Source of the DNA: a virus
DNA: 64,000 nucleotides
IMG/VR virus record: IMGVR_UViG_3300036832_000827
Coordinates: 4,916-68,915 of that record
Strand: one strand, 5' to 3'
Shown here: in pieces, positions 1 through 64,000 of the stretch
Position numbering within the stretch: the stretch's first letter is position 1
How the letters are laid out: each line of letters begins with the position of its first letter
Made by a program: the position numbers and the translations under genes
The notes under the pieces: model-generated
What the model was told of the DNA's origin: nothing
What the model saw: the letters and a program-made list of their open reading frames with translations, nothing else
Databases searched by the model: none

Positions 1-1
1 A

Positions 2-1177
2 GACAAAAGCCTCAAAGCGCGAAGCGAAACCGTTGGCCCTCTGGTAGTCGTCGCCTACGAAAAGTTCCATTTTGCGTTTCTTGAATTCGGCGACCTCGGG
101 CGTGTCGTCACGGTGGACCTCAAGCCCGGTCGTTCTTCGGATATGCGGGGTGAATTTTTCCTCGATCACCTTTTGATAATCGTTTCCCACCCGGTCGAGT
201 TCGGCGAGGAGCTTTTTCTGCTCTTCCGTTTTCCCGGTCTCGTTGATCTTTTCGACGTTCTTTTCGAGGCTGGCGAGTTTCTCCGACAATTCGCTCTTGA
301 TCTGGCCTTCGGCGATCGCTTTGGCTTCGAGCCCACGGATCGTCTGTGCCATCTTCATCTCGCGTTCGTCGACGAACTGGTCGTCGTTTTTCTCGTCGCG
401 CCAATTGAAGTCGATGACAGAGTCGAGGTCGCGCGTAAGCTCGGCGAGATCTTTCGGGGTCGGGCTTGCGGTCTCCGCTCGTTTGGCAGCGGCCGGTGTC
501 TCCACTTTCCCGTTCCCGAACACGATCTCATCGAGATTCGGCACCTTGTCGGGCGAATATTGCCAGTCCGGGTCGCGGCTCAACTGTTTGAGCGCGTAGA
601 TCCGGTGAAAAGCGATGTCGGGGTTTTCGTCGACCAGGCGGTGCGCCTCAAAAGACGCCAGCTCGCCGGTCTTTTCGTCACCTATGAAGTCGCTCAGCTT
701 ATCGTGGAATTCAGCGACGGGAATATTCCCGTATTTGAAGTCCTTGGCTGGGGCGTAGACGCGTTCGGCCCTTTGGAGATACGACTTGGCGGTCGCATTG
801 CGCTGACTTTTCAGCATTTCCTCCGCGTCTTGTTTGTCTACGTCTTCCTCGGTCGGCTCCTTTGGCTTCTCCGCTTTTTTCTCGTCCGGTTTGTCGTCCT
901 CGTCGAAAGCTTCGGCGATGGCCTTTTCTTCGTCGTCGGGTTCTTCGCCGTCCTCTTTCTTTTCCTTCGATTCGTCGCTTTTATCAACGTCTGTGGTTTT
1001 CTTATCGTCGGGTTTATCGGGTTCCTCTTTGCCGAAGTCTTCCCACGGATCGCCGCCTATGGACGGCATCTCGGTCTTTGAAGGCTCGGCTGGAGGCGTT
1101 GTCGATCCGGCTGGCTCGGCCGGGGCGGGAGTTGTCGCACCCTCGGCTGCGGTCGGATCTTTTTCTGTGTCGCCCAT
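2..1177 (-). CDS. Putative capsid scaffolding protein (partial, runs off window start)
   Basis: Not in the ORF track, presumably because it has no stop inside the window. ATG at 1177 with AAGGAGA RBS; reads MGDTEKDPTAAEGATTPAPAEP...; very acidic, low complexity; directly downstream of the portal. Confidence 0.55.
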   Translation of the reverse strand, partial: MGDTEKDPTAAEGATTPAPAEPAGSTTPPAEPSKTEMPSIGGDPWEDFGKEEPDKPDDKKTTDVDKSDESKEKKEDGEEPDDEEKAIAEAFDEDDKPDEKKAEKPKEPTEEDVDKQDAEEMLKSQRNATAKSYLQRAERVYAPAKDFKYGNIPVAEFHDKLSDFIGDEKTGELASFEAHRLVDENPDIAFHRIYALKQLSRDPDWQYSPDKVPNLDEIVFGNGKVETPAAAKRAETASPTPKDLAELTRDLDSVIDFNWRDEKNDDQFVDEREMKMAQTIRGLEAKAIAEGQIKSELSEKLASLEKNVEKINETGKTEEQKKLLAELDRVGNDYQKVIEEKFTPHIRRTTGLEVHRDDTPEVAEFKKRKMELFVGDDYQRANGFASRFEAFV

Positions 1178-1245
1178 ACTGCTCTCCTTGTTTTCCCGCG
1201 TGTGAAACTCAGCATCCTTTCGGATCTCACGCGCGGGCAATTCGT

Positions 1246-4083
1246 CTAAGCTGCTGCTTTCGCCTTGTTATTGGCGATCGCGGTCTTGGCCGCTATGTCG
1301 GCCCGATTCATCTCTTGCTGCGTGGCGAGTGTGGCGGCGTGTATCCGCTCCTTGCTCGCCAGTTGCTCGTTTTGCATCGCTGCGGCGTGCTGGCGATCGG
1401 CGTCCTGGTTGTTGTAATCGGCCAGGGCTCCGGCGACCTGCATCTGTTTCTGCTCGTTCATATTCTGCTGCTGGACGGCCATCTGCTGATTCTGCATTTC
1501 CTGCATCGGGGCCATTCCGGCCTGTGCGGTGGCCGTTGTGATCTGCTGCTGTTTAGCGACTCCGCCCTGATGCTGCATATAGCGAAGGGCGACCGTCGCG
1601 AGTAAGAGGTTCGAGGCGTTCTGGCCTTCGTCGCTCGCTCTCCAGTCTTTGAGAATGTCCTGGATGGCGGAGTGATTATCGAGAAAGATGTCGACCGGCA
1701 TCGCCGCATGTTTGTCGACCATCTGTGCAGCCTGGAGGGCCGGGCTCGGCATCATCGCCGGCTGGCCCGTCTGAGGATCGGCGGCTCCTGACGGATCGGG
1801 CACGGGCGAAAGATCGTTCGTCGGAACATCGCCGTACTGCTGGATGAACATGTCGCAGAGCATCCTGTAGCGGGCGATAAGGCGATAGGTCGAGCTTCGC
1901 TCGGTCTGCCATCCGCCCAAAAATTCCGGCATCCCGAAAACTTCCGAGGCGTATGCGATCAATTCCGGATTCTGCGACTGGATGATTATCGGAAGGATCT
2001 GAGCGAAGGCCATCATCTTCGACTGCATTTGTGCGTCGGACTTTGGCATCCACGAGCCCGGTACGATCGTGACGATCAGATCTTCGCGAATATTGATCTG
2101 GCGAAACTTTTCGACGCCCGCCTGGTCATGCGAGCCTTTGTAGCGTTCCCAGTCCTGCGGCGTGTTGTACTTCTGCTCGATCTCCAGGAATTGATAGGCT
2201 TGCGGCCGGTCTAGTAGATCGGCCATAAGTTCCAGGTCGGGTGAGAAACGTCCAACGGCAAGGTCACGCTTGATAGAGATCGCGGTAGCGGTGTCTCCCC
2301 ACTTCTGCGCATCTGCCAGGCCGCCTGCTCCGGTGCCTGAGAGAGCGCCGATCTTGTTTTGCATGTCGCCTTTGGTGACGTCCGTGAGGCCGTAGATCTC
2401 GGAGGAGAGCTGTAGGGCCGGTGCGGTCGCGTAGCCGTAGCCGATGACTGACGGGATGCCCGGCTCAAGCGAGAATTTTGTCGGTATTTGGGGATCGGCC
2501 GAAAGTTCTGAAATGATCTCGTCATTTATAAATTCTCGCGGGACGCCGTTGGACCAGGCATTTGCCATGACCAGGCGGCGGAGGTCGTTAATGAGCTCCT
2601 GGTCGGTGAGAGCGACGCTCGATCCGGTGCCGTACATCGATCCGGCGCGGATACCGTAGGGCGATGACGTCCATTTGCTGTTTTTGCACTCGTTGAACAT
2701 GTCGACGATCAGGTCTTCGCAGTGGGCGTACCAGAGACCGTGCTCGTACATCGAACCGAGCGGTTTCCCGGCCTTGAGCGTGCGGCCGTCGCCAAGCGGC
2801 ATGTCCTCGTCGAAACTCTTCATGCAGATCAATTCGTAGTCGAGCCAAACCTGATGGAATTCCAGTTCTTCAAGTTCGTCGAGACCTTGCGACATCCGCG
2901 AGCGCATCCCGGTGTCGTCGTAGAGCGTCTCGCTGCGCCAGTTCGCGTTCGAGCCCGGCGTCGATCTCTGTTGACCTGCGATATATCGCAGTTCGAGCGA
3001 CTTGACCTCGGCCGATGGCAGCTTGAGGTCCTTGTAGCGTTCCTGGAGCACGCTGCGCAGCACGATCTGTTTCCATTTCAGGAAGGGCGTCTCTTCGATA
3101 CGTGACGCCGACATCGAAACGATGATCGATGCCGGATTCGGAACTATCCAGCAACTCTTGCAGTGCGGGAGGTCCTGGTAGCCGATGACGACGTCGGTGT
3201 CGTCTTCCCCGCTGCCGCCGTACTCGTTGAACATCTCCGAGCCGCAACTGAGGCACTTGTCCGGAGCGTTCCCCGTGCCGATGTCCGGAAGTTCCGGCTT
3301 TGGTCTCATGCACATCGCGCAGATCTTGACGCTCTGTGCACTTTTTGGCCCCTCATCCGAGGCGGGGCTTTGTGCGGTCTCTTCGGCTTGTTCCTGGTCG
3401 GGCGGTTCGCCGTACTCTTCACTGGCCGGCTCGGCCTGCTCGTTTGCGAGCTCACTTCGCTTTTTTATGATCGGGATCTTCTCTTTCCTGGCGCTTGTGT
3501 CCGAGCCTGAGAATTCCGGATACGTGTATCTGTAGGTGATGCCGTTCAGGAGGGCGTAGCAGTTCTCCGTCTGCTTTAAGAGAGCGCTGAAGGTTTGGGC
3601 CTGGATCGCGTCGTATCTCTTTTGGGCGAAGTTTGCCGCCGCCGTCATTTCTTCGTCATCGTCGTTTGCCGGCGTGATAACGACCTCGGTCTGCGTTCGC
3701 GCGAGTTCCATCAGCGCCGTACGCCAATATGGATAAAGCTGATTGTCCGTGTACCAGATCTCGTCCGGTCCGCGATCGACCTGCACCCAGTTGAGATCCG
3801 AATCGATGTAGCCGAAAAAATTCCCGTCGAAATATTGATGGGCCTTGATCTGCGAGCGAACATGCCTGAGCCGTTTCTCGTGATCGAGGCCCTCTATATC
3901 ATTCGACAACTGGATGAGCCACTTGGACAGCTTCTCGCCTACCGGCTTGTCCGCTTTTAAGTCATCGCGGGCCTCTTGGAGCCTGTCTTTGTTGTCCTCA
4001 TCCAGGGGTGGAGAAGGCACACCGGAACCGGTCGGCGAAGAGCCGTAGTTCTTTGGCGTGCCTCCTCCGCTGTCGTATGCCAT
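1246..4083 (-). CDS. Portal protein (podovirus-type), 945 aa
   Basis: Size, position downstream of TerL and upstream of the scaffold-like gene, Q/M-rich helical C-terminus typical of P22-like portals; internal acidic/CxxC insertion. Confidence 0.7.
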   Translation of the reverse strand: MAYDSGGGTPKNYGSSPTGSGVPSPPLDEDNKDRLQEARDDLKADKPVGEKLSKWLIQLSNDIEGLDHEKRLRHVRSQIKAHQYFDGNFFGYIDSDLNWVQVDRGPDEIWYTDNQLYPYWRTALMELARTQTEVVITPANDDDEEMTAAANFAQKRYDAIQAQTFSALLKQTENCYALLNGITYRYTYPEFSGSDTSARKEKIPIIKKRSELANEQAEPASEEYGEPPDQEQAEETAQSPASDEGPKSAQSVKICAMCMRPKPELPDIGTGNAPDKCLSCGSEMFNEYGGSGEDDTDVVIGYQDLPHCKSCWIVPNPASIIVSMSASRIEETPFLKWKQIVLRSVLQERYKDLKLPSAEVKSLELRYIAGQQRSTPGSNANWRSETLYDDTGMRSRMSQGLDELEELEFHQVWLDYELICMKSFDEDMPLGDGRTLKAGKPLGSMYEHGLWYAHCEDLIVDMFNECKNSKWTSSPYGIRAGSMYGTGSSVALTDQELINDLRRLVMANAWSNGVPREFINDEIISELSADPQIPTKFSLEPGIPSVIGYGYATAPALQLSSEIYGLTDVTKGDMQNKIGALSGTGAGGLADAQKWGDTATAISIKRDLAVGRFSPDLELMADLLDRPQAYQFLEIEQKYNTPQDWERYKGSHDQAGVEKFRQINIREDLIVTIVPGSWMPKSDAQMQSKMMAFAQILPIIIQSQNPELIAYASEVFGMPEFLGGWQTERSSTYRLIARYRMLCDMFIQQYGDVPTNDLSPVPDPSGAADPQTGQPAMMPSPALQAAQMVDKHAAMPVDIFLDNHSAIQDILKDWRASDEGQNASNLLLATVALRYMQHQGGVAKQQQITTATAQAGMAPMQEMQNQQMAVQQQNMNEQKQMQVAGALADYNNQDADRQHAAAMQNEQLASKERIHAATLATQQEMNRADIAAKTAIANNKAKAAA

Positions 4084-4088
4084 CGGCT

Positions 4089-4565
4089 TTAATTGCCGGC
4101 TGCCTTAGCGGCCTTTCTCGTTTCCGTTAGGTGAGCTTTAAGCTCCGCGTCCTCGCCCTCGGGTATCAGGAACGCGCCGTCCAGGTTGCACTCGGCCCAG
4201 CTCGTGCATCCATCGGGCGGAAAATAATAAGTTCCCGATGCCGGGTCCTTGATCTGCATCGCCTTGTTGAACGGAACGCCGTCGATCGATGCGAACGTGT
4301 AGCGTCCGCATGGCTGCCCATCCGGGCCTTTACACTTGTCGCCTTCGCGTCCGGGACTGAGTCCTATGTATCGGGCATCGCGTCCCAAAAGGTCGACAAC
4401 GCCGATCCCCGCAAAATTGGCTTTGGCCACCGGGTTGCTGGCTTCTACTTCTATTTCAGCCTCTTCTTCTTTTGTCAGATCCGTCGGCGATGCTGCCGGA
4501 GCGGTCTTCGCCGGAGCTTCTTTCGCCGGAGCTTCTTTCTCATCCTTCTTGTCGGTTGTAGCCAT
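4089..4565 (-). CDS. Hypothetical protein, 158 aa
   Basis: ORF with AAGGAGA RBS, in operon with the portal. Confidence 0.6.
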   Translation of the reverse strand: MATTDKKDEKEAPAKEAPAKTAPAASPTDLTKEEEAEIEVEASNPVAKANFAGIGVVDLLGRDARYIGLSPGREGDKCKGPDGQPCGRYTFASIDGVPFNKAMQIKDPASGTYYFPPDGCTSWAECNLDGAFLIPEGEDAELKAHLTETRKAAKAAGN

Positions 4566-4938
4566 TTGATTTCTCCTTATCTTTTTGGGTAGCGGCTTCA
4601 GTTAAAAATTCGGCAGCGACTGCGGGCGGCATCCTCTCGGGCGGTCTGTCAACCAGGCCGTCGCGTTTCTGCATCTCGTGAAATATCGCTTCTCTCGGAC
4701 TGACAATGCGGACGCCGGGCGTCGTTCTCGGCTGCGGCGGCGGTTGTCCGCGCGGGGCGTTCGGTATCGGATAATTCGGTGTAGGTTCGCCTGCGAGCGT
4801 GTCGTAGATCTTCTCGGGCTTTGGTTTGAACTCGATCTTTTCGGCGGCGCGCCCACGGCGTTCGCCAAGGAGGTAACCGACCGCAAATAGCAAAATGCCA
4901 ACTGCTGCCGCGAGCGCCGTGATCGTCCAGTTTTCCAT
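4540..4938 (-). CDS. Hypothetical membrane-anchored protein, 132 aa
   Basis: N-terminal hydrophobic helix (ITALAAAVGILLFAVGYLLG); first gene after the leader RNA. Confidence 0.6.
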   Translation of the reverse strand: MENWTITALAAAVGILLFAVGYLLGERRGRAAEKIEFKPKPEKIYDTLAGEPTPNYPIPNAPRGQPPPQPRTTPGVRIVSPREAIFHEMQKRDGLVDRPPERMPPAVAAEFLTEAATQKDKEKSNGYNRQEG

Positions 4939-4944
4939 TGCCCT

Positions 4945-5033
4945 AAAAAAAGAAATCGCCGCCCGGCGACCAGCGTGTTTATCACTGGTCTTTGGACGGC
5001 GATGACTCAGATCTGTGCCTGAGTTATGACCGA
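4945..5033 (-). promoter_or_regulatory. Late-operon leader RNA copy 1 (GCACAGAT hairpin followed by terminator hairpin and U-tract)
   Basis: Minus strand TCGGTCATA-ACTCAG-GCACAGAT-CTGAGT, then TCGCCGTCC...GGGCGGCGA-TTTCTTTTTTT; second copy at 54907-55007. Confidence 0.65.
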
Positions 5034-5247
5034 TAGGATATGTTTTTCAAGGGCGACAAGTTAGTGAAGAGACGTTTCATTTATCAAGATGTAGTCCCTT
5101 CGGGCATTCGCCCCTCTGGTTTTTGAAGGGCGCCGGGCTTGTTTCTAAGCAGTCATTCCCATTTTCGTTCTTTGATGCTTAGCTAAAACCCGGACTGCAC
5201 GCCCTCTGGTTTTGGATTATCACCTAGTGTGATACAAAAATGCAACT

Positions 5248-5288
5248 GAAAATAAAAGGGCCGGGAGTCTCCCACACCACCCGGCCCA
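5248..5288 (-). terminator. Rho-independent terminator downstream of the tas/array-1 transcript
   Basis: Minus strand GGGCCGGG...CCCGGCCC followed by TTTTATTTT. Confidence 0.6.
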
Positions 5289-5339
5289 CTTTCAAGGTTG
5301 CGGATTTTGGGGTCCGCACTCCTTGAAAACTTAAAATTG

Positions 5340-5892
5340 CTCGTTCACTGTGTGTGTAAGATCGCGATAATTAACTCGTTCGGACGTTGTGAAATTCAAC
5401 ATTTATAACTCGGTCATTGCAAATGAAATTCGCTCAGTATCACTCGTTCCCCACCTCTGAAATTCAGACTTGCTCACTCGGTCATCTTTCTTGAAATTCA
5501 GTTTTTCTAACTCGTTCTCATGGAATGAAGATCTAAACCCTTTAACTCGTTCTACGTATATGGAATTCTCGTATGCTAACTCGTTCGAATTTCAGGAAAT
5601 TCTTAATTCGTAACTCGGTCGCTGACTTTTGAAGATCGCACTCGTTACCTCGGTCGTCGATTTTGAAGATCAGCCTTGTTACCTCGTTCTATTGCCATGA
5701 AATTCCTTCGGCTGTAACTCGGTCATATATTATGAAATTCCCGCAGATTCACTCGTTCCTCAGTATTGAACATCTGTACAATTCACTCGGTCTTTGACCT
5801 TGAAATTTCCTTTACCATCACTCGTTCTAATTACTTGAAAGTCTCACCATTTAACTCGGTCGTAATATTTGTAACATCACCCTCAATCACTC
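5340..5892 (-). ncRNA. TIGR-like dual-repeat guide array 1 (16 units, ~34 nt period)
   Basis: On + strand alternating t(a/c)actcg(g/t)tc - 8 nt variable - tgaaattc (variants tgaagatc, tgtaagatc) - 8 nt variable; first repeat overlaps the stop codon of the Nop-domain gene. Confidence 0.9.
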
Positions 5893-6756
5893 AAAAGGGT
5901 CGTTCGGCGGCGCGATGTAATCTGCGTGCCCTTGTATCGCAATCGTGTACGGAGCGGCCGGACCCTTACCGAATCTATATCGATAGGCGATCTCGTGCCA
6001 GTGCGAAATAAAGAGTTTGACGGCTTTACGCTTTGCCCTGGCATGGATCTGTGCGGGCGGCAGCTTCCCGCTTGTGTAGTGGCCAAAGGCGTCGGTGTCG
6101 GTGCGGAACTTCTTCTGGCTTAGGATCTTTTTTGCCTCGTCGGCGTAGGCACCGGCGTCGTTTTGGGCCGTGTAGTATTCTTTGGCCTTCAGATAGATCT
6201 TTCCGTAAAAATCTTCTTCGCGTCCGGATTGTTTTACGAACGATTCGCCGATCTTCCAGAACAATACTTTCAGCCGGGCATTGAACGGCCGGCGCTCGCC
6301 TTTTTTCCATTCGACGTTCGGGTTGAGCCCTCCAAAGCTTTCGATATGGCCGGCTGTCGGAGCTTTTTCGATGTCGATATGAGCAAGGAGCCCGGCGGCG
6401 AGTACACCGGCGATCCCGGTTATCGACATCGACCAGCGGCCGACGGCATCGCTCTCCGCATAGGCGGTAAGAGCTCGTTGCAGTTGTTTTTCGAGATAGG
6501 CGGTGTTGTCGGCCAGCCAGCCGATGACGGCATGGGGCGTATCGGCCGCACCCGATGCCCGGACGCGTGCCGCTGCCCGGATGCGCTCTTCCTGGAGCGT
6601 GTAGTAGTAATCGACCAGAAAGCGGATCTCGTCTTTTGAGAGCGTGGCGGTCGAATCCTTGAGGTCTTTTGTGAGTTTAATGATGCCGGCCTGTTCGACA
6701 TCGGGGCCGGGTTCCGGGTCGGCGTATCTGATTTTTGTCGCTGTTGCTGTTCTCAT
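5887..6756 (-). CDS. tasA: TIGR-associated Nop-domain protein lacking a nuclease domain (TasA-like), 289 aa
   Basis: IS110/Nop-like C-terminal region (SITGIAGVLAAGLLAHID...GHIESFGGL...FNARLK...LPPAQIHARAKRKAVKLFISH) preceded only by a coiled coil; no DEDD RuvC or HNH motif seen; abuts the dual-repeat array. Confidence 0.85.
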   Translation of the reverse strand: MRTATATKIRYADPEPGPDVEQAGIIKLTKDLKDSTATLSKDEIRFLVDYYYTLQEERIRAAARVRASGAADTPHAVIGWLADNTAYLEKQLQRALTAYAESDAVGRWSMSITGIAGVLAAGLLAHIDIEKAPTAGHIESFGGLNPNVEWKKGERRPFNARLKVLFWKIGESFVKQSGREEDFYGKIYLKAKEYYTAQNDAGAYADEAKKILSQKKFRTDTDAFGHYTSGKLPPAQIHARAKRKAVKLFISHWHEIAYRYRFGKGPAAPYTIAIQGHADYIAPPNDPFE

Positions 6757-6761
6757 ATTTT

Positions 6762-7091
6762 TTAGTGTTTTGTATTATCCATCTCTTCCAAAAATTCCGA
6801 TAGTTCTTTCTGCATTCGTTCGGCTTCGGTCTCAAAATCCCCCTCGATCACTTTGTCGGCTATCTCCAAAAGCCGGCGGCTGGCGGTTCGATCTTTCGCC
6901 TTGAACACGATGAGCGGTTTTTCAAGCAAGATCGCGAATCCGACTTCAAGGGCGATCTTGATGTCGGCGCTTTTCTCGTTCGGTGCGATCGCGACGACAA
7001 GAGCGGAGTCGACGATCATCGGGCCGACCTCGCGCTCAAAGCGGGCCATGTACTCCATAAGATATTTTTGTTCTTCAGAACCGAAGGGCAT
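6762..7091 (-). CDS. Hypothetical protein, 109 aa (possible nucleoside deoxyribosyltransferase/TIR-like fold)
   Basis: ALEVGFAILLEKPLIV resembles the E-x-G-x-A-x-x-x-x-KP motif of that fold; co-transcribed with tas. Confidence 0.45.
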   Translation of the reverse strand: MPFGSEEQKYLMEYMARFEREVGPMIVDSALVVAIAPNEKSADIKIALEVGFAILLEKPLIVFKAKDRTASRRLLEIADKVIEGDFETEAERMQKELSEFLEEMDNTKH

Positions 7092-7306
7092 CAGGGTATC
7101 TCCGCTCGGAGCGTGCTGGGCGCGATCTCAAATTGCTCGATCAGGACTTTTATGACCATCAGGGCGTCTTCCTCATTCATTCCTTCGAAGGCTCCTGAGA
7201 ATTTGTCTTCCTGGCGCGAAAAAAAGACCGCGCAGATCGCATCACCGTCGTCCTTGGCGAGCTTAACAAGTGGGGCGATAAGCGTGTCATAATATTTGAT
7301 CTTCAT
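7091..7306 (-). CDS. Hypothetical protein, ~71 aa
   Basis: Likely start MKIKYY overlapping the upstream stop (ATGA). Confidence 0.5.
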   Translation of the reverse strand: MKIKYYDTLIAPLVKLAKDDGDAICAVFFSRQEDKFSGAFEGMNEEDALMVIKVLIEQFEIAPSTLRAEIP

Positions 7307-7722
7307 TGAATTTCGTCTATAAATTCCGCATCGAGCGGGTCGCCGCCTGTTACCTGGCGATCTTCGATCTCGCACATATGCTTGACGATCTGCTTGTGTC
7401 CTTCTTCGGCCTGGGCCCACGTTGAATATCGCATCATGATCTCGGCCTTCTGCCCGCGAAAGACGGCAGTTTCAAAAAGCAGCGGCGGCCCGATCCCGCC
7501 GTGGTTGTGATCGAGGCCCAGGAAAACGGTCGAGACAAAAGCGTCTCCGCTCAAGGTCGTTAGAGCAACCTGCCGATCGGCACTCTCGAACCACTCGGCA
7601 GCTTCGAGAAAATCCTCGCATGGAATGGCCTGGCGGTTCTCGTCCAGAACATAGTGCCTAATGCGGAGAAACTGCTGTAGTTCCCTTTGCCACTTTTTGA
7701 GTTCTTCCTGTAGCTGGCCCAT
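7303..7722 (-). CDS. Conserved phage hypothetical protein, 139 aa
   Basis: VSTVFLGLDHN...PLLFETAVF motif recurrent in phage hypothetical proteins. Confidence 0.6.
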   Translation of the reverse strand: MGQLQEELKKWQRELQQFLRIRHYVLDENRQAIPCEDFLEAAEWFESADRQVALTTLSGDAFVSTVFLGLDHNHGGIGPPLLFETAVFRGQKAEIMMRYSTWAQAEEGHKQIVKHMCEIEDRQVTGGDPLDAEFIDEIQ

Positions 7723-8578
7723 TGCCTACTTCTCCGCCGCTTTTTTTATCGGCCGCTTCCGGCTTACTACTGCGCTCCTTTTGTCGTGCTTCTTTTGCTG
7801 CCAGCTTGGCGGCGTCGGTGCCGTACCGGATCGGGACCTTCTTTGTCGTGCCGGAGTTGAAGATCTCTTCTATCATTAAAAGATTTTGGTCGATCTTTGG
7901 CCAGTACTGGAACATGTGTTTGTGCTCTTTCGCCCGCTCCATAAATTTATCAAAATTGAAGCCGACGCGCCCGAGGGCGATCAGCATGGCTTTTACAAAG
8001 ACATCCTGGCGATAGCCGCTCGTGTAGTCCTTAAGCTGGGCGAACATGGCCGCCTTTTTTTCGGCGTCGGCAATATCGGCGACGCGGAACTCGCCTTCGC
8101 GGAAGAGCTTTCGGCTCTCGCGCATGTCGCGTCCGGTCAAAAGGATGACGGCGACCTCATGAGGAAAGGTGTACTTCTTTCGAAATGCCCGATACGTTTT
8201 GTAGTGTTTATTGCCCAGCTCGATAAAGCTTCCGGCGTAGTCCTCATTTGTCCATTGCAGCGTTGTGTTGTTGAGCGTCTGGACGTCGTGGAGATCCATC
8301 TTCTCGCCGAACCGATAGTAGACCGGCAGTGCGAGTTCCCGCCTGGCCTCTAAGGTGTGCTGGCCGTCAACGATCTCAAAGGTCTTGTTGATAACGATCG
8401 GGACTTTCAGGTCGTGCTCCTCGATCTTTGCCTTGATGTTCTGAACATGGCCGAAACGAACAGGCCGGTTCCCCGGCATCCGTTTGAATTTGTCGTATTC
8501 CGTCGTTGTGTAGATCTTTGATTCCGGGTCGGTCGATACAAAAACCCGCTTGGGCGGCGGCGTGCTTTTTGGGGACAT
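7658..8578 (-). CDS. ParB/Srx-like N-terminal domain protein, 306 aa
   Basis: GNRPV...PIVIN...IVDGQH motif; first gene of the tas operon. Confidence 0.7.
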   Translation of the reverse strand: MSPKSTPPPKRVFVSTDPESKIYTTTEYDKFKRMPGNRPVRFGHVQNIKAKIEEHDLKVPIVINKTFEIVDGQHTLEARRELALPVYYRFGEKMDLHDVQTLNNTTLQWTNEDYAGSFIELGNKHYKTYRAFRKKYTFPHEVAVILLTGRDMRESRKLFREGEFRVADIADAEKKAAMFAQLKDYTSGYRQDVFVKAMLIALGRVGFNFDKFMERAKEHKHMFQYWPKIDQNLLMIEEIFNSGTTKKVPIRYGTDAAKLAAKEARQKERSSKPEAADKKSGGEVGNGPATGRTQKVAKGTTAVSPH

Positions 8579-8634
8579 GCTTCAGGATTCTCCTTTTCGT
8601 TTTGCTTGAGAGAGTGGTTGATTTATAAACTTTG

Positions 8635-8741
8635 CTTATATACCGTAATACTACGCACTGTCAATCGGTATTTATACGTATTTTGCCAAAAACCGACATA
8701 TAACACAACTATTGACTGCTAGTTTTTATGTGGTCTATAAT
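8635..8741. promoter_or_regulatory. Divergent sigma70 promoters (tas operon on -, RHH gene on +)
   Basis: Minus TTGACA(8664-8659)-18-TATAAG; plus TTGACT(8712)-18-TATAAT(8736). Confidence 0.6.
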
Positions 8742-8765
8742 GGCTCAAAAATCCCTTTGCGAAAA

Positions 8766-9005
8766 ATGGTAGACGAAACTATGACGAACCCACAGCGAAA
8801 GCGTCCTTCACTGATCGCTTTCAGCGCGGATGACGAAATGATAGATCGACTGAAACGGTTGGCTGCTCAGATGGGCGTGACGGTCTCGGATATTGCACGC
8901 TCGGCCCTTAGCGAGAAGCTGAATTCGCTCGAAAAGGCGATCGAGCGGGGAGAGCGTTTTGAGGTCAGGCGACCGCTTGGCGTGATCTCGCCGGTGGCGG
9001 GCTGA
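8766..9005 (+). CDS. Ribbon-helix-helix (CopG-like) regulator
   Basis: LIAFSADDEMIDRLKRLAAQMGVTVSDIARSALSEKL; start may be 8766 or 8781. Confidence 0.7.
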   Translation: MVDETMTNPQRKRPSLIAFSADDEMIDRLKRLAAQMGVTVSDIARSALSEKLNSLEKAIERGERFEVRRPLGVISPVAG

Positions 9006-9195
9006 CCGACGTTCTGGTGATCTCGAAATTGTGCTTCCAGGCGACGGTGAACCAAAGCCGGCGTAGTTCGGCGTAGATCGGTCTCGCCGTCTCCGCGTCC
9101 TCGCAAAGATCGATGATCGTCCTGAGCTCGACCAGAGCGCCCCGCGCCAGCGTTGATAAGACGAGATCTCGCATTTCCTTTTCGGCGTCGGTCAT
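8965..9195 (-). CDS. Hypothetical protein, 76 aa
   Basis: ORF starts immediately after the 3' end of array 2. Confidence 0.45.
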   Translation of the reverse strand: MTDAEKEMRDLVLSTLARGALVELRTIIDLCEDAETARPIYAELRRLWFTVAWKHNFEITRTSVSPPPARSRQAVA

Positions 9196-9213
9196 TTAGT
9201 TAAAAGTGGAAGA

Positions 9214-9900
9214 CGTTCGCATCTGTTGTAAGATCTTCAGTTATCACTCGGTCAATTTCGATGAAATTCGCCTGCTGTGACTCGGTCGCCGTTAATGAAA
9301 GTCGTTTTCTGTCACTCGGTCACTTTGATTGAAATTCCGTGCGGATCACTCGTTCGTTTCTCCTGAAATTCTCGCGCAATCACTCGTTCGCTTCATTTGA
9401 AATTCTTTAAGAATAACTCGGTCATTTCACATGTAAGATCGGACTTCGTAACTCGGTCGAGCTTCTTGAAATATCAGCATGGATGACTCGGTCACTACAA
9501 ATGAAAGATCGTAATTCCTAACTCGGTCATTGTGTTTGAAGGTCATCTTGTGTAACTCGTTCTATTATCATGAAAATTCTTCGCAGGTAACTTGGTCGCA
9601 TCTTTTGAAATTCACGGGAAATCACTCGTTCATACGCAATGCACTTCGAATCCTGTAACTCGGTCATATTTTATGAAATTCACTTCAGGCAACTCGGTCA
9701 TATATCATGAAATTCATATAACATCACTCGGTCGCACCCTATGAAATTCTCTCGCGTTCACTCGGTCAGCTTTTCTGAAATTCGCTCCAAATAACTCGTT
9801 CGTCTACAATGAAGTTCCCCACTAATAACTCGGTCATATATCATGAAATTCATTCAACATAACTCGTTCCCATTTCATGTAAGATCCTTGTCAATTAACT
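9214..9900 (-). ncRNA. TIGR-like dual-repeat guide array 2 (20 units)
   Basis: Same edge (t(a/c/g)actcg(g/t)tc) and loop (tgaaattc) repeats with 8-nt variable spacers as array 1. Confidence 0.9.
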
Positions 9901-9913
9901 GGCCGCCATTCTA

Positions 9914-10174
9914 TCATTTCCCGCCTAAGATCAGCGATTTCCAATCGGTTCCGCTGCGGGGCATATTTTTTACGAATGGGATGTGATTGTTTGGATAGAC
10001 GACGCGGGGGCGTAGCAGCCGCTTCATGCGTTGGCCAAAGTTGCAGCGGTCGCAAAGCCACTTCAGGCGTGGGTCGAGACCGGGCTCGTTTATTTTGCTG
10101 TGGCACTTTTGGCACCGGATCTCATCATCCGTGACGCGGACCAATGGCTGATCTTTTGGGACCTCTTTTAGCAT
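9914..10174 (-). CDS. Small zinc-finger-like protein, 86 aa
   Basis: CQKC...CDRC; start overlaps the upstream stop. Confidence 0.45.
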   Translation of the reverse strand: MLKEVPKDQPLVRVTDDEIRCQKCHSKINEPGLDPRLKWLCDRCNFGQRMKRLLRPRVVYPNNHIPFVKNMPRSGTDWKSLILGGK

Positions 10175-10449
10175 GGATAGTCTTCAAGCAGAATTGCGTA
10201 CATCGGTGTCTGTTCGCCGACGTAGCTGCCCTCGACATTAAAGCAAAAATGATCTTCGGCATCCTCGTGGGTCATCCCTTCCTCGATCAGGATCTCGATG
10301 CAGCGGGTCCGGTTGTAGAGCACGATCGGGTTCCCGCCAAAGGTGCACACCGTGCCGATGATCGCGTCGTCAAACCCATCGGCGCATAAAAGCTCGCCAT
10401 CGATATGCTCGGCCAGGAATTTACGTTTGTCATCAATAGGCTCCGGCAT
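10168..10449 (-). CDS. Conserved phage hypothetical protein
   Basis: ADGFDDAIIG...FNVEGSYVGEQTP motif; likely start MPEPIDDK. Confidence 0.6.
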   Translation of the reverse strand: MPEPIDDKRKFLAEHIDGELLCADGFDDAIIGTVCTFGGNPIVLYNRTRCIEILIEEGMTHEDAEDHFCFNVEGSYVGEQTPMYAILLEDYPC

Positions 10450-10639
10450 AGGCTGGCGGCGCGGCAAAAGATTCGTACGATGGCTTCTTTTTCTTTTTGG
10501 CCTTTGGGGCGATCTCCGGAAGATCGCCGTAATGGCCTTTTGTCGCCTGGTCGAATTCGTGCGTGACGGCCGGCGTGATCCCGGCCGCCCTGGCTGCTGC
10601 TGTGTGAAAAAATCCCTGCTGCTTTCTGGACTTGTACAT
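10433..10639 (-). CDS. Small phage protein, 68 aa
   Basis: AAGGAG RBS; KSRKQQGFF...EFDQATKG...LPE pattern often seen near terminase/portal genes. Confidence 0.55.
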   Translation of the reverse strand: MYKSRKQQGFFHTAAARAAGITPAVTHEFDQATKGHYGDLPEIAPKAKKKKKPSYESFAAPPAYAGAY

Positions 10640-10664
10640 AAAGAGCTCCTTGAGTCGCTGAGAA

Positions 10665-12788
10665 TCAACGCGTAACGCCTACTCGATAATTGGGACGCGC
10701 CGGCCGATAGCGTGAGAGCTTCGAGCGCTGCGCCTTGGCCTTCTCATCCATCTCCGCAAATTGCCGCATCCGGGCCACGATGGCCCGCTCTGCTGTCTGC
10801 GTCCCGAGCTCGCGCTCGATCCTGGCAATGTCCTGCAACTCTTCGGGGAGAGCACGCTCGCGGCGCTGTTTGTCCGTCATCGGCTGCGGATCGACGCCCC
10901 ACCTGGCGACCGCGTACCTGACACACGTGATGATGTCGTCGAAGACAGCCTTTGGCCGCATCCTCGGCACCGGTTTCCCGCGCTCCTCGGGCGGATAATG
11001 CCAGGAGTTCCACTCGGCCCGAAGACGCTTGAACCCGCGCTGCGACTGCGATTGCGTTATGAAATATTCGCCCTGACGCTCGTTCTTCGCCATGAAAAAT
11101 TCCGGCCGGTTGTCCTGGCGCGGCAGAGCAACGAAATAGATCCGGCAGCGTCCCATCAGATCCGGCCGAAAGGGATTCTCCAAGTGCTTGTCGATCACTT
11201 CGAAATGGAAGACCAGCTTCCGCCTTCCCCTGTCAAAATCCAGATCCGGCGTCGCCCAGTGATCCCCGCATTGCCTTAGCAATACTTCCTTCGGGTCCGT
11301 CGCCTCGTGGCTCATGTCGTTGACCTGCGGCTTCCGCGTGAATCCAGCAGAGTCCCTGAGACCCAACTGCCGCTCAAGCTGCGCGTAATACGCGTAACCC
11401 TGCATCTCCGTCGCCCCGATCGGCTCGATCGGCAACGCGTGAAAGAAAAATAACGAATCGTTCAGCGGCTGACCTTCCCCCGGCCGGCTGAATAACGTGT
11501 ACGCCCATATGTGCGTGTCGTTCTCATCCCTGGCCGACTCGCCATAGTCCGTCACCCTTCCCCAATTCCACCGGTAAGGCACGATCGGCGTGTGACCGTT
11601 GTAAAATTCCAGACGGCTCGCGCCCAGCCGCTCAAATCCCGCGACCATCTCGTCCCACGTGATAAGTACGTACGGCTCCTGTATATTTTTGAGTACGCGA
11701 CCCGGCTGTGACGCGTCGTAGTTGCGCTCAACTTCCTGAGCGATCTCTTCGGTGGTCATTGCGGCTCCGACATACCCGAACGGAAGAGCGTCGAACCAGC
11801 GCTGATCCCTCCACGGGTGATCCCGCCAATCCATCTCGAACTTTGGCGTGTTCCCGTCGTGAGCTATGTCGGCGAACTTGTTGTTCTTTCCAAACACGCT
11901 TGAGACCGGACAAAACGTGTTCGTCGTGCGTGAGAGTGCGGCGTACTGCGGGTACCCGCCAAACGGCCAGGTCGCGTACTCATCACCCAGGATGACCGTC
12001 GCACGCCGCTGCCGGCCCACATTCGCCGTCGGCGCGTCCCCGATTATCACTGAGCGATTCTCCGGATTCTCGATCAGCATGAATGGCATGTCTGACCCTG
12101 GCGAAAATCCCTTCGGCAGCATCCACGCCGGTACCATCCGCGTCTGAAATCTCAACTTCTCGAATAACGTCGATGGATCCTTCTTGCTGTCGACCAGATC
12201 CTCGTTCGCACTCAACGTCATCCCAATAAAACTCGACCGGTATCGCCAGTTCCTCCACATCCACCTGAGAAATGTCTCCGTCGCACCCATGTCCCGACAC
12301 TTCTCCGTGAGACCCGATACCCTGTGCTCAAATGTGATCTTGTCCAGCCACCTGACATACCGCTCCTGAAACGGAAATAACTCGAACGGCATTACATTCA
12401 ACGGCGCATCCGGCCTGGGGTCTACCGCCCACGCATACATCGCAAACCAATGAGCCGCATCCTTCTCGCACAGCTCGTTCTCCTCCTTTGCCTGCCGCTC
12501 CGTCTTGATCTGCGGAAGATACCTGAGCCTTTTCTCCGCTATGTCCGCTGCCCTGGTAAGCTGCCACTCGACCAACTCCACCTGATACTCCCGCGCCCGC
12601 CGCTCCACCGGATTTGCCGCCGCCTCCGCCAGTTCCCGCAACGGCTCCTGCGATGCCGCTATCAACGACCTCGCCTTTACCGCCTCTTCCAACGCCACGC
12701 TCAATGCCTCCGGCATCGAAAACGGCTCCGGCGGATCGATCCCCACCGACGCCGCACACAACTCCGCTGTCCATGAATCCCGAGCCAT
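10665..12788 (-). CDS. terL: Terminase large subunit, 707 aa
   Basis: LFPFQ adenine-binding motif, deviant Walker A EKCRDMGAT, Walker B ILGDE, C-terminal DDIITCVRY nuclease motif. Confidence 0.85.
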   Translation of the reverse strand: MARDSWTAELCAASVGIDPPEPFSMPEALSVALEEAVKARSLIAASQEPLRELAEAAANPVERRAREYQVELVEWQLTRAADIAEKRLRYLPQIKTERQAKEENELCEKDAAHWFAMYAWAVDPRPDAPLNVMPFELFPFQERYVRWLDKITFEHRVSGLTEKCRDMGATETFLRWMWRNWRYRSSFIGMTLSANEDLVDSKKDPSTLFEKLRFQTRMVPAWMLPKGFSPGSDMPFMLIENPENRSVIIGDAPTANVGRQRRATVILGDEYATWPFGGYPQYAALSRTTNTFCPVSSVFGKNNKFADIAHDGNTPKFEMDWRDHPWRDQRWFDALPFGYVGAAMTTEEIAQEVERNYDASQPGRVLKNIQEPYVLITWDEMVAGFERLGASRLEFYNGHTPIVPYRWNWGRVTDYGESARDENDTHIWAYTLFSRPGEGQPLNDSLFFFHALPIEPIGATEMQGYAYYAQLERQLGLRDSAGFTRKPQVNDMSHEATDPKEVLLRQCGDHWATPDLDFDRGRRKLVFHFEVIDKHLENPFRPDLMGRCRIYFVALPRQDNRPEFFMAKNERQGEYFITQSQSQRGFKRLRAEWNSWHYPPEERGKPVPRMRPKAVFDDIITCVRYAVARWGVDPQPMTDKQRRERALPEELQDIARIERELGTQTAERAIVARMRQFAEMDEKAKAQRSKLSRYRPARPNYRVGVTR

Positions 12789-12790
12789 CC

Positions 12791-13543
12791 CTATTGCACC
12801 GTCTCTGACGTAAATACGACCCCAAGCTTCTCGATCAATACGCTCTCCGCGATCGATACCCCGCGTGCAAATATTGCGATCGCCTCCCTAAGCTCCTCCT
12901 CCGTCGCATCCGGATTCTTCTCCCGATAAAGCGTCAAACCCTTTAACGCATTCTCGATCGTCTGGCTGTTGTCACGCTCCTTCGTGTACACCCCTTCGAT
13001 CCTCGCAAATTTATCCAAGACCACATCCACCGTCGCGATCACATCCAGCGCATACTTCCTGATGTCGATCTTCCTCGGCGCCCGAAATGCGTCGATCATC
13101 AGATCCGGATTCACTTCCTTCAGCCTTAACAAAAGCTCCTGCGCCGTCGCTACCTTCCTCACCTTCTTGATCTCCCCGTCATCCCTCCGCTCGATCTCAA
13201 AATAGATCACGTCAACCTCGTCCGCCCTCGCCGCCAGCGAGATCTTCGATGGATCGCGTGGATCGCTCAAATATTCCTCCGCCGCAAGCCGGATCTCCTT
13301 CGCAAACTGAAACTGCTCCGTCATCTCATCGTAAACCTCGATCACCCGCTTGATCTGCCCAGCCTTCTTCGTCTCCTGAAAACTGTGCTTCAAACAATAC
13401 TTCCCATGCCTCCAGATCGCCGACTTCGATAACGGCGGAAACCTCTCAGCCATGTGGAAATATGTGCAGTTCGCCAATATCGCCCGATCGATCAACTTTA
13501 CGTGCTCGTGCAAACACACTCCGCACCTCTCACTCGCCGGCAT
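12791..13543 (-). CDS. terS: Probable terminase small subunit, 250 aa
   Basis: Directly upstream of terL; N-terminal CxxC-H zinc/HTH region; GGAGG RBS. Confidence 0.6.
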   Translation of the reverse strand: MPASERCGVCLHEHVKLIDRAILANCTYFHMAERFPPLSKSAIWRHGKYCLKHSFQETKKAGQIKRVIEVYDEMTEQFQFAKEIRLAAEEYLSDPRDPSKISLAARADEVDVIYFEIERRDDGEIKKVRKVATAQELLLRLKEVNPDLMIDAFRAPRKIDIRKYALDVIATVDVVLDKFARIEGVYTKERDNSQTIENALKGLTLYREKNPDATEEELREAIAIFARGVSIAESVLIEKLGVVFTSETVQ

Positions 13544-13765
13544 TCGTCACCTCCTCCATTCCATATAAAAAATTTTTCGCAGGGAGAGAGGGTGGTAGCT
13601 GAACTGTAGAAATCGGCCGGGCGGCTGACGGCTGGGCGGGCCTCCGGGGGCGCGCGGTCGGTTGCTGTGTGGCTACGGTGGAAAGCATGCTTCGAAAATT
13701 GGTCAAGCTGCTCGGTGCGTGCGGTGTAGTGCAATGTGTATCACATATGCAGTGGAGTTGTAAAC

Positions 13766-13795
13766 AAGAAAAGCCTAGCGTGTACGCGCTAGGCT
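13766..13795 (-). terminator. Rho-independent terminator
   Basis: Minus strand AGCCTAGCG-CGTACA-CGCTAGGCT-TTTCTT downstream of the DUF932 gene. Confidence 0.65.
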
Positions 13796-13826
13796 CATGG
13801 GGTGGGGTGGATGCGGAGGGTTTGGT

Positions 13827-14933
13827 TTAGTTGATGCCTGCGAGGATGGCGTCAAGGTTTGGGGTCGAGGTCGGCGGCGGCATGGGTGCGATTGGTGCGG
13901 ATGGGATCGAATAGACCGGTCGAGCTACGCTCGGAGCGTTGGCGGTTGCTTCCATGATGACTTGAAGGGCTTCTGTTTTGAGGTCGGCGCCTGCTCCGAA
14001 GAGAGCGTTATTGGCGCGGATGGCGTCGGGGTTCCATCCTGACTTGGCGTCGGTGCGTCGGACGTTTCGAAAGTGGTCGGTGTGTTCGATGATTGCGTTT
14101 AACAGGGCATATGGCGTATCAGCGATTTGTGGGAAGGCGTTTCCGTCGTTGTATTCGAACCTCTCCAATATCTCGGCTACGAGGTTCTGGCCTCGCGTGT
14201 CTTTCTCGATCTGCTCCTCTGTCTTCTTGGCGAAAAACAAGCGGTTGAGAATCTCTCGGCGGTCGTTGTGCACAAGCTTGCGTCCTGCGAGTATGCGGAG
14301 TTTTTCTTGCAGGCTCTCGGCGGTCTGCCGTGCGCCTGTGAAAATCGAGCGGGCTTGGTTTATGCGGTTCTCGGCGTTCTTCGTGTGGCGAACAACGAGG
14401 GCATCTTTCGCTTTGCTCATTGCGTAGTTCATCGTATTTTGGCAAACGACGCGCGTTGACGTCATGAAGGCCTTGGCGGACATTGATCCGTCATGCGAAT
14501 TTACAAAGGTCAATTTGGTCTTTGCGGTATCGCCTGGGACTATTTCGGTTGTGAGTCCGAGGTCGATCTGACACCAAACTCGCTCGCCTTTCCCTAGTGC
14601 GCCTGCGGCGGTGTAGTGGGCCTGCCCGTCTGCCTCCATGAGGGCGTCGCAGAAGTTGAACTGAAAGTCATTCTGTATGAGCGTGTGTTGTGCTCCGACA
14701 TTGGCGAGCCATTCGCCGGTGTCGTCTCGGTAGATATGAAACGAGTCGATCGGTTCGCCAGTGAACAAGTGCTTCTGCTGGTGCTTGCTAACGGTGAAAA
14801 GTAAGTTTGCCTCTCGCATCGTGTCGGCGGCGGTCTGTGCTCCTTGCACGACCTGTCCAAGCTTCATCCAAGCTTCCTCGTTCGCGACCATTAAACTAAC
14901 TTTTCCGTTCGTGACGTTTAGATTGTGTGCCAT
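13827..14933 (-). CDS. DUF932 (phage/plasmid-like TIGR03299-type) protein, 368 aa
   Basis: MAHNL...AW..LG; GALGKGERVW; NSHDGS; RVVCQNT; RHT motifs. Confidence 0.8.
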   Translation of the reverse strand: MAHNLNVTNGKVSLMVANEEAWMKLGQVVQGAQTAADTMREANLLFTVSKHQQKHLFTGEPIDSFHIYRDDTGEWLANVGAQHTLIQNDFQFNFCDALMEADGQAHYTAAGALGKGERVWCQIDLGLTTEIVPGDTAKTKLTFVNSHDGSMSAKAFMTSTRVVCQNTMNYAMSKAKDALVVRHTKNAENRINQARSIFTGARQTAESLQEKLRILAGRKLVHNDRREILNRLFFAKKTEEQIEKDTRGQNLVAEILERFEYNDGNAFPQIADTPYALLNAIIEHTDHFRNVRRTDAKSGWNPDAIRANNALFGAGADLKTEALQVIMEATANAPSVARPVYSIPSAPIAPMPPPTSTPNLDAILAGIN

Positions 14934-14997
14934 GTGATTTATTGAATCTCCTGTTTTTGTTTTTGTAGAATCACGTTGTTTTATTCAACGTATATAC

Positions 14998-15026
14998 AGT
15001 GTAAACTAAGCGGGTTAGAATGTCAA
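14998..15026 (-). promoter_or_regulatory. Early sigma70 promoter
   Basis: TTGACA-17-TACACT. Confidence 0.7.
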
Positions 15027-15049
15027 ACGGCCTGCGTGTCTGCCGTGCG

Positions 15050-15346
15050 TTAGCCTGCTCGGTGGATTGCGTGCGATAGGCTCCTTGCTCCCGTGTAAGA
15101 GTGCGGCCATATGCGCAAAATGATCCGCATCAGATTGAGGCAAGTTCTCTTGTCTGGTAGGTCGGCAATGCAATGATAGAGTCCTTGGGCGTCATGTGCA
15201 TAAATGCTGTAAAACTCTGCTTCGTCGTCTTCGCATCGTTCTAGGCAGTCGGGCGCGTCGGGCGCGTGGTGTACGGCGTTCCAAGTGAATTCTTTGATTT
15301 GTGCGGGTAAAGCTTCGGGGCAAAAATCCAAGTGTATTGCTTTCAT
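15050..15346 (-). CDS. Hypothetical early protein, 98 aa
   Basis: GAGGAG RBS. Confidence 0.55.
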   Translation of the reverse strand: MKAIHLDFCPEALPAQIKEFTWNAVHHAPDAPDCLERCEDDEAEFYSIYAHDAQGLYHCIADLPDKRTCLNLMRIILRIWPHSYTGARSLSHAIHRAG

Positions 15347-15376
15347 GATTTTTTCTCCTCTGTGTCTGCTGTGTGT

Positions 15377-15670
15377 TTAGCGAGCGGTCGCTGTCTCGGC
15401 TAGGGCGTCTATCCGGGCCGCTGTGTGGATACCGTAGACATCTTCAATCGTCTCGGTCATCTCGATCTCGTCGCGTCTGGTCTGAAGCGTGGCCATCTGG
15501 TGTCTGAGCTGGCTAATGCTCTCGGCGCATTGGTCTCCGTGTCCTTCGTCCGAGCGTCTGAAGGCGTGACGGGCCAAGATTTTCTGCTCGTCTATCTCGT
15601 CGGCCAACGCCTCAATACGGGCGTCGAAGTAATCCAGAAAACTCTGTTGCTGTCTTGCTGTGAACATCAT
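15377..15670 (-). CDS. Hypothetical early protein, 97 aa
   Basis: AGGAGA RBS, own promoter upstream. Confidence 0.55.
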   Translation of the reverse strand: MMFTARQQQSFLDYFDARIEALADEIDEQKILARHAFRRSDEGHGDQCAESISQLRHQMATLQTRRDEIEMTETIEDVYGIHTAARIDALAETATAR

Positions 15671-15720
15671 TTCAATCTCCTAATCGTTTGTAGAATCGAG
15701 GCGTTTTTGCCTATGTACTA

Positions 15721-15749
15721 AGGATATCAAAGCCGCATCGTATTGTCAA
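15721..15749 (-). promoter_or_regulatory. Early sigma70 promoter
   Basis: TTGACA-17-TATCCT-TAGTACA. Confidence 0.65.
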
Positions 15750-15865
15750 ATCAGGAGCCGAAATAAAGACGGCCCTGTTAATTCTAAAGCCGTCTCATTC
15801 CAAGCTCCGCGAGGCTGTGGATTAGGCTCCGCGCGTGTTTTGATCTGGTGAGGTTAGGGGCCGCA

Positions 15866-16459
15866 TTAAGCGGCCACCTGTTCGGCGAATTCTATCGGCA
15901 GTTTGTCTTCGTCGTATATTCCCCAGTCGTCGGTGAAGTCTTCGCTACGTTTCCCGGCTGTATTGGGTGAGAGCCAATAGCGCCAATTCGGGTCACGGGT
16001 TTCAATCCGGTAGGCTTCTACGGAATGTAGCAAGGGTTCGGCGGGGGCTAGAAGCATGACCTCGTAGCTATTCGGGTGTTTGATGATGTTGAGGCTGGCG
16101 CCGGCATCGTGGTAGAAAAAACCGTCAAGCTGTTCGCTCCTGACTTCCTCGGCGTCTTCGGTGGGTCCGTCGTACAGGGCGGCGCCGCATGACACGTGGA
16201 ACTGGCTGAGACCTTCGTTTTGGATAATGGCGTCGGGGTCGTCGACGAACCAACGGCAGAAAAGATATTGCTTTCTCGGCGGCTGCGGTGCGGTCTTTTC
16301 CTTGAACTCATAGGTAGATTCGTTGCTGGAAAAGTTCCACCAGTTGACATCACGGTCGCAATACTCTTCGATTTGCTCCGGGGTCTGGTCGTCCTCAACT
16401 TCAATATCTGTCATGTAAACGTTCGTTTCGGTCTTGGTAGCTGTAAGGCGTTTCTGCAT
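15866..16459 (-). CDS. Acidic hypothetical early protein, 197 aa
   Basis: CAGGAGA RBS, own promoter. Confidence 0.6.
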   Translation of the reverse strand: MQKRLTATKTETNVYMTDIEVEDDQTPEQIEEYCDRDVNWWNFSSNESTYEFKEKTAPQPPRKQYLFCRWFVDDPDAIIQNEGLSQFHVSCGAALYDGPTEDAEEVRSEQLDGFFYHDAGASLNIIKHPNSYEVMLLAPAEPLLHSVEAYRIETRDPNWRYWLSPNTAGKRSEDFTDDWGIYDEDKLPIEFAEQVAA

Positions 16460-16508
16460 TTCTGTCTCCTGTCTTGTGTAATATCTGCTCTTTCTTGAGC
16501 ATGTACTA

Positions 16509-16537
16509 AGATTAAACTAATCTGTTTCGAATGTCAA
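16509..16537 (-). promoter_or_regulatory. Early sigma70 promoter
   Basis: TTGACA-17-TAATCT-TAGTACA. Confidence 0.7.
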
Positions 16538-17205
16538 ACCCGGTAGCAGGTCGAGCCATCTTCAAGGAATTGATATTCGTTAGCCTGAGCGTGTTCTTTG
16601 AAGTAGTCGAAGCTCTCTTGTGATTCCATCTCGGCGACAACGGCGTGAGTCAGGCTGTCGGCGCAATCGTTCATTAGGATTTCAAACGTCATGCGGGGGT
16701 CGGGCTGTTTCAAGAATTCCCACACTGGAGCGAGTATGTCTTCATCTCCACAGAATCCGGTGAAGGGGCAGGCTTGCGATTCGAGCTTCAGGCCGTGGTA
16801 CTGGTAGTAATGGTCGTTCAGCCTGCTTACCATAACGGAGTGTTTAAGTTTCCGGTGATAGATTTGCGGATCGCTGGCGGGCCGCGAAAAGCTTCGGTAG
16901 TATTTCCCTGTGTACAGGCTGCGGCGGTAGTTATTCCAGATATACGTTGCAAGTCTCCATCCTGACAGGTTGGCTATCTCGTCGCATTCGACGAATTCAA
17001 GATCGGTCGAGCTATAGCTGGATGTTCCCCAGTTATAGTTTTTGAGTTTGACGGGGAACACTTCGACGAAAGCTTTCAGGCTGTCTTTGTATTCGTCGAG
17101 CCAGACGTATTCGAATCCACGGTTGAGATAATTCGAGTGGGCATTTTCCTGAGCGTCTTCGGTGAGTTCGTCGACGGTAAATATTTTGATGGTTTCGGTT
17201 TTCAT
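16534..17205 (-). CDS. Conserved phage early protein, 223 aa
   Basis: IFTVDEL...AQENA N-terminus and ANEYQFLEDG C-terminus recurrent in phage early proteins. Confidence 0.6.
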   Translation of the reverse strand: MKTETIKIFTVDELTEDAQENAHSNYLNRGFEYVWLDEYKDSLKAFVEVFPVKLKNYNWGTSSYSSTDLEFVECDEIANLSGWRLATYIWNNYRRSLYTGKYYRSFSRPASDPQIYHRKLKHSVMVSRLNDHYYQYHGLKLESQACPFTGFCGDEDILAPVWEFLKQPDPRMTFEILMNDCADSLTHAVVAEMESQESFDYFKEHAQANEYQFLEDGSTCYRV

Positions 17206-17516
17206 TAGCTGACCTCCTCTTGAATGAACGGGTAGAAGGCCTGCTCGAATTTTGCGTAGGCGTCGGCGTTCTGCACGACGTAGCCACGGGTAATTTCATG
17301 GTCGCTCCATTCGGCGATGGCTTTAAGTATCTCTTCTCGAATCCCGCCGATCCATTCCATGTTCCATTCAAGTTCAGGCTCGGTGATACCGAGGCCTCCA
17401 CGGACATTTCCGAGCGGACGTTTTCGGTACGCGTCGGGCACGAGCATATTGACTAGGTTGGCAATCGCGTTATCGACAAAATCCTGTCGTTCGATCTGTT
17501 GCTTTGTGAGTTCCAT
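17205..17516 (-). CDS. Hypothetical early protein
   Basis: Likely start MELTKQ after CAGGAGA RBS. Confidence 0.55.
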   Translation of the reverse strand: MELTKQQIERQDFVDNAIANLVNMLVPDAYRKRPLGNVRGGLGITEPELEWNMEWIGGIREEILKAIAEWSDHEITRGYVVQNADAYAKFEQAFYPFIQEEVS

Positions 17517-17563
17517 TTTTGTCTCCTGTGTAAAATCTGGCCGCATTTCGCGGCCATGTACTA

Positions 17564-17592
17564 AGACTAATCTAATCCGCTCTAAAGGTCAA
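17564..17592 (-). promoter_or_regulatory. Early sigma70 promoter
   Basis: TTGACC-17-TAGTCT-TAGTACA. Confidence 0.65.
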
Positions 17593-17890
17593 GCGGCGTT
17601 CGTGCGTGTTCGGCGGCGCAGACTTCGCAGACCTCGACATGTTCCTCGATCTCTTCCGAGCTCATTGATCCGCAGGGTGTTGAGAATTTCTCAATGGTCT
17701 CGGTATCTGCGGGGACCCAGTCGACTTTGCATTCGCCGTCGCAGGCGTTGCAGTAGGAGTCGTCGAAAGTTTGTTGGAGTTCATATTTCTGCGTCTCTGG
17801 ATTCCACGAGGCCCAGGCGTCGAAGTTGACGTTATCTGATCCGCATTCGGTACAGACGGGTTTGGTTTTTATTTGTTTAGGCGTCGGCAT
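17582..17890 (-). CDS. Zinc-ribbon protein
   Basis: CTECGS...CNAC; likely start MPTPKQ after GGAGG. Confidence 0.55.
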   Translation of the reverse strand: MPTPKQIKTKPVCTECGSDNVNFDAWASWNPETQKYELQQTFDDSYCNACDGECKVDWVPADTETIEKFSTPCGSMSSEEIEEHVEVCEVCAAEHARTPLDL

Positions 17891-18155
17891 ATTCGACCTC
17901 CAGAGCGTAGACATCGTGACCGGCGAGAAAGTCTCTGTATTCTCTCGGCTCTTCGAACACGACTGAGAGCACGGTGACGTTACGATTTTCAAGTCCTGTG
18001 CCGATGGTGACGAAGCTCGGCGGCGAGCAATTGCAGTTCGGGATCGGGCAGCCGTCTCCGCTATGGCGAATGAATGGGTCGGTTTCGATGCTTCCGCCTT
18101 CGGGGAGTTCGCCGTTCGGGCCGACGTTTGTGTAAATGACTTTTTTGATCTTCAT
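17877..18155 (-). CDS. Hypothetical early protein, 92 aa
   Basis: CAGGAGA RBS; promoter TTGACA-18-TAGTCT-TAGTACA at 18197-18226. Confidence 0.55.
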   Translation of the reverse strand: MKIKKVIYTNVGPNGELPEGGSIETDPFIRHSGDGCPIPNCNCSPPSFVTIGTGLENRNVTVLSVVFEEPREYRDFLAGHDVYALEVEYADA

Positions 18156-18199
18156 GTTTTCTCCTGTGTATTATCTGCTCTTTGCGAGCTGTACTAAGA

Positions 18200-18451
18200 C
18201 TAATCCAACTTGCTTTCTTTTGTCAACTTGGCTTTAGGTTTTGATCCGTTGCGTGCTTCGCGCTTCTCTTTTTGTTTTTTAAGCCAGTAGCGTCGGTTGG
18301 ACTCGGCGCGGGCGCGGAGGCGTTCGGCTTCGGTCTTATATTTCCTAGCGTTACGGCGGCTGGATCGTTGTTTCTTGGCGCTTCGCGAACTGCCGCCGCG
18401 TCGGCCGATCTCGGCGAGGTATTCTCTTACTGCGTCTGGTGTGTCTGCCAT
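18200..18451 (-). CDS. Basic small protein (YLAEIGRRGG, KGG-like), 83 aa
   Basis: CAGGAGA RBS; highly basic. Confidence 0.55.
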   Translation of the reverse strand: MADTPDAVREYLAEIGRRGGSSRSAKKQRSSRRNARKYKTEAERLRARAESNRRYWLKKQKEKREARNGSKPKAKLTKESKLD

Positions 18452-18549
18452 ATGGTTTTATCTCCTGTTTTTAATTTTGGTGATCGCGCTTACGAGCATG
18501 ATGGCGAGCAAGGCGGCGAGTTTGACATAGGGTGCAACTTGGTTCCAGG

Positions 18550-18789
18550 TCATGAGCGCTCCTTCCATTCGATAGCCTGTCCGCCGCAGGGAATAAAGAC
18601 ACGGTCATCGGTCCTGAATAGATCAAATTTTCCGGCATCTGCTGTACGTGCTGCTCGGTAAAATTCCGCATGTGAGTAATTCGGGATCTCAACTTTTGGC
18701 CCGGCGTGTTTATAGAGCTGGCCGCGCTCGGCGTCGGTGAGTTTCTGGACGGGCTCAAATGTCATCCCCTGGTACTTGAATTTTCTCAT
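18550..18789 (-). CDS. Hypothetical protein, 79 aa
   Basis: AAGGAGG RBS, ATGA coupling to the upstream gene. Confidence 0.55.
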   Translation of the reverse strand: MRKFKYQGMTFEPVQKLTDAERGQLYKHAGPKVEIPNYSHAEFYRAARTADAGKFDLFRTDDRVFIPCGGQAIEWKERS

Positions 18790-19301
18790 TTCGCCTCCTT
18801 GAGTTTACCGGTGCAGTCTGAACCAGCGTGTCCGCAGACGGGGCATTCGCCAGCGGTTGTCAGCTTTTTGTGCGGGATCGGTTTACTGCCGTTCTCGATG
18901 GCGGCCTCAAGCTGGTCGGGGATTCCGGCGATCTCCATTGCCGAATTTTCAATACGTCCGATAGTTCTTGAGGCGAATGGCTCGGTGGCCTTCACGTAAT
19001 CCGCATAGAGCTCGGCGAGCTGGGCGGCTGCGGTGCAAATGTTCTGGACATCGCCGTCGACAATAAAATCGTTCTCTTCGAGAATTTCCTTGATCTTGAG
19101 CCTGATACCGGTCGGCGGTTCAAAGAGTGCGATGGCTTCCTTCTTCGTCTTGACCTCAACGGATCGGCGGCTGCCTTTGAACGATGCTTTATGATATTTC
19201 CTACCGTCACAAAAGAACGGCGTTATATCGCCTCGGTGTTTGCCATCCTCAAAAACGGAGTAGCTTCCGGTATCTGGTGAAAGTGCGTTGACTGTAATCA
19301 T
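18786..19301 (-). CDS. Hypothetical early protein, 171 aa
   Basis: CAGGAGA RBS; promoter TTGACA-18-TATTCT at 19354-19383. Confidence 0.55.
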   Translation of the reverse strand: MITVNALSPDTGSYSVFEDGKHRGDITPFFCDGRKYHKASFKGSRRSVEVKTKKEAIALFEPPTGIRLKIKEILEENDFIVDGDVQNICTAAAQLAELYADYVKATEPFASRTIGRIENSAMEIAGIPDQLEAAIENGSKPIPHKKLTTAGECPVCGHAGSDCTGKLKEAK

Positions 19302-19379
19302 TTTTGTCTCCTGTTGTTTTGTAGAATCTCCGCTAAAGTTGCGGTGTGAGATAAGAATAAGCGAAGGCGATTTGATATG

Positions 19380-19661
19380 TCAACCGCTGCCAGCCCAATT
19401 GATAGCTCTGATGATCCCGGCTTTTGAGATCGGGAAATCAATTTCTGTAACGTTGATGTCTTCTGGCCGGTCTTCCCAGGTACGGGTCGGGGCTCCGTGC
19501 TGTTCGACATTATCGCTATCGTAATACTCTTTGACTTCTTTTTCGAGTTGCTTTATATCGCGGATGATTTCTGATCGGCGTTTCTCGGCTTCGCGTTTAG
19601 ACCCGAAGGCTTCGATCTCCGGGCCGTCGACGGTGGATAGGTGTAGGTAATAGATTTTCAT
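19380..19661 (-). CDS. Hypothetical early protein, 93 aa (probably near-leaderless mRNA)
   Basis: TTGACA-17-TATTCT (19671-19699) only 9 nt upstream of the ATG. Confidence 0.55.
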   Translation of the reverse strand: MKIYYLHLSTVDGPEIEAFGSKREAEKRRSEIIRDIKQLEKEVKEYYDSDNVEQHGAPTRTWEDRPEDINVTEIDFPISKAGIIRAINWAGSG

Positions 19662-19786
19662 AGTGGACTAAGAATAAGGCAAGCGGCTTTGAATGTCAAC
19701 TCGCAGATAAAAGGAAAGGGCCTCGGGCATTTCTGCCAAAGGCCCAAGAGCACTCGTCTCGCAAAGGTGGGTAATTTTACCACAAT

Positions 19787-20026
19787 TCACGATCTCAGGG
19801 CGGCTGAGACGATATCGGCGATATGGCAGCCGGCCTCGCAGTTGGAATATTCGTTATAGGGGATGGCCTGGATATCGCGGAGGGCGTTGTAGTATTTGGT
19901 GAGTTTGAAGCTTTCGACGGCGGCGGCGAATTCTGCGGCATCGGTGACGAATGGCTCATCTCCGGCGTAGCCTTTACTGGCAAAAAAGTCCTGAGCTTGT
20001 TCGGCGATCGATCTATCTTTCGTCAT
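19787..20026 (-). CDS. Hypothetical protein
   Basis: Likely start MTKDRS after GAGGAG. Confidence 0.45.
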   Translation of the reverse strand: MTKDRSIAEQAQDFFASKGYAGDEPFVTDAAEFAAAVESFKLTKYYNALRDIQAIPYNEYSNCEAGCHIADIVSAALRS

Positions 20027-20684
20027 TTTTGTAGAACTCCTCGACGGGTTTCCTGGCGAGTCCCCAGCGTTCGATGATATCGACGGCGCGGGTGAAGCCG
20101 GCTGAGCTGCTGGCGAGTGCAGCGGAGAGGTCGGCAAAGGGTTGTTCTCCGGCGTGAAGTTTTCCGCGCTCAAAGATAAATTTGTCATGGTCTTCGCGTC
20201 GGCAGTAGAAGCACGGGATGAGGATCTCGCGGTGGGTATCGTAGGGATCGACGACATAGAATTCGCCGAGCAGGTTGGCATGATTGTGATATTTCTTATC
20301 GAACCAGCATTTCTCGATGGCGGTAGCTTGACGGGCAGTAGCTTTGGTTTCGTCGTGCTCCTGGGCGGAGATGCGGATCTGTTTATCGAGCTCGATCTTT
20401 TCCCAGGTGTTTTTCATCTCGTAGGCAGAGATGGGTGTTGCTCCGGTATGTTTCTTGAAGGCTTCTTTGAACGCGTGGTGGAGTTTATCTTCGGGAATGA
20501 TGCCGAAGAGCATATCGGTCCAGGTCTCGGCTACCGATCCTATTTTGGCGGCGGCGATCTGTTGGTTCGATAGTTGGAAGGCGGCCTCAACTATCAGGGT
20601 CATTCTTTCGAGGTACTGCTGCCTGGTCTCGTTGGGCGACTCTTGCTCTGATGTCGTTGAGATGGTCTTGGTAGCTTCTGACAT
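20013..20684 (-). CDS. Putative replication accessory protein (helicase loader/inhibitor-like), 223 aa
   Basis: Directly downstream of the initiator; W..(L)...P...L..AF helical pattern; function inferred from synteny. Confidence 0.35.
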   Translation of the reverse strand: MSEATKTISTTSEQESPNETRQQYLERMTLIVEAAFQLSNQQIAAAKIGSVAETWTDMLFGIIPEDKLHHAFKEAFKKHTGATPISAYEMKNTWEKIELDKQIRISAQEHDETKATARQATAIEKCWFDKKYHNHANLLGEFYVVDPYDTHREILIPCFYCRREDHDKFIFERGKLHAGEQPFADLSAALASSSAGFTRAVDIIERWGLARKPVEEFYKNDER

Positions 20685-21468
20685 TTTCTACTCCGGGGAT
20701 CGGTTTATGGATACGGTCGAGCCATCCGACAAAGAATGGCTCCGTCAGTTTTATGCCGTGCTCGGCCGTCCAGTCTTTCGCCTTGGCGAGTTCTTCGGTG
20801 ATATCGCAGTGCATATATTCGGGATCTTGTTTCAATTGTTCCAAAAACGTATTCTCCTTCTCATCGAGAAAATTTATCTTTTTTGAGCGAGGGCGAGCGA
20901 GTGAGTGAGCGAGTGAGTCGAGCGAGTTTTCCTCTGGCGGCGATGCGTTAGCATTGCTCGTTTCTCTCTCCTCTCTCTCTCCTTTCTTTTTATTTATATT
21001 TATATTTAACTCTCTCTCTACTTTGCATGACCCAAGCATTGCTGGGGCATTGCCCTGGGCATTGCTTGGAGCATTGCTTGAGCTTGCCTCTATCTCCTGT
21101 GGTTTCTTGTGTTTCCGCCAACGTTGGTCAGCGGCGTGCTTTGCTCTGTCAGTTTGTTGGCGGTTTATTGCCGATTGTTTGCGTCGGATATTTTCCAAAG
21201 TTGAATTAACAATTCGATTTGGTTTACGTCTCTGCGCAGAAAAAAACTGCAAAATATTCTTTGCGATCTCAACCGTGCAGTCCTTTCCGATCTTTTCCGC
21301 GAGCCGTTTTGGATCGGCCGGAAGGCTCCCTTCCCACCACTCGATATCGAGCGCCCGGCGGTAAGCTCCTTCCTCGGCGAGCGTAAGATTTTCGACACGC
21401 TCGGAGTCCAGCATGGAACGAACGTACAGCGGATACCATGGTCGTCCTGTGAAGATAGGCTTGGGCAT
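20587..21468 (-). CDS. DUF1376/YdaU-like phage replication initiator
   Basis: PWYPLYVRSML...LTLAEEGAYRRALD..W..GSLP N-terminus; internal iteron-like repeats; likely start MPKP at 21468. Confidence 0.7.
   Translation of the reverse strand: MPKPIFTGRPWYPLYVRSMLDSERVENLTLAEEGAYRRALDIEWWEGSLPADPKRLAEKIGKDCTVEIAKNILQFFSAQRRKPNRIVNSTLENIRRKQSAINRQQTDRAKHAADQRWRKHKKPQEIEASSSNAPSNAQGNAPAMLGSCKVERELNININKKKGEREERETSNANASPPEENSLDSLAHSLARPRSKKINFLDEKENTFLEQLKQDPEYMHCDITEELAKAKDWTAEHGIKLTEPFFVGWLDRIHKPIPGVENVRSYQDHLNDIRARVAQRDQAAVPRKNDPDS
20885..21089. repeat. Probable replication origin: GCATTGC iterons, AT-rich tract, GAG(C/T)GAG repeats
   Basis: GCATTGC at 20951, 21036, 21047, 21059, 21071; AT-rich 20981-21010; lies inside the initiator gene, as lambda ori lies in O. 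Confidence 0.6.
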
Positions 21469-21475
21469 GACGGGG

Positions 21476-21718
21476 CTAAAACTTTCCAAAGGTCTTCTCG
21501 AACAAGTCCTCGGTCTCCTCTGCGGCGATGGCTCCTGGCCGGCAATTCCAGACCGCCGCGAGCTCTTCCAGGCTGCCGTGCTTTTCAAGGCGAAGCTTGC
21601 ACCCGTCGCAGCGGAGTATCCACCAGTCGCCCAGCATAAAGACGCGGATCTCTTTTCCGCACAGTGGGCACGGATCGAATGAGGTCAATAGCTGCTCGCT
21701 AAACTCCTTCTCCCTCAT
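21476..21718 (-). CDS. Lar-like (restriction alleviation) zinc-finger protein
   Basis: PCPLCG...CDGC...EELAAVWNCR pattern. Confidence 0.5.
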   Translation of the reverse strand: MREKEFSEQLLTSFDPCPLCGKEIRVFMLGDWWILRCDGCKLRLEKHGSLEELAAVWNCRPGAIAAEETEDLFEKTFGKF

Positions 21719-22307
21719 CGACGATCCTGCTCTTGATCTTGTCGGATCCCTTGACCAGGTCGATGACAACGGCCCGGCCTTCGCCATTGCGAGCTCCGAC
21801 CTTGAAGTATTTGGTCTTGGTCTCGGGGTCTACCGGGAGCTCGGCCTCGTGCTTGTGCATCAGGTGATCGAGGATCTCCTTGGCTTCTACCTCCCTGGCC
21901 AGGACGCCGATCCGCTCAGTCTTAAAGGCGTGGTAATTTAGGGCCGGTTCGCGTAACTCAGGGATGTCGACCTCGGTCAAGATCTCCTCGGCACCTGGCA
22001 GGAAAGGATTGCCATCGGCGTCGGCATCGAGCACAACTTCCCTGGTCTTGACAGTGTCGTCGGCCGCATAGTCCTCGACCATCGTAAACAGGACACTCAG
22101 GCTCTCCGATGGCCCGATCTCATCCACACCGGGCTTCCCTGTCCGGTGTGCGAACCAAAGACCGCCAGTGGCCCGGTACGGCTTAAAGCCCAGGTCCAGA
22201 CAACTATCCCAATCGCTCTTTCCGTCTTCGCTTAAATTCCCATACACCGGATCGGCCGTCACCGGCAGGTCCACTACATTTCCCTTCGTTGCTACTGTTT
22301 TTGCCAT
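21699..22307 (-). CDS. Hypothetical protein, ~200 aa
   Basis: ORF in operon; likely start MAKTV. Confidence 0.55.
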   Translation of the reverse strand: MAKTVATKGNVVDLPVTADPVYGNLSEDGKSDWDSCLDLGFKPYRATGGLWFAHRTGKPGVDEIGPSESLSVLFTMVEDYAADDTVKTREVVLDADADGNPFLPGAEEILTEVDIPELREPALNYHAFKTERIGVLAREVEAKEILDHLMHKHEAELPVDPETKTKYFKVGARNGEGRAVVIDLVKGSDKIKSRIVDEGEGV

Positions 22308-22315
22308 AAAAATTC

Positions 22316-22588
22316 TCACTTCCTCCTAAACTCTTTTCTCGCCGGACACGCTGCGAAGTGCGACCGGTAGAGATTCTTTCCATAGATGGCCGCGAACTCC
22401 TTCTCCTCATCCGTCGCAAAGCGGTAGAGCTTTCGCTCGCGGTCAATGACCAGGTTCCCGGCATAATGCGGCTCGGTCTCGATCGGATTCGGCTTTGGCC
22501 TGGGCGTCTTCTCCGATGGCAGCATCGTTAAAAAGACAATTGCCTTACCACACTTCGCGCATCTGCTCGTAGTGGGCACACTACTCAT
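22316..22588 (-). CDS. Small zinc-binding phage protein, 90 aa
   Basis: CAKCG...SHFAAC. Confidence 0.55.
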   Translation of the reverse strand: MSSVPTTSRCAKCGKAIVFLTMLPSEKTPRPKPNPIETEPHYAGNLVIDRERKLYRFATDEEKEFAAIYGKNLYRSHFAACPARKEFRRK

Positions 22589-22761
22589 GCCGTCAAAAGC
22601 AGCACTGCCTTGACCAAAAGTATGATCGCCAGGGCGACCGCGATAACCCTGAAGATGACCTTGAAGGGCCCCGACATCGAGACGTAATTGTCGACGAGAT
22701 AAAAAGCTACGCCGATCACAACGATCAGACCCAGCACTGTATAGATATTCAGGTTCGGCAT
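22585..22761 (-). CDS. Small two-helix membrane protein (Thivi_2564-like)
   Basis: LIVVIGVAFYLVDNYVSMSGPFKVIFRVIAVALAIILL; CAGGAGA RBS. Confidence 0.55.
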   Translation of the reverse strand: MPNLNIYTVLGLIVVIGVAFYLVDNYVSMSGPFKVIFRVIAVALAIILLVKAVLLLTA

Positions 22762-22941
22762 ATAATTTATTTTCTCCTGTGATCGCGGGGGCGTGCCGTG
22801 CCGGCCTTGCATCTACCGCACACGCCTAAGCCGACACAGCCCGCGCTCCCGCCCTTTAGGGATCGACTCTTGAACTTCCCCTTCACTCATCCAGTTTCAC
22901 AAAAGCGAAGTTCGTCCGCGTCCTTGCGGATGGCGGTATCC

Positions 22942-23409
22942 CTAAAACTTTTCAATACCCCCTCTCCAGATATAGTCACCCTTGTCCTCGCGAACCGTCG
23001 CTTCCTCATCCTGGCACCCACACTCCAGCCCGATAAGATCTTCCCTCACCGTCCGCCAGAAGTTCCGCACCTTCCCGCCCGGCACGTGGTTGTCTTCGAA
23101 AGCTCCCTCCAGGCCAAACTGATCCAAGAGCCACTTGGCCTCATTCGACGTCACCCGGTTGACTCCACCAGAAGCCCCCTGCCGGCTAAAACTCAGGTGA
23201 TACTCCGGGCCGGCCTTCTCGCCCTCGGCGATATACTCAACGGCCGACATCACAACGAAATTAAGCTCGGGGTGATACCATGAGCGGCAAACGATAGAGC
23301 TTGGCAGGCCTCGCAGGGTGTCCGGCGTACGCATCTCGCGCCAGGCTGGATTCCGTGGCTTCAGCGTCTGAACTACACTAACTGAGCGCGTCCCTGTGAT
23401 CTTTTCCAT
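22942..23409 (-). CDS. Hypothetical protein, 155 aa
   Basis: ORF in operon. Confidence 0.55.
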   Translation of the reverse strand: MEKITGTRSVSVVQTLKPRNPAWREMRTPDTLRGLPSSIVCRSWYHPELNFVVMSAVEYIAEGEKAGPEYHLSFSRQGASGGVNRVTSNEAKWLLDQFGLEGAFEDNHVPGGKVRNFWRTVREDLIGLECGCQDEEATVREDKGDYIWRGGIEKF

Positions 23410-23418
23410 ATCTCTGCC

Positions 23419-23715
23419 TCATTTCTTCATCCATAAACTCAATTGCTCGGGCGTCGCCTTGAACTGAAAAAGTCCGAGCTCTTCGGATAGCGTCGGGCCC
23501 CGCTTCAGCGTGTAGCGCGGGTAGCACATCTCAATGAACTGATCGAAGCACAAGCTGCACATCGGAGCCTCGCCAAAATCGAGCTCAAAAATTCTGACAA
23601 ACAACCTAAGATCGTGCCCCTTGAAATGATGAACGACCGTGCTCTCGACCCACGGCTTAAGAGATTTTGCACAGTATCTGCACAGGGGAGCCGGCTCTTC
23701 TTCCTCATCGGCCAT
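23419..23715 (-). CDS. Hypothetical Cys-rich protein, 98 aa
   Basis: CRYC...CSLC. Confidence 0.5.
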   Translation of the reverse strand: MADEEEEPAPLCRYCAKSLKPWVESTVVHHFKGHDLRLFVRIFELDFGEAPMCSLCFDQFIEMCYPRYTLKRGPTLSEELGLFQFKATPEQLSLWMKK

Positions 23716-23716
23716 C

Positions 23717-24133
23717 TCACTTCAGGATCTCCTTGAACTGCCCGATAAAAGATTGCAGGCTGTCCGCTACGATGACCTTACAGTGTGCCCGCCTCATCGC
23801 GTCATGCCACTGAAGCTGCTCGGGCGTCGGCACCTGTCCCCTCATCTTTACCTCAACGAAATAGATCCTCCCGCCCAAAAGGAAAAATCTGTCGGCCGTT
23901 CCCTTCTTGCATAGCTGAAGCCAGTTCCTTCTCTCCCGCCAGGTGCCCGTCACGCGGTCCTTGAACCGCTTGACCACTTCGACCTTTCCGGAGTTGAGCC
24001 GGTCATTGTAGACACGGTGCACGTCAAGCCAGTGCTGGATCGATTTAGAGATAAAACTCTCCTTTGGCTCGATCGCCCTCGGCCGGCCAGTGACCGGAAA
24101 TAACCCGCCGCGAAAATCCTTCACTCGCATCAA
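23717..24133 (-). CDS. VRR-NUC domain nuclease (Holliday-junction-resolvase-like)
   Basis: E..I...I...L; GTAD; FVEVK...G...PEQ..W motif. Confidence 0.75.
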   Translation of the reverse strand: MMRVKDFRGGLFPVTGRPRAIEPKESFISKSIQHWLDVHRVYNDRLNSGKVEVVKRFKDRVTGTWRERRNWLQLCKKGTADRFFLLGGRIYFVEVKMRGQVPTPEQLQWHDAMRRAHCKVIVADSLQSFIGQFKEILK

Positions 24134-24135
24134 CT

Positions 24136-24555
24136 TTACTTTTCAACCCAGATCAGCCTGAATGTATGGCCGGGGTAGTGCCATGAATTAGAGAACACTT
24201 GAAAATGGCAGTCGAGAATTTTCGCTAGTTCCTCGCAAGCGACAAGCATTTTGCTATCAACGTGATAGGGTTCGGATACAAAGGCCTTACGATCCGCAAA
24301 GGTTGTGGTCCCCCAATGATCGAATCGTATGTCCCGAAAATGAATGCGGAGAACCTCTTCGACGTCGTAGTACATTTCTCGTCGGCCAATTTGCCCGCGA
24401 AAAGCTTTTCGGATACGAATCTTTACCCATCCGGGGATCCCGTAGTGGACGGGTGAAGGACCAAGCAATTTCCGTCCGGCAAAGATCACACGTTGCGTAG
24501 GATCAATATGCGCGTATTGTTCTGCACTGGCTTCTGTAATACGGTTTTGTATCAT
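24136..24555 (-). CDS. Hypothetical protein, 139 aa
   Basis: ORF with DHWG...VSEPY...SWHYPG. Confidence 0.5.
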   Translation of the reverse strand: MIQNRITEASAEQYAHIDPTQRVIFAGRKLLGPSPVHYGIPGWVKIRIRKAFRGQIGRREMYYDVEEVLRIHFRDIRFDHWGTTTFADRKAFVSEPYHVDSKMLVACEELAKILDCHFQVFSNSWHYPGHTFRLIWVEK

Positions 24556-24764
24556 CGCTTATTCAGTTCCTCGATCAACGCCTCGGCACGCAGGACGGCC
24601 AGGGCCTCTGCATCGTCAAAATTTCCCTTACGGAGATAAGCAGATAGCATCATCGCCGCGAACAATTCCCGCTTCGTCAGCCCCGAGCCGTGAACACCCT
24701 CCTGCATGAACGGCATCGAATGCGTCTCTTCGGCAAAAACCAGATCATCTCCGTTTGTCTTCAT
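24552..24764 (-). CDS. Conserved phage protein, 70 aa
   Basis: GLTKRELFAAM...AEALIEEL motif. Confidence 0.65.
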   Translation of the reverse strand: MKTNGDDLVFAEETHSMPFMQEGVHGSGLTKRELFAAMMLSAYLRKGNFDDAEALAVLRAEALIEELNKR

Positions 24765-24771
24765 TTTGTTT

Positions 24772-24876
24772 TCACCTCGCCGGATAAAAGACCACGATGC
24801 TGAACGCGACTACCGCCAGCAAGATCAGGAAAACCGTCACCGGCCGCTGTGTAATGTACGCGCTCCATCTGGCCAT
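24772..24876 (-). CDS. Small hydrophobic peptide, 34 aa
   Basis: MARWSAYITQRPVTVFLILLAVVAFSIVVFYPAR after GAGGGGG. Confidence 0.4.
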   Translation of the reverse strand: MARWSAYITQRPVTVFLILLAVVAFSIVVFYPAR

Positions 24877-24880
24877 AAAA

Positions 24881-25087
24881 TTATTTCCCCCCTCTCGGGT
24901 CGAACATCTCGATAAATTCAAAAAGACACTTCGAGCACATATCGGGATCTGGTCCGCCGTCCTTTCGCGTGACCTCGATCCCGATGTTAAGGAACTCGTT
25001 ATGGAAGACCTGCGAGTCGCGAAGCTCACGGTTCTCGTCGGATTCGCTCAGCTCGCCCTTGCAGAAATCACAAAATATTTTTGTCAT
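24881..25087 (-). CDS. Small zinc-finger protein, 68 aa
   Basis: CDFC...CSKC; ATGA coupling. Confidence 0.55.
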   Translation of the reverse strand: MTKIFCDFCKGELSESDENRELRDSQVFHNEFLNIGIEVTRKDGGPDPDMCSKCLFEFIEMFDPRGGK

Positions 25088-25524
25088 ACGTCTATCTCAA
25101 ATAGCAGTTTGCGTTGCAGTGGATGCGTGTCGACGCGTGGTCTTGATCCGCGCGACCAGGAACCGCCACCACGTTCCCCGATACATTTCCATCCCGCCGC
25201 TTTGACGCTTGTTCCCTTCTCGGTATCGAGTATGTAAGTGATCGCTCGGCGATAACCCATTTCGCGTGCGGCTCGCCAGGCTGCGGCATACAATATCGAA
25301 CACGCATTCCGCGTTCCGTCCGTACACAGCCTGACCACTTCCACGGTCCAGCCGTCGTCATAATTTCTCGACACCGGCCGTCCGACGATCGCCACTCCGA
25401 CGATCCTTTCGCCGTTCGACGCTCCGAGCGAGAACTTGTGGCCGCGTGGAACCCCATGATGCCGATGATGCTCTTCGACAAACGCATAAGCCTCGTGCAA
25501 AGTTATCGGAACGATCTCAAGCAT
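25084..25524 (-). CDS. XF1762-family protein (Mom/GNAT-like)
   Basis: PITLHEAYAFVEEHHRHH...GVAIVGRPVSR..DDG.TVEV.RLCTDG..NACS.LY. Confidence 0.75.
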   Translation of the reverse strand: MLEIVPITLHEAYAFVEEHHRHHGVPRGHKFSLGASNGERIVGVAIVGRPVSRNYDDGWTVEVVRLCTDGTRNACSILYAAAWRAAREMGYRRAITYILDTEKGTSVKAAGWKCIGERGGGSWSRGSRPRVDTHPLQRKLLFEIDV

Positions 25525-25528
25525 TTCC

Positions 25529-26203
25529 TCATACAGTCACCGGAGCATTCACTGTCAAGATCTTTACGCTCTGTTGCAATTCGACGAACTTCTCGTGCGA
25601 GCCGGTCGCGATATCCGGGTGCAATTTTGCAGCGGCACGCTTGTACGCTTCGACCCTGGCCACCGGATCGGCCAGGATGTCGTGGCGATTGAGTCCCGAG
25701 TGCGTCGCCAGGAAAGCCGCCGCGTCCTCAACGCTCGTCGTCCGCCCTTCGGCCGATGGAAGGGCCTTATACCCTTCATACTGGGCCCGGCCGCGACCGC
25801 CGCCTGTAACGCCGTACCGATCGATCTTGCGCAAGGCTTCCATCGCTTCGGCAATGGCGCGGACATTCGCTTCATAGCGCGTGAACTGATCGCACTCGAA
25901 TTGCATCGGGACCCAGCGCTTGTTCCCCAGGTCCCAAACATCGAACCTGACAACGATGCCCGGATGCTCCGGAGCGCGTGCGTCTCTCCTGAGCCGGCCG
26001 TCCGCACGAACATCCCAGGTCTGGTGCGCCGTCTGGATAACGCATGAGCCAACGCGGTATTCGAGCTTCCAAAGCTCGCGCTCCAGTTGATTCAAGATTG
26101 CGTCCCACGTTTTACCGAACGGCGACGGCTTTCGTTCATCCGCCGCCGTCAGCGGCCGTGGAAACTTTCCTTCAAGGCTTTTGTAGGTGTAGTTAAGGCT
26201 CAT
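25529..26203 (-). CDS. Phage protein with C-terminal J-domain-like HPD motif, 224 aa
   Basis: ANVRAIA..MEALR.IDRYG; AYKRAAAKLHPD...GSHEKF. Confidence 0.7.
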   Translation of the reverse strand: MSLNYTYKSLEGKFPRPLTAADERKPSPFGKTWDAILNQLERELWKLEYRVGSCVIQTAHQTWDVRADGRLRRDARAPEHPGIVVRFDVWDLGNKRWVPMQFECDQFTRYEANVRAIAEAMEALRKIDRYGVTGGGRGRAQYEGYKALPSAEGRTTSVEDAAAFLATHSGLNRHDILADPVARVEAYKRAAAKLHPDIATGSHEKFVELQQSVKILTVNAPVTV

Positions 26204-26210
26204 AAAAAAA

Positions 26211-26350
26211 CGTTCCAGGTCTTTGTAAAATCGGACGCGATCACTCGTTCAGTCTTTCTGTAATATCGGCAATCCTCACTCGTTCGTCGTCGCTGTAGTA
26301 TCGGTCTGCTTCACTCGTTCGCAATCGATGTAAGATCCATCTTCTTCACT
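26211..26350 (-). ncRNA. TIGR-like mini-array 3 (4 units)
   Basis: cgttc-8-tgtaaaatc-8-tcactcgttc-8-tgtaatatc-8-tcactcgttc-8-tgtagtatc-8-tcactcgttc-8-tgtaagatc-8-tcact. Confidence 0.85.
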
Positions 26351-26545
26351 AAGAAAATCTATCGCCATCCGTTCTCGCCGGAGCCCGTCATCTTCACTCC
26401 AAAGGCGGGTCGTGAGCTTTGCGATCTCGCTTCGCCGCCGCATGATCTCTGCCCGTCGCAGGTCCCGTTCTTCGCGGGTAAGCTGGGCGTAGTAGTTCTT
26501 CGCCTCGTAAAAATCCATCCGTTTTGGTCTCGACACGTATCTCAT
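26276..26545 (-). CDS. Hypothetical protein whose 3' end runs through array 3
   Basis: Likely start MRYVSRPK (ATGA coupling). Confidence 0.45.
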   Translation of the reverse strand: MRYVSRPKRMDFYEAKNYYAQLTREERDLRRAEIMRRRSEIAKLTTRLWSEDDGLRRERMAIDFLSEEDGSYIDCERVKQTDTTATTNE

Positions 26546-26778
26546 AAATAGATCATCGTGGCCGCGTTTCGGATCTTCATTACCAGCCGGGCGACGGCAG
26601 CTCGTGGGGATGCTCCAAAAGCCATGCCGCGCGAATTTATCCAGGCGCAGCAACGCGTTCCGGTGTTGCGGACCCGCATCTCTCCGAGCGGCGTCTCGAC
26701 CTTTACTCCGCCTGATCGGCGCAGGTTTCGCTCGACGTCGCGAATGATCCTTTCCCACTCCTTGACCGTGTCTTCCAT
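26542..26778 (-). CDS. Hypothetical protein, 78 aa
   Basis: ORF in operon. Confidence 0.45.
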   Translation of the reverse strand: MEDTVKEWERIIRDVERNLRRSGGVKVETPLGEMRVRNTGTRCCAWINSRGMAFGASPRAAVARLVMKIRNAATMIYL

Positions 26779-26983
26779 AAAAACGTAAGAGGCCGACCAT
26801 CTCCAGGATCTCTCCTAAAAACGATCGGCCTTACAGCTTATACAGGCTCAGCTCGCATTCCCCTTAACACCTAGATCTGCTAAAAGCGGAGACGTCGTAA
26901 GTCCCCCAGTTCTCGAAGGCCCTCGGCCCCTCCGCTTCTTCCCCCCGCCTTATTCCTAGTTTCGGCGGGGAAAACTTTTTCGA

Positions 26984-27460
26984 TCAATGAGCATTCATAT
27001 TTAGCCGAAGCCAACTCCGAATGTCATCGCCCCTGATCCGTCCGCCTGCCTTTGGCAGATCGAATACCGCACTCTCCTTGAATCTCTGGTGATACTTCCA
27101 GGCTGTGAAGGTCACCCTGTTGCCGTCCCAAAGTCTGACGGTCGGCTTCTCGCCCAGCTCGCGTGCAAAGAGCTCCAGGATATTCAGAGCGAAATCTGCG
27201 GGCCCCGATCCTGCGTATCCCCACTCCATGCCGGTCGGCGAGTGATGGCGAAATACCTGAAAGATGTTGAAGTGCAGGCCGTCCTCGCGGCGCTCGCAGA
27301 TGATGTCCTTCGCCGCATGATCGAACGGAAGATCGACCCGATCACTGCTCTCGAAATTGTTCGCGTTGGCCGCGCAGATCGCCCCCATTCCGCGCTCGAC
27401 GCTCTCGCTCAGGCTCAGAGGCCGGTTACATTTCAAGCATGTAGCTGTTGCAGTCGTCAT
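26984..27460 (-). CDS. DUF6011-like zinc finger + DUF6166-like protein, 158 aa
   Basis: CLKCNRPL...SVERGMGAIC; HHSPTGMEWGYAGSGPADFAL. Confidence 0.6.
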   Translation of the reverse strand: MTTATATCLKCNRPLSLSESVERGMGAICAANANNFESSDRVDLPFDHAAKDIICERREDGLHFNIFQVFRHHSPTGMEWGYAGSGPADFALNILELFARELGEKPTVRLWDGNRVTFTAWKYHQRFKESAVFDLPKAGGRIRGDDIRSWLRLNMNAH

Positions 27461-27601
27461 AACTTTTCAAAAGGATTTGAAAGGGCGGACGATCGAAGCG
27501 GTTCGACAGGAAAAGGAGCGACCGCCGCCCTTCACCGAACGGCCGGCCTGATCCCCCCTTGGATTCGCTTGAGAGGGACGCGACCGGCGCCGGGTCTGAT
27601 G

Positions 27602-28576
27602 TTATTTCTTTTTGGTGGTCGACGGCGGTGGTGGTTCGTCGTCGGTCGTGAGCGGCAACTCCGGTTCGCCTGTCTCCGGTGTCGGCGCTTCGGGAGCCTC
27701 CGGCTCCGGCTTCTCAGGCTCCGGCTCTTGCGGCGTCGATGCCATTCGCTCCTTGAGCCCGGCCATTCCGCCCGATGCCTCAGACTTGGCCCGCGCCTCG
27801 GCCGCCGTCATCAGCGGGAAAGCCTCGTCGACCGTGGTCTGGCCATCCTTGATGGCAGTCGCGTATCCCTTGAGGATAGCGATGTCATCGAGACCTACAT
27901 CGTCAAGCGATGGCCGGTCAAGCGCCGTCAGTATCCGCTCGGGCGTGACACCCATTTTCCCAAAGTATTCGACCACGTTCGCCCGAACACCCGACAACGT
28001 CGACGCCTCGCCGATAGCAACCTGACGCGCGGCCAGAAAGATATCGTTTACGTAAGCCTTCGGGATGACCCGGAAGATGGCGTTCCTCAGCGCGATCGAT
28101 ATCGCCGAATTGCCCGTCACAATTATCATGTCGTCACTGAACCGCATACCGTTCTTGTTCGTGATCTTCCGGCGATTCTGGATGCGGATCGCGATGTTGT
28201 TTTCGAGGTCCCAGCATGTCGCTTCAGCAATGACCTCGCGGTCCGTCTCGCCGGCTACACGCGACTCGACACGCAGATTTTTCCACGCCGATGCGCAGAT
28301 TTCCGCCAGCCGGACAGATGGCCCGGTGATGGGCTTGCCTGCTCGCGGCAAAGTGTACATGCACGACGCGGCCGTCGCCTCGTCAAGCGTCGCCATCTCA
28401 ACCGCCTTCTCCTTGAACGCCTTGATCGAGCGCGGATACTTGAGAGCTGTCGAGATCTGGATGTCGACCTCCGACGAATTGATGACCATCGGGAGGCCTT
28501 CGTTCCCGTTCTGGTTTCCGACGACTATTGCGTCGTCGATGGTGTCTGTCATTGCAAGTTTTGAAGTTGGGGTCAT
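27602..28576 (-). CDS. Putative single-strand annealing/recombination protein, 324 aa
   Basis: Adjacent to the YqaJ exonuclease; A.KYPR...GPSVRLAE...W.N motif; acidic Pro-rich tail. Confidence 0.55.
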   Translation of the reverse strand: MTPTSKLAMTDTIDDAIVVGNQNGNEGLPMVINSSEVDIQISTALKYPRSIKAFKEKAVEMATLDEATAASCMYTLPRAGKPITGPSVRLAEICASAWKNLRVESRVAGETDREVIAEATCWDLENNIAIRIQNRRKITNKNGMRFSDDMIIVTGNSAISIALRNAIFRVIPKAYVNDIFLAARQVAIGEASTLSGVRANVVEYFGKMGVTPERILTALDRPSLDDVGLDDIAILKGYATAIKDGQTTVDEAFPLMTAAEARAKSEASGGMAGLKERMASTPQEPEPEKPEPEAPEAPTPETGEPELPLTTDDEPPPPSTTKKK

Positions 28577-28584
28577 AATTTTGA

Positions 28585-28656
28585 TCGTTCCTTTTATGTG
28601 TAAAATCTAAGTTCCTAACTCGTTCGTCCAAATTGTAAAATCTGCCTAGATCACTC
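28585..28656 (-). ncRNA. TIGR-like mini-array 4 (2 units)
   Basis: tcgttc-cttttatg-tgtaaaatc-taagttcc-taactcgttc-gtccaaat-tgtaaaatc-tgcctaga-tcactc fills the exonuclease-SSAP intergenic gap. Confidence 0.8.
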
Positions 28657-29595
28657 CTAAGCTGCCTGTCGGCTCGCCTTCTCGCTGACTTTTTTGAATC
28701 GCGTCACGCGGCACGTCGATATCTCGACATAGTCGGCCAGAATTCCCGGATGATCGATGGCCAGACGCTTCCGGTCGATACCCGAACGGTTCTGCTCCAA
28801 AAATGTCACGGTGCCCAGGTCGCAAACTGCTGCTTCGGCATCGGCCATCGCGGTTATCATCGCCGCCTGCGCCGCCTCTGCTTTTTCCTCAGCGATCTTT
28901 TTCGCGGCCTTCTTTTCGAGCCAGTCCATGACCAGAGCATTCGCGATCGGGACCGTACGATTCGGTTCGCGCCGTACGCGTTTTAATATCTCTAAATGCG
29001 GCTGCATGTTCGTCGGCGGGATGTCCGGCACGACATGCTTATTCCAAAACTCGTCGGCACGTTCGCACATTATGTCTACGACCTGTTTGTCCCACGGCAC
29101 AAGAAACCTGGCGAAGCCTCGGCCGCCGATGAACGCCGCGACACGGCACGTATCGAAGCTGGTACATATCATGTGCACAAGCGACTGAATAAGAACGCGC
29201 TCGGGCACGACATCGCTGTCGGTGTCTCCCCAGCGTTCGCCCGAAAAGAAAAAGAGACCCGTCGTCTTTGCCTCGATCGGCTGACCCGTCGCACGTACTA
29301 AAGCGTCGACGTTCGAACCCATCGGGAATGGCAGGCCCTTCGCTACGCGGTACTGGTTTCGAATGATCTCTCCGAACTCTCGCTCTGCGTACTGCAAAAC
29401 TCCGTCTTCAAAAAATGTTCCGGCAAGCAGCGGGTCATGGTCGCGCAGGTTTCGCCCGTCGTCTGCCAGCTTTCCCGTCTTCTCCAGCCATACATCTGAA
29501 GCGTTCCGGCGCGGATCGAATCCTAATATCGCAGCCATATCGGATGACCCGATGCGGCCCTGTCGTGATGCTCTCTGTAGTTCAGTTATCGGCAT
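28657..29595 (-). CDS. YqaJ-like viral recombinase/exonuclease
   Basis: R...IGSSD.AAILG...WLEKTG; G..FE; SNVDA...IEAKT; Q...HM; likely start MPITEL. Confidence 0.85.
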   Translation of the reverse strand: MPITELQRASRQGRIGSSDMAAILGFDPRRNASDVWLEKTGKLADDGRNLRDHDPLLAGTFFEDGVLQYAEREFGEIIRNQYRVAKGLPFPMGSNVDALVRATGQPIEAKTTGLFFFSGERWGDTDSDVVPERVLIQSLVHMICTSFDTCRVAAFIGGRGFARFLVPWDKQVVDIMCERADEFWNKHVVPDIPPTNMQPHLEILKRVRREPNRTVPIANALVMDWLEKKAAKKIAEEKAEAAQAAMITAMADAEAAVCDLGTVTFLEQNRSGIDRKRLAIDHPGILADYVEISTCRVTRFKKVSEKASRQAA

Positions 29596-29636
29596 AAGTT
29601 TTGTAAGATCTTTCCTTTTTTGGAATTTAGTTTTTT

Positions 29637-29843
29637 TTAAGAATCGAAGGCCACGGCCACTTCGCTCGTTCTTTGCCTTGCGAGCCATCTCGCTATTCGC
29701 GGATCGGCCTGCATCCGTTCAAGTTTTTCCTTCAGCGCCTCGCGTATTATTTGCGCTTCAGGTATGTCCAAAATATCCGCATAATCCCTGAGCCGTTTTC
29801 GTTCGACCTCGCTTATCCGGGCGGCTACTTGTGTGTTCCTCAT
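29637..29843 (-). CDS. Cro-like RHH regulator
   Basis: VAARISEVERKRLRDYADILDIPEAQIIREAL; promoter TTGACA-16-TACAGT at 29891-29918. Confidence 0.6.
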   Translation of the reverse strand: MRNTQVAARISEVERKRLRDYADILDIPEAQIIREALKEKLERMQADPRIARWLARQRTSEVAVAFDS

Positions 29844-30022
29844 AAGCCCTCGTTCGTGTTTCACTTTGTGCGTCACCAAGTGCAACTCGTACTGTAGCAC
29901 AATGCGAGGCCATGTCAACTCTTGTTTTTACGTTTCGAATAATATTTTTACGTACGTAGAATTTGGGATTTACAATGCGTCACATCTGTGATACATGTAG
30001 AGCCTCAGTCCGCACACTAACT

Positions 30023-30358
30023 ATGGTATTTGTACCTAAAGACAAAAGCATCAATCTACGTATGAACGCGGATCTCCGCGAACGAATACAGCGTCTGGCC
30101 GATAAACACTACCTATCGCTCTCCTCGATGGCGCATATCATCCTGGCCTGGGGTGCCGACAAATTCGAAGGCGGCTCCAGTAGTTATGTCGTTGAGCCTC
30201 CGGTCCATAAGGATTACATTGTCGAGCGCCGAATTCACGAGCCGTTGCTGACCGAAGTGAAGGGTGCCGAAACTGTTCCGATCCGGTCGGCTGGCGTCGT
30301 TGGCCGGCCCCGTAATAAGAAGCGCGGCGGCGTTGGAACAAAAAGGAAAGTGAAATAG
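30023..30358 (+). CDS. Putative repressor, RHH/Arc-like
   Basis: INLRMNADLRERIQRLADKHYLSLSSMAHIIL; divergent from the cro-like gene. Confidence 0.6.
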   Translation: MVFVPKDKSINLRMNADLRERIQRLADKHYLSLSSMAHIILAWGADKFEGGSSSYVVEPPVHKDYIVERRIHEPLLTEVKGAETVPIRSAGVVGRPRNKKRGGVGTKRKVK

Positions 30359-30365
30359 GAGTAAC

Positions 30366-30812
30366 GTGAAAAATATCTCGTATTCATTTGCCGGCAATTG
30401 GCAGGAGCGCGTAAAGACGCGCCGCTCTCTCCGATTTCCGATGCCGGCCGGCGTGACCAAGGTGGTACTGACAGCTCATGAGGCGCGTCTTGCCCGTAAC
30501 GGGGACTTCTCTTTATTGGAGGTCGTCGGCGATCAGCTTGAGAGGTTCGGCATCTGCCGGGGTGACAGACTTATTTGCGAGCGTGTCGCATCTCCTAATG
30601 AGATCTCGACGCCCGGCTTTTATGTCGCGAAGCGTTGCGATGCCAAAGAAGAGGTCGTCGTAAAGATCGAGATTCGCGAGGGCCGGGTGATCGCGCTTGA
30701 TTGTGATAGCGGCGACCGACTCGATGATATTGAGATCGATCGCGCCGTCGTCCACCTTTTGCGCGACCCGGACGCGTCGGGCGACTTCAGGCGCAAGCGA
30801 CACCGGCACTGA
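30366..30812 (+). CDS. Stand-alone S24/LexA C-terminal-like domain, probably inactive
   Basis: LEVVGDQL...GICRGDRLIC resembles V.GDSM...GI..GD.(L/V)IV but lacks the catalytic Ser. Confidence 0.45.
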   Translation: MKNISYSFAGNWQERVKTRRSLRFPMPAGVTKVVLTAHEARLARNGDFSLLEVVGDQLERFGICRGDRLICERVASPNEISTPGFYVAKRCDAKEEVVVKIEIREGRVIALDCDSGDRLDDIEIDRAVVHLLRDPDASGDFRRKRHRH

Positions 30813-30879
30813 ATTTTAGGATCGGGCGAACTCGGGAAGTTCACACACAAACCAAAAAGGATAACTACAAAAAACAAAC

Positions 30880-31095
30880 ATGAAAAAACTAATGTCCACA
30901 TTTCTGCTGCTGACGATCCTCGCTCTCAGCGGTCTCGCGAACACTTTTGCAACTGCGTACTTCACCGGCAGGTCACACTACGTCACGACCGTGACAGGCC
31001 AGGCCGGTGTCCAGTGCGAATACAACTATCTCGGCAATAAATTCTGGCGCACCTTTCTTGGCAGCATGTGTCCGAACTCCGTGGAGGTTCAGTAA
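30880..31095 (+). CDS. Small secreted protein, 71 aa
   Basis: Signal peptide MKKLMSTFLLLTILALSGLANTFA; two Cys. Confidence 0.6.
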   Translation: MKKLMSTFLLLTILALSGLANTFATAYFTGRSHYVTTVTGQAGVQCEYNYLGNKFWRTFLGSMCPNSVEVQ

Positions 31096-31100
31096 GTAAA

Positions 31101-31460
31101 ATGAGATCTCTTTTCTTAACGCTTATCTTTATCGCCGCGATCGGCTGTGTGAGTTTCACTCATGCGCAAAGCGCAAAAGCGGCAGAGGCTCAAGGCTCCC
31201 CGGCCTGGCCCGAGGTCAAGGCCATGCAAAAGGAAGAGCGCGACGCTCTCAGGAATAAACAGGACTCCGAATTCCGCCTGCTCCTGGACATCCAAAAGGA
31301 TACAGCCGACAGGCTTCTTTCAAGCGCTGCGAACGCTAACGATCTCTCGAAGCTCTTTGCCGAAGAGAGGGCGGCTGCGATGAAGACGTATGCTGAGGAA
31401 CGCTCGCGGCTCGAAGACATCCAGGCCCAAGAGAGGAAGGCTTTCTATCCCAAACCCTGA
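31101..31460 (+). CDS. Secreted coiled-coil protein (lysogenic conversion candidate)
   Basis: Signal peptide MRSLFLTLIFIAAIGCVSFTHA followed by a helical region. Confidence 0.55.
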   Translation: MRSLFLTLIFIAAIGCVSFTHAQSAKAAEAQGSPAWPEVKAMQKEERDALRNKQDSEFRLLLDIQKDTADRLLSSAANANDLSKLFAEERAAAMKTYAEERSRLEDIQAQERKAFYPKP

Positions 31461-31483
31461 CCACCGATTCCCCACTGTCGAAT

Positions 31484-31512
31484 AAGGCGTCTCACATGAG
31501 ACGCCTTTTTTA
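31484..31512 (+). terminator. Rho-independent terminator
   Basis: AAGGCGTCTCA-CA-TGAGACGCCTT-TTTT. Confidence 0.75.
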
Positions 31513-31590
31513 TGTTGACATCACCCGCGCCCGAGGTATAAAGTGCTGTGCTACACACTGTGATACGTTGTAAGACACGGGGGAAGTAGC

Positions 31591-31842
31591 ATGACCGACT
31601 CGGATCGGATCGACGAACTGACCGAAAAAGTAGATCGCTTGTTAGAGCTCGCACCCACGATCGAAGCGCTCGGCCGCATTCTTATCCGGCGCCGAACCGC
31701 TGCCAAGCGCGGCGTCCTGCATCGAACGACGATCGATAAAAATAAAAATATTGATAAGTTCGAAGAGGTCGGACACAAAAGAACTTTCATCGAGATCGGC
31801 GACGTCGCCGTCATCAAGCAACGCAAAAGATCCGCCAAATAG
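31591..31842 (+). CDS. Putative excisionase/recombination directionality factor, 83 aa
   Basis: Small basic ORF abutting attP, with its own TTGACA promoter at 31515. Confidence 0.4.
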   Translation: MTDSDRIDELTEKVDRLLELAPTIEALGRILIRRRTAAKRGVLHRTTIDKNKNIDKFEEVGHKRTFIEIGDVAVIKQRKRSAK

Positions 31843-32091
31843 TTAGTAACATAGTTAGTAGCTCTACCTTAAGTATTGCCCCGCAACCACTTAGCTCGAT
31901 ATGAACGGGTTCTCTTAATCCGCGAGTCAAAGGTTCGATTCCTTTACGACCCAAACCAAAAACACAGTGAAAAAGGCCGTAAAATGGGGGCGAAACGAGT
32001 TTTCGCCCTTTTGCATTTTAAACCCCGTCTGCTACAATATGACCAGAAAGCAGACGAAACATAGTTAGTAATAGTTAGTAAATAGTTAGTA
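31839..32091. mobile_element. attP: tRNA-Lys(CTT) 3'-half core flanked by ATAGTTAGTA arm repeats
   Basis: Core CTCTTAATCCGCGAGTCAAAGGTTCGATTCCTTTACGACCCA (31912-31953); ATAGTTAGTA at 31839, 31851, 32061, 32071, 32082. Confidence 0.85.
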
Positions 32092-32104
32092 GGAGGGTCT
32101 AAAA

Positions 32105-33268
32105 ATGGCAAAAAAGACGAAGGGAAAATACCGGGATCGATGCGTCGAAATCGACGGCAAGTTGTATGGGGTCCATTATTACAAAAACGAAAAGGGCGAG
32201 CAGAAAAAGAAGCTAAAAAGAGCGGCGAACCGGACGGAAGCCCGGCAGTGGGCTGAGGCTCAGCTTGTCAAATTACAAGAGACTGGCGGCGTACTTAAGA
32301 TCGAGAAAAAGACGACCTTTGCCGAACTCGCGACGTGGTACAAAACGGCGCATCTCGTTGAGGCTGTTTTTGAAAAAGGCATCAAGGTTGATGGCGTGAA
32401 GGATTGGAAAAGATTGCGCGGAAAGCTTGATAGGATGGTTGAGTATTTTGGCTCTAAGCCATTAAGCGAGATCACTACTCCTGTGCTGGTCACGTATGCG
32501 CGCTGGCGGCGCGAAACTGACAACGTGACGACGGCGACGATCAATCGTGATTTCGCGCTGATCCGTTCGGCGTTCCTTGCCGGCAAAGGTCTCCATCGAC
32601 TTTTAGAGATACCAAAGTTCCCGATCAACAACGCGGCTGAAGTCTCCCGTGAGCGCGTGCTGTCCTTTGAAGAAGAAGAGCTCCTGCTTTCGGTCTGTGT
32701 CGACAAAGAGGTCATCACGGTCGAGCGGCTGGGGCAAACATACTCGCAAGAGATCCAGGCGAAGCGGGCGCACCTGAAAAACATCATCGTTGTCGCGGTC
32801 GATACGGCGATGCGGAAAGGTGAAATATTCAAAATGGATTGGAGCGATGTCGATCTTGGGAAAGGAATAATTACGATACCGGTCTCGAACTCGAAAACAC
32901 AAAGAGAGCGAGCCGTCCCGATGACGCCGCGCGTGCGCGAAATATTCGAAGCGATGCCAAGACGCAAAGGCAAGGTCTTCGACGGCACGGGCTGCAAACG
33001 AACTTTCGCGACCGCGTGCGAACGTGTCGGGTTGGTAGACGAAAATGAGATCCACTTTCACGATCTGCGACATACCGGCACGACGCGAATGGTTCGGGCG
33101 GGTGTCCCGCATACCGAAGTAATGAAAATTACCGGACACAGTCAAATGAAAACTTTCTTGCGATACGTAAACCTGACGGCGCCGGCGATCCAAAACGCGG
33201 GGCGGTTGCTTGGTAATTATGTCGAGTCTCAGATGGCTGAGGCTGCTGACTCGGAGGCGGTGAACTAA
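32105..33268 (+). CDS. int: Tyrosine integrase, 387 aa
   Basis: DTAMRKGEI (R), SKT (K), FHDLRHT (HxxR), TGHS...FLRY (H, Y). Confidence 0.95.
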   Translation: MAKKTKGKYRDRCVEIDGKLYGVHYYKNEKGEQKKKLKRAANRTEARQWAEAQLVKLQETGGVLKIEKKTTFAELATWYKTAHLVEAVFEKGIKVDGVKDWKRLRGKLDRMVEYFGSKPLSEITTPVLVTYARWRRETDNVTTATINRDFALIRSAFLAGKGLHRLLEIPKFPINNAAEVSRERVLSFEEEELLLSVCVDKEVITVERLGQTYSQEIQAKRAHLKNIIVVAVDTAMRKGEIFKMDWSDVDLGKGIITIPVSNSKTQRERAVPMTPRVREIFEAMPRRKGKVFDGTGCKRTFATACERVGLVDENEIHFHDLRHTGTTRMVRAGVPHTEVMKITGHSQMKTFLRYVNLTAPAIQNAGRLLGNYVESQMAEAADSEAVN

Positions 33269-36200
33269 TTATCGTGCTTCCTTGGCCTCTTGACGGCGCA
33301 TAGCTTCCCGTTGGGCTCTGATGGCGGCTCGTGCCTTCTCTCTTTGGACGGCAGTTTTCAGTAGACGCGGGAAAGCTATATCGAGTGCTGACTTAACGAA
33401 TGCCAGGCCCTCGCCTTTTGTGAGTTCCTGCTTCTTGTCGCGGTTGACGCCCAGGCTGTGCATGATGTCGCCAAGCGCCGGGTTGAGATCCAGGCCTCCT
33501 TCGAGGATGTGGCGGCCGATGCCGGCAGTCTTCGGCAGATCAGGTGGTTTGAAAAATTGGGCTCCATACTGTCCTTCGCGATCTCGAAGGGCCATGAGGC
33601 TCGGTTCGTATCCGGTCGCTGCTATCGATGCCGCCCTTACGACCGGTGAGCTGGTCAACGGGCCCGCTATCGAGTTGATCGTGCCGGTCGCTCCCGATTC
33701 GAGCATCTGCTCTTTTGATCCGCCAAGGATCGCCGTGTCGTACGCTCCTGAGATGCCGAGTGCTCTCGCCCCTCTTTCGACGAGCGGCGAGAACATCCCC
33801 AGTCCGACGTAGGCGGTCTTGTCATTGTCGCCCCATATCATTTTCGCGAGCGGTGAGTTGCGGTCCTTCGGATTTAGCGGGATCTGCAAAAAGCGGCTGT
33901 CCTTGTCATTCCAGGGCATGACTCCGCGATAGGCGTAAGACGCTGCCGCCCACATCCCGAGCATCCCCAGTACGCCCCCGGAAAACTGCTGTTGAGCTCG
34001 ACGAGCCATACGCCAGCCAGGGCTTAGACCTTCGGTTGGCAACGGCGTTTTATTTAGCCATCCCAGGACGCCGTTCTTTAGCATCTGGCTGCCAGCGGTA
34101 AAGAATGGGGCTAGTTGCGAACCTTTGAGCGATCGTGACAGTTGCGATTCGAGAGCACGGTTATAGATCCCGAGCTTCTGCACGAATTCCGCTTTCTCAT
34201 AGCGCGATGCGTTGGGGTTGATCGTTTCGGCAATTTTCCACATCACGATGCGAGAGCGCGTGTCGATCCCTTTCGGGCCTGTCAAAAACGGCCTGATCGG
34301 ATTCCATGTATGCTCGATCCCGAGTTGTGCAGCCAGCTTTTTCGAAAACGTCTTGTTGGCGAACTCGCTCGGAAACGCGCCGCTTTCGGCCATGTCCCTA
34401 AGCATGGCGGGGTCGCCTTTTAGCGGGTCGGTCATCGCCACATGGATGATCCCAGTAAGGATCTTTGTCGCCGGTGTATTGCCGATCGTGCGTGAAAGAA
34501 TATCCTGGCCTATGAATGGCGTTCCGCCGATAAGTCCGCCGACGAGATTCGCTGTATGGTAAATGGGCTCAAGAAGTCCGGTAGCACCAAACATGTTTAG
34601 CCGATTGAGTGTTTTGTTGACGATATTTGGGTCGTCCGGGTGTTCGAGCACGGGCTTTAGTTCCTTTGCCAGCCACTTCGGCACGGTGTACGGAACATTG
34701 CCGATCCGAAGGAAAGTCGTTGGTTGGCCCATGATCTCCGATGGCGGCTCGGCACCCGGCTTTAACGGTTTAGCGAGTCCCGCTATCTCCACCGAATCCT
34801 GCAAGTCGCTCATGTTCTGGTCTCTCAGGGCCTTTGCGATCTCAGGTGTCGGATTGGCTCCCGCGAGTATCTGCGCCTGGATCTGAGCGGTGGTCGTGGC
34901 ATACTTGACGACCTCGTCGGCCGCTTCCGGATCGACGTGGCGCAACTCGTTGAGGTTTTTGTTTACGAAGTTCTCAAGCGAGCGGGCCGACCTCATCACC
35001 TTGCCGCTCGTCAAGGCGTCATCGAGTTTGCCGAGGATCTTACGGGTAGCTGAGAAGCTTAATTTTTGTTGTACAGGACGTGTTTCAGGAACCTTTCCTT
35101 GTTGAAGTTCGGATGGCTGGGGTCGACCTTCACCATAAGCCGCTTGGCCCTGGCCGCCGCCTGGTCCCCGTGTTTCTCCCCGATCTCGTAGCTCAGTAGG
35201 AACTTGGCCTTTTCCTTCGGACTCCATCCCTGGGAGATGGCCTTGAGATTCGCTAGTGCGGCTTCTTTGCTCATATCGTTGAATTGCTTTTTCTGTTTGT
35301 TTACTGATGCCGCCAAGGGCTTGTCTGACCCGCTCTGCGGTTACGCCTTCAGAGCGTAGGTGCTTTTCGTATGCTAATTGTAACTCAGCAACCTCTCTGC
35401 GCGTCAAACCGAGATCGAGATGGCCGTCATCCCGATAGGCTTTGTTCATGATCTCTTTATACATGCCGGCATCGGAGATGTTCCGGTAGCTGGGCACGGT
35501 TCGTAAATTGGCCTCAGCTTTCTTGTAGGCCTGAAGTCCTCTGCCTTTGTCCGATATTTTGCCGCCTAGCAGTTCCTCGTGGGCTTGGTGAAATCGCTCT
35601 TCCTGGCGGGTTCCTTCGGACAGCGTAGGATAGTTCTCATCGACCAGACCAGTCGGAAGACCGTGTTCAGGGTGAACATTATCCTCAAAGGTCTTGATGA
35701 TCCGATCGAGGCCGTCGGCCATTTCGGGATGCTCCTTGCTGACAGAATCTCGCGCCAGCTTCAGCGCGTTGGTTACGTCTGCAACGTCTGCCGGCAGCAT
35801 CTGAAGTCCCAGGAACCTCTCGTCTGGCTCTACGCCGCCCAGTCTTCTGAGGAGGCGGTGCATTAACTCCAAGGCCGGTACGTTCATCTCGATCATCGGA
35901 CTTTTTGGATCTTTGGTGAACGTGGCGTCTCGCAGCAATTCACTATCCTTCTTATCCGCCAGGCCCGCTTGTTCCTGCCTAAGCTGATCGACCTCCTTGT
36001 TATAGTTTTCGATATGAGCCCGGTCCTCGGCCGGAGTCTCGGGTTCGGGAAGATGTTCGGCCGCATTGAAATTGATGTCGCCGGGGGTGATCGTCCTGTC
36101 ACCTTTGGGAGGCCTGAACAGATCTGACTGGGCCTCTTTCCGAGAGCTCTTCGCCAGGCCCTCTTCTGTTTCCCGCTTACCGATCTCGCCGATGTCCGCG

Positions 36201-39200
36201 ACCGTGAATCCCCCCTTGTCGCGAAATAGGGCGAGTTCCTTACCGGGATTCTTCTCTTGAAGCTCGGTTAATTTTGCTTTGGCGGTTGCCTTATCGGTCG
36301 GTTCTATGAGGCGATCGATCCTCTCGGGCGCGAATGGCGTCTCTTCGGCCTTGGTCTCGGGTTCGATCCGCTCGGCCGCATTGCTGTCTGCGATCTTTTT
36401 GAATTGCTCTGGCGTGAGTAGGTGGACATCTCCAGCCTTATTTTCGAGTTCGACCTTTCCCTCATCGTTGATGCCTTCAAAACGATAGGTGCCTTTCGGG
36501 AGGCCGGAAACGTCGCGGTTGGTCGCGATGCGATCGCCTTCCCGGAACTCCGTCCCTTTCTTTGTGGTGATCGCTGCCTCGGCTGGCTTGGTGACGGCTG
36601 GCTCTTCTCTCGGTGCTTCGGCCTTTGAGACTTCGGGCGGCTCGGTCACTTTCGCCGATGGCTCGGCGGGCTTGGCTTCGACTTGGCCCGTTGCCTCATC
36701 GACAAATTTATAGATCGCGTCGATCGCATTGTCGCGGGCCTCTTCGGATTTGAAGTAAAGGGTCTTTGTACGGTCGTTGGCAAAGTCCAGTTGGAGCCCG
36801 GCGTTTGCAACACCTTCAATCTGCGCTTTTCCGCCTTTTGTGATCCCGGTAATTGATGTCGGCTTTTCTTCTGAATAGGAAATACCCCTAAAGTTCTCTG
36901 GATATTCGCTAAGAAATCCAAGAGCGTCATTGTTTTTAGCTCCGAGACCGTGAAGGGCGCTGTTGTCAAGGCCCTCGATGTCGCGGGCCATTATTCGTGG
37001 TTTTTGAGTCGATGGCTCGGCAGGCTTCGCGGCGCGTTCGGCTGCTGCGGCCTCGAACGTCTGACCAGGTGTGGACAGAAGATCCTTGGGGTCCATCTTC
37101 CCACTAAGGATGTCGTCGATGGCTGCGGCGTCCTTTTCAGGATCGAGATGGTATTTCTTGATTAGGTCGGCGCGGCGTGTCGCCTCATGCTCAGCCTCAA
37201 CGGCGGCAGCTTTCTGCTCGGCGATCGTCGTGGTCGGCTTCCCTGGCTTGGTTTCTTCGGTGGTTTTTAGTTCTTCCGGCTTTCCAGCTCGTGCCTCAGG
37301 CGATCCTTCCTGATCTGGCCGCGAAGCTTGTTTATCCTCTTGTTTAGGGCCTCGCTGTCCTGTCTCATCTTCAAGTTCCCTTCTTTCAATGATCTCTCTA
37401 CGAGCTTGCTGATATATCCGGTCGAGGTTGGTTTCCTTGAGGGGTTTTCCATTCGCTAAGAGACTATCATAGAGCTCCGACTTCTTAAAGCCCTTAATGC
37501 TGTCGTGCGGCAACGGGTCTTCCTCTGTCCCATATTTTGCTATAACGTCCTTCAGCCAGCCTGGGAAAAACTTACCTTCGCGAAAGGGAATGATCTGGTT
37601 TGTTATGAACGCATCGGCGGCTTGAATGGTGTCCAGAAATGCATCGGCGGTCTTGCCGTCTTTAGGCAGCGCGTCACGGTGATTGGCAATCCAGTCAAGC
37701 CACTCTTCGGGCGTCATGTACGACGAGCGCTCCTTGCCGAACTGCTCCTGGGCCATCTTGTCGCGGAAAGCGGAAAACGCTGTTTTGAAAGCGGCGTGGT
37801 CGGCGTCGGCCGGCAACGCGTGGTCTCCCAGGCCGATCGCTTTAAGTAGCTGGTTGACCATCTTGATGCGGTCCGCCTTCTCCGCGTCGGGCATGGCTCC
37901 TTCGAGGCCAAAGCGGTCGATCATGTAGTTGTTGACCATCCCGTGAGGTCCGGGTATGGGCAATTCTTTAAGTCCTTTGACCTGGTCGACGGAGATCCCT
38001 AATTTCTCCGCGATGGCGTCGTCCGTCTTGCCGTCGCGCTTCATCCGGCGCGCTTCTCTTGTGGCCTCTGGCGTGAGTGGCTCGGGTTTGCCGGGAAAGA
38101 GTCCTGGCACTTCGCCAACTCCGGCACCCACGGTCGCGGGTTCGCCTTCCTTGGCAGGTTCGGGTTTTACTTCTTCAGCTTTAGGGGTTTCAGCGGCGGG
38201 GGCTGCGGCAGTGGTCGCGGCGCCGGGGGCGGTTTCGGCTCGTTCATGATCTGCGCGTGGTTCGTTCTCAAGATCCGGCCCAGCACCCTCGGGCTGAACT
38301 CCCTGCCGTGCTTCGTTATAAGCCTGGAATATCGCATCGCCGTGGGTAGCTCCACTTTCGGCGTCGGTGGCAAGGGGTTCAAGGCCGTGTTCGAGCTGCT
38401 TGTCGTCGTAGGCTTGTCTAAGTCGTCTGACGTCGGGGTCGGATTCGTTGAATCTGAGGTTGCCATTCGGGTCATAGTCTACTCCTTCGTCGTTATCGAT
38501 CCTATCGCGTATTTCGTCCAGGATCTTTTGAGCTTCCGGGTCTTGGAGAAAGTTCTTCGTGCTCCGGATCAGCGCGGCCTGTCTTCGGGCGTACTCTCCT
38601 GCGGCTTCCGGAGCGTTGTCACGCTTGCGGACATATTCCTCTTCGGCTGCGGCGTAGTCGGTGTTGTCGTAAAGCTTCTCGAAATCATCCTTCGAAAAGT
38701 GCAGGCCGCGTCCCGTTTCCTTGTGACTGGCGACGTCGTCTTCGATAGCCGTCCACAACTGATTGCCATTGGCATCTCGTCGGTCGGGCCAGAGGTCGCG
38801 CAGGTAGCCGGCATCCCAGGCCATCACGGCCATTTGCTCGGCGGTAAAGGGCGCGTTTTGGTTCTTAAGGCCGGAACTGCCGGTCTCTTTGTCCGACAGA
38901 CGCCGGCCCTCGCCGCTGTCTCGTGATACTGGTCTGATCCCGCTTTGCCCGTCTCGCTTCTGGCGCACCCATTGGGAAAGCGACTTGACTCCCTGCGGCA
39001 CGGGCGGCTGCGTTTTGCCGCCTTCTTCGGTGCCGGGTCCGCCCATTGCCCATGGCGGGACTTCTTCCTCTGTTGGCGGCTTCGCAGGTTCGGCTGCGAT
39101 TTCCGCTTCACCCTCAGATGGGACGTGTATTGGAAGCGATGCGTGTGCGGTGGGTGTGATTTTGTCGCCTTCTGGCCTCTCAAAGTGAATTATCACATCT

Positions 39201-42200
39201 GCGGCGGCCCCAGTTCCGGCTCGCTCCCCGACGCCTTCGCGGGTTTCACGAATGTTTACTTCGACGGGCTTGCCTCGATGTGGGCCGGTCGTCTCCCAAT
39301 CTTCAACGTCATCGGGATGTGGTCTGTATTCCTGTTTGAATTGTTCCCAAGATATAACGCGCCCACCTAGTGTGGTCTTTCTGCCGTCAGCTCGAAATCC
39401 ACTGAAAACCGTTTTTCGAACGCCGTCCTTTTCAGTTGTTTCCGCTGTCCACGTACCGCCTGACGGGTTCGTGCCGCTTGTGGGGCTTTCTGTCGGCGTC
39501 TCGGCCTTTGGCGTCGGCTGGGCTACTTCTTCTCTTCGAAGTCGCTCACGCTCGTCGCTGAGCGCGGCGTGTTCGTGGGTGCGGTCTGGCAGCGGCAGGC
39601 GGTTATCGCCCGTGATCGCGGCGATACGTTTGTCGAGCTCCTTGATGGCTCCTGGCCGGCCGTGTTTCTCTACAAGAGCGTTCGCCACTTGTTTTGCGTT
39701 GGCCTTGGCCTTGTCTTTGTTGGCTTGCTCTTCGGCTGCGGCCTTGGCCTTTTCTTCCGTTGCGGCCTTGGCTTTGGCCACTCCTTCGAGGCGGCCGGGC
39801 TCGTTCGCGATGTAGTCTGCGGCGTCTGTTTTTGGAACGTTCGCATCCGGCAACTTGCTGCGGTAGACTTTCTCACCCTTCGGGCCGTAATTGAACCGGC
39901 GCGCTTCCAGGGAACCGGTCGGCGTCTGGCGGCCGGTAAGCTCAACCATTCCGTGCTGCGGGTGCATGAAGGTCTGACCTGCGAGATCGCTCGTCGCCTT
40001 TGGCGTCGGCATCTTCCCGGAGTCGAGTTCTGCCCTGCCTCGTTCGCTTATCAGTTGGTGAGCGTAATCCTCGTATGAAAGTCTATACGTGTCGTCCGAA
40101 TTGAAGTCGACGATCCCTGCCTTGTGAAGTTTGCGGAGAGCTTTCTGGACCTGGTCGAGTGGTGCGTTGTTGAGTGCTTTCGCGATCTCCGTAGAGGACA
40201 TTCGCTTGTCGCCAGTCAGGGCCCTGATGATCGGCTCGGCGTGCTTATCCCTGTTGATCGCGTATGCGACATCCTGGACGCGCGGGTTTGTTTTCCGCAG
40301 AGCTCCTTCTTCGGGCTCTTTGATCCCTGCGATCGGCTCTGCGCCGGGTGCTGTCGCGGTCGGCTCCGCTGCTGCGGTCGGTGCTGCTGTCGGCGCTGCT
40401 GGCTCGGGAATGTTAATTCCCGCTTTCCTCGCAGCGTCACGCAGCGCGGCCGGATCGCGAAGTCTGCTGGCGTCCGGTTTCACCGATTTTACGATCTTGC
40501 TGGCCTGCTTTGGATCTACTCCATTTGCGACCAGATATTTGTGTGCGTCCTCTGCCCCGAGTGGCTCTTCTGCGGGTGCAGCGGCCGTAGTCGGCTCGCC
40601 TGTCGGCGTTGTCGTCGGTTCGCCTGTCGGCGTCGTCGGCGCTGCGGGTGGAGTCTCGGTTGGTGGCGTCGGTGGAATTATCGGTTGGCCGGCGATGCCA
40701 AGCGGTTCTGTCGCCGTTCCTGTCGGCGTCGGCGTCGGGGCTCCTGGCGTTTCCTCGGTCGGCGGCGCTTGATATTGGTCGGTAAGCCCGAGGGGCTCGG
40801 CTCCGAACCTACGCGGGCCTTTGACGCCTGGCGCTTCTGGTGCTTCTGGATATACGAGCGGCGGTTTTGCCTGATTGCGCCAGTCATTGACCGTTCTTAA
40901 CTCGGCATCGATGTCGTCGATGCGAGAGCCGCTTCCCGGTTTGGGAACCTGTATGTCTTCCTGGGCCGCTGTCGAATTCGGAAAGAGACGCTGATAATTC
41001 GCGTACTCCGCATCTGTCATCGGCCGGAGTAGCCCTTGCTTCTCCTTATAGAGGTTGTCCTCATGCTGGCTGAGCACGCCGATATGTCTCGGCCCGATGA
41101 TCGCCTGCTGCACGCCGTCCGGCACCTTGCCCGTAACGTCGGTCAACGTGATGCCTCCGCCTTCCTTTTTGGTGATAAGGACATCTCTCGGATTCCCCTG
41201 GTTGTCCGGCAAGCGGATAAACTTGTTGTCCAGTTTTTCGAGAGTTTTGATATCGGCTTCCGTGGGGTCGGCTGTTGTTCTCTTTCCCTTACCGGCCATC
41301 GCAAAGTGCAGGATGCCCATGAGAAGAGCTTGGTCCAGCGCCTCATCCGATGTCCCGCCTTGGGCCTTCACCTGACCGTAGGTGATACTTCCTATGGTTG
41401 CGGCTCCGAGACTTTCGTTGGTGAGCCTTGAGATGATCTGTCCCGCTCCGGCTGTCGTGTCGAGGCCGACGCTTGTGGCCAGCTTTTCGATCAGCGGTCC
41501 GGTCAATCCTTCGAGGATCGCCGGCGTCTCAAAAACTGCTCCGGTGAGACCGTCCTTCCAGGATTGCATAACCATCTCGCCGAACGGTCTGTTGGTGTTC
41601 GTCAAAGCTCCGTGAATGGCAAAGCCAAGGATCGGATCGCCGCCCGCCGCTACCGTTGAGCCGATGATTCCGGGAAAATCGCCAAGCCCCTGCGCGGCTG
41701 CGACGACCCTGCTGAAATTCGGATTTGGCTGGCCGTTTGGGAGCTTCTCGGGATTTGCTGCCTGGGCGGCGATGCCTGCCCCTTCGGACAATCTATCAAG
41801 CCAGGCGCTGGCGTTCCCGCCTGTTGCCCAGTTAAGCACCGGCTGCGTGTAGCGTAAGGCTCCCGCTCCCATCGCCGCTATGTCCCTGACCAACTCAAGC
41901 CCAGGCTGCGTGCCAACACGATTGAGAAGATTTTCCTTCCCTATCGTCTGACCGGCCTGCTGCATCTGAGCGATCTGCTGGTCGGTCATCTTTGTCTTGT
42001 TGAAATCGATGTCCTGAGTCAGCAAGTCTCGTTTGGCTTGGGCGACAAGTGCCGGGTTGCCTGCTACGGCGTAGGGCATGAGGTAGCGCTCAGCCGCCAG
42101 GGAACCGAGTTGCTGCTGCTGCTGCTCTGTCTTAGCTTTCTGTAAGTTGCGGAAGCTTCCGTAGTTTCCTAAAACGTTACTGACGAGGTCGTTGAGTTCC

Positions 42201-43732
42201 TTCGTGTGAGTACTTACATAATCCTGGTCGGGAAAGCCTGCCTGCTGCTTGATAGCGTTATAGGCTTTGGCTTCGTCATTCGCATCGGTTCTGAGACCTG
42301 CCTGCTGGTCGGCAAATATCTGTGCGAGATAGTCATCGTTGCCGTTGTTCTTGAGCAGCGTCGCTTTGTAGTCCTGCGATACGCCCTGCGCCTGTTTTGT
42401 CTGTCCGTACGCGTCAAGGATCTTTTGTATGAACTGGCTTGGGACAAGCTGCTGATGGGCCTGCCCGGTTTGAGCATTCGACTTTGCCAGATCCTCAAGG
42501 TTGCTCTCGGTCGTGCCGCCGCCCATCTTGTCGGCGTACTGCATCGGCTGTCGATCGACGTAAGCCTTCACAAAGTCGTACGGAACGCCCGTCGCCTGTG
42601 AGATACGGTACGTACTGGCGTCTTTTATGAACTGCGAATAGGTTTGGTCGGCCGGTTTTTCTCTCAGGTCTATTCCAAACTTGATGTCTTGCGGCGCGTA
42701 CTGGTTCGTGACAACGTTGGCCATCTGGTCCGGCGCTGGCGGCTGAGCGGGTTGTGCTGGTGCTCCGGGAGCTCCGGGCGCCGTGGGCGCTCCGGTTGGC
42801 TGCTGCTCTCCGGGCTGTCTGTATGTGATCTGACTGGGATCGATCTGCTGGCCGCCCTCGGTGTAGCCCGTATCCGGGGCTACCTCCGTGTTGGCTGAGC
42901 CGGTAGGCTGTGCGGCCGCCTTGAAAAAATCGTCCCGCGAAATTGGCGTCTGGCCTTGATCCTGGGTGAACTTCAAATACTGCTGATAGTCATCCTCGCT
43001 CGCCGGCGCAGCATTTTCGGCTGGAGCCTGTGTTGCGATCGGAAGTGTCGGCGCTACTGTCGTCGGCGCCGGCCGCGCTCCGGGAAGTGTCGCGGGCGAT
43101 GGCTGCTGTCCAAGGAACTGCGCAAGGCTTGGAGCATTCGCTCTGGACGCGGCCAATTTCGCGCTGATGTTGCGGACGTAGTTCTGTGTTTCTGGAACGT
43201 TTGGGATCTGCCCGTTTCGAAGGGCCTGCTTATATTCGCCCCCGTTGTATCCGGCAAGTGCGAGATTTTCGTCGCCGCCAAACTGATCGAGAAGTTTCCG
43301 CATGTAGCGGGCCTGGCCGTTGATCGATTGGATAGGATCGGTTCGATCGGTGACGCCGTACTTTGCGGCGGTGGCGGGCATGAACTGACCTGCCCCAAGC
43401 GCTCCGGCTGAGGAGCCGCGCCTTCCGTAGAGCACGTCCGGGCTGAAGCTTGTTTCCTGGCGGCCTTGTTCGAGAAGCAAGTTCGGGTCGACGTCGTTCG
43501 CGCGGCCGGCCTGTTCATAGAGACTGTCGAGTTTTGGGTGGCCGCTCGTCGTGTGAAGCAAACTAAAACCGCTCGGAAGATCTACGTTGTCGGCGTATGA
43601 CGGATATTTGCGTACGACGCGCGCCGCAAGATCGCTGTTGTCAAGATCGGCGTACTCGGGATATTTATCCTTGATCCGCTGAGCGAAATCGTCGACGGAC
43701 AGTTTCTGGTCAGTGTTGTCGCCATCGGCCAT
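33269..43732 (-). CDS. Giant internal virion/DNA ejection protein with N-terminal lytic transglycosylase, 3487 aa
   Basis: SLT motifs QETSF, GALGAGQFMPATA, ALAGYNGG within the first ~200 aa; last gene of the virion module. Confidence 0.75.
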   Translation of the reverse strand: MADGDNTDQKLSVDDFAQRIKDKYPEYADLDNSDLAARVVRKYPSYADNVDLPSGFSLLHTTSGHPKLDSLYEQAGRANDVDPNLLLEQGRQETSFSPDVLYGRRGSSAGALGAGQFMPATAAKYGVTDRTDPIQSINGQARYMRKLLDQFGGDENLALAGYNGGEYKQALRNGQIPNVPETQNYVRNISAKLAASRANAPSLAQFLGQQPSPATLPGARPAPTTVAPTLPIATQAPAENAAPASEDDYQQYLKFTQDQGQTPISRDDFFKAAAQPTGSANTEVAPDTGYTEGGQQIDPSQITYRQPGEQQPTGAPTAPGAPGAPAQPAQPPAPDQMANVVTNQYAPQDIKFGIDLREKPADQTYSQFIKDASTYRISQATGVPYDFVKAYVDRQPMQYADKMGGGTTESNLEDLAKSNAQTGQAHQQLVPSQFIQKILDAYGQTKQAQGVSQDYKATLLKNNGNDDYLAQIFADQQAGLRTDANDEAKAYNAIKQQAGFPDQDYVSTHTKELNDLVSNVLGNYGSFRNLQKAKTEQQQQQLGSLAAERYLMPYAVAGNPALVAQAKRDLLTQDIDFNKTKMTDQQIAQMQQAGQTIGKENLLNRVGTQPGLELVRDIAAMGAGALRYTQPVLNWATGGNASAWLDRLSEGAGIAAQAANPEKLPNGQPNPNFSRVVAAAQGLGDFPGIIGSTVAAGGDPILGFAIHGALTNTNRPFGEMVMQSWKDGLTGAVFETPAILEGLTGPLIEKLATSVGLDTTAGAGQIISRLTNESLGAATIGSITYGQVKAQGGTSDEALDQALLMGILHFAMAGKGKRTTADPTEADIKTLEKLDNKFIRLPDNQGNPRDVLITKKEGGGITLTDVTGKVPDGVQQAIIGPRHIGVLSQHEDNLYKEKQGLLRPMTDAEYANYQRLFPNSTAAQEDIQVPKPGSGSRIDDIDAELRTVNDWRNQAKPPLVYPEAPEAPGVKGPRRFGAEPLGLTDQYQAPPTEETPGAPTPTPTGTATEPLGIAGQPIIPPTPPTETPPAAPTTPTGEPTTTPTGEPTTAAAPAEEPLGAEDAHKYLVANGVDPKQASKIVKSVKPDASRLRDPAALRDAARKAGINIPEPAAPTAAPTAAAEPTATAPGAEPIAGIKEPEEGALRKTNPRVQDVAYAINRDKHAEPIIRALTGDKRMSSTEIAKALNNAPLDQVQKALRKLHKAGIVDFNSDDTYRLSYEDYAHQLISERGRAELDSGKMPTPKATSDLAGQTFMHPQHGMVELTGRQTPTGSLEARRFNYGPKGEKVYRSKLPDANVPKTDAADYIANEPGRLEGVAKAKAATEEKAKAAAEEQANKDKAKANAKQVANALVEKHGRPGAIKELDKRIAAITGDNRLPLPDRTHEHAALSDERERLRREEVAQPTPKAETPTESPTSGTNPSGGTWTAETTEKDGVRKTVFSGFRADGRKTTLGGRVISWEQFKQEYRPHPDDVEDWETTGPHRGKPVEVNIRETREGVGERAGTGAAADVIIHFERPEGDKITPTAHASLPIHVPSEGEAEIAAEPAKPPTEEEVPPWAMGGPGTEEGGKTQPPVPQGVKSLSQWVRQKRDGQSGIRPVSRDSGEGRRLSDKETGSSGLKNQNAPFTAEQMAVMAWDAGYLRDLWPDRRDANGNQLWTAIEDDVASHKETGRGLHFSKDDFEKLYDNTDYAAAEEEYVRKRDNAPEAAGEYARRQAALIRSTKNFLQDPEAQKILDEIRDRIDNDEGVDYDPNGNLRFNESDPDVRRLRQAYDDKQLEHGLEPLATDAESGATHGDAIFQAYNEARQGVQPEGAGPDLENEPRADHERAETAPGAATTAAAPAAETPKAEEVKPEPAKEGEPATVGAGVGEVPGLFPGKPEPLTPEATREARRMKRDGKTDDAIAEKLGISVDQVKGLKELPIPGPHGMVNNYMIDRFGLEGAMPDAEKADRIKMVNQLLKAIGLGDHALPADADHAAFKTAFSAFRDKMAQEQFGKERSSYMTPEEWLDWIANHRDALPKDGKTADAFLDTIQAADAFITNQIIPFREGKFFPGWLKDVIAKYGTEEDPLPHDSIKGFKKSELYDSLLANGKPLKETNLDRIYQQARREIIERRELEDETGQRGPKQEDKQASRPDQEGSPEARAGKPEELKTTEETKPGKPTTTIAEQKAAAVEAEHEATRRADLIKKYHLDPEKDAAAIDDILSGKMDPKDLLSTPGQTFEAAAAERAAKPAEPSTQKPRIMARDIEGLDNSALHGLGAKNNDALGFLSEYPENFRGISYSEEKPTSITGITKGGKAQIEGVANAGLQLDFANDRTKTLYFKSEEARDNAIDAIYKFVDEATGQVEAKPAEPSAKVTEPPEVSKAEAPREEPAVTKPAEAAITTKKGTEFREGDRIATNRDVSGLPKGTYRFEGINDEGKVELENKAGDVHLLTPEQFKKIADSNAAERIEPETKAEETPFAPERIDRLIEPTDKATAKAKLTELQEKNPGKELALFRDKGGFTVADIGEIGKRETEEGLAKSSRKEAQSDLFRPPKGDRTITPGDINFNAAEHLPEPETPAEDRAHIENYNKEVDQLRQEQAGLADKKDSELLRDATFTKDPKSPMIEMNVPALELMHRLLRRLGGVEPDERFLGLQMLPADVADVTNALKLARDSVSKEHPEMADGLDRIIKTFEDNVHPEHGLPTGLVDENYPTLSEGTRQEERFHQAHEELLGGKISDKGRGLQAYKKAEANLRTVPSYRNISDAGMYKEIMNKAYRDDGHLDLGLTRREVAELQLAYEKHLRSEGVTAERVRQALGGISKQTEKAIQRYEQRSRTSESQGHLPGMESEGKGQVPTELRDRGETRGPGGGQGQAAYGEGRPQPSELQQGKVPETRPVQQKLSFSATRKILGKLDDALTSGKVMRSARSLENFVNKNLNELRHVDPEAADEVVKYATTTAQIQAQILAGANPTPEIAKALRDQNMSDLQDSVEIAGLAKPLKPGAEPPSEIMGQPTTFLRIGNVPYTVPKWLAKELKPVLEHPDDPNIVNKTLNRLNMFGATGLLEPIYHTANLVGGLIGGTPFIGQDILSRTIGNTPATKILTGIIHVAMTDPLKGDPAMLRDMAESGAFPSEFANKTFSKKLAAQLGIEHTWNPIRPFLTGPKGIDTRSRIVMWKIAETINPNASRYEKAEFVQKLGIYNRALESQLSRSLKGSQLAPFFTAGSQMLKNGVLGWLNKTPLPTEGLSPGWRMARRAQQQFSGGVLGMLGMWAAASYAYRGVMPWNDKDSRFLQIPLNPKDRNSPLAKMIWGDNDKTAYVGLGMFSPLVERGARALGISGAYDTAILGGSKEQMLESGATGTINSIAGPLTSSPVVRAASIAATGYEPSLMALRDREGQYGAQFFKPPDLPKTAGIGRHILEGGLDLNPALGDIMHSLGVNRDKKQELTKGEGLAFVKSALDIAFPRLLKTAVQREKARAAIRAQREAMRRQEAKEAR

Positions 43733-43741
43733 AAGATTGAA

Positions 43742-45529
43742 TTACAAGATCCGAAGTCGGTCCTTACTCTTGGGAATTGGCCCCGCCCTCGGCGCTGGAG
43801 CCGGCAACGTCATCGCCTTGAGCTCTTGCGGCGGCTCAAGCTTCAGAGCTTTCAGTTGCTGGATAGCCTGTTGGCCGGCGACGGTCTTGCTCATTTCTTC
43901 CAGGTAGGTCTTCTGAGCGTCGTTGATCTTGCTGATCTGCTCCCGATACCCTACACGATCGTCTTCTTCCTTCATCTTGCTGAGATCGCTCAAAAGGTCG
44001 GTCACCCGCTGCTTGAAGTCTGTGGCCTTGGTGAGAGATCCGGCCGCCTGGCCGCTCTGCTGTGCAATGTTCTGGGCGATCTTGAGTGCCTTGTCGTTAT
44101 AGGCGGTTGTGTTTCTGACGTTTGCCCGCGCCATCCTGTTCTGCTCGGTGATGTTGAGCTTCTGGCGTTCGAATTCCTGCTGCTGTGCCGCCTTTCCGAA
44201 ATTGGCGACTTGCTCGCCGGTGAGTTTCAATGTCTGCCCAGGGTTGTTCGGGTCGGGGTAATCGTAGAGTCTCTTGCTTGGATCGATGGCCTGCTTTCCT
44301 GTCGTTGGGTCGATGTCCGCAACTCGGCTTCCGGTCGGTCGGTTGGGGTCGTTCTTGAAAACTCTCCAGCGGAGCCCGTTAGCGTCGGTTTCGGTCTCGA
44401 ATTTGTCTTTCTCGTTTTTGATCCTCTGCCCTTCCTGGTTTATGCGCTGCGATTCCTGATCGAATCTTTGCTGGTCGGCTTCGGCCTTTTGCCGTATGGT
44501 TTCGGTCTCGATCCCCGGCCGCGCTCGGTTGTACGCTGCCAGAGCGGCTTCCGATTCGATCTTCTGTCGTGCCTCGATCTGCGGAAGTACGCGGGCGAGA
44601 TCCCGCTGCTCCCCAAGCTGACTAAAGTAGTTGCGGTTCGTGCCGGCCGCGATCGCTCCGGGAAGTCCGCCGCCTGCCCAGCCGGCGAGAGCGGAACCGA
44701 TCTTTTGCCATGTCGACCATCTCTGGTTGACGTCGGCTCCGGGCGGCCGTTGCTCGACGGGATAACCTGCATCGCGCGCGGCCTGAGCGCTGGAGAATTC
44801 CTTTGTATCGTTCGGGTCGTCCGCTTTGCCGTAGAGACCTTTGGTGTAGTCCTTCATTCGCCGCAGACCTAATGCGTCCGTCGCGGCTGGCGCTGTCGCG
44901 GCTGGCGGCGTGACGGGCTCCGTTGCTGCGGGGGGTAGCGCGGGAAGCGTTGTCGCTGTCGTGTCTATCGTCGCCCCTGGAGTGGCCGTGGGTCTCAGCC
45001 ACGGCGGCGTGGCTCCTTGCTCGGCGGCTGCGGTGGCCGGATTAAGAATGCTCGCCATTTGCTGATAGGCTGGTGGCGTTATATCGATCGGGGTTGTCGT
45101 TCCTGGCGGTGCTCCCGGCTGAACGACGTTCTGGTCTTCTGGAATTAACGGCCGTGGAGCAAGATCGGGAAGAGTTGTCGGCGTCGAATCTGCCGATGTG
45201 TCTTGCGGGGTGGCTGTCTGCCTCAGCCACGGCGGCGTTGTCCCGCCAAGGTCCGGCAAGGCGGTCGCGGGCGGTGCTGCCGTGCCTCCAAGCGCCGGTA
45301 GCCCGAAAGCTGCCTGATTGTTTGCGATCTCCTGTGGCGAACTTACGAAGCTGCCGCCAGCCGATGCGCTATCGCTTCCGAGTGCCGGAGCTCCGCCCAT
45401 CATCGCCGGCATCTGGTCGCTATTGACCTGCCCGCCGCCGGCCATCGTGTTGCCAAGGTGGAACTTGTTTATCAGGTCTTCCAGAAATGGAATATTCTGC
45501 TGGGCCTGGTATGTGTCGCCTAGTGCCAT
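43742..45529 (-). CDS. Probable internal virion/ejection protein
   Basis: P/A/T-rich then coiled coil; likely start MALGDT at 45529; upstream of the giant ejection protein. Confidence 0.5.
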   Translation of the reverse strand: MALGDTYQAQQNIPFLEDLINKFHLGNTMAGGGQVNSDQMPAMMGGAPALGSDSASAGGSFVSSPQEIANNQAAFGLPALGGTAAPPATALPDLGGTTPPWLRQTATPQDTSADSTPTTLPDLAPRPLIPEDQNVVQPGAPPGTTTPIDITPPAYQQMASILNPATAAAEQGATPPWLRPTATPGATIDTTATTLPALPPAATEPVTPPAATAPAATDALGLRRMKDYTKGLYGKADDPNDTKEFSSAQAARDAGYPVEQRPPGADVNQRWSTWQKIGSALAGWAGGGLPGAIAAGTNRNYFSQLGEQRDLARVLPQIEARQKIESEAALAAYNRARPGIETETIRQKAEADQQRFDQESQRINQEGQRIKNEKDKFETETDANGLRWRVFKNDPNRPTGSRVADIDPTTGKQAIDPSKRLYDYPDPNNPGQTLKLTGEQVANFGKAAQQQEFERQKLNITEQNRMARANVRNTTAYNDKALKIAQNIAQQSGQAAGSLTKATDFKQRVTDLLSDLSKMKEEDDRVGYREQISKINDAQKTYLEEMSKTVAGQQAIQQLKALKLEPPQELKAMTLPAPAPRAGPIPKSKDRLRIL

Positions 45530-48500
45530 TACATCGCTCCGGTGCGGCGCGTCTCGTAGACGTTCGTGCCGTCGCTCCAAAATTTCACAATAAAATATTT
45601 CCCGGTGACGGTGCCGGTATTAAGTACGCCCTGGTCTGTCTTAAATCCCGCGCCGAAGGTCAGCGCTCGCGACGTCGCTCCGGAGGTTAGGACCCTGAGC
45701 GTGATCTCCTGGCCTGCCGCCATATTCGTGATGCTGATGGTCTCATCTTCGCCCGGCGTGAGAGTGAAGTTGTTTGAAACTTTGGCATCGATCGCGGGCG
45801 TTGGTCCGGGCGTGACGACGATGCTGGCCGAATTGCTCAATCTTCCGCTCAAGCTCAGGCCGCAATTCATCGAGACAAGCTTGTTCGGGTCGGCCTGATT
45901 AGCAAGGATCTTCAGGTAGCCGGTCGCGGTCTCGCGATAGAAGTCGTAGTAAAAGTCGCCGAAGCCGGAGACGTCGGCGCGACCGAGCCTCAAAAGTATT
46001 TGATCGGTGTTCCTGGCGAGGATCTCGAACCACGGTTCGGTCGGCTGCCAGAACCACGCGGCCTGCGTCTGCACGTATCGCGCAGATTCCTGGACGGTGT
46101 TATGCGGAAAGGAAAAGCGATCGATGGCGTTGAGCTCGACGACGTGGCTTGAGGTCGCTCCGTTCGCATCGGAGATATTGTGTGCCCGCTGCTCCGTCTC
46201 CCGCCAGGCTCCGCTGATAAAGGCGTGGCTTCCGACCGTGCATCCGAAAAGAACGACCTGTGACCCTGAACCGCCCGTGCCGTCGCGGATGACCTTCGGG
46301 AAAAAGACACAGCCTACGGCGGTGAGCCGGCCGTAGCTTGTCATCACGACCCTGCCCTGGACCGCGCAGCTAATGAGGCTGAGATTTCCGTCGTAAGCGT
46401 TCGCGTAACGATGCTTGATCGTGTTCGTGAAACCCTCATCGGTAGTGTTGTACATACCGATAAGGCCGTATGGCCCGGTGATATCTATGACGGCTTCAGA
46501 CAGCGACACGCTGCCGTTCCCTGCGGTGTCGGTCGATGAAGTGGTCGACGGGGTGACGCCCGTGGCCGTTCCGGTCGCGATCGTAAAATTGAGCGTACCG
46601 TCGGGTGCCGCCGCGTCGATCGCCGCAAGATAGATATCGGCGCTTGAGTCGTCGCCTATGACATGAAAGAAAGATGCAACGTAGGGATCTTTTGCGAGAG
46701 CTTTCCTGAACTGCTGGGCGATCAGCGGGCCGGTATTATGTGCCGTGGTCACAGGAACGAGTACGGTGACCGGGCTGCCTATCATTCCGGCTGCGGTGAC
46801 GACGGACTGGGCGAGACCGGCGATGGTCACTGCACCGGCGACGGTTTGCTTTTCGACCTGGTTGGCACCGTAGCTTACGTTCGCTCCGGCGAATTCGTTC
46901 CCGCTCATCCTGAGCTGCCCACACCGTTCGACCATGACCGCCAGGCTTCCCACCGGCACATAAAAATCCGCATCGCATTCGATGTTCGTGTTGGCCGTGT
47001 TGATGTGAAGGCCGGCCCGGATGTTGAAGTTGAAGATGGTGGAGCGATCGAAAAAGATCTGCCGGATCTGCCAGTCGCTGATGCCGTGCAGGTAGACGCC
47101 GTCGTTGAAGGTGACAAACGTGCAATTCTGGACGTAGAGGCCGGAGAAGATCGCATCGGTCCCGGCTGTACCCTGGATCAGTATCCCGGTCGAGTTTGTC
47201 TGGTTATCGCCATTAAGCAACAGATCTCTAAGAGAGACCTCGCTCGTGCCCGGCAGGAGCTGGAACAATGGCGTCGACGCTGCCGTGAGTTTTATCTCGC
47301 TTGCGGAGCCGGCCGCACTTTTTCTCGATTGTCCTTCAAGCAGCGTGGCCGTCGGAATATTGTGATTGCCTGTCGTCAGCCAGGTGCCGCTCGGAAGATA
47401 GACGCGTCCGCCGCTGTTCGCAAGGCATGAGGCAAGGCAGTCGTTGAGGGCCTGCGTGATGCTCGCTCCCGATGTCGGGCCGGTCCACCAGGCTGTGTTG
47501 AATCGGGGCACGCTTGCCCGCCCCAGCCGGACGGCACCGGTCCCCGCAAAGATCTGGCGATTGCCGGGATCGAGGAGCGATGCGACCGTCAAGGTTTTGC
47601 CCGAGGCGATCGTGATGAGACCTTCGGGTCTCACGTCGAGCTGGATGTTGGCCGGCAGACTCCGATCGCTGCTCTCGGTGACGGGTGCCGATACGACAAG
47701 CCGCACGTTGTTGGCTCCGATGTCGGAGATGGCCTGCGCAAATGAGTTGGCATGGTCGAGAGCGAGCGTCTTTACTATTCGCGGGCTGTTCACACCCACG
47801 GCGATCGGGTTGTTCGGATCTGCCGGCGCAACGTCCGTCTTGATACGTCCGAGTGCCGCTGCGCTTGCAGGTGCGAAAAGCGGGGAGTTGCTTCCCACGA
47901 CGATCGGATTGGCCGGATCGACCGGAGCGACATCGAGCTTCGTGCGTCCAAGCGCCGACACGCTCGCGGGCCCGATAAGCGGCGAGTTGTTCCCGACTGC
48001 GATCGGGTGAGCGGGGTCGACCGGCGCGACGTCCGTCTGGACACGGCCCAGCGTTCCTACTCCGGCGAGTGCGGCGACAAGCGGCGAATTCGTGCCTACC
48101 GCTATCGGATCGCTCATCAGGGCCGGGTCGACGTCCAGCCTGACCGAACCCACCTGCATCGAGTTCGCCTTGAGCGTCGGATTTATCATGGACGCAAGCC
48201 GCTCCTCGATCATGTCCGTGCTCATGTAGGTCGGCGGGTTTCTGAGAGGAACGGACTTCGAATATTCGCTGATGGCATCCCACGTCGTCGGGTTCGGCAT
48301 CGGCAGGATGCGAAGGCGTGCGAGGATGTGGCCTATGAATTCGCCCTGGTCGTCATAGAGGTCGAGGTCGTATGTCGCGTCGGGCTGATCGGAGTCGGTT
48401 GTCGAGAATGCCGTTCCCGTCTCGATGCGGACCAAGTCGCCGTTCATCGAGGCGTCGAAGTCCTGATAGAAATCCGGGTTGCCGACGCTGCCGCCTTGAA

Positions 48501-48675
48501 CAAGCGTCTCGTCCGCTGCCTTGAACGATTTATTGGCGTAGAGCCTGGCCTGGGCCACGACCCGATCGCCGTGATATTCGGCGATGTCCTGGGCGGCGAT
48601 CCCGATACGCGAGCCGCCGACCGGCTCGATAGCGGCCGGCGTGATCCCTGACGACGATGGCGATCCTAGCGGCAT
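45529..48675 (-). CDS. Tailspike/receptor-binding protein with pectate-lyase-like beta-helix, 1048 aa
   Basis: GGRVYLPSGTW...LLEG...SLRDLLLNG beta-helix entry motif; four tandem LGR..TDVAP.DP..PIAVG.NSP repeats. Confidence 0.7.
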   Translation of the reverse strand: MPLGSPSSSGITPAAIEPVGGSRIGIAAQDIAEYHGDRVVAQARLYANKSFKAADETLVQGGSVGNPDFYQDFDASMNGDLVRIETGTAFSTTDSDQPDATYDLDLYDDQGEFIGHILARLRILPMPNPTTWDAISEYSKSVPLRNPPTYMSTDMIEERLASMINPTLKANSMQVGSVRLDVDPALMSDPIAVGTNSPLVAALAGVGTLGRVQTDVAPVDPAHPIAVGNNSPLIGPASVSALGRTKLDVAPVDPANPIVVGSNSPLFAPASAAALGRIKTDVAPADPNNPIAVGVNSPRIVKTLALDHANSFAQAISDIGANNVRLVVSAPVTESSDRSLPANIQLDVRPEGLITIASGKTLTVASLLDPGNRQIFAGTGAVRLGRASVPRFNTAWWTGPTSGASITQALNDCLASCLANSGGRVYLPSGTWLTTGNHNIPTATLLEGQSRKSAAGSASEIKLTAASTPLFQLLPGTSEVSLRDLLLNGDNQTNSTGILIQGTAGTDAIFSGLYVQNCTFVTFNDGVYLHGISDWQIRQIFFDRSTIFNFNIRAGLHINTANTNIECDADFYVPVGSLAVMVERCGQLRMSGNEFAGANVSYGANQVEKQTVAGAVTIAGLAQSVVTAAGMIGSPVTVLVPVTTAHNTGPLIAQQFRKALAKDPYVASFFHVIGDDSSADIYLAAIDAAAPDGTLNFTIATGTATGVTPSTTSSTDTAGNGSVSLSEAVIDITGPYGLIGMYNTTDEGFTNTIKHRYANAYDGNLSLISCAVQGRVVMTSYGRLTAVGCVFFPKVIRDGTGGSGSQVVLFGCTVGSHAFISGAWRETEQRAHNISDANGATSSHVVELNAIDRFSFPHNTVQESARYVQTQAAWFWQPTEPWFEILARNTDQILLRLGRADVSGFGDFYYDFYRETATGYLKILANQADPNKLVSMNCGLSLSGRLSNSASIVVTPGPTPAIDAKVSNNFTLTPGEDETISITNMAAGQEITLRVLTSGATSRALTFGAGFKTDQGVLNTGTVTGKYFIVKFWSDGTNVYETRRTGAM

Positions 48676-48998
48676 TATTTTTTCTTCTTGGCCTTCGCGG
48701 CTTCCTTCTCTTTCAGCACCTTCTGTACGTCCTTCAGGAACAACGTCACACCATCGTGATATTTCCCGAGCCGCTCTTTTTCACTCGCATAGTTGTTATC
48801 GAGCGCCGTTAGCTGCGCCTCGATCTGGTTCTGAGCGCTCTCGATCTGCGGGACCGTGAAGTTCCCCATGTCCTCCCACCCGTGCGCATCCGTATTGATG
48901 TCGTAGTTGTTCATCTTAAGGTTCGCGTTCTGGTCGTCGACCTTCGTGAGCTCCGTGTTGCCGTTCGCTTTCTTGGCTGGGTAATTTTGGTATTCCAT
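48675..48998 (-). CDS. Hypothetical protein, 107 aa
   Basis: TAATG coupling in the structural operon. Confidence 0.55.
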   Translation of the reverse strand: MEYQNYPAKKANGNTELTKVDDQNANLKMNNYDINTDAHGWEDMGNFTVPQIESAQNQIEAQLTALDNNYASEKERLGKYHDGVTLFLKDVQKVLKEKEAAKAKKKK

Positions 48999-49279
48999 TA
49001 GAAAAAAGATCCTCTGATCCAGAATTCGCCTTCTTCGGCGGCCTGGGCGGTCCCGCTAGATTCAAAACGATATTGCCAGGTGCCCTCCTCGTCGGCGTTG
49101 ACGACGGCCTGATACTGGCCTGTCCCCGTATGTGTCAATCCGCCCCCGGTAAGTACGTTCGTGTTGCCTGACGGGTCTTTAATGCGGCAGGTCACTGTTG
49201 ACGGGTCGACCTGTACGCCGTTGTCGTCCTTGAACACGGCCGAAATGATGACATCGTCCCCTTTGTCGAATGCGTTCAT
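48998..49279 (-). CDS. Small Ig-like/BppU-like virion protein, 93 aa
   Basis: GDDV.I...F....G..VDP...IKDPSG...TGQY......EGTW.YR. Confidence 0.55.
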   Translation of the reverse strand: MNAFDKGDDVIISAVFKDDNGVQVDPSTVTCRIKDPSGNTNVLTGGGLTHTGTGQYQAVVNADEEGTWQYRFESSGTAQAAEEGEFWIRGSFF

Positions 49280-50436
49280 AGAACAAATACTTTCGTCTCT
49301 ATCTGCGTACGAGAATTCACCTGCGTTTCTACCTGCGCTTTGTTGGCCGATGTCTCGACCGTGGCGCCGGTCGTGGCTGCTGTCGCGACGTCCGTCTCTG
49401 CCGAAAGCGAAAGTCCAACGGTCGGCGACGAAACCGTTACCTCGATATGTCCCGCAACCGGCGGCACGTTGGCGATGATATGGGCGCGGCCTGAAATGTT
49501 TCGAGCGGCCGACACCAAGATCCGAGCCTTCGCGTTGATCGTTCGCGTACTGTGACCCGCGATGTTCGCCTTCGCATTGATGGTCTGCGTCGTGACGATG
49601 TTGCCGGTCGAGATGTTCGCCTTGCCCGCGATGGTCTGAGCGACGGTCTTGGCAACTCGTCCGAGACCCGTGATCGTACGCAATGTCTGTATCGAGATGC
49701 GCGCCCTTCCGCTGATGTTCGGATTTGCGGTCGTCCGCAATCTCGCCATTCCGTTGATCGCCTGATTTGCGGTCGTCCGAACGCGCGCCATCCCGTTGAT
49801 CGCCTGAGTGGTCGTTGCTCTGATGTCCGCCTTTCCCTGAATGGCTTGGGTGGTGAAGCCGGTCACTGCAATTTTAGCGAGGCCGTTAATGACCTTGGCG
49901 GTGAGGATCTGGACACGCGCCATTCCGTTGATCGCCTGGTTGGCGGTCGTCCGCATTCGAGCCATCCCGTTGATCGTCTGCGTCGTTGTCGCTCTGATGT
50001 CCGCCTTGCCAAGTATCGTCTTGGCGCTCAGGATCTGGACGCGCGCCATGCCGTTGATGGTCTTAGCGGTCAGCAACGCGACCCGCGCCATCCCATTGAT
50101 CGTCTTGGCAGCCAACGTCATCACGCGAGCTATTCCGTTAATGACCTTGGCGGTGAAGATCTGGACACGCGCCATTCCGTTGATCGCCTGGTTGGCCGCT
50201 GCTGTCATCCGCGCCTTGCCAAAGATGTTCTGGCTGCTAAGGATCCGAACGCGCGCCATTCCGTTAATGGTCTGAGTGGTCGTTCCCCGGATGGCTGCCT
50301 TGCCAGGTATCGTCTTGGCGCTCAGGATCTGGACGCGCGCCATGCCGTTGATGTCCTGCGTTGTCGTGACGTTGAGCCGGAACGCGGGCGGGCGTCCGTA
50401 ATAGACCTTCGCTGTAGATCTTAAGAACCGTGCCAT
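49276..50436 (-). CDS. Repetitive virion protein with 16-aa TINGMARV repeats, 386 aa
   Basis: Many tandem x-INGMAR(V/M)-x units (48-nt period). Confidence 0.65.
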   Translation of the reverse strand: MARFLRSTAKVYYGRPPAFRLNVTTTQDINGMARVQILSAKTIPGKAAIRGTTTQTINGMARVRILSSQNIFGKARMTAAANQAINGMARVQIFTAKVINGIARVMTLAAKTINGMARVALLTAKTINGMARVQILSAKTILGKADIRATTTQTINGMARMRTTANQAINGMARVQILTAKVINGLAKIAVTGFTTQAIQGKADIRATTTQAINGMARVRTTANQAINGMARLRTTANPNISGRARISIQTLRTITGLGRVAKTVAQTIAGKANISTGNIVTTQTINAKANIAGHSTRTINAKARILVSAARNISGRAHIIANVPPVAGHIEVTVSSPTVGLSLSAETDVATAATTGATVETSANKAQVETQVNSRTQIETKVFVL

Positions 50437-50952
50437 TTATACCTCAACTATCATGTACGCATAGGCGTTGACGCCTGCGGCGAACGTGACGCGAATACGG
50501 GCGAATTTTCCGGCCTGTATCGTCGGTCTCTCACCTAATGGAAATTGTTCGAGAAATTGGTTTGTCGGAGCGACAAGCTGAGCTCCGGCCAGGTTCCGTA
50601 GTGCTGTGATCGCACCCTCGGCGCTGGCGTTGTAGCCGGTCTTTGATGTCGCACTGCAATCGAAGAGCGCCGTGGTCGGGTCGCCGCCAAGCAATGCCTC
50701 GTCGTCAAATTTCGTGATGTCGTTGGCGACCGACTGCGTGATCGTCGCTCCGACGTCGACCTCTATCAGTTCGATCTTGCCGGGCGTCGCGGCTGCCGAT
50801 CCGTCAAACGATACGCCCCATTCAACGATACGGGCGCAAACCGTCGCCCCCATGACCACCTGGAGCAAGGTCTTGATCGCGGCGCCGGTCGCTATCGCCA
50901 CGGGTGCTGCGGTCGTCTGACGCGGATAGCTTCCAATCAAATAACGTGGCAT
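50437..50952 (-). CDS. Virion-associated hypothetical protein, 171 aa
   Basis: ORF in the structural operon. Confidence 0.55.
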   Translation of the reverse strand: MPRYLIGSYPRQTTAAPVAIATGAAIKTLLQVVMGATVCARIVEWGVSFDGSAAATPGKIELIEVDVGATITQSVANDITKFDDEALLGGDPTTALFDCSATSKTGYNASAEGAITALRNLAGAQLVAPTNQFLEQFPLGERPTIQAGKFARIRVTFAAGVNAYAYMIVEV

Positions 50953-50964
50953 AAACTCAACTTC

Positions 50965-51369
50965 CTAGATCCTGATGTACCGTTGTATCGTTTCGCCCTT
51001 GTGGTCGGTCTCCCAGCCAAGGATGTAACCGAGATCGTAGCCCTCGCTCGAATCGCCGTTCGCACTGATGGTCTTGTGCACCTTCACGTCCCGAAAATAG
51101 ACAAGCCGAAAATCCCGGTAAGGTTCCGAATGCTGAAAGAACGGAATGTTGCCAACTTCGAAGTGGCCGTCTGTAAGATCCACGCCCATCGGGTGATAGC
51201 CCTCGGCCATCAGCACAAAACATCTCAGCGGCACCGTCTTTTGTTTTTGAAGCACGTCGTAATAGCAATTGCGTCCCTCGTGCGTCTCGGATACGTCCTC
51301 GGGGTTCTGGTATATCTGCGAGTCGTCCGCAAATGTCGCGACAAAAAATAAGTAGTTCGGGATCTCCAT
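50965..51369 (-). CDS. Hypothetical protein
   Basis: Likely start MEIPNY (TAATG coupling). Confidence 0.55.
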   Translation of the reverse strand: MEIPNYLFFVATFADDSQIYQNPEDVSETHEGRNCYYDVLQKQKTVPLRCFVLMAEGYHPMGVDLTDGHFEVGNIPFFQHSEPYRDFRLVYFRDVKVHKTISANGDSSEGYDLGYILGWETDHKGETIQRYIRI

Positions 51370-51611
51370 TATTTCTCTTCGAACCACGCCTCTAGTTCTG
51401 CTTTCTTCGCGTCGGCTTCTTCGGCCAGGACCGGCACTTCCCCGTTGTGCTTGTTGTGCTCTTTGAGCGCGGCCTTAAGATCCGCGTCGGGCGGAAATTT
51501 TATGAACTGGCGGTCCTTGCGCCAGCAAATGATCTCGCCGTTGTCGGCCGTCTGAACAAGACACTCGTGCATCTCGCCGTCGAACATCACCTGGACTGTT
51601 TTACTTGCCAT
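51369..51611 (-). CDS. Hypothetical protein, 80 aa
   Basis: Start MASKTV after AGGAGA. Confidence 0.55.
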   Translation of the reverse strand: MASKTVQVMFDGEMHECLVQTADNGEIICWRKDRQFIKFPPDADLKAALKEHNKHNGEVPVLAEEADAKKAELEAWFEEK

Positions 51612-51613
51612 CG

Positions 51614-52162
51614 TTAGTTCTCCTGATATTGCAGGGTCAAGGTGACCAGGGGCGTATCGCCCGACGCCGAACCGCTGGTCTGGAGCTGCATCGGCAGATA
51701 ATTCGTATAGCAAGGAATTGTCGACATGGAAGCAGCCTTGCCGGTGGCTTCCGGGCCGGTCGGTCCGAAACATACCGAGACGCCCGAGGCGATGGCGATG
51801 GCCGTGGTCATATTCACCGTCAGAAGCGCATTTGCCGTTGTCGACGGGGTCGTATAGGTCATCTTGTCGCCATCGCCCGTGCAGTTCGGCACCCCTTTGA
51901 GCGTCTGACCCGTGGACCAGGGGCCTACGGTATGGGCAAATTTCCCTGCGAGTACCTGGTTGACCAGGCCCGAGAGCTTTGCGAAAGCCCATATCTCAAA
52001 AGAGTTGTTTCCATCGGTGATCGGATTCAACGAATAGGTGGTCGTCGCATCGTCAATGTTCTTCCAGTTGTAATCGGAACGTCCGAGGGCCCTGGTCGTC
52101 CCCTTCGCCGGTGAGCCTGTTGCCGGGCCGTGATCCGATTCCCAATCGATCGTTGCCGCCAT
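51614..52162 (-). CDS. Virion-associated hypothetical protein, 182 aa
   Basis: AGGAGA RBS; beta-rich. Confidence 0.55.
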   Translation of the reverse strand: MAATIDWESDHGPATGSPAKGTTRALGRSDYNWKNIDDATTTYSLNPITDGNNSFEIWAFAKLSGLVNQVLAGKFAHTVGPWSTGQTLKGVPNCTGDGDKMTYTTPSTTANALLTVNMTTAIAIASGVSVCFGPTGPEATGKAASMSTIPCYTNYLPMQLQTSGSASGDTPLVTLTLQYQEN

Positions 52163-52172
52163 AACATTTCTC

Positions 52173-53957
52173 CTACCAATAAGCTGCTCTGTTTACCGCC
52201 TGCATCGCAACAATTCTTCGAGTGAAGATCGGGGCCGTCTTTGAGATCGAGGCTTCCGGCACGAGGCTGTAGCTGCCGATCGCGGCCCCGTTCCGATAGA
52301 CCTTGAAATCGAGTACGTCGCTGTTGTTAAGTCCCGCTTTTACAAATTTCACCGTGAACAAAAGCTCGGTGTAGTTACTGGCCGTGATCTGAACATCATT
52401 GACTTCGCCGTCCTCGCTGATCTTGCCCGCAACAAATGAGCCCGTTCCCGCGCTGAGCCGATTCGTGGTCGGGTTCCCATCGGTTAGACTGGCCGAATCG
52501 AACGGGATAACTGCTTCAGGTCCGGGCGTGATCGAGAAAACAAGGTTGTTCGAAGATGCCTGATTCGACCACGTGACGTTATTCCGAAAGACCTGGCTTC
52601 CGGCGTGGACTTTACCGACTGTGGAAACGTTGTTCGACTCGATGACAAGGAGGTCATTGGCGACCGTAGCCCCTGAGAACTCGAATGTGATCGCGTAGGC
52701 CGTCCCCGCTGTCAGTACGATCTGGTTGGCACCCGAGAATGTGAAGTTGACGTCGGCCAGGCTTGTCGTTAATGTGGCCGGGTTGAACGCGTCCGAGACG
52801 GCGAGCGGCGAACCTGTCGGCACTTCGCTTCCCGAACCAAAGGTGCCGCTGATGGCATAAATATTTGCAAAGACATTCGCCGTATAGGAACCGGCCGCGT
52901 TGGCCTTCGCTATTCGCGCAAGCGCTCCGGTGATGGTCTGGCCTGCCCCAATGATGGTCTGACCTACGCCGTTGTTCGCGGTCGCGAATCCGTACTGATT
53001 ACCACTGCCTGACAAAACCAGTTGCGAAAACATCGGTCTCACGATCAGAAAAGAGCCGCCGTTCCTGCTTACGCGCAACTGATAGTCATCGGTTGTTAGA
53101 CCTGGTATTCCGCCGCCTTCCTGAAGCCTGACGCGAAGTCCGAGTGAGGCGTCACCGCTGGTAAGGTCGAGAGCGATATTGCTATCCTGAGCGGCGGCTG
53201 GGGTCGAACCTAATTCCGTGCCGTCGGCATAAAAGCCAAATGAACTTTGGTCGAGGGCGGGAGGCGGATCGACCCAGGTTAGTAGTGCAATACCTTGAGC
53301 TCCATTGCCGCCAGCTCGGTCGGTATTGGTACTTGCCGCGCCGCCTGAGCCGGCGCCGCCATAGAGAAAGCCGGCAGTTCCTACTGACGCCGCTGCTCCT
53401 GTGCCGCCTGCTCCACCGCGTGTCGCAGTGCCGTCCTGCCAGTTGCCCGTGCCTCGGCTGCCTCCGGTAAGACCGGATGCGGCGCCGCCTGCGCTTGTAG
53501 GGCCAGCCGCTCCGCCCCCGCCGCCCGAACTCGTAGCTCCGGTCCCAGCCGCGCCGCTGCCGCCTAAAAATGTAGTGTCGCCAGCCGCCGTACCGATGTC
53601 GGTTGTCGCGGCGCCCCCTAACGTTGTCGTGACGTTTGCGATGGCGCTCGCTCCTGCCGTGGCCGTTGCGACGGTCGTGCCGCCTTGAACTACCGAGGAC
53701 ACTGCGGCGCTGGCACCGTTGGCGGTCGTGCCGCCGATACCGCCCGTGCCTACGTTGATCGTGAGTGAGGCTTCGGCTCCTTTAGTGATGGTTTTTTTCG
53801 AGTAGCCGCCGCCGCGACCGCCGCCGCCAAGCGCCGGGTTGCCTGTCGCTCCGCCGCCCGCGCCGCCGCCGCCAAGCAGTTCAACGATGACCGTCGTGAC
53901 ACCGGCTGGCCAATTCCAGGTGTTAGCCCCGGTCGTTGTGATCTGGAGACTGCCCAT
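52173..53957 (-). CDS. Glycine-rich tail-associated protein, 594 aa
   Basis: W..PAGVT.V.VEL.GGGG.GG glycine-rich domain. Confidence 0.65.
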   Translation of the reverse strand: MGSLQITTTGANTWNWPAGVTTVIVELLGGGGAGGGATGNPALGGGGRGGGYSKKTITKGAEASLTINVGTGGIGGTTANGASAAVSSVVQGGTTVATATAGASAIANVTTTLGGAATTDIGTAAGDTTFLGGSGAAGTGATSSGGGGGAAGPTSAGGAASGLTGGSRGTGNWQDGTATRGGAGGTGAAASVGTAGFLYGGAGSGGAASTNTDRAGGNGAQGIALLTWVDPPPALDQSSFGFYADGTELGSTPAAAQDSNIALDLTSGDASLGLRVRLQEGGGIPGLTTDDYQLRVSRNGGSFLIVRPMFSQLVLSGSGNQYGFATANNGVGQTIIGAGQTITGALARIAKANAAGSYTANVFANIYAISGTFGSGSEVPTGSPLAVSDAFNPATLTTSLADVNFTFSGANQIVLTAGTAYAITFEFSGATVANDLLVIESNNVSTVGKVHAGSQVFRNNVTWSNQASSNNLVFSITPGPEAVIPFDSASLTDGNPTTNRLSAGTGSFVAGKISEDGEVNDVQITASNYTELLFTVKFVKAGLNNSDVLDFKVYRNGAAIGSYSLVPEASISKTAPIFTRRIVAMQAVNRAAYW

Positions 53958-53965
53958 TTAGATCT

Positions 53966-54301
53966 TTATGCTCCCATCGCCATTATCTTGATACCGGCTA
54001 TCGATGCCGCCGTGAAGAGCCAGCACGTAGCAAGATCGAGCGACGACTGGTTTGCTCCGCGATCCGTGAAAAACGTAGTGCCCGCATTGCCTGTCGCTGT
54101 ACCGATCGGCCAGCCGTCCGTGCCTGTCCCCGGCGCCGTGATGCCGTTGTCGGTCGCGTGGATATATAAAAGGTTGGTCGCGTCCGGGTTGTATATCTTA
54201 AGGATGGAAACGATGCCTGACCCCTGATACCCTGCCGCCTTCATGGCCGTCAGTAGATTCACGAAGCCATTGACCGTTATCGGTTTTGTAAAATTTGCCA
54301 T
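53966..54301 (-). CDS. Hypothetical virion protein
   Basis: Start MANFTK after AAGGAGA. Confidence 0.55.
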   Translation of the reverse strand: MANFTKPITVNGFVNLLTAMKAAGYQGSGIVSILKIYNPDATNLLYIHATDNGITAPGTGTDGWPIGTATGNAGTTFFTDRGANQSSLDLATCWLFTAASIAGIKIMAMGA

Positions 54302-54314
54302 GATGTCGCTCTCC

Positions 54315-54884
54315 TTAAACGCCCAGAGCTTTAAGTCCTGTGCCTCCGCCCACGGCGCTAAGTCCGCCCATCGCAAGCCCAGCGATCTGCTTCCAAAGCG
54401 GCACCTGCTGCGGTCGATTGTAGTAGCTCGTGCCGTAGGCGTTTTGAAGTTGGCCGTACATGTTCTGACGGTTGATCTGTTCCTGCGCGCTTTCCTGGCC
54501 AAGTCCGAGGGCCTGTGCCTTTGCCGTTTGAAAAGCGTTGCTCAAACCAGCGGCGCGCGTGTTGTACATGTTCATCGCTTTCTGCTGCTGGAGTTGGTTG
54601 TTGAATCCGGGAAGATTTGCGGTAAAGGCGTGGGTCGGGTCGCCGACTCGCTGTTGCGCCGCGAGCGAAGCCGCATTGCCGTAGATGTCCCCTGAGACAT
54701 CCATCCCCGGCGCGGTCATAATGTCCTGCTTTTGCCCCGTTGGGTTTATCCACGGCTGCCAATTGGTGAGTGATTGGTTTCCGACCTGTTCCAGAAGTGT
54801 TGGGGTGTTTGTCCCAGCGATGGCAGCCTGGGTTCTGGTATCTGTCGGCTTATCCGCCATTACCTTGTTGCCGCCTGAGCCCAT
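54315..54884 (-). CDS. Probable small ejection (pilot) protein
   Basis: MGSGG start, Q/A/N-rich, C-terminal Gly-rich hydrophobic helix; first gene after leader RNA copy 2. Confidence 0.5.
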   Translation of the reverse strand: MGSGGNKVMADKPTDTRTQAAIAGTNTPTLLEQVGNQSLTNWQPWINPTGQKQDIMTAPGMDVSGDIYGNAASLAAQQRVGDPTHAFTANLPGFNNQLQQQKAMNMYNTRAAGLSNAFQTAKAQALGLGQESAQEQINRQNMYGQLQNAYGTSYYNRPQQVPLWKQIAGLAMGGLSAVGGGTGLKALGV

Positions 54885-54906
54885 GTCGCGTTTCTCCTTC
54901 GACTCC

Positions 54907-55007
54907 AAAAAGAAAAAGCCGTCCGCGAAATACGAGATGACGGCTGTCGAAATCATCTCTTATTCGAGAACGGCGAAAGTTTAGATCTGTGCCTAAACTA
55001 TGACCGA
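54907..55007 (-). promoter_or_regulatory. Late-operon leader RNA copy 2
   Basis: TCGGTCAT-AGTTTAG-GCACAGAT-CTAAACT, then GCCGTTC...GGACGGC-TTTTTCTTTTT; upstream TGGACA-16-GATAAT promoter near 55048-55075. Confidence 0.65.
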
Positions 55008-55078
55008 AAACAATCTTGTCAATTACTACTGACTGTCGCCTGCTAAATTATCACGGCTTGCGCGCCCTTGTCCATACA

Positions 55079-55420
55079 TCAATTAAAATCGCGGCGAAAA
55101 ACCTTTCCTTCGACGGGGCGCATCTGGAAGGCTTCGCACAAAGACTCGAATCTTTCAGAGCTGGCGATGGCGATGACGGCCACATCGCGCGGCATCCGTT
55201 CGAGCATCCACTGGAACATGGCACGACCCGAGTTCCCCGGCTTGTGAATTTGTCCGACGCGTATCAGTAGTTCCGTTACAAGGAATCCTTTTATCTCGCC
55301 TGTTTCGTCGTCGACGTCGGCGATGATCTGCGAGCTCTGGTGAGGGAGGATAGCGTCGAATTCTACCTTGAATATTTCTTCGAGCTCATGCCAGCGCTCT
55401 TTTGGCAGCATATCGATCAT
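55079..55420 (-). CDS. Hypothetical protein (possible GNAT-like tail assembly protein), 113 aa
   Basis: Size and position as in podovirus tail modules. Confidence 0.4.
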   Translation of the reverse strand: MIDMLPKERWHELEEIFKVEFDAILPHQSSQIIADVDDETGEIKGFLVTELLIRVGQIHKPGNSGRAMFQWMLERMPRDVAVIAIASSERFESLCEAFQMRPVEGKVFRRDFN

Positions 55421-57219
55421 GGTAACTCCAGATCTACCGGTTTGTTATGAAACAGGAAACCTCCGGCGATATAGATGCCGCCGTCGACGGTCGGCTCGCC
55501 AACGGTAAAGTCTCCCGATTCGCCGACGATCGACACGATCTTTGTTCGCATCACTTCCTCGCCTGGCTTCGTCAGTACCATGACCGTCTTACCGTCGGCC
55601 ATTCGCTGTTGGAGCACGACGAGCGGCGTCCCGCCTGCATCGCTTTCATCGGTGATAAAGGGCTCGTCCGGCGTGCACCTGACTTTGCAGCCGTTTTCTG
55701 CTTCGACGCGAAGGACGTAGCTTGCGTGTCCGACGCGGACGCCAAAAACACGGCGATGCACCGGCCCGCCCGCATCGATCAATTTGCCGCTGCGGGTCGT
55801 CGCCTGAAGTTCCCGGAACGGGATCTCGCCGTCCGCCATTCTGACGGGCGTGTCCGTCACGACGCAGTAGCCGCCCGATGGCGGAGGCGGAGGATCGATG
55901 CCGCCCGAGCCTCCTGAGCCGCCCGATGGCGGCGAGCTTTCTGCGGCTGAGCCTGACGGTGTCGAGTGGGCTCCGGCCCTCGTATCGTTCGACGACCGTG
56001 CCCAGTTCCCGTCGCCCATTGAAAGCCCGAGCTTGCGGATGTGCACTTGTCTTGCAGTTGCCGTGGGCCCTGTCAGACCAAAGCGAAGATATTGCTGGCC
56101 GGCCGCCGTAAGACTGCGGTTGTAGGTCGTCGGCACAAGGATCGTCATCGCGTTGCGGACGTAGCCCAGGCCGAACAGCGTGCCGGCGACAAAGTTGGTC
56201 GTCACTGCGTAGGCTCGCGGTGCCGTCGTCGTCACTGCCGGCCAGCCTGGGACGTAAGCCTCGGGAGGATTGCCGACGTCGAAGTATGTTCCGTCGATCG
56301 AGTTGCGAACGGTGAATTGCCGAACGTAAACGGTACCGATCCTGCGATAGATCTGGAATTCGATAAAACCTGCAACGCCCGTGAACCTGATCCTCGGGTG
56401 ATTGTTCTGGTCGAAGACGGCCGGTGCATTCGGGAAGTTGAGGACCTGCGAGATCGCTTCTTCTCCGGAGTCCGTCAACGCAACGACGCGATAGTCGACG
56501 CTTGTCGAGCCGGGAATTCCATAGGTAACGCCTGGGTCGTTGCCCTTATCGTCGGAGATCTTGAAGTCTCCGCCCTCGATATATTTCTCGTGGCCGGGCG
56601 TCGAATCGTAGAAGCCCGCATAGAACTGCAAAGTCGGCAAGGGACTTGTGCTCGCGGGATCGACCAGTGCTTCGAATTGAAAGGTGAAGCGCTGCCCAGG
56701 GAAAATGATGTCGTTCGGTATCGGGTAGTAGATGTCCCAAGGCTCGCTCACTCCGCCCATTTCGATCCACGCATTTGTCTTATTCCAGCGCGGTATGTCG
56801 AGGTTGGTCGCTTCGTTTGGCGATCCCCAAAGCGAGTGATCGGCAGGCTCGACGGTCTTCGCTGTCTTGAGTGCTGTCGCCGATGCCGGACTGAGCGGTG
56901 CGTCGCTTGTAAGCTGACGGTAAAAGTCCTTGCATTCCATGTTGCCGTCGCCCGCGTCCGATGGTATGACCGGTGGCCCCGGATCGAGCGGTGTGTCGTA
57001 GGCGATCTTCGACCATTCTGGCAGCGAGTTGTCGAGTGTGTTGACGATCCCGGAAAAGTTGCTGGCGGCCGTGGCCTGGGCGTCGACCGTTCCCTGAACG
57101 CTGGTAAGACTCTGATTGATCTGATCGATCTGATCCTGAAGAGCGGAGATCTGCTTGAGGGACTCGCGCCGAACGTCGTTAAGCGACATCGTCCCGTCGT
57201 AGTTGTACGCTTCCACCAT
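55417..57219 (-). CDS. Virion protein with C-terminal Hint (intein-like) domain, 600 aa
   Basis: After a G/S/P linker: CVVTDTPVRMADG...VRCTPDEPF...YIAGGFLFHN-K. Confidence 0.7.
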   Translation of the reverse strand: MVEAYNYDGTMSLNDVRRESLKQISALQDQIDQINQSLTSVQGTVDAQATAASNFSGIVNTLDNSLPEWSKIAYDTPLDPGPPVIPSDAGDGNMECKDFYRQLTSDAPLSPASATALKTAKTVEPADHSLWGSPNEATNLDIPRWNKTNAWIEMGGVSEPWDIYYPIPNDIIFPGQRFTFQFEALVDPASTSPLPTLQFYAGFYDSTPGHEKYIEGGDFKISDDKGNDPGVTYGIPGSTSVDYRVVALTDSGEEAISQVLNFPNAPAVFDQNNHPRIRFTGVAGFIEFQIYRRIGTVYVRQFTVRNSIDGTYFDVGNPPEAYVPGWPAVTTTAPRAYAVTTNFVAGTLFGLGYVRNAMTILVPTTYNRSLTAAGQQYLRFGLTGPTATARQVHIRKLGLSMGDGNWARSSNDTRAGAHSTPSGSAAESSPPSGGSGGSGGIDPPPPPSGGYCVVTDTPVRMADGEIPFRELQATTRSGKLIDAGGPVHRRVFGVRVGHASYVLRVEAENGCKVRCTPDEPFITDESDAGGTPLVVLQQRMADGKTVMVLTKPGEEVMRTKIVSIVGESGDFTVGEPTVDGGIYIAGGFLFHNKPVDLELP

Positions 57220-57289
57220 CTTGAAAAGGCTCGTAAACTACGCTGTTCATTTAAGTTGTAATTTTGGAAAGGTTGGGTATAATAATTAA

Positions 57290-57409
57290 GGCCAGGCGGG
57301 AAAGCTGATAACTTCCCCGCCCAGGGGCTCAAACCTTTTTAGGTTTGTCCGTAAGTTGAGGGCGTTGATGGTCTTTTTCCACGAGAGCCATCAATGCCTT
57401 TTCTCTTTT
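57290..57409 (+). ncRNA. Putative antisense sRNA (type I antitoxin-like)
   Basis: TTGTAA-16-TATAAT (57256-57283); hairpins; terminator GGCGTTGATGG...CCATCAATGCC-TTTTCTCTTTT; overlaps the 3' half of the small ORF on the minus strand. Confidence 0.55.
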
Positions 57410-57490
57410 CCATGTAATTATCTGGCGAGCCAGACTCATACCGAAATCAAGAAACAACTTAAGGAGCGCCCATAATGGAACGTGGTCCAT
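57329..57490 (-). CDS. Unannotated 53-aa amphipathic/basic peptide (type I toxin candidate)
   Basis: AGGAGGT RBS; TATAAT at 57561-57556; MDHVPLWALLKLFLDFGMSLARQIITWKREKALMALVEKDHQRPQLTDKPKKV. Confidence 0.55.
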   Translation of the reverse strand: MDHVPLWALLKLFLDFGMSLARQIITWKREKALMALVEKDHQRPQLTDKPKKV

Positions 57491-57586
57491 ATGGCGTTAC
57501 CTCCTGTTACCTTAATTTGTCAAAGAATCAGGGTTTCTGATCCCCTGACTCATCTATTATACCGCAAGTCTAACTTTTCAAACAAC

Positions 57587-59677
57587 TTAGCGTAGCATCG
57601 CATGTCCGCTGCCGAACGATTCGGCCAGTTCCAATCCGCAATCGCCTTCGGGTGTCGTCGACGTGATCGTGATCTCAAGCTTGTGCATCTCGCAGTCCTG
57701 GACGTTCGGCCAGATGGCGGGAAGACGCTGAAAGCCGGTCCGTGGCGGGATGAGATCGAAGGAACAAATTTCGGTATCGTCATCGCCATCGGCGAACACT
57801 TTTATCGTCACGGGCTGGGTCGTATTGTCGGCCCGTATCGAGGCGATGATCGCAGCCACGGTGTCCATCGAATTCGAGCTTGGTATCCAGGCTGTTCTGA
57901 CCTTGCCGACGCTGCCCGTGCCGACGTCGTAAATGTAGAGGTTGTCCTTATCGTCGGAGATCTGGAGCTGGCGGGCGACGGTGACGGCCGAAACGATATG
58001 ATCGCCGGCTATCAGACCCGTCAGATCGGCGGGTGCTCCCCATTCTTCGAGGTCGGCGAACCACGGCCAGATCTTTTTCCCATAGCAGAACACGACAACG
58101 TGAAGGTCGTCGTACCAGCCAAGCACGCGTTGCACGGCGTCGGTGCAATCGATCAGGTCGTCGGCGATCTTGACGGCGAAGGAAGCATCGACCAGGCCGT
58201 AATAGTCCATGCGGATCGGGCCGCGTTTGGTTGGCCACATGTAGAGGCGTCCGCCTTCGCCAAGCACGGCGTTGTGCTGATAGTCGCATCCCATGTTCTG
58301 CCAGACGGGCTCGACCGAAAGTCCCTGAATGTAGCGAAGGACATAGACGCTGTTCTTGCAGAGACGCCAGTAGACCTCGTCGCCGCGTATGAGCCCGACT
58401 GGCGTGTCGTTCGTAAAGATGACGGTGTCGGGTGAAAAGCTTTCGGGCTTTCCGAACTCTGACGGTGCGATCGCGGATGGCCGATTGCTCGTCGGTGTCA
58501 GCGAGTTGTCGCCGTAGCAGCCGTCCACGAACGTGAGGTCTTGGAGTGATCCGGCATAGAGGCCTTCGGGCGGCGGAAAGTCGCGTGTCGGGGCGAGCGG
58601 TTTTCCTACGAGATCTCCGTCGCGCCATTCGACAACGACCGTGCGGGGTGTTCCTGCGGCTCCGGTCGATGCGGTCATATGGACGCCTGTGGAGGTCGTG
58701 GGCGCATTTGCGGCCAGTGTTAGCTGGTCGGCGGCCGGCACGGCGATGACATAACTGTTGAATGGGGTCCCGATGTCCGGCGTTCCGCCTGACAGTATTA
58801 CAGGCCAGCCGATCATGTCGGACGTGAAAGTCGCTCCTACACTTTGGATCGTCGGTGAGCCGGCCGTGATCGCCATGTTGACCTTTACGACCGAATGGCT
58901 GACGTCGCTCTCCGGGATCTCGGTGAGCTCGAAGTGCGAGCCGGTCGAGCCTTCCTGGTTGAGCGTGACGCCGATGCCCCAGTAGTCCTGCCCGTTCGCG
59001 TCGGGGAGCGGCAGCGTGACGGCGATCGACTGATTGAAGGCCGACACGATGTTCGAGACTTCCGACTGGATCGAGACGGCTCCGGTCGTCGAACGAATAC
59101 GCCAGGTCACGACGCTGACGACGCCATTCACCTTTCCCGAAAATCCCGTGGGCGGGTTGACGGCCTGGATCGACGGCGCTGACGGTTGAGCGAGACCGGC
59201 TTGCCACGGGCCTGATAATGGGTCCGTGTATGAACCGTTGTATTTGACCAGAAGCTGCAACGTCGTGTCCGCAACGACCGGAACGGGCGGAGGCAGCGGT
59301 GCGGGCGGACTGGGTTTATAGGATAATGCGTCGACGCCCGAGACCCTGAGCAATCCCTTCCCGATAAAAAACAAGGCTGAGAAAACATTAAAGACGTTAC
59401 CGAAGGCGGTTCCGTCGATGACGGACGTCGGTCCGTAAGGTGTGCCGCTGCCAAGCCCGGCAAAATCTTCGGCGACATTCATCATCACGATGCTGCCAAG
59501 TTTGCCTGGGATGATCGTGAGACCTTTGAAGACTTGCAGCTTGCCAAGGCCGGTGAGCATGAAATTCTCGGAGCCGCGCGTCATCATGTCGGGCGATTCG
59601 CGCATGTTCGGTGACGACGAAACGTATCTCGTCGGCGCCCATTCTCCGATCTTTGGTATCTGTGCAAGGTCGGCCAT
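57587..59677 (-). CDS. Probable tail nozzle/stabilisation protein (P22 gp10 / T7 gp12-like), 696 aa
   Basis: Size, beta-rich composition, SEFGKPESF and MGCDYQHNAV motifs, position after adaptor-size genes. Confidence 0.5.
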   Translation of the reverse strand: MADLAQIPKIGEWAPTRYVSSSPNMRESPDMMTRGSENFMLTGLGKLQVFKGLTIIPGKLGSIVMMNVAEDFAGLGSGTPYGPTSVIDGTAFGNVFNVFSALFFIGKGLLRVSGVDALSYKPSPPAPLPPPVPVVADTTLQLLVKYNGSYTDPLSGPWQAGLAQPSAPSIQAVNPPTGFSGKVNGVVSVVTWRIRSTTGAVSIQSEVSNIVSAFNQSIAVTLPLPDANGQDYWGIGVTLNQEGSTGSHFELTEIPESDVSHSVVKVNMAITAGSPTIQSVGATFTSDMIGWPVILSGGTPDIGTPFNSYVIAVPAADQLTLAANAPTTSTGVHMTASTGAAGTPRTVVVEWRDGDLVGKPLAPTRDFPPPEGLYAGSLQDLTFVDGCYGDNSLTPTSNRPSAIAPSEFGKPESFSPDTVIFTNDTPVGLIRGDEVYWRLCKNSVYVLRYIQGLSVEPVWQNMGCDYQHNAVLGEGGRLYMWPTKRGPIRMDYYGLVDASFAVKIADDLIDCTDAVQRVLGWYDDLHVVVFCYGKKIWPWFADLEEWGAPADLTGLIAGDHIVSAVTVARQLQISDDKDNLYIYDVGTGSVGKVRTAWIPSSNSMDTVAAIIASIRADNTTQPVTIKVFADGDDDTEICSFDLIPPRTGFQRLPAIWPNVQDCEMHKLEITITSTTPEGDCGLELAESFGSGHAMLR

Positions 59678-59680
59678 GTT

Positions 59681-60214
59681 TCAGATCACGTTCGAGAAGC
59701 CGCACGCGCGGCAGACATGAAGAGCTCCGAGGCGTCCGGTCTTCGGGTTGTAAATATTAGCGATCTTCTGAAATGGCGATTGGCGTATCGAGGAGTTCGT
59801 CTTTCGGTTGATGATCGTCTCGGTCGGGCATTCACATCGCTCGGCTGGATCTCGATCGATCGCGCCCTTTATCATTTCAAACCATTTTCGCCGTTCGGGA
59901 TTCGGTGTTACGTCAACGGCCTCGGCGTACCTTCCCTGTTCCGCGTAGAGTTCGGACAATCGATCGAGCGACATCTCGATGCGTCGCCGTTCCAGTTCGC
60001 TCGCCGGCGTCGTCACGTTGAGAGCTCCGAGATTTGCCAGGACGGCCTTCTCTTGCGCCCGTGCGATCGCGATCCGGTTCTGGACAAGTTTCTGGCTAAG
60101 GAGATTGCGGCCGTCGCTGTTAAGTTTTGCCTGAGCTTCGCGGTCGGCGTCGGTGACGCGCGAATGAATAGTGGCCAATGCCCGCGAGAGATCGAAAGAT
60201 GATGGTGTTGTCAT
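59681..60214 (-). CDS. Hypothetical protein with TPR-like helix and zinc motif, 177 aa
   Basis: LSELYAEQGRYAEA; CEC...CRAC. Confidence 0.5.
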   Translation of the reverse strand: MTTPSSFDLSRALATIHSRVTDADREAQAKLNSDGRNLLSQKLVQNRIAIARAQEKAVLANLGALNVTTPASELERRRIEMSLDRLSELYAEQGRYAEAVDVTPNPERRKWFEMIKGAIDRDPAERCECPTETIINRKTNSSIRQSPFQKIANIYNPKTGRLGALHVCRACGFSNVI

Positions 60215-60921
60215 TGCTGATGTACTTCACCCGTGGGTTCGGGGTCGCTCACTTCGGAGAACGTTCGACGGCCGTTCGCGAATTCAGTCATGTCGCCGTC
60301 CCCTTTCTGGCCGTAGAAAGCGACGACGCCCATGTCGTATTGCCCAGTGCCGGATTTCGCGCTTTCGCCTACGGCCAGGCGTATCCACGTGTTCTCCATT
60401 ATGGCCGGGACCTTCGTCGCGACGTCCGCTCGGGTGATGATCGCGAGCCCCAGGAGCGCCTCCATGCCCGTAAAATAAAACCGCTGCTCCCATATGTCGT
60501 AATAGCCGGCGAGCGAAGAGCCTTTGACGTTGTGGGGTATCCCGGACGGGTCGTAGATCTTCCCGAGGGCTCGATACGAATCGATCTTCTGATAATTGAG
60601 CGGTGCTCCCGGCTGCCAGGGGCCTTCTGGATAAGGCATGATGTCGACGGAAGCGGGCTGTCCCTGGTGATCGGGTAGAAGATCCTGATAATTGAGAGGG
60701 GTCGGGACGAGGTAGTTGCCCCGGTACTCGTTCGGCAGCGTCGCCAGCATCTCCAGCACCTTGAAGCCCGCTTCCGTCACAAAGTCCGCGATGGCGTTCT
60801 CGTTCCTCGTCTTTATACGCGGGCTGATCGCCGCCGAATACGTCCCCGCCTCGCAGAGATCGAGGATCTCCGTCACGCGCTTTAGAACTCTGCCCTGGTC
60901 TGCTGCATCCATGATCGTCAA
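60211..60921 (-). CDS. Putative head-tail adaptor, 236 aa
   Basis: Size and synteny only. Confidence 0.35.
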   Translation of the reverse strand: MTIMDAADQGRVLKRVTEILDLCEAGTYSAAISPRIKTRNENAIADFVTEAGFKVLEMLATLPNEYRGNYLVPTPLNYQDLLPDHQGQPASVDIMPYPEGPWQPGAPLNYQKIDSYRALGKIYDPSGIPHNVKGSSLAGYYDIWEQRFYFTGMEALLGLAIITRADVATKVPAIMENTWIRLAVGESAKSGTGQYDMGVVAFYGQKGDGDMTEFANGRRTFSEVSDPEPTGEVHQQ

Positions 60922-61169
60922 CCTTCATTTTCTTGCATGGCGACCTGACGTTTACCATTCGCCCGCGCGGTCGACGCCAGTTTTTCATCGTTTGGCGGCG
61001 CCGGAAATCCGATCTCCGGAGACTCCGGATGCGGCTGTGCCTGCGAAAAGACCGTCATGAAGCCGGCCACTTCGCCGAACGGTTTGGTTTGAAGGTAATT
61101 GACCACGGACTGACAAAAGTCCAGGTCAAGCGTCACTACCATTTTTTGTTGTCTGTTTTGCATATTCAT
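60918..61169 (-). CDS. Small protein (tail fibre chaperone-like), 83 aa
   Basis: VVNYLQTKPFGEVAGFM pattern seen after tail fibre genes. Confidence 0.45.
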   Translation of the reverse strand: MNMQNRQQKMVVTLDLDFCQSVVNYLQTKPFGEVAGFMTVFSQAQPHPESPEIGFPAPPNDEKLASTARANGKRQVAMQENEG

Positions 61170-61495
61170 AATTGGAAACTCGCTGTTACGTTCTTTGTCG
61201 GCTCTTGTCGGGCCATAAGCTTTCGCTTGAGCCCGGCCATGTGATCGCTGACAACCTGGCCGATAAGGCTGACGGCGAATTCCTCTCTGAGCTTTGGGGC
61301 GTCGACCGTGTGCGGCTCTATTTTTACGGTGCGCTTTTTTGGCGGTTTGCTTCTGTCGGAGACGTCCACGCCCGGCACTTCGATCTCGCCTCCGGGTTCG
61401 CTTTCGGGCGGCACAAAGTTGTAGGCATCGCAGATAAGGTCGATCATCTCGTCCCTGCTCATCTCAATTTCCAAAGTCAACGATGTTTTCGCCAT
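61166..61495 (-). CDS. Hypothetical protein, 109 aa
   Basis: GGAGA RBS. Confidence 0.5.
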   Translation of the reverse strand: MAKTSLTLEIEMSRDEMIDLICDAYNFVPPESEPGGEIEVPGVDVSDRSKPPKKRTVKIEPHTVDAPKLREEFAVSLIGQVVSDHMAGLKRKLMARQEPTKNVTASFQL

Positions 61496-61518
61496 TGTGA
61501 TCTTCTCCGTAAGAGCGA

Positions 61519-63999
61519 CTAAAGAATTGTTATCGCCTGATCCGAATTATTCTCGATCGACCAGATAACGTAGAGCGTCGTCGGCGTGATGCTCGACGTT
61601 GCGTTGAGGTTAAGCGTGATCTTGTTGGTCCCGTTGGTCACGGTCCAGGCTCCTGTCAGTGTGCCGGTCGAGACGACCACACCTTCGAACGCGATGGTCA
61701 CGTCATTCGTATAGACGCCGCCCTTGTTGACCGAGCTGAATCTGACAAGCTGTGTACGTTCCTGAACATCGGTTGCGTTGATAGCGACGATCGTGGCCTT
61801 TATCACGCCGCCCGTCGCCTTGAGGGTCGGCAGTGCGACATCGATGAGAGCAACCGGGGTGCCGCTCGTCAATGTCTTCTTCATCCCGGTGACATACTTG
61901 TCCGCCCCTGAAGCCATCAGATGTATCAACTTCCCGGCATTAGACGTCACAAGGACGATGTCATTGGCGGAAGCACCGGCGTTTAGTAACAGATTGCCGC
62001 CTGCTGCTGCGATCGATAGCCCTCCCGTACTCGGGTCTCTTGCAAAGTTTCCGACGAAGGCACCGGCCTGCCACAAATTGACCCCGCTGTTGGCCCCGTT
62101 GTCGAGGTTTATCGACCCATTGGCCCCAAAGGCAACAAGTGGAGTTGAGCCCACGCTGGGCATGAGCTGGAGAAGATCGGCTGTCTGTGAGGCCGCGCTT
62201 ACAATTACCAGTCCTTTCTGCGTTGGCTGGACGGGCGTAAGTTTTAGTGCCGGATCGGTGCTGTAGTTCGTTGAAATAAAGGCTACTTGATACGCCGCAT
62301 CGCCAAAGGAATAAACGGCACTAACCCCGGCCGACCCGAACGATATACCGTTGACGCCGGTGGTCGAGATCTGGGCCGTTGTGTTGTACGCAGTATTTTT
62401 GAGAAAAATGTGTACTGGGTAATAACCAGCCGGGTCGGTCGAAGTTATCTGAAGGCCGCGCGTGTAGGCGCCTCCGTCCCATCCGCGAAAACGAAAATCG
62501 AAGGCGGGGACCGTGATGCCGGCCTCTGTGGTCACAAGAGCATTGAGCGGCCCGCTGAAGAGTGAAGGGCTGGTCGCCAGCGAGTAAATAAAATATCGCG
62601 TAGTGCCGCGATCGACGGTCGCATCGGCGTAGATGCCGTAGCTTGTGTCGACCGTTCCGCCAGAGGTTGACCATCCCTGGATCGCGAGACCTTTGAGCGC
62701 GACGATGTGCCCGGCCCCTCCTGAAAACCCAACGCGCAATACGCTCGCATCGGTGATAATGCCTGACGAGATCTGGATACCTGAGTTGACGCCTGCGGCT
62801 ATCGGTATCGTTCCCGAGACGCTACCGCGCGCTCCGGCGCTGACGTTAAGCCCGTAAACGGCTCCTGCTGCCGGCCCAGCCTGACATGCTGCGTTCAAAT
62901 TGCACCCGATCACGGTGGCGGCTGCTGTGGTGTTCGACACTGAAAGGGCCTGAGCGAAAATACCATAGACGGTGTGCCCGGTGCCCGAGCCGACAAAGTT
63001 GGAGTAGACCTCAATTCCCTTGGTGAGTTTGGTGGCGCCGCTGGTCGCATTGTCCTGTTCGATAAAGATCGCCGACCAGTTCACATTGCCGGGGTCGTAA
63101 CTGGTGGAATACTGAGCTCCGTCCGGCTGGATAAGAAGATTGGTTTTCTGCGTGCCCAGGTAATCGATGCGCGACCATTTGGAGTCGAGGGCAAGCATGT
63201 TCTTCGTGTCATCCCAAAAGAAAATGTCGTTGTCTTGTGCGATCACCGGGCCGGTCGCCACAAAAAGGATCGAGCCGGCCGTGCCGCCCGTCATCGGGCC
63301 GCCGATAGCCGCGCCCGCTCCGAGCGTCTGGATCTTGTCGTAGACGGCGTCCTTTGTCGGGACCGCGACGTTTCCGTTCCAGCTTGGCCCGTAAGGATCG
63401 TTCGGCACGCGGATGTCGCCCGAGAAGAGTGAGGGGCTCGTCGACAATGAATAAATGAAATATCGTGTAGTGCCGATGTCGATCGAGGCGTCGGCGTAGA
63501 TGCCGTAGCTTGTGCCCACTCCCGACCCACCGGCGAAGACCCAGCTATCGAGACTGAGTCCGCGAAGGCTTGAGATGAAGGTCACCGAGCTCCTCATCCA
63601 CGTTTTTGCGTGATAGCACGCTGCGACATCGAGTTTGGTGAGTGGACCGCCGCTGACGACATAAACGATACCGTCGAAACCGTAGCCCGTTCCGCTGGCC
63701 GTGTTGTGCGGCCCGACATAGGCCGTGGCCCCGACCATGAGACCGGTGCCCTCGGCCGCGTTACTGCCGGTTCCCGAAAGCATCCAGAGCCCGTGCATCT
63801 CGTTGGAAGGCGATTCGCCGTTGACCCATATATATTGTCCGAGTATCTGGTAGGAGGTTCCGAACGTTACGCCACCGGCCGATCTCGGGCTGACGGTAAT
63901 CATGTTGCCGAACAGATTCGACCCCGTTGCTGGTCCGCCAACGGAGAGATTTATATAATTGGGTACTATGTAAGTGTTGTTGGTGCTCGTCAGAAAAGA
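61519..63999 (-). CDS. Tail fibre protein (partial; frame open to window end)
   Basis: G/S/T/A-rich; no in-frame stop between 63904 and 63999; duplicated TSYGIYADA...TRYFIYSL.TSPSLFSG module. Confidence 0.65.
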   Translation of the reverse strand, partial: SFLTSTNNTYIVPNYINLSVGGPATGSNLFGNMITVSPRSAGGVTFGTSYQILGQYIWVNGESPSNEMHGLWMLSGTGSNAAEGTGLMVGATAYVGPHNTASGTGYGFDGIVYVVSGGPLTKLDVAACYHAKTWMRSSVTFISSLRGLSLDSWVFAGGSGVGTSYGIYADASIDIGTTRYFIYSLSTSPSLFSGDIRVPNDPYGPSWNGNVAVPTKDAVYDKIQTLGAGAAIGGPMTGGTAGSILFVATGPVIAQDNDIFFWDDTKNMLALDSKWSRIDYLGTQKTNLLIQPDGAQYSTSYDPGNVNWSAIFIEQDNATSGATKLTKGIEVYSNFVGSGTGHTVYGIFAQALSVSNTTAAATVIGCNLNAACQAGPAAGAVYGLNVSAGARGSVSGTIPIAAGVNSGIQISSGIITDASVLRVGFSGGAGHIVALKGLAIQGWSTSGGTVDTSYGIYADATVDRGTTRYFIYSLATSPSLFSGPLNALVTTEAGITVPAFDFRFRGWDGGAYTRGLQITSTDPAGYYPVHIFLKNTAYNTTAQISTTGVNGISFGSAGVSAVYSFGDAAYQVAFISTNYSTDPALKLTPVQPTQKGLVIVSAASQTADLLQLMPSVGSTPLVAFGANGSINLDNGANSGVNLWQAGAFVGNFARDPSTGGLSIAAAGGNLLLNAGASANDIVLVTSNAGKLIHLMASGADKYVTGMKKTLTSGTPVALIDVALPTLKATGGVIKATIVAINATDVQERTQLVRFSSVNKGGVYTNDVTIAFEGVVVSTGTLTGAWTVTNGTNKITLNLNATSSITPTTLYVIWSIENNSDQAITIL

Positions 64000-64000
64000 A

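What the first reader, a model, noticed from the sequence alone, without database searches (positions are those of the whole stretch)
4945..5033. Duplicated covarying leader RNA before both late operons (candidate antitermination/attenuator element)
Seen: two loci 50 kb apart (4945-5033 and 54907-55007) share TCGGTCATA and an invariant GCACAGAT loop closed by different but fully paired stems (ACTCAG/CTGAGT versus AGTTTAG/CTAAACT). Each is followed by a long GCCG...CGGC hairpin and U-tract just before the first structural gene, and each has a GTGATAAT -10 upstream. Inference: a structure-conserved cis-RNA switch for late genes, analogous in logic to nut/put/qut systems; I do not recognise it as a named family.
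Basis: partly seen in the sequence, partly recalled or inferred. Interest (0 to 1): 0.7.

Follow-up and report, generated by a model that had tools for sequence, protein, structure and literature searches.

The report
Hairpin-gated terminators before phage virion genes
An uncultured soil phage and two distant relatives place the same small RNA hairpin directly against a strong transcription stop signal in front of their head and tail gene blocks. This looks like an undescribed variant of the read-through switches that phages use to time late genes.

Summary
On the minus strand, both loci read TCGGTCATA, a 6-7 bp stem with a GCACAGAT loop, a long G+C hairpin and a U-run. These lie 6 nt (L1) and 22 nt (L2) before the first gene of the head block (portal, major head protein) and of the tail block. 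The two copies align without gaps over 38 nt. Six of their eight differences are three compensatory stem pairs.

Two relatives found by protein synteny, not by DNA, carry the same unit at the same places: a metagenome contig (L138) and an IMG/VR phage (G001/L140). Across the four copies, 28 of 28 stem cells pair and 6 of 7 pairs change on both sides. GGUCAUA (5') and CGCCG (3', at the terminator's foot) are invariant. The loop is not invariant (consensus C(A)AC-N-G-N). The upstream GTGATA box is conserved as TG-n-TA-nn-TT in three of the four copies and ends CC in L1, which fits an extended -10 promoter.

There is no Rfam match, no further copy, and no known antiterminator family among the 59 ORFs scanned (54 from this phage).

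Most likely this is a cis leader RNA that gates a terminator and is opened by an unidentified factor. That function is inferred; no expression data exist. This scan noted analogous cassettes in other phages.

The parts
5214..5223 (-). L1 promoter-like box GTGATAATCC. It reads TG-n-TAATCC, an extended -10 form whose last base is C.
   Evidence: One search gives the position. The box is aligned with three other copies. The sigma-70 scan did not flag it.
5034..5213 (-). Extra leader segment found only in L1 (about 180 nt). It holds two direct repeat pairs and an inverted repeat.
   Evidence: One search gives the repeats (D1 at 5112-5126 and 5202-5216; D2 at 5042-5055 and 5119-5132). One search gives only a weak sub-threshold Rfam hit.
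5025..5031 (-). L1 invariant single-stranded word GGUCAUA, immediately 5' of the hairpin.
   Evidence: Invariant in 4 of 4 copies.
5005..5024 (-). L1 hairpin P1: a 6 bp stem plus a G-U pair, with loop CACAGA.
   Evidence: Fold; covariation.
4997..5001 (-). L1 invariant CGCCG, which forms the 5' foot of the terminator stem.
4945..5003 (-). L1 intrinsic terminator: a long two-part hairpin (10 + 8 bp) followed by the U-run UUUCUUUUUUU. The ATG of the 132-aa membrane protein lies 6 nt further on, at 4938.
   Evidence: -31.1 kcal/mol, the most stable minus-strand candidate.
55045..55074 (-). L2 promoter: TGGACA, a 16-nt spacer, then GATAAT (10 of 12 matches). It can also be read as the extended -10 form TG-n-TAATTT.
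   Evidence: box conservation.
54999..55005 (-). L2 invariant GGUCAUA.
54979..54998 (-). L2 hairpin P1. The stem is GTTTAG/CTAAAC, extended by an A-U pair on the outside and a G-U pair on the inside; the loop is CACAGA.
54971..54975 (-). L2 invariant CGCCG, the 5' foot of the terminator stem.
54907..54974 (-). L2 intrinsic terminator: a three-part hairpin (7 + 4 + 8 bp) followed by the U-run UUUUUCUUUUU. The Shine-Dalgarno sequence AAGGAG and the ATG at 54884 of the 189-aa first tail-block gene follow.
   Evidence: -27.0 kcal/mol. The simple terminator scan missed it because its loop limit is 8.

Best explanation
Each locus is a late-gene leader. A promoter (extended -10 type, TG-n-TA-nnn-T) starts a short RNA whose conserved module is GGUCAUA, a 7-bp hairpin with loop C(A)AC-N-G-N, a 1-4 nt linker, and CGCCG. 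The CGCCG is the 5' foot of a strong intrinsic terminator that ends 6-22 nt before the first gene of the head block (L1) or the tail block (L2). No promoter fits between the terminator and the gene, so polymerase must read through the terminator to express virion genes.

I propose that the terminator keeps these genes off by default. An unidentified factor, most likely a phage protein, would recognise the GGUCAUA-hairpin-CGCCG module in the nascent RNA and hold the CGCCG foot. The lowest pairs of the terminator stem could then not form, and transcription would continue. This is local antitermination, one module per terminator.

Shown: the anatomy, its conservation, the covariation and the strand specificity. 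Inferred: the transcription start, termination itself, the factor and the mechanism.
For: 1. Independent recovery. Relatives were fetched through proteins, not through the DNA motif. L138 came from the 189-aa protein family and L140/G001 from the portal family. Gene order matches. Both carry the unit at the syntenic spot.

2. Covariation. 28 of 28 cells pair, 6 of 7 pairs change on both sides, and 0 of 500 shuffles reach the observed score. Versions slid by 1-3 columns pair in 18-57% of cells.

3. Specificity. A covariance model of the 43-nt core scores 52-59 bits on the four copies. The next hit in 88,632 bases scores 12.8 bits. There is only one copy in the whole 36-kb G001 record.

4. Terminators. 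All four copies are followed at 1-4 nt by a hairpin and a U-run. In my own scan, L1 and L2 are two of the three most stable minus-strand terminator candidates of the genome. That scan found no comparably stable candidate inside either virion gene block.

5. Flanks. GGUCAUA and CGCCG are invariant while the stem between them varies. RNAalifold pairs GGU with the GCC of CGCCG in 4 of 4 copies. In 3 of 4 copies that GCC is part of the terminator stem.

6. Upstream box. GTGATA-NN-TT is conserved in the aligned relatives, and the conserved positions are those that matter in extended -10 promoters. L2 is also flagged by the sigma-70 scan at 10 of 12.

7. Sense-strand G-U pairs (4 of 28 cells) argue for RNA rather than a duplex DNA palindrome.
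Against: - No transcript data exist, so starts, ends and read-through are all unobserved.
- There are only four copies from three phages.
- The GGU:GCC helix is invariant, so it has no covariation support and is only 3 bp.
- In L140 the minimum-energy terminator uses a second, downstream 5' arm, so CGCCG is not needed for the terminator there. The overlap argument therefore holds in 3 of 4 copies.
- The sigma-70 scan flags a promoter only at L2, and L1's box ends in C, not T.
- No candidate factor was found. 54 ORFs of this phage and 5 of G001 were scanned against Pfam, and none hit a Q, NusG/KOW, CAT-RBD, ANTAR or sigma family.
- The terminators could simply be leaky and set expression ratios.
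Confidence: 0.5

Rival explanations
1. Processive antitermination site of the nut or put kind. The hairpin module, alone or with a phage protein and host Nus factors, loads onto RNA polymerase and makes it resistant to terminators in general, not only to the adjacent one.
For: - There are two copies per genome, one per transcription unit. This resembles putL/putR of HK022 (passages read in PMC9378689) and nutL/nutR of lambda (recalled).
- A linear conserved word next to a hairpin resembles boxA + boxB (recalled).
- The operons behind the elements are long: more than 9 kb (to the end of the record) and about 21 kb.
Against: - In 4 of 4 copies the module lies 1-4 nt from its own terminator, and its 3' invariant word lies inside the terminator foot in 3 of 4. 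A processive site has no need for this.
- My scan found no comparably stable terminator candidate inside the operons that would call for processivity.
- Three of the four terminator stems are very long (18-22 bp). In one plasmid system, long stems made terminators resistant to processive antitermination (abstract of PMC10325885).
- The element is a single 20-nt hairpin, not the roughly 70-nt two-stem put RNA.
Confidence: 0.2
2. The promoter-to-terminator unit is a gene for a short stable RNA (about 110-150 nt; about 270 nt at L1) that acts in trans. GGUCAUA, complementary to U-AUG-ACC, or the loop would serve as a seed. The virion genes would be expressed by leak-through.
For: - A promoter-like box and a strong terminator bracket each unit.
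- The conserved single-stranded word and loop are the kind of feature seen in seeds.
- UAUGACC occurs at the start codon of the 324-aa gene at 28576 (read).
Against: - A 7-nt complement is expected by chance. GGTCATA occurs 14 times on both strands against 8.4 expected.
- The unit always sits directly in front of essential virion gene blocks with no other promoter, so read-through is required in any case.
- No RNA data are available.
Confidence: 0.1
3. An accessory to the terminator or a processing and stability element. The hairpin pauses polymerase to raise termination efficiency, or it marks an RNase cut that leaves the downstream mRNA with a protective 5' structure.
For: - The hairpin is constantly adjacent to the terminator.
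- Tandem hairpins at terminators are known (recalled).
Against: - Invariant 7-nt and 5-nt words flanking a freely covarying stem point to sequence-specific recognition, which a pause hairpin does not need.
- The third strong terminator of the genome, at the end of the array near 5257, lacks the module.
Confidence: 0.12
4. A DNA-level site: a late promoter or operator in which GGTCATA acts as a -10-like word and the inverted repeat binds a protein.
For: A TTGACA/TTGAAA/CTGAAA word lies 9-13 nt upstream of GGTCATA in all four copies.
Against: - That distance varies (13, 10, 9 and 9 nt by my count). No -10 hexamer at a legal spacing is conserved, and the scan flags nothing there.
- The arms of the inverted repeat change freely while staying complementary, and they include G-U pairs. 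This does not fit a protein operator on duplex DNA.
- A start inside the hairpin would still run into the terminator.
Confidence: 0.08

Closest known systems
BglG/SacY/LicT co-antiterminators with RAT RNA (features recalled, not from a call)
   Same: A small RNA hairpin element lies directly in front of an intrinsic terminator and shares nucleotides with its 5' arm. This allows a local, one-terminator switch, with one element per regulated terminator.
   Different: - The sequence and shape are not RAT.
- No CAT-RBD/PRD protein was found among the 59 ORFs scanned.
- The element sits in a phage and controls virion genes, not sugar operons.
- The overlap with the terminator foot holds in only 3 of 4 copies.
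Lambda late control: PR' promoter, 6S RNA, tR' terminator, Q/qut (features recalled)
   Same: A promoter is followed within about 100-270 nt by a strong terminator, just before the first late gene. The late genes depend on read-through.
   Different: - Q is recruited by a DNA site at the promoter and acts processively. Here the conserved, covarying feature is an RNA hairpin against the terminator.
- There are two units per genome.
- No Q-family protein was detected in the Pfam scans.
Lambda N with nut (boxA + boxB) (features recalled)
   Same: A conserved linear word next to a small hairpin with a conserved loop, in two copies per genome and upstream of terminators.
   Different: - The word is GGUCAUA, not the boxA consensus.
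- The stem is 7 bp with a 6-7 nt loop, not 5 bp with a GNRA-like pentaloop.
- It precedes late units, not early ones, and abuts the terminator.
HK022 put RNA (passages of PMC9378689 read)
   Same: A cis-acting nascent RNA in two sequence-related copies per phage, each downstream of a promoter, that suppresses termination.
   Different: - put is about 70 nt with two long stem-loops, needs no protein, binds the beta' zinc-binding domain and works over 10 kb.
- The element here is a single 20-nt hairpin fixed against its terminator.

Membership tests
Any Rfam 15 family | Covariance-model score at or above the family's gathering threshold | tested here: not met
   - Whole window at gathering threshold: 0 matches.
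- L1 region at E<=10: 7 weak matches. The best is YrlB at 27.5 bits against a threshold of 97, and it lies upstream of the element.
- L2 region: 0 matches.
Lambda N / nut | boxA-like word and a boxB hairpin (5-bp stem, GNRA-like pentaloop); features recalled | tested here: not met
   The word is GGUCAUA. The stem has 7 pairs and the loop is C(A)AC-N-G-N of 6-7 nt.
Lambda N / nut | A small arginine-rich N protein encoded by the phage | tested here: inconclusive
   No hit among the 54 ORFs of this phage scanned against Pfam. N-like proteins are short and diverse, and not all small ORFs were scanned.
HK022 put | An RNA of about 70 nt with two stem-loops that acts without protein (PMC9378689 passages) | tested here: not met
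   There is a single 20-nt hairpin, and the second hairpin is the terminator itself. Protein independence cannot be tested here.
Lambdoid Q / qut | A Q-family antiterminator gene | tested here: not met
   No Q family among the 54 ORFs scanned against Pfam, nor among the 20 scanned against PHROGs. A divergent Q cannot be excluded.
Lambdoid Q / qut | A promoter followed closely by a terminator, before the late genes | tested here: met
   Met as predicted anatomy only: a conserved TG-n-TA-nn-TT box 38-190 nt before the module and terminator.
BglG/LicT-RAT type local antitermination | The RNA element shares nucleotides with the 5' arm of the terminator | tested here: inconclusive
   The invariant CGCCG lies in the terminator foot in L1, L2 and L138. 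In L140 the minimum-energy terminator uses another arm.
BglG/LicT-RAT type local antitermination | A CAT-RBD (PRD) protein | tested here: not met
   No such Pfam family in any scanned ORF.
ANTAR targets | Two tandem hairpins with hexaloops carrying A at position 1 and G at position 4 (recalled) | tested here: not met
   There is one small hairpin, with loops CACAGA, CAACAGU and CACCGU.
TIGR guide RNA (tigRNA) of the neighbouring arrays | The unit structure edge repeat - spacer - loop repeat - spacer, or a target matched by the array's spacers | tested here: not met
   - The element has no such unit structure.
- No spacer pair matches the leaders with 2 or fewer mismatches; there are 41 scattered matches genome-wide at 3 or fewer.
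- The 9-nt complementarity between TCGGTCATA and some array units is not kept in G001, whose array has a different edge repeat and whose leader has AA in place of TC.

The most novel reading that the evidence does not exclude
This lineage of soil phages times its head and tail genes with a new, locally acting RNA switch. A minimal module, GGUCAUA + 7-bp hairpin + CGCCG, is welded to the foot of each terminator. An unknown small phage protein, or polymerase itself in the manner of put, clamps the module so that the terminator stem cannot close. This would be the first RAT-like, one-module-per-terminator antitermination system described for phage virion genes. Its RNA-binding partner would belong to no known family.
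Probability: 0.3. Interest if true: 0.65.

Novelty: new variant of a known kind. Interest (0 to 1): 0.5.

Why it matters
Late-gene timing by terminator read-through is textbook for lambdoid phages of E. coli but almost unexplored in uncultured soil phages. This case has a compact RNA element with clear covariation and invariant flanks. Its fixed geometry against the terminator makes a sharp prediction: disrupting and restoring the stem, or mutating the two flanking words, should switch read-through. If confirmed, it would add a new RNA family and probably a new RNA-binding antiterminator. It could also serve as a small, portable terminator switch for synthetic biology. Notes from this scan report similar cassettes with other motifs in other phages, so the design may be widespread.

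Tried and rejected
**Searches that found no further copies**
- DNA pattern scans for more copies:
  - Viral contigs, loose pattern: 117 or more stretches, and none with a paired stem apart from the window's own two.
  - Viral contigs, stricter patterns: 0.
  - Viral contigs, family-consensus pattern: 10 stretches, of which only G001 is real.
  - Genome contigs: 18 stretches. None showed arms complementary to each other when I read one search's print.
- Close-relative protein searches in viral contigs for the 189-aa and 132-aa proteins and for alignment A1 found none.
- There were no relatives in the deposited phage or plasmid collections, by DNA or by three proteins.
- The portal profile found no match in 5 genomes reached by handle or in 401 sampled Planctomycetota genomes. 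This means 'not found in those searched', nothing more.

**Expression data**
- No RNA holder was listed. Only one DNA run appeared, and it may be the source sample.

**Ideas considered and dropped**
- N4-like phage with hairpin promoters. My first guess came from the 3487-aa ORF. I dropped it because that protein has only an N-terminal SLT domain by Pfam, an integrase gene adjoins it, and the elements precede late genes, not early ones.
- Link to the TIGR arrays: rejected.
- Internal sigma-70 promoter using the TTGACA-like word: rejected because the spacing is inconsistent.
- A long-range complement in the L1 leader to the terminator's 3' arm (I3). I judged this a by-product of a near-palindromic G+C word.

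**Not seen**
- Supplementary files of the papers were not opened.

Full report
**Setting.** The window is bases 4916-68915 of a 68,915-nt IMG/VR virus record, rated 85% complete. Nearly all genes are on the minus strand. The record is a temperate phage with almost no annotated relatives:
- an integrase and a YqaJ-type exonuclease;
- a 3487-aa protein with an N-terminal SLT domain;
- a weak large-terminase match (707 aa) and a major head protein (433 aa);
- a 945-aa protein whose Atlas look-alikes are P22-type portals, which I treat only as a lead;
- a glycine-rich fibre-like protein.

L1 precedes a 132-aa membrane protein, a 158-aa protein, the portal and then the head protein. L2 precedes a 189-aa protein, a 178-aa protein, the fibre-like protein and the giant protein. 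So 'before both late operons' is a fair description: these are the head block and the tail block.

**The observation.** Read on the minus strand, both loci have the same order of parts: TCGGTCATA, a 6-bp stem (7-8 bp with end pairs), the loop word GCACAGAT, a linker, a long G+C hairpin, a U-run, and then the start codon after 6 nt (L1) or 22 nt (L2).
- The combined pattern occurs twice in the record, and its reversed control does not occur.
- Over 38 ungapped positions the copies differ at 8. Six of these are three compensatory double changes in the stem.
- Both fold as predicted, better than all 200 shuffles.
- GTGATAAT lies upstream of both.

**Relatives.** DNA pattern scans found no further copy. 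Protein searches did find relatives.
- The 189-aa protein has 9 homologues at 46-60% identity. One metagenome contig could be fetched (L138).
- The portal has 40 homologues at 45-74% identity. One IMG/VR record could be fetched (L140 = G001).
- Gene order is conserved around both.
- At the syntenic intergenic spot, each carries the same unit: GGTCATA, a 6-bp stem of different sequence, a similar loop, CGCCG, a hairpin with a U-run, and then the first gene.

Because these loci were found through proteins, the presence of the element in them is independent evidence.

**Structure.** In the four-way alignment, a 7-pair helix has 28 of 28 cells paired. Six of 7 pairs change on both sides and the seventh changes on one side (G-U to A-U). 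No shuffle of 500 reaches the observed covariation score, and sliding the partner by 1-3 columns drops pairing to 18-57%.
- Four cells are G-U pairs, so the helix is complete only on the sense strand. This favours RNA over a duplex DNA palindrome.
- A covariance model of the 43-nt core finds the four copies at 52-59 bits and nothing else above 12.8 bits in 88.6 kb.
- It finds only one copy in the whole of G001.
- Among 10 consensus-pattern hits in IMG/VR, only the G001 copy scores.

**What is and is not conserved.**
- Invariant: GGUCAUA directly 5' of the stem, and CGCCG 2-3 nt 3' of it.
- The loop is not invariant: CACAGA twice, CAACAGU and CACCGU.
- The upper part of the second hairpin varies in length and sequence but always pairs.
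- In L1, L2 and L138 its foot is the CGCCG word. In L140 the minimum-energy terminator uses a second arm further down.
- RNAalifold pairs GGU of GGUCAUA with GCC of CGCCG in all four copies. This 3-bp helix is invariant, so covariation neither supports nor contradicts it.
- Upstream, the box GTGATA-NN-TT is conserved in L2, L138 and L140, and L1 has GTGATAATCC. The conserved positions (TG, TA and a final T) are those that matter in extended -10 promoters; that rule is recalled, not from a call.
- The simple sigma-70 scan flags only L2, as TGGACA-16-GATAAT at 10 of 12.

**Why read-through must occur.** Only 6-22 nt, holding the ribosome site, lie between the U-run and the start codon. A promoter for the virion genes cannot lie behind the terminator. 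In my own scan, L1 and L2 are two of the three most stable minus-strand terminator candidates. The third ends the neighbouring guide array. The scan found no comparably stable candidate inside either virion block. Polymerase coming from the local promoter box or from upstream genes must therefore pass these terminators.

**Mechanism.** The fixed position of the module against each terminator fits a local switch. So does the position of its 3' invariant word in the terminator foot (3 of 4 copies), and so does the lack of strong internal terminator candidates. In such a switch a factor holds the module and prevents the lowest stem pairs from forming, as in RAT-type antitermination.
- A processive nut- or put-like role is the main rival.
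- In one plasmid system, very long terminator stems were reported to resist processive antitermination (abstract of PMC10325885). Three of the four stems here are 18-22 bp.
- put RNA is about 70 nt with two stems and works at a distance (passages of PMC9378689). It resembles this element in logic but not in form.
- No factor could be named. Pfam scans of 54 ORFs of this phage and 5 of G001, and PHROGs scans of 20 ORFs, show no Q, NusG/KOW, CAT-RBD, ANTAR or sigma family.

**Link to the neighbouring arrays.**
- *What is there.* The non-coding stretch upstream of L1 and a second one at 9200-9880 are 34-nt tandem arrays. They sit beside a 289-aa IS110-like protein. A 2026 preprint reports that nuclease-less TasA proteins act as RNA-guided repressors (abstract and sections 5, 11, 12 read).
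- *Test.* I checked whether the leaders belong to or are targeted by this system. No spacer pair matches them with 2 or fewer mismatches.
- *Complementarity.* The 9-nt complementarity of TCGGTCATA to some array units is not kept in G001. G001 has a Tas homologue (51% identity), but its array has a different edge repeat and its leader has AA in place of TC.
- *Verdict.* I reject the link.

**Known families and novelty.** There is no Rfam match at gathering or permissive thresholds. The element fails the defining features of nut, put and ANTAR targets. It shares only the promoter-terminator layout with the lambdoid PR'-tR' unit. Its closest functional analogue is RAT-type local antitermination, without the protein family.

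My literature searching was narrow. One full-text query on processive antitermination in phages, of which I read only the 12-row listing, and one on TIGR-Tas. Neither shows that this element is or is not in print.

Notes from this scan describe similar 'hairpin or box fused to a terminator before each late block' cassettes, with other motifs, in other phages. These are unchecked AI notes and I did not use them as evidence. I class the finding as a new variant of a known kind.

**Limits.**
- Four copies from three phages.
- No transcript data: no RNA holder was listed.
- The host is unknown.

Noticed in passing
window 5330-5900 and 9200-9880 (minus strand); smaller sets near 26250 and 28625: Two tandem arrays with a 34-nt period (about 16 and 20 units). 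Each unit is GA(A/C)CGAGT(T/G)A, 8 nt, GAATTTCA-like, 8 nt. They lie beside a 289-aa IS110/Nop-like protein (5887-6756). An earlier scan note reads this as a dual-repeat TIGR-Tas system. G001 has a Tas homologue (51% identity) followed by a short array with a different edge repeat.
   Followed up: partly
window 9563-9597 unit versus 55039-55053: An earlier scan note says one array unit nearly reconstructs the L2 promoter box region, with one substitution and a 1-nt indel. My ungapped search at 3 or fewer mismatches did not recover it and gave 41 scattered near matches genome-wide. By my own rough count, about 2 such gapped near matches are expected by chance.
   Followed up: partly
window 54885-54917 and L138:812-838: In L2 and L138 the terminator's U-run is predicted to pair with the purine-rich ribosome-binding site just downstream. 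Read-through mRNA might therefore have a partly masked ribosome site. This may be only a pyrimidine/purine coincidence.
   Followed up: no
window 5034-5213: The L1 leader is about 150 nt longer than the other three. It holds two direct repeat pairs (15 and 14 nt) and an inverted repeat. A weak sub-threshold Rfam hit to Y-RNA-like YrlB lies at 5048-5118 (27.5 bits against a threshold of 97).
   Followed up: partly
L138:775-800 and L140:3669-3682: A 14-nt word, ATTCGAAGTGATCT, is shared exactly by the second hairpins of an L2-type leader and an L1-type leader from different phages. It is paired in one and unpaired in the other. L1 and L2 carry similar GTGAT/GTCAT words at that place. No explanation so far.
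   Followed up: no
window 33269-43732: A 3487-aa ORF whose only confident Pfam domain is an N-terminal SLT lytic transglycosylase. It is probably a giant ejection or internal virion protein. It abuts an integrase gene on the other strand, whose stop (33268) is the base next to this ORF's stop (33269).
   Followed up: partly
window 25084-25524 and 26984-27460: A Mom-family protein (E 2.7e-06, just above the curated cut-off) and a DUF6011/DUF6166 protein in the early region.
   Followed up: no
L140:2355-3161: In G001 a GH25 lysozyme gene lies between the terminase and the leader. In the window's phage that interval instead holds the array island, so the island sits at a different place in the two phages.
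   Followed up: partly

Follow-up and report, generated by a model that had tools for sequence, protein, structure and literature searches.

A phage-borne dual-repeat TIGR-TasA locus with 34- to 35-nt guide units and two outlying mini-arrays

Results

Organization of the locus

The window, i.e., the 64,000-nucleotide stretch analyzed here (IMG/VR record IMGVR_UViG_3300036832_000827, positions 4,916–68,915), derives from a ~69-kb soil phage. It contains a gene for a Nop-domain Tas protein, tasA, and four repeat arrays, two large (A1 and A2) and two small (A3 and A4), which hold 42 units in total (16 + 20 + 4 + 2), all on the minus strand (Table 1). A2 is located upstream of tasA, and 2.46 kb separate the end of the array from the start of the gene. 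The preliminary description had placed a 289-aa protein and arrays of 16 and 20 units at these positions, with the tasA stop codon inside the first repeat of A1; both statements hold, the TGA (5889-5887) being the last three bases of the first edge, which is 5'-truncated. The mini-arrays lie 20–23 kb from tasA, wedged between unrelated genes. The first two units of A3 are within the 3' end of an ORF, the stop codon of which (26278-26276) falls in an edge repeat, and A4 starts right after the stop codon (28659-28657) of a RecE-like gene.

Table 1 Features of the TIGR-TasA locus and its surroundings
Feature	Position	Strand	Details
Two hairpins 3' of A1	5249..5332	−	Fold energy -44.1 kcal/mol, z -3.63; 0/200 shuffles as stable
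Array A1, 16 units directly 3' of tasA	5337..5896	−	Units 5896-5347, terminal edge 5346-5337
Last edge of A1	5346-5337	−	GAACGAGCAA
tasA, 289-aa Nop-domain Tas protein lacking a nuclease domain	5887..6756	−	NCBIfam, PDB matches, AF2, Foldseek
Small ORF between ParB-like gene and tasA	6762-7091	−	phrog_18163
Small ORF between ParB-like gene and tasA	7091-7420	−	
Small ORF between ParB-like gene and tasA	7303-7722	−	
ParB/Srx-like gene, 306 aa	7658..8578	−	GNR and DGQH motifs conserved; phrog_12305, E 8.2e-27
Ribbon-helix-helix (CopG/RelB-like) gene, divergent from ParB-like gene	8712..9005	+	PF01402, E 1.7e-5
76-aa ORF directly after A2	8965..9195	−	Conserved in related phages L106 and L115
Array A2, 20 units	9214..9905	−	Units 9905-9219, 3' half-edge GAACG from 9218
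Mini-array A3, 4 units of 35 nt	26211..26355	−	Loop GATNTTACA
Mini-array A4, 2 units of 35 nt	28586..28656	−	Loop GATTTTACA
Phage integrase gene	32105-33268		

TasA is a Nop-domain protein of the Tas family

TasA matches the curated NCBIfam model NF052498.1 (TIGR_Tas_endo) with an E value of 4.5e-55 and 186.9 bits (cut-off 100), the match beginning at residue 44 and covering model positions 1-214 of 215. A profile built from 49 relatives ranks TasR (9mty; E 7.9e-22) and TasH (E 9.8e-13) above IS621 (E 1.4e-5). The AF2 model (pLDDT 87.4) consists of helices only, with long helices at residues 41-71 and 76-101 ahead of the Nop part; these are candidates for the coiled-coil domain through which Tas proteins dimerize. 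In a Foldseek search with this model, ranks 1-10 are without exception chains of TasH or TasR (E 1.6e-7 to 1.2e-5; 244-268 aligned columns), followed by IS110-type recombinases.

The weaker matches suggest another reading, namely that TasA is an IS110-family (bridge-RNA) transposase or its remnant, to which the repeats would be unrelated. The only Pfam family assigned to TasA is PF02371 (IS116/IS110/IS902; E 2.5e-4, 21.8 bits), PHROGs labels its family 'transposase', and both IS621 and ISCro4 are recovered as weaker structural and profile matches. However, the NCBIfam IS110 model NF033542.1 reaches 20.1 bits against a cut-off of 140, far from the score of the TIGR-Tas model, and Tas structures outrank those of the IS110 type. 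Furthermore, the TasA model lacks any β-strand and hence the DEDD/RuvC-like catalytic domain that IS110 transposases have at their N terminus, and tasA adjoins a regular guide array. The transposase reading is largely refuted by these data, and we consider it exceedingly improbable.

Pfam detects no nuclease family in TasA, and the lack of an HNH or RuvC nuclease domain, as judged from the predicted structure, is a feature of the TasA subtype. Tyr270 and His277 align with Tyr289 and His296 of SpTasH, the Tyr/His pair with which that enzyme cuts guide precursors (PMC13421893). In the alignment of 49 relatives, His277 is invariant (49/49) and Tyr270 is retained in at least 90%, and this pair is the predicted guide-processing pair of TasA.

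The curated NCBIfam model, the sequence matches to solved structures, the predicted fold and the array anatomy described below together identify the locus as phage-borne dual-repeat TIGR arrays with a nuclease-less Tas protein (TasA). This is in agreement with the preliminary description, which had recognized the TasA type of TIGR-Tas architecture from two alternating repeats, two short spacers and a Nop-only protein.

Anatomy of the arrays

Each unit is composed of a 10-nt edge repeat (GAMCGAGTKA), an 8-nt spacer, a loop repeat of 8 or 9 nt, and a second 8-nt spacer. Dual repeats and 8-nt spacers had been described before, together with one loop sequence and a period of ~34 nt; our counts sustain the former and qualify the latter, in that the loop is exactly GAATTTCA in only 15 of the 40 units counted, and unit length is 34 nt in 24 of 42 units, 35 nt in 17 and 36 nt in one. 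Several of the units have a degenerate loop or edge. In the 24 units measuring exactly 34 nt, information content is high at the 10 positions of the edge and the 8 of the loop (mostly 1.8-2.0 bits) and low in both 8-nt blocks (0.0-0.4 bits); the spacer pairs are all distinct (40 of 40 counted). Period-34 repeats are reported by TRF at 5614-5686, 9244-9334, 9330-9406 and 9656-9866. The edge motif occurs 32 times in the window, exclusively on the minus strand, as compared with 0.54 on average and at most 3 in 100 shuffles, and the edge-spacer-loop pattern 23 times against 0.03 expected. The strict tigRNA pattern returns 37 complete units on the minus strand, one on the plus strand and none in 50 shuffles.

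All four arrays begin with the 3' half-edge only (AGTKA), which in A3 reads AGTGA and in A2 belongs to a first edge that is degenerate as well as 5'-truncated (..CCAGTTA). A2, A3 and A4 end with GAACG, in A3 followed by a T-run, and A1 ends with GAACGAG. Such half-edge starts and ends have been published for TIGR arrays (Faure 2025, PMC12045711). The second hairpin after A1 (5287-5258) is G+C-rich, is followed by UUUUAUUUU and resembles an intrinsic terminator; a terminator scan also flagged part of the hairpin region. Taken singly, the units do not fold stably, which is the expectation for dual-repeat systems, and no Rfam family was matched in a scan of the window.

Edges start with GA and end with TTA, TGA or GTA, and loops start with GA and end with TCA or ACA, such that only the final A is common at the 3' side; in relatives, both repeats read GAG...CCA. 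According to a published rule, edge and loop repeats covary in their box C and box D letters, and since the repeat ends match only in part, this rule holds here only by half. No covariation of edge position 9 with position 3 was observed, within the edge or across the unit (Fisher p = 0.74). The outermost units of A1 and A2 bear the loop type of the closest relative, which hints that the arrays grow from within.

CRISPR-Cas loci have one repeat of ~25-36 nt, spacers of similar size, and cas genes. The present locus is ruled out as such by its two different repeats of 8-10 nt, its 8-nt spacers, the lack of any cas family in the 39 window ORFs scanned and the lack of an Rfam match.

Proposed mechanism and targets

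The tasA ORF is intact, the Tyr/His pair is kept, and array ends and a terminator-like hairpin are present; from these sequence features, an active TasA-type system, as proposed earlier, is plausible. The best explanation of the locus, which we regard as highly probable, is a dual-repeat TIGR-TasA system working as follows. The four minus-strand arrays would be transcribed, A1 probably together with an operon extending from the ParB-like gene through tasA to the terminator, and A3 and A4 as parts of other phage operons. A TasA dimer would bind each unit through the GA...NA ends common to edge and loop repeats, and would cut inside the edge, between GAMCG and AGTKA, by means of the Tyr270/His277 pair. 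The predicted product is a 34- or 35-nt tigRNA consisting of AGUKA, spacer A, loop, spacer B and GAMCG. The complex would then bind 16 bp of DNA, with base pairing of spacer A to one strand and of spacer B to the neighboring 8 nt on the opposite strand, and the nuclease-less TasA would block transcription or replication at the site rather than cut it. For the phage TasA, transcription, processing, DNA binding and silencing are extrapolated from published relatives, among them another TasA whose DNA binding and transcriptional repression depend on the guide (preprint 10.64898/2026.09.09.750476).

The 42 spacer pairs were searched against the phage's 68.9 kb on both strands and in both half-site arrangements (rc(A)+B and B+rc(A)), which yielded no match at up to one mismatch and three matches at two mismatches, a number close to chance. 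A search of 1.3 Mb of related loci returned three matches at one mismatch, within the range of ten re-paired controls (0-3 per arrangement); in the large public collections, exact 16-mers recur too often by chance for such a search. Since no target is found in the phage itself, host DNA or competing mobile elements would be the likely targets. The same result weighs on the proposal that TIGR-TasA serves the phage's own gene regulation or aids its integration instead of acting on foreign DNA. Such roles are put forward in the Discussion of Faure 2025 (PMC12045711), the phage has an integrase, and the spacers are A+T-rich like promoter regions; however, with no spacer pair matching the phage at up to one mismatch in either arrangement, and two-mismatch matches at chance level, we judge a role of this kind to be unlikely.

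The ParB-like gene and other neighbors

The ParB/Srx-like gene precedes tasA by 0.9 kb on the same strand, with three ORFs in between; of these, only the one adjacent to tasA has a match, and two of the three are conserved in the related phage L106. The ParB/Srx-like protein is assigned to no Pfam or NCBIfam family. Its AF2 model has a pLDDT of 78, and the best Foldseek matches are all ParB, Noc, KorB or sulfiredoxin, albeit weak (E 4e-3 and worse). In three related phages (the window, L106 and L115/L186), tasA and the ParB-like gene share a strand. Across the family, the ParB-like protein is present in 2 of 185 TasA loci, and 79 of 80 loci with relatives of this protein have neither array nor TasA within 8 kb, one of the 80 having TasA. 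The family of this neighbor mostly occurs without TasA, and the co-occurrence data argue against an obligate partnership of the two proteins. Complex prediction for TasA with the ParB-like protein gave 0.00 in both runs (mark 0.32), and decides neither way.

A ParB-like gene between the two large arrays also raises the question whether the 34-bp repeats are DNA sites (centromere or iterons) for the neighboring ParB-like protein, as in phage-plasmid partition, rather than guide-RNA genes, all the more as partition sites are often repeat clusters. Against this, TasA is flanked by the same array architecture in well over 100 loci that do not carry this ParB-like gene, and nearly all loci of the ParB-like family lack an array within 8 kb. 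In addition, the conserved blocks are short and the intervening 16 nt differ in every unit, the 37 strict units all share one orientation, and there are half-repeat boundaries and a terminator. Partition sites are therefore a very improbable explanation of the repeats. Within the TIGR-TasA reading, the TasA-guide complex could act jointly with the neighboring ParB/Srx-like protein and, at 16-bp sites selected by the 42 guides, serve as a programmable loading point for a ParB-type clamp, i.e., as an RNA-guided 'parS'. We consider this quite unlikely; if true, the clamp, spreading from there over the DNA, would silence a competing element or host region or change its position.

The ribbon-helix-helix protein, which also matches NF048017 (E 1.1e-5, below the cut-off of that model), is possibly a local regulator. 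A promoter-like site at its gene (8712-8741) agrees in 11 of 12 positions; the promoter scan as a whole gave no more sites than shuffled sequences did, and called none on the minus strand ahead of A2. There are no tRNA genes in the window, and a 945-aa phage protein has no relative among the genome contigs searched.

Guide length across the TasA family

TasA relatives are encoded by 406 of 432 candidate IMG/VR stretches, and 140 of the 185 TasA loci fetched have a clear array period. A period of 34 nt is seen in 4 of 140 other typed loci, at scattered tree positions and not in one clade, and units of 34, 35 or 38 nt in 15 of 140 loci typed in the clade. Spacers of 8 nt are the norm in this clade, and 16 nt of total spacer has already been published for SpTIGR (PMC13421893). 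The 34-nt period results solely from the loop repeat, which at 8 nt is 2 nt shorter than the usual 10. Our data thus do not support the earlier suggestion of a distinct subtype: the idea is weak because the spacers are of usual length, the change concerns the loop only, and the few other 34-nt loci form no single clade.

The mature guide is predicted from the sequence to be 34-35 nt (36 nt in one unit), the deviation from a uniform 36 nt residing in the loop and not in the edge. Dual-repeat guides are stated to be uniformly 36-nt (Xu et al. 2026, 10.64898/2026.09.09.750476). Among the papers listed in a literature search for tigRNAs of 34 or 35 nt, none mentions tigRNA, and the three TIGR texts searched contain no '34-nt'. 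Given the periods seen in this clade, dual-repeat guides would not be uniformly 36 nt in length. A length change in the loop repeat fits the published structure, in which the middle bases of the loop have no specific contacts. Across the clade, the spacers are markedly A+T-rich relative to their own genomes, which constrains ideas on targets or DNA unwinding.

In a 36-kb record of a relative (~41% complete), all eight array matches adjoin tasA. The mini-arrays of the present phage demonstrate that guide units can also be remote from tas, and surveys within ~5 kb of tas would miss such units.

Discussion

Family membership, fold, lack of a nuclease domain, anatomy and boundaries of the arrays, conservation of the processing residues and lack of self-targets are direct observations on this locus. 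Publications on TIGR-TasA date from 2025-26 (Faure et al. 2025, Science, PMC12045711; Xu et al. 2026, preprint 10.64898/2026.09.09.750476), and the family, the tasA-parB operon and the function of TasA are already in print. The phage locus is an ordinary member of this family except for its slightly shorter guides and two small outlying arrays, and none of its features alters the picture of what TIGR-TasA is. A tblastn search with TasA against 50,697 GenBank phage records gave no match, and two TasA peptides are absent from the text-format supplements of Faure 2025. Through this locus, the family, whose natural targets and biology are little understood, gains a nearly complete phage genome.

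In common with published dual-repeat TIGR-TasA (Faure 2025, PMC12045711; Xu 2026), the locus has a solo Nop-domain Tas protein, units in which edge and loop repeats alternate and set apart two short spacers, arrays up- and downstream of tas, truncated edges at array ends followed by a terminator, occurrence in a phage, a same-strand ParB-like gene and a conserved Tyr/His processing pair; close relatives of its TasA are contained in the Data S1 alignment of Faure 2025 (PMC12045711). Compared with the published '36-nt' units, those of the phage measure 34-35 nt, owing to a loop repeat of 8-9 nt rather than 10, and the edge ends with TKA instead of CCA. Another difference is the position of the two mini-arrays, 20-23 kb from tas and between unrelated genes. 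In the tasParB-tasA operon described in Faure 2025 (PMC12045711), a ParB-like gene accompanies tasA with arrays around or between them, whereas in the phage the two genes are set apart by three small ORFs.

The Nop and coiled-coil core of TasA resembles that of SpTasH from Salicola phage CGphi29 (PDB codes 9W03, 9W04 and 21KL; Foldseek E 1.6e-7, TM up to 0.72) at ~18% identity over the aligned part, and both systems have 16 nt of total spacer, but SpTasH carries an N-terminal HNH nuclease and cuts DNA (PMC13421893). No fibrillarin or L7Ae is present among the 39 window ORFs scanned with Pfam. The Nop-type RNA-binding fold is common to the phage TasA, the IS110/IS621 bridge-RNA recombinases and the archaeal box C/D Nop5 complexes, as is a two-part guide flanked by box C/D-like motifs (PMC12045711). 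The phage system differs from IS110/IS621 in that it has neither a DEDD catalytic domain nor a single bridge RNA, and encodes its guides in tandem arrays.

A nuclease-free Tas protein encoded by a soil phage

The region 5337-9905 holds a genuine TIGR-TasA locus, which is probably functional. The virus record (68,915 bases) derives from a phage for which the only sequencing run containing it is a soil metagenome, and its gene content includes an integrase, a RecE-like exonuclease, a tail-fibre-assembly-like protein and a virion protein of 3,487 aa that contains a lytic domain. The latter is encoded by a single ORF (33269-43732, minus strand) with an N-terminal part resembling lytic transglycosylases or endolysins, and probably belongs to the virion interior or the tail. 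At 49722-50196, tandem repeats (42 and 126 nt) lie within a 386-aa ORF (49276-50436), which is a repetitive structural protein with no relation to the TIGR arrays.

Routine annotation of the 289-aa protein is misleading. Pfam gives a marginal IS110-family match only and PHROGs the label 'transposase', but more specific searches make an IS110 transposase very unlikely, the IS110 model scoring 20.1 bits against a cut-off of 140. The curated TIGR-Tas model of NCBI, NF052498.1, scores 186.9 bits (cut-off 100), and PDB searches, by sequence as well as by profile, place TasR (9mty) and TasH first, with IS621 and ISCro4 after them. The AlphaFold model (pLDDT 87.4) is entirely helical, and TasH and TasR chains fill its first ten Foldseek ranks. 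Having 289 residues and lacking β-strands, the protein has no HNH or RuvC domain and is therefore a TasA. This is in agreement with the preliminary description, which had proposed a Nop/Tas protein without nuclease and an HMM and structure comparison of 5887-6756, in which Tas matches now outrank those to IS110.

In SpTasH, residues Y289 and H296 are described as cutting the guide precursor (PMC13421893), and Y270 and H277 of TasA align with them. Among 49 TasA relatives, H277 is invariant, and at least 90% have Y270. The family comprises 2,551 proteins at E ≤ 0.001 among the search candidates, and a separate search for relatives gave 2,445 cluster representatives; members are found in regions resembling prophages, in Acidobacteriota as well as in other bacteria.

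Organization of the locus and its arrays

Features of the TIGR-TasA locus, in minus-strand order, and of the distant mini-arrays
Feature	Position	Strand	Basis
Array A2, 20 units and 3' half-edge	9905-9219	-	unit parsing
76-aa ORF	9195-8965	-	ORF call
Ribbon-helix-helix gene	8712-9005	+ (opposite to other locus genes)	
ParB-like gene, 306 aa	8578-7658	-	
Three small ORFs	7722-6762	-	
tasA, 289 aa	6756-5887	-	
Array A1, 16 units and terminal edge	5896-5347	-	unit parsing
Two hairpins 3' of A1, the second followed by UUUUAUUUU		-	
Mini-array A3, 4 units	26350-26211	-	strict unit pattern
Mini-array A4, 2 units	28655-28586	-	strict unit pattern

Read 5' to 3', the minus strand carries A2, the 76-aa ORF, the ParB-like gene, the three small ORFs, tasA, A1 and the hairpins. 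The stop codon of tasA forms the final three bases of the first edge repeat of A1, which is itself 5'-truncated. An A+T-rich intergenic stretch (8579-8781) separates the divergent ParB-like and ribbon-helix-helix genes; its plus strand carries a promoter-like site close to the consensus (TTGACT-18-TATAAT), and it is probably a control region of the operon.

[quoted passage not shown] Of the 40 units counted, 15 have the loop GAATTTCA, the others having variants of 8 or 9 nt such as GATCTTACA. The edge motif occurs 32 times, on a single strand only, against 0.54 expected by chance; information content is 0.0-0.4 bits at the 16 spacer positions and 1.8-2.0 bits at most repeat positions, and no two of the 40 spacer pairs counted are the same. 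The dual-repeat arrays described earlier, with their 16 and 20 units and a stop codon inside a repeat, are borne out. Spacers A and B of unit A2.06 (9733-9700) are nearly identical (7/8), and its predicted target is therefore an A+T-rich near-palindrome; unit A2.02 (9869-9836) is a near-copy of A2.06, with 2 differences in 16 nt.

Mini-arrays and array ends

An isolated edge-motif match prompted the further search that located the units of A3 and A4. A strict pattern for the processed unit (AGKNR, N8, GA-N4-5-MA, N8, GAMCG), scanned over the whole 68.9-kb contig, has 37 matches on the minus strand, one on the plus strand and none in 50 shuffles; A1 and A2 account for 31 of the 37, A3 for four and A4 for two. 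All six units of A3 and A4 are 35 nt long, with the 9-nt loop GATNTTACA. A4 begins immediately 3' of the stop codon of the RecE-like exonuclease gene, and A3 overlaps the final ~27 codons of a small ORF (26276-26544, minus strand), which spans the first two units of A3 and has its TGA stop within an edge repeat. Guide units are flush with coding sequence at three places, namely the stops of tasA, of the A3 ORF and of the RecE-like gene.

All four arrays start with just the 3' half of the edge (AGTKA); A2, A3 and A4 end with just its 5' half (GAACG), and A1 with GAACGAG. Such half-edge ends are expected if the transcript is cut between GAMCG and AGTKA, and cutting there would yield guides of 34 or 35 nt.

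A 9-nt '..TTACA' loop is present in the first and last units of A1 and A2 (9905-9870, 9253-9219, 5896-5862 and 5381-5347), in every A3 and A4 unit, and throughout the array of the closest relative (L106), and A2.14 is the only internal unit of the large arrays that has it. For five such units among 36 positions, occupation of all four termini by chance is estimated at about 1 in 12,000 (hypergeometric). This pattern suggests that the units carrying the derived GAATTTCA loop were inserted inside the arrays rather than at an end.

The ParB-like neighbour

Among the PHROGs, the 306-aa protein matches one made up of ParB-like partition proteins (E 8.2e-27), and it has conserved GNR and DGQH motifs; the top structure matches of its model are only ParB, Noc, KorB and sulfiredoxin, and these are weak (E 4e-3 and worse). 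The ParB/Srx-like family (the window gene and loci L186-L265) is small, with 24 proteins and 220 confirmed IMG/VR stretches. Since parB-like genes (tasParB) operonic with tasA and with arrays around them are described by Faure et al. (PMC12045711), the arrangement is not new. This particular family lies near TasA only in the related phages L106 and L115/L186, which share several further genes with the window, so that the gene order may be inherited; it is missing from the other 183 TasA loci, and of 80 IMG/VR loci encoding relatives of the ParB-like protein, 79 show no TasA and no array within 8 kb. Another ParB-like family adjoins TasA in 7 of 145 loci. Given this narrow co-occurrence, a functional partnership of TasA with the ParB-like protein is unproven.

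Spacer composition and predicted role

Because the two published statements of the cleavage rule leave the orientation of the half-sites unfixed, both arrangements were searched. With up to one mismatch allowed, the phage genome has no match to any spacer pair in either arrangement, and matches in related loci are no more frequent than in controls. Spacer A has a G+C content of 0.456 and spacer B one of 0.353, compared with 0.560 genome-wide; of 5,000 random samples, three reach the low value of spacer A, and none that of spacer B. Across 54 related loci (L001-L173), G+C falls below the locus level in 51 for spacer B and 48 for spacer A, the deficit relative to the surrounding locus being 8-10 points on average. 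No statement of a clade-wide A+T bias was found in the sections of the TIGR-Tas literature consulted. By analogy with MbTasA (10.64898/2026.09.09.750476) and with the authors' discussion there and in Faure 2025 (PMC12045711), the role is most likely guide-directed binding that would silence host DNA or competing elements.

The 34-nt unit and comparison with known TIGR systems

The preliminary description had raised the possibility that the ~34-nt period and 8-nt spacers mark a distinct subtype. We determined which repeat period dominates in each of 185 loci encoding TasA relatives, near-duplicates among which mean that the figures count loci, not lineages: it is 36 nt in 125, 35 nt in 8, 34 nt in 4 (L044, L089, L115 and L147) and 38 nt in 3, unclear in 43 and none in 2. 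The 36-nt loci are built as 10 + 8 + 10 + 8, so 8-nt spacers are normal for the clade, and the published SpTIGR already has 16 nt of total spacer. The 34-nt loci deviate in the loop alone, which is 8 nt long and reads GA-N4-CA. On a FastTree phylogeny of 140 TasA sequences, which is poorly resolved, the five 34-nt rows require four state changes, and clustering of the label is not significant (29 of 500 shuffles as low). The data thus do not lend support to a distinct subtype; a difference confined to the loop, without tree support for one clade, argues instead for recurrent small variation. The short unit is mechanistically plausible, because the central part of the loop repeat has no sequence-specific contact in the TasR structure, and the 10-nt edge, where cutting takes place, is kept.

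The TIGR-TasA family is already known, being published, with solved structures and a curated NCBI model, and close relatives of this TasA are present in the Data S1 structural alignment deposited by Faure et al. (PMC12045711). What the locus adds is useful but modest, i.e., units of 34-35 nt, two distant mini-arrays, A+T-rich spacers and distinct terminal units. The TIGRFinder rules, as described (repeat gaps of 4-5 bp, CCA-type boxes; 10.64898/2026.09.09.750476), might miss such arrays. The same preprint words dual-repeat systems as 'uniform 36-nt' and 'fixed 36-nt', which the 34-nt unit contradicts. Faure 2025 (PMC12045711) gives '8-12-nt repeats', a range that includes the present ones, and the TIGR arrays published there likewise end in truncated edge repeats.

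What the first reader, a model, noticed from the sequence alone, without database searches (positions are those of the whole stretch)
5340..9900. Reconstructed guide targets look like promoters: candidate programmable transcription repressor
Seen: spacers are ~38-39% GC by hand count, clearly lower than the surrounding coding DNA. Joining spacerA + revcomp(spacerB) gives -10-like hexamers, several only ACROSS the junction: ATTG-TACACT-CAGTAT (5759-5782), GGAAT-TACACT-ACAAA, AGGGTT-TATCAT-GGAA, GAAAAAC-TATCTT-TCT, AATGGT-GATAAT-TACT. Others give extended -10s (TGG-TAAAGT, TGC-GATAAT) or -35s (TTGACAAG..., TTGCGC, TTGCAA). TACACT-CAGTAT resembles this phage's own early promoter pattern TAnTCT-TAGTAC. 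Inference: with no nuclease, the protein may silence promoters of competing phages or host genes in a CRISPRi-like way. The join order is assumed from TIGR geometry, and AT-rich 16-mers contain such hexamers by chance fairly often.
Basis: partly seen in the sequence, partly recalled or inferred. Interest (0 to 1): 0.85.

Follow-up and report, generated by a model that had tools for sequence, protein, structure and literature searches.

The report
Phage TIGR-TasA guides, promoter claim unsupported
This soil phage carries a known kind of RNA-guided DNA-binding system (TIGR arrays, a nuclease-free TasA and a ParB-like partner), and the promoter-like look of its 42 guide targets is what their AT-rich make-up gives by chance.

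Summary
The arrays are real. There are 42 dual-spacer units in four arrays on the minus strand, 36 of them in the two arrays of the finding. They flank an operon that ends in a 289-aa nuclease-free Tas protein and starts with a ParB-like gene. This is the tasParB-tasA type of TIGR locus described in 2025.

The listed hexamers are present, and spacers are 40.5% GC against 56% for the phage. But -10-like hexamers are no more frequent in cognate joins than in shuffled A/B pairs (12 of 40 against 8.9±2.0; other measures p>0.15), than in letter shuffles, or across 1162 guides of 91 related loci.

Low spacer GC is a family trait: 66 of 74 loci show it.

No target was found in the phage, in 124 related loci, or convincingly in public viral contigs, where exact hits lie mostly inside genes.

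One guide, only in its cognate join, reproduces a complete NrdR operator; this is a lead, not a proof.

TasA acting as an RNA-guided repressor is already shown for another TasA in a 2026 preprint.

This scan has met TIGR-TasA loci on other DNA before. Verdict: new member of a known kind.

The parts
5249..5287 (-). Rho-independent terminator after array 1: a G+C-rich hairpin followed by a T tract on the minus strand.
   Evidence: Read directly. Its inner part was found by the scan. A like hairpin with a T tract follows the downstream array of relative L045.
5337..5892 (-). TIGR array 1, downstream of tasA, with 16 units of 34-35 nt. On the minus strand each unit reads edge repeat GAMCGAGTKA (10 nt), spacer A (8 nt), loop repeat GAATTTCA (8 nt; some units have the 9-nt variant GATCTTACA) and spacer B (8 nt). 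The first, truncated edge repeat overlaps the tasA stop codon.
   Evidence: The strand follows: arrays lie on the tasA strand in 93 of 124 related loci and on the opposite strand in 0.
5887..6756 (-). tasA: a 289-aa nuclease-free Tas (Nop-domain) protein with the tigRNA-processing pair Y270/H277.
   Evidence: NCBIfam NF052498 TIGR_Tas_endo scores 186.9 bits against a cut-off of 100. PDB sequence hits are 9mty_A (TasR, E 5e-7) and TasH (E 9e-6). The AF2 model with 50 sequences has pLDDT 87.4 and is all-helical. Foldseek top hits are TasH 9w04 (E 3e-7) and TasR 9mty, followed by the IS621/IS110 recombinases. Y270 is conserved in at least 90% of 50 family members and H277 is invariant. They lie 7 residues apart, as do Y289/H296 of SpTasH.
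6762..7091 (-). Small ORF (109 aa) of unknown function between tasParB and tasA.
   Evidence: phrog_18163, E 8e-17. No homologue in the 124 related loci by tblastn.
7091..7420 (-). Small ORF (up to 109 aa; it overlaps the next ORF, so the true start is uncertain), function unknown.
   Evidence: A homologue is found only in L045 (54% over 70 aa).
7303..7722 (-). Small ORF (139 aa) of unknown function, conserved in the ParB-bearing relatives.
   Evidence: tblastn hits in L045 (55%), L034/L054 (38%) and L043 (43%). No family hit.
7658..8578 (-). tasParB: a 306-aa ParB-like protein (ParB/Srx-type motifs GNR and DGQH) and the first large gene of the operon.
   Evidence: phrog_12305 'ParB-like partition protein', E 8e-27. 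G36 N37 R38 and D71 G72 Q73 H74 are invariant in 17 relatives. Homologues lie upstream of tasA in L045 and L034/L054. The complex with TasA is predicted with score 0.64 against a best control of 0.00.
8712..9005 (+). Divergent ribbon-helix-helix (CopG/RelB-like) regulator gene.
   Evidence: Pfam RHH_1, E 1.7e-5. phrog_7325 CopG-like repressor. A homologue sits at the same place in L045. A promoter-like site with 11 of 12 matches lies at 8712-8741.
8965..9195 (-). Small ORF (76 aa) directly downstream of array 2, function unknown.
   Evidence: Homologues in L045 (69%) and L034/L054 (46%).
9209..9902 (-). TIGR array 2, upstream of the operon, with 20 units of 34-35 nt and the same repeats as array 1. 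On the plus strand it begins with a degenerate edge repeat and ends with a truncated one.
9908..9916 (-). Putative extended -10 element (TGATAGAAT on the minus strand) just upstream of array 2. This is inference only.
   Evidence: Pattern hit and sequence read. No expression data are available.
26206..26352 (-). TIGR mini-array 3 with 4 units, a 9-nt loop variant and GC-richer spacers (56%). It overlaps the 3' end of ORF 26276-26800(-).
28581..28656 (-). TIGR mini-array 4 with 2 units, in the gap between the RecE-like exonuclease gene (28657-29688) and the next gene (27602-28576).

Best explanation
The stretch is a phage-borne dual-repeat TIGR system of the tasParB-tasA type. Four arrays hold 42 guides and are transcribed on the minus strand.

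TasA most likely cuts the precursor in the edge repeats with its conserved Tyr/His pair, giving 34-35-nt tigRNAs (inferred). [quoted passage not shown] The site reads spacerA + revcomp(spacerB).

TasA has no nuclease, so the outcome is binding: blocking transcription or replication, probably together with the ParB-like partner that the model places on TasA (inferred).

The promoter-like hexamers in the rebuilt targets follow from the low G+C of the spacers. Low spacer G+C is a general trait of this Tas family. It is not a specific aim at -10 or -35 elements. What the guides bind in nature is still unknown.
For: Identity:
- The curated Tas model is passed.
- Sequence and fold match solved TasH and TasR.
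- The model is all-helical, with no HNH or RuvC hit.
- A ParB-like gene lies in the operon.
- Faure et al. 2025 describe tasParB-tasA operons with dual-repeat arrays upstream, downstream and between the genes (section read).

Strand: 93 of 124 related loci have arrays on the tasA strand and 0 on the other. A terminator follows array 1 on the minus strand.

Processing pair: Y270/H277 are conserved and spaced as SpTasH Y289/H296.

Geometry: the published 'C - 5 rule' with 8-nt 3' overhangs fits only the join A + revcomp(B) (my derivation).

Repression by a nuclease-free TasA and by dead TasR or TasH is shown in reporters.

TasA-TasParB: score 0.64 with best of 3 controls 0.00. That mark was reached by 58 of 80 solved complexes and 2 of 110 mismatched pairs. 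The runs agree in at least 0% of contacts, the partner's pLDDT is at least 72, and one of the three runs scored 0.00.

Composition rather than promoters:
- Cognate joins are not richer in -10-like hexamers than shuffled pairs or letter shuffles.
- In 1162 unique guides of 91 loci, z is -0.1 to 0.5 against within-locus pair shuffles and -1.9 against letter shuffles.
- Spacer GC is below locus GC in 66 of 74 non-redundant loci, by 6.5 points on average, p 2e-12.
Against: Some promoter-flavoured signals remain.
- GATAAT occurs in 3 of 42 guides against 0.55 expected (P 0.016, chosen post hoc).
- Matches of 5 or more of 6 to the -10 consensus exceed GC-matched 16-mers of the phage (7 against 3.1, P 0.03).
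- With gaps of up to 2 nt allowed at the junction, near-matches in the phage's own genome number 12 against 5.7±2.4 (1.3% of 300 shuffles reach 12). Two of them, from neighbouring guides (9529, 9563), fall in the intergenic region before a late operon (55007-55053). Five of the 12 come from the GC-rich array 3, which the shuffle control does not model well.
- The guide at 9529 rebuilds a full NrdR operator only in its cognate join.

This spacer set is 15 points below the phage GC, more than the family mean of 6.5.

No RNA data exist for this locus, so transcription, processing and the 34-nt length are all inferred. The 34-35-nt unit departs from the 'fixed 36-nt' guide said to place the cut within reach of the Tyr/His pair, so processing could differ here.
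Confidence: 0.75

Rival explanations
1. One reading: the guides are selected to sit on promoters (-10/-35 elements) of competing phages or host genes, so the system is a natural CRISPRi-like promoter silencer.
For: TasA lacks a nuclease. Repression by another TasA is shown experimentally, and dead TasH represses from a promoter or an ORF site. Spacers are AT-rich. GATAAT occurs in 3 guides against 0.55 expected. That hexamer also forms the -10 of the two putative late promoters I read at about 5216 and 55047. The guide at 9563 resembles the late-promoter region at 55039-55053 except for one substitution and a 1-nt indel. One guide equals an NrdR operator.
Against: The shuffled-pair, letter-shuffle and family-wide tests show no enrichment. 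-10-like words are if anything depleted family-wide (z -1.9). Exact IMG/VR hits of two promoter-looking guides lie in ORFs of 100 aa or more in 12 of 13 and 40 of 49 cases, in unrelated low-GC phages. No guide lies within 3 mismatches of the phage's four own early promoters. No matches beyond chance were found in 124 related loci.
Confidence: 0.12
2. The guides mark DNA for the ParB-like partner. TasA-tigRNA would act as a programmable loading or anchoring site (an RNA-specified parS) for TasParB, which then spreads, bridges, segregates or silences the bound replicon. The function would be replicon inheritance or exclusion of rival elements, not promoter occlusion.
For: The ParB-like gene heads the operon and is kept, with synteny, in the two related phage contigs L045 and L034/L054. 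The predicted TasA-TasParB complex passes its controls (0.64 against 0.00; conditions as given). Faure et al. note the association and found that TasR drives plasmid loss rather than blocking entry.
Against: The ParB-like protein has DGQH where I recall canonical ParB CTPases carrying a GxxR motif, and no Pfam ParB model is hit at E<=0.01. So CTP-dependent sliding is not shown. Only 3 of 124 Tas loci (2 distinct contigs) carry this ParB type at E<=1e-5, so TasA works without it in most relatives. No target replicon is known.
Confidence: 0.1
3. The arrays are largely neutral or decaying. Units arise by tandem duplication and drift, and most guides have no present target.
For: No target was found anywhere. 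Near-duplicate units exist: 9700 and 9836 share spacer B and differ at 2 of 8 positions in spacer A. Neighbouring units share repeat variants. Loop length varies between 8 and 9 nt within one array.
Against: Repeat ends, 8-nt spacer lengths and the TasA processing residues are well kept over 42 units. Related loci share some guides and have replaced others: L021 and L101 share 18 of 42 and 40. That looks like active turnover. Missing targets are the rule for 16-18-nt guides from metagenomes.
Confidence: 0.03

Closest known systems
tasParB-tasA dual-repeat TIGR loci (Faure et al. [quoted passage not shown] S14 not seen)
   Same: A nuclease-free TasA in an operon with a ParB-like gene. Dual-repeat arrays lie upstream and downstream, the edge repeats are 10 nt, the setting is a phage, and a terminator follows the array.
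   Different: Units here are 34-35 nt with an 8-9-nt loop repeat, not 36 nt. Three small ORFs lie between tasParB and tasA. Two extra mini-arrays lie 17-19 kb away in other operons. I could not see fig. S14 or table S1, so this very contig or its clade may already be listed there.
MbTasA and catalytically dead TasR as RNA-guided transcription repressors (Xu et al., bioRxiv 10.64898/2026.09.09.750476)
   Same: A Tas protein without nuclease activity, and the proposed outcome of binding that blocks transcription.
   Different: Those proteins use stem-loop tigRNAs and lack the Tyr/His processing loop. This TasA uses dual repeats and keeps that loop. Their targets were designed reporter sites. Natural targets are unknown there as here.
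SpTasH of Salicola phage CGphi29 (PDB 9W03/9W04; PMC13421893)
   Same: Phage-borne dual-repeat arrays with 8+8-nt spacers (16 nt in all) and a Tyr/His pair 7 residues apart for tigRNA processing. It is the best structural match (TM about 0.6).
   Different: SpTasH carries an N-terminal HNH nuclease and cuts DNA. This protein starts about 30 residues before the coiled coil and has no nuclease. Sequence identity is 17-18%.
Nuclease-free CRISPR systems that act by binding (type IV, type V-M), as cited in the discussion of Faure et al. 2025
   Same: An RNA-guided effector on a mobile element that interferes without cutting.
   Different: The protein fold is unrelated (Nop against Cas). The guide is split and reads both DNA strands, no PAM is needed, and no adaptation genes are present.

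Membership tests
TIGR-Tas (dual-repeat, TasA class) | Tas protein with the Nop-type RNA-binding domain and coiled-coil dimerisation helices | tested here: met
   NCBIfam NF052498 scores 186.9 bits against a cut-off of 100 over residues 44-257. Foldseek top hits are TasH and TasR with probability 1.00. Long paired helices span 41-70 and 76-101 in the model.
TIGR-Tas (dual-repeat, TasA class) | Array of two alternating short repeats (edge, loop) separating two short spacers per unit | tested here: met
   42 units with a 10-nt edge, 8-nt spacer, 8-9-nt loop and 8-nt spacer.
TIGR-Tas (dual-repeat, TasA class) | Box D-like start and box C-like end shared by edge and loop repeats (UG...CCA in TaTasR; GA...CCA in most relatives fetched here) | tested here: inconclusive
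   Both repeats start with GA, as in the relatives. They end in UKA (edge) and UCA (loop) rather than CCA. The shared letters are fewer, and no structure or binding data are available.
TIGR-Tas (dual-repeat, TasA class) | Uniform 36-nt unit or tigRNA | tested here: not met
   Period is 34-35. Relative L034/L054 also has 34-nt units. The 2026 preprint nt fixed for dual-repeat systems, and '34-nt' occurs 0 times in its main text.
TIGR-Tas (dual-repeat, TasA class) | No HNH or RuvC nuclease domain (defines TasA against TasH and TasR) | tested here: met
   The protein is 289 aa and the model is all-helical with no strands. Residues 1-23 are disordered. There are no nuclease families in Pfam or NCBIfam. 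The alignment to TasR begins at its residue 154 and to TasH at 123.
TIGR-Tas (dual-repeat, TasA class) | C-terminal Tyr/His pair for metal-independent pre-tigRNA processing | tested here: met
   Y270 is conserved in at least 90% and H277 in all of 50 relatives. They are spaced by 7 residues like Y289/H296 of SpTasH. The motif GH.DYI.PP aligns with TaTasR. Activity was not tested.
TIGR-Tas (dual-repeat, TasA class) | Arrays transcribed and processed into unit-length RNAs bound by Tas | not testable with these tools
   No RNA run is listed for this DNA.
tasParB-tasA subtype | ParB-like gene in one operon with tasA | tested here: met
   phrog_12305, E 8e-27. Same strand, 900 bp upstream of tasA, with small ORFs between. 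Kept in L045 and L034/L054.
.
   12 of 13 and 40 of 49 exact IMG/VR hits of two guides lie in ORFs of 100 aa or more. Only 3 of the 42 guides were searched in public collections.
NrdR operator (guide at 9529 only) | 16-bp partly palindromic box with C4, A6, A8, T9, T11 and G13 (PMC13584703, passages read) | tested here: met
   All six positions are met by the cognate join, plus the outer palindromic letters. A full-pattern match arose in 4 of 20,000 letter shuffles and 0 of 20,000 pair shuffles. In 14 of the 80 bacterial contigs read that hold the exact 16-mer, a second box lies 31-33 nt away, against a 0.8% background.

The most novel reading that the evidence does not exclude
Some guides of this phage are aimed at regulatory operators rather than at promoters in general.

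The guide at 9529-9552 specifies, only in its cognate join, a complete NrdR box, the operator that shuts off ribonucleotide reductase genes in most bacteria and in many phages. The held record of this phage (about 85% complete by CheckV) has no reductase of its own. The phage could therefore use TasA to occupy that operator in its host, or in a rival phage, and so re-set the dNTP supply.

The neighbouring guide at 9563 may aim at the late promoter of close relatives, which this phage escapes through an indel.

These would be among the first natural targets proposed for a TIGR-TasA system (an earlier agent report of this scan, unchecked, already proposed satellite targets), and the first case of a phage RNA-guided protein competing with a host repressor for its operator.
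Probability: 0.2. Interest if true: 0.75.

Novelty: new member of a known kind. Interest (0 to 1): 0.33.

Why it matters
The natural targets of TIGR-Tas systems are an open question; both key papers say genuine targets cannot yet be found.

This locus adds a clean negative. With proper controls, the rebuilt targets of a 42-guide phage system, and of 1162 guides of its family, are not promoter-like beyond their base composition. Low spacer G+C is a family trait that should not be read as a sign of promoter or foreign origin.

It also gives three things to test at the bench:
- a dual-repeat tigRNA of 34 nt instead of the 36 nt said to be fixed;
- a predicted TasA-TasParB contact that involves the TasA C-terminal tail;
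- one guide that equals an NrdR operator, which offers a concrete target hypothesis.

Tried and rejected
Structure. The single-sequence AF2 model was useless (pLDDT 39) and was replaced by the 50-sequence model.

Self-targeting.
- Ungapped: no site in the 68.9-kb genome within 1 mismatch for 40 guides. At 2 mismatches there were 2 hits against 1.1 expected.
- With junction gaps of up to 2 nt: a marginal excess. I do not rely on it, because 5 of the 12 hits come from the GC-rich array 3.

Cross-targeting.
- 423 guides against 551 kb of 44 loci plus this genome: 3 one-mismatch hits against 4-6 in controls.
- Our 42 guides against 954 kb of 124 loci, published join: 1 hit at 1 mismatch and 13 at 2, against 0.8 and 22.9±4.3 expected.
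- Same search, other join: 1 and 39 against 1.0 and 23.3±4.9. That excess is partly due to contigs held twice.
- L045 and L054 guides against our genome and the reverse: nothing within 1 mismatch.

Shared guides. 0 of 1713 units of relatives lie within 3 mismatches of any of ours.

Related phages for promoter comparison.
- The 213-aa first late protein has no relative in IMG/VR.
- The leader motif shared by the two late operons has no exact match there.
- tblastn of TasA against GenBank phages found nothing.

Motif tests.
- Palindromy of targets is not enriched: 2 with 6 or more pairs against 0.71 expected, P 0.16.
- In the unbiased hexamer screen the top word occurred in 4 guides against 0.2 expected, which is not significant over about 2000 words.

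Edge-repeat pairing. From the listing I counted by hand a possible pairing between the variable edge-repeat letters of successive repeats. It holds in 11 of 16 and 9 of 20 units, so there is no covariation.

RNA-sense purine bias. Spacers are 57.3% purine here and 54.7% in the family, but the phage's own minus strand is 53.7% purine. I draw nothing from this.

Other blanks.
- PADLOC: no hit.
- Rfam: no family for the arrays, only a sub-threshold Y RNA-like hit at 5048-5118.
- No tRNA in the window.
- No ribonucleotide reductase in the held record.
- No RNA holder is listed for this DNA; one DNA run, the likely source, holds it.
- Host not identified. The genome search gives no relatives for a virus record.

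Limits on what I saw. Supplements of the papers are closed, so fig. S14 and table S1 of Faure et al., which may list this clade, were not seen. For 'not in print' I can only say that 'GC content' and 'AT-rich' occur 0 times in the main texts of PMC12045711 and of the 2026 preprint.

Full report
WHAT IS THERE

The window is a virus record: 68,915 bases, 56% G+C, about 85% complete by CheckV.

Between 5337 and 9902 lie two arrays with a period of 34-35 nt. On the plus strand each unit reads a 10-nt repeat, 8 variable letters, an 8-nt (sometimes 9-nt) repeat and 8 variable letters. Array 1 has 16 units and array 2 has 20.

Two further mini-arrays with the same edge repeat lie at 26206-26352 (4 units) and 28581-28656 (2 units).

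THE GENES BETWEEN THE ARRAYS

All but one are on the minus strand.
- The 289-aa protein next to array 1 passes NCBI's curated Tas model (186.9 bits, cut-off 100). It matches the solved TasR and TasH chains by sequence. Modelled with 50 relatives (pLDDT 87.4), it is all-helical, and its best structural matches are TasH, TasR and then the IS110-type recombinases. There is no room for, and no trace of, an HNH or RuvC domain, so it is a TasA.
- Y270 and H277 are conserved in the family. They lie seven residues apart, like the tigRNA-processing residues Y289/H296 of SpTasH.
- The 306-aa first gene of the operon is ParB-like (phrog_12305, E 8e-27), with invariant GNR and DGQH motifs.
- A divergent ribbon-helix-helix gene sits between it and array 2.

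This is the tasParB-tasA arrangement that Faure et al. 2025 describe in their Methods.

STRAND AND JOIN ORDER

In 93 of 124 related Tas loci the arrays lie on the tasA strand, in 0 on the other strand, and in 31 (mostly short contigs) I found none.

The relatives' edge repeat is nearly the same word as ours read on the minus strand. A hairpin with a T tract follows array 1 on that strand. So the arrays are read on the minus strand.

The published statements that each strand is cut at the fifth spacer position and that the break has 8-nt 3' overhangs fit only a target that reads spacerA + revcomp(spacerB).

THE PROMOTER CLAIM

The frequency of -10-like words is what chance gives.
- Against 1000 shuffles of A/B pairing: junction-spanning matches of 4 or more of 6 are 12 of 40 against 8.9±2.0 (p 0.10). 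All other measures, in both join orders, have p between 0.16 and 0.72.
- Against shuffling letters within each half (42 units): 15 against 17.3±2.7, 7 against 5.9±2.0, and for -35-like words 7 against 4.7±2.0.
- In 1162 unique guides from 91 related loci: z lies between -0.1 and 0.5 against within-locus pair shuffles. Against letter shuffles -10-like words are slightly depleted (z -1.9).

Two nominal signals remain: matches of 5 or more of 6 against GC-matched 16-mers of the phage (P 0.03), and the post hoc word GATAAT (3 against 0.55, P 0.016).

The phage's own four early promoters are not matched by any guide within 3 mismatches.

WHY THE SPACERS ARE AT-RICH

It is a family trait. In 66 of 74 non-redundant loci the spacers are poorer in G+C than the locus, by 6.5 points on average (p 2e-12). 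An earlier report of this scan on another phage reached the same view (e1-5869286), and I tested it independently here. A likely reason is that 16 bp must be melted with only two 8-bp hybrids as payment, but this is inference.

TARGET SEARCH

- Own genome: nothing within one mismatch.
- 954 kb around 124 relatives of TasA: nothing beyond chance, including the two syntenic relatives L045 and L054.
- Guides shared with relatives: none, 0 of 1713 units. Some relatives share part of their sets with each other, which looks like turnover.
- Exact matches in IMG/VR for two promoter-looking guides: 13 and 49. Of these, 12 and 40 lie in ORFs of 100 aa or more, in unrelated low-GC phages.

LEADS THAT SURVIVE

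First, the guide at 9529 rebuilds a complete NrdR box in its cognate join.
- All six positions that the literature calls highly conserved are met.
- A full-pattern match arises in 4 of 20,000 letter shuffles and 0 of 20,000 pair shuffles. The six positions alone arise in about 18-22% of shuffles, and one must also allow for the many operators one might have recognised.
Of the 80 bacterial contigs read, 14 have a second box at the canonical distance, against a 0.8% background. Of the 80 viral contigs read, 8 have one.
- The held phage record has no ribonucleotide reductase.

Second, with small junction gaps allowed, guides 9529 and 9563, which are neighbours in the array, have near-matches 32 nt apart in the intergenic region before a late operon. 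I estimate that this could be chance.

HOW IT MOST LIKELY WORKS

Shown by homology or direct reading: a Tas protein without a nuclease, a conserved processing pair, dual-repeat arrays on its strand, and a ParB-like partner.

Inferred: processing to 34-35-nt tigRNAs, 16-bp dual-strand recognition, and action by binding.

Repression by binding has been shown for another TasA and for dead TasR and TasH.

The complex predictor supports a TasA-TasParB contact. The score is 0.64 with a best control of 0.00; 58 of 80 solved complexes and 2 of 110 mismatched pairs reach that mark; the runs agree in at least 0% of contacts; the partner's pLDDT is at least 72; and one run of three scored 0.00. The contact involves TasA residues 102-111, 257-263 and the C-terminal tail 281-289. 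This is support, not proof.

COMPARISON AND NOVELTY

The locus is a new member of the tasParB-tasA kind. It departs in three ways: the 34-35-nt unit with an 8-9-nt loop (the 2026 preprint nt fixed), the dispersed mini-arrays, and the three small ORFs inside the operon.

The scan has already met TIGR-TasA loci on other DNA, including one with ParB (e1-6007482).

PAPERS AND WHAT I SAW OF THEM

- PMC12045711: outline, sections 4-6, 8, 10, 24, 44 and 49, and passages.
- bioRxiv 10.64898/2026.09.09.750476: outline, sections 5, 10, 12 and 13, and passages.
- bioRxiv 10.64898/2026.08.11.744272: outline and passages.
- PMC13421893 and PMC13584703: passages only.
- Supplements: none seen.

Noticed in passing
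window 9529-9552: The guide of this unit, in the cognate join only, equals a complete NrdR operator. The exact 16-mer is found in at least 120 bacterial and at least 112 viral stretches, often with a second box 31-33 nt away. The held phage record has no ribonucleotide reductase gene.
   Followed up: partly
window 55007-55053 against the guides at 9529 and 9563: Two neighbouring guides have gapped near-matches (2 mismatches each, with a 1-2-nt junction shift) 32 nt apart in the intergenic region upstream of a late operon. That region holds a TGGACA-N16-GATAAT promoter-like site on the minus strand.
   Followed up: partly
window 26206-26352 and 28581-28656: Two mini-arrays (4 and 2 units) sit far from tasA, at gene junctions. 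One overlaps the 3' end of an ORF. The other fills the gap beside the RecE-like exonuclease gene. Array 3 spacers are GC-rich (56%), unlike the rest.
   Followed up: partly
window 15715, 16503, 17558, 18191 (minus strand): Four copies of a sigma-70-like promoter, TTGACA-N17-TAnnCT, each followed by the invariant word TAGTAC and, further on, a ribosome-binding site and a start codon. These are probably the phage's early promoters.
   Followed up: partly
window 4880-5110 and 54907-55007; L045 11660-11800: A conserved non-coding leader precedes the late genes. It is duplicated in this phage and about three-quarters identical in the related contig L045. Rfam gives only a sub-threshold Y RNA-like hit at 5048-5118 (27.5 bits, gathering 97).
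   Followed up: partly
L045 (16.9 kb held) and L034/L054: These two metagenome or viral contigs are syntenic relatives of this phage, sharing the 707-aa protein, arrays, orf76, RHH, ParB-like gene, orf139, tasA, array, terminator and late genes. None of their guides are shared with ours. L054 also uses 34-nt units with an 8-nt loop.
   Followed up: partly
related loci L001-L124: Across the Tas family, spacers are poorer in G+C than their contigs in 66 of 74 loci. Some related loci share part of their guide sets (L021 and L101 share 18 of 42 and 40), which suggests gain and loss of units.
   Followed up: yes
window 33269-43732 (minus strand): A single open reading frame of 3487 aa, not examined.
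   Followed up: no
L045 11420-11495: Directly after the array terminator of L045 lies a stretch that looks like a tRNA gene by eye. It was not run through the tRNA finder. The window itself has no tRNA.
   Followed up: no
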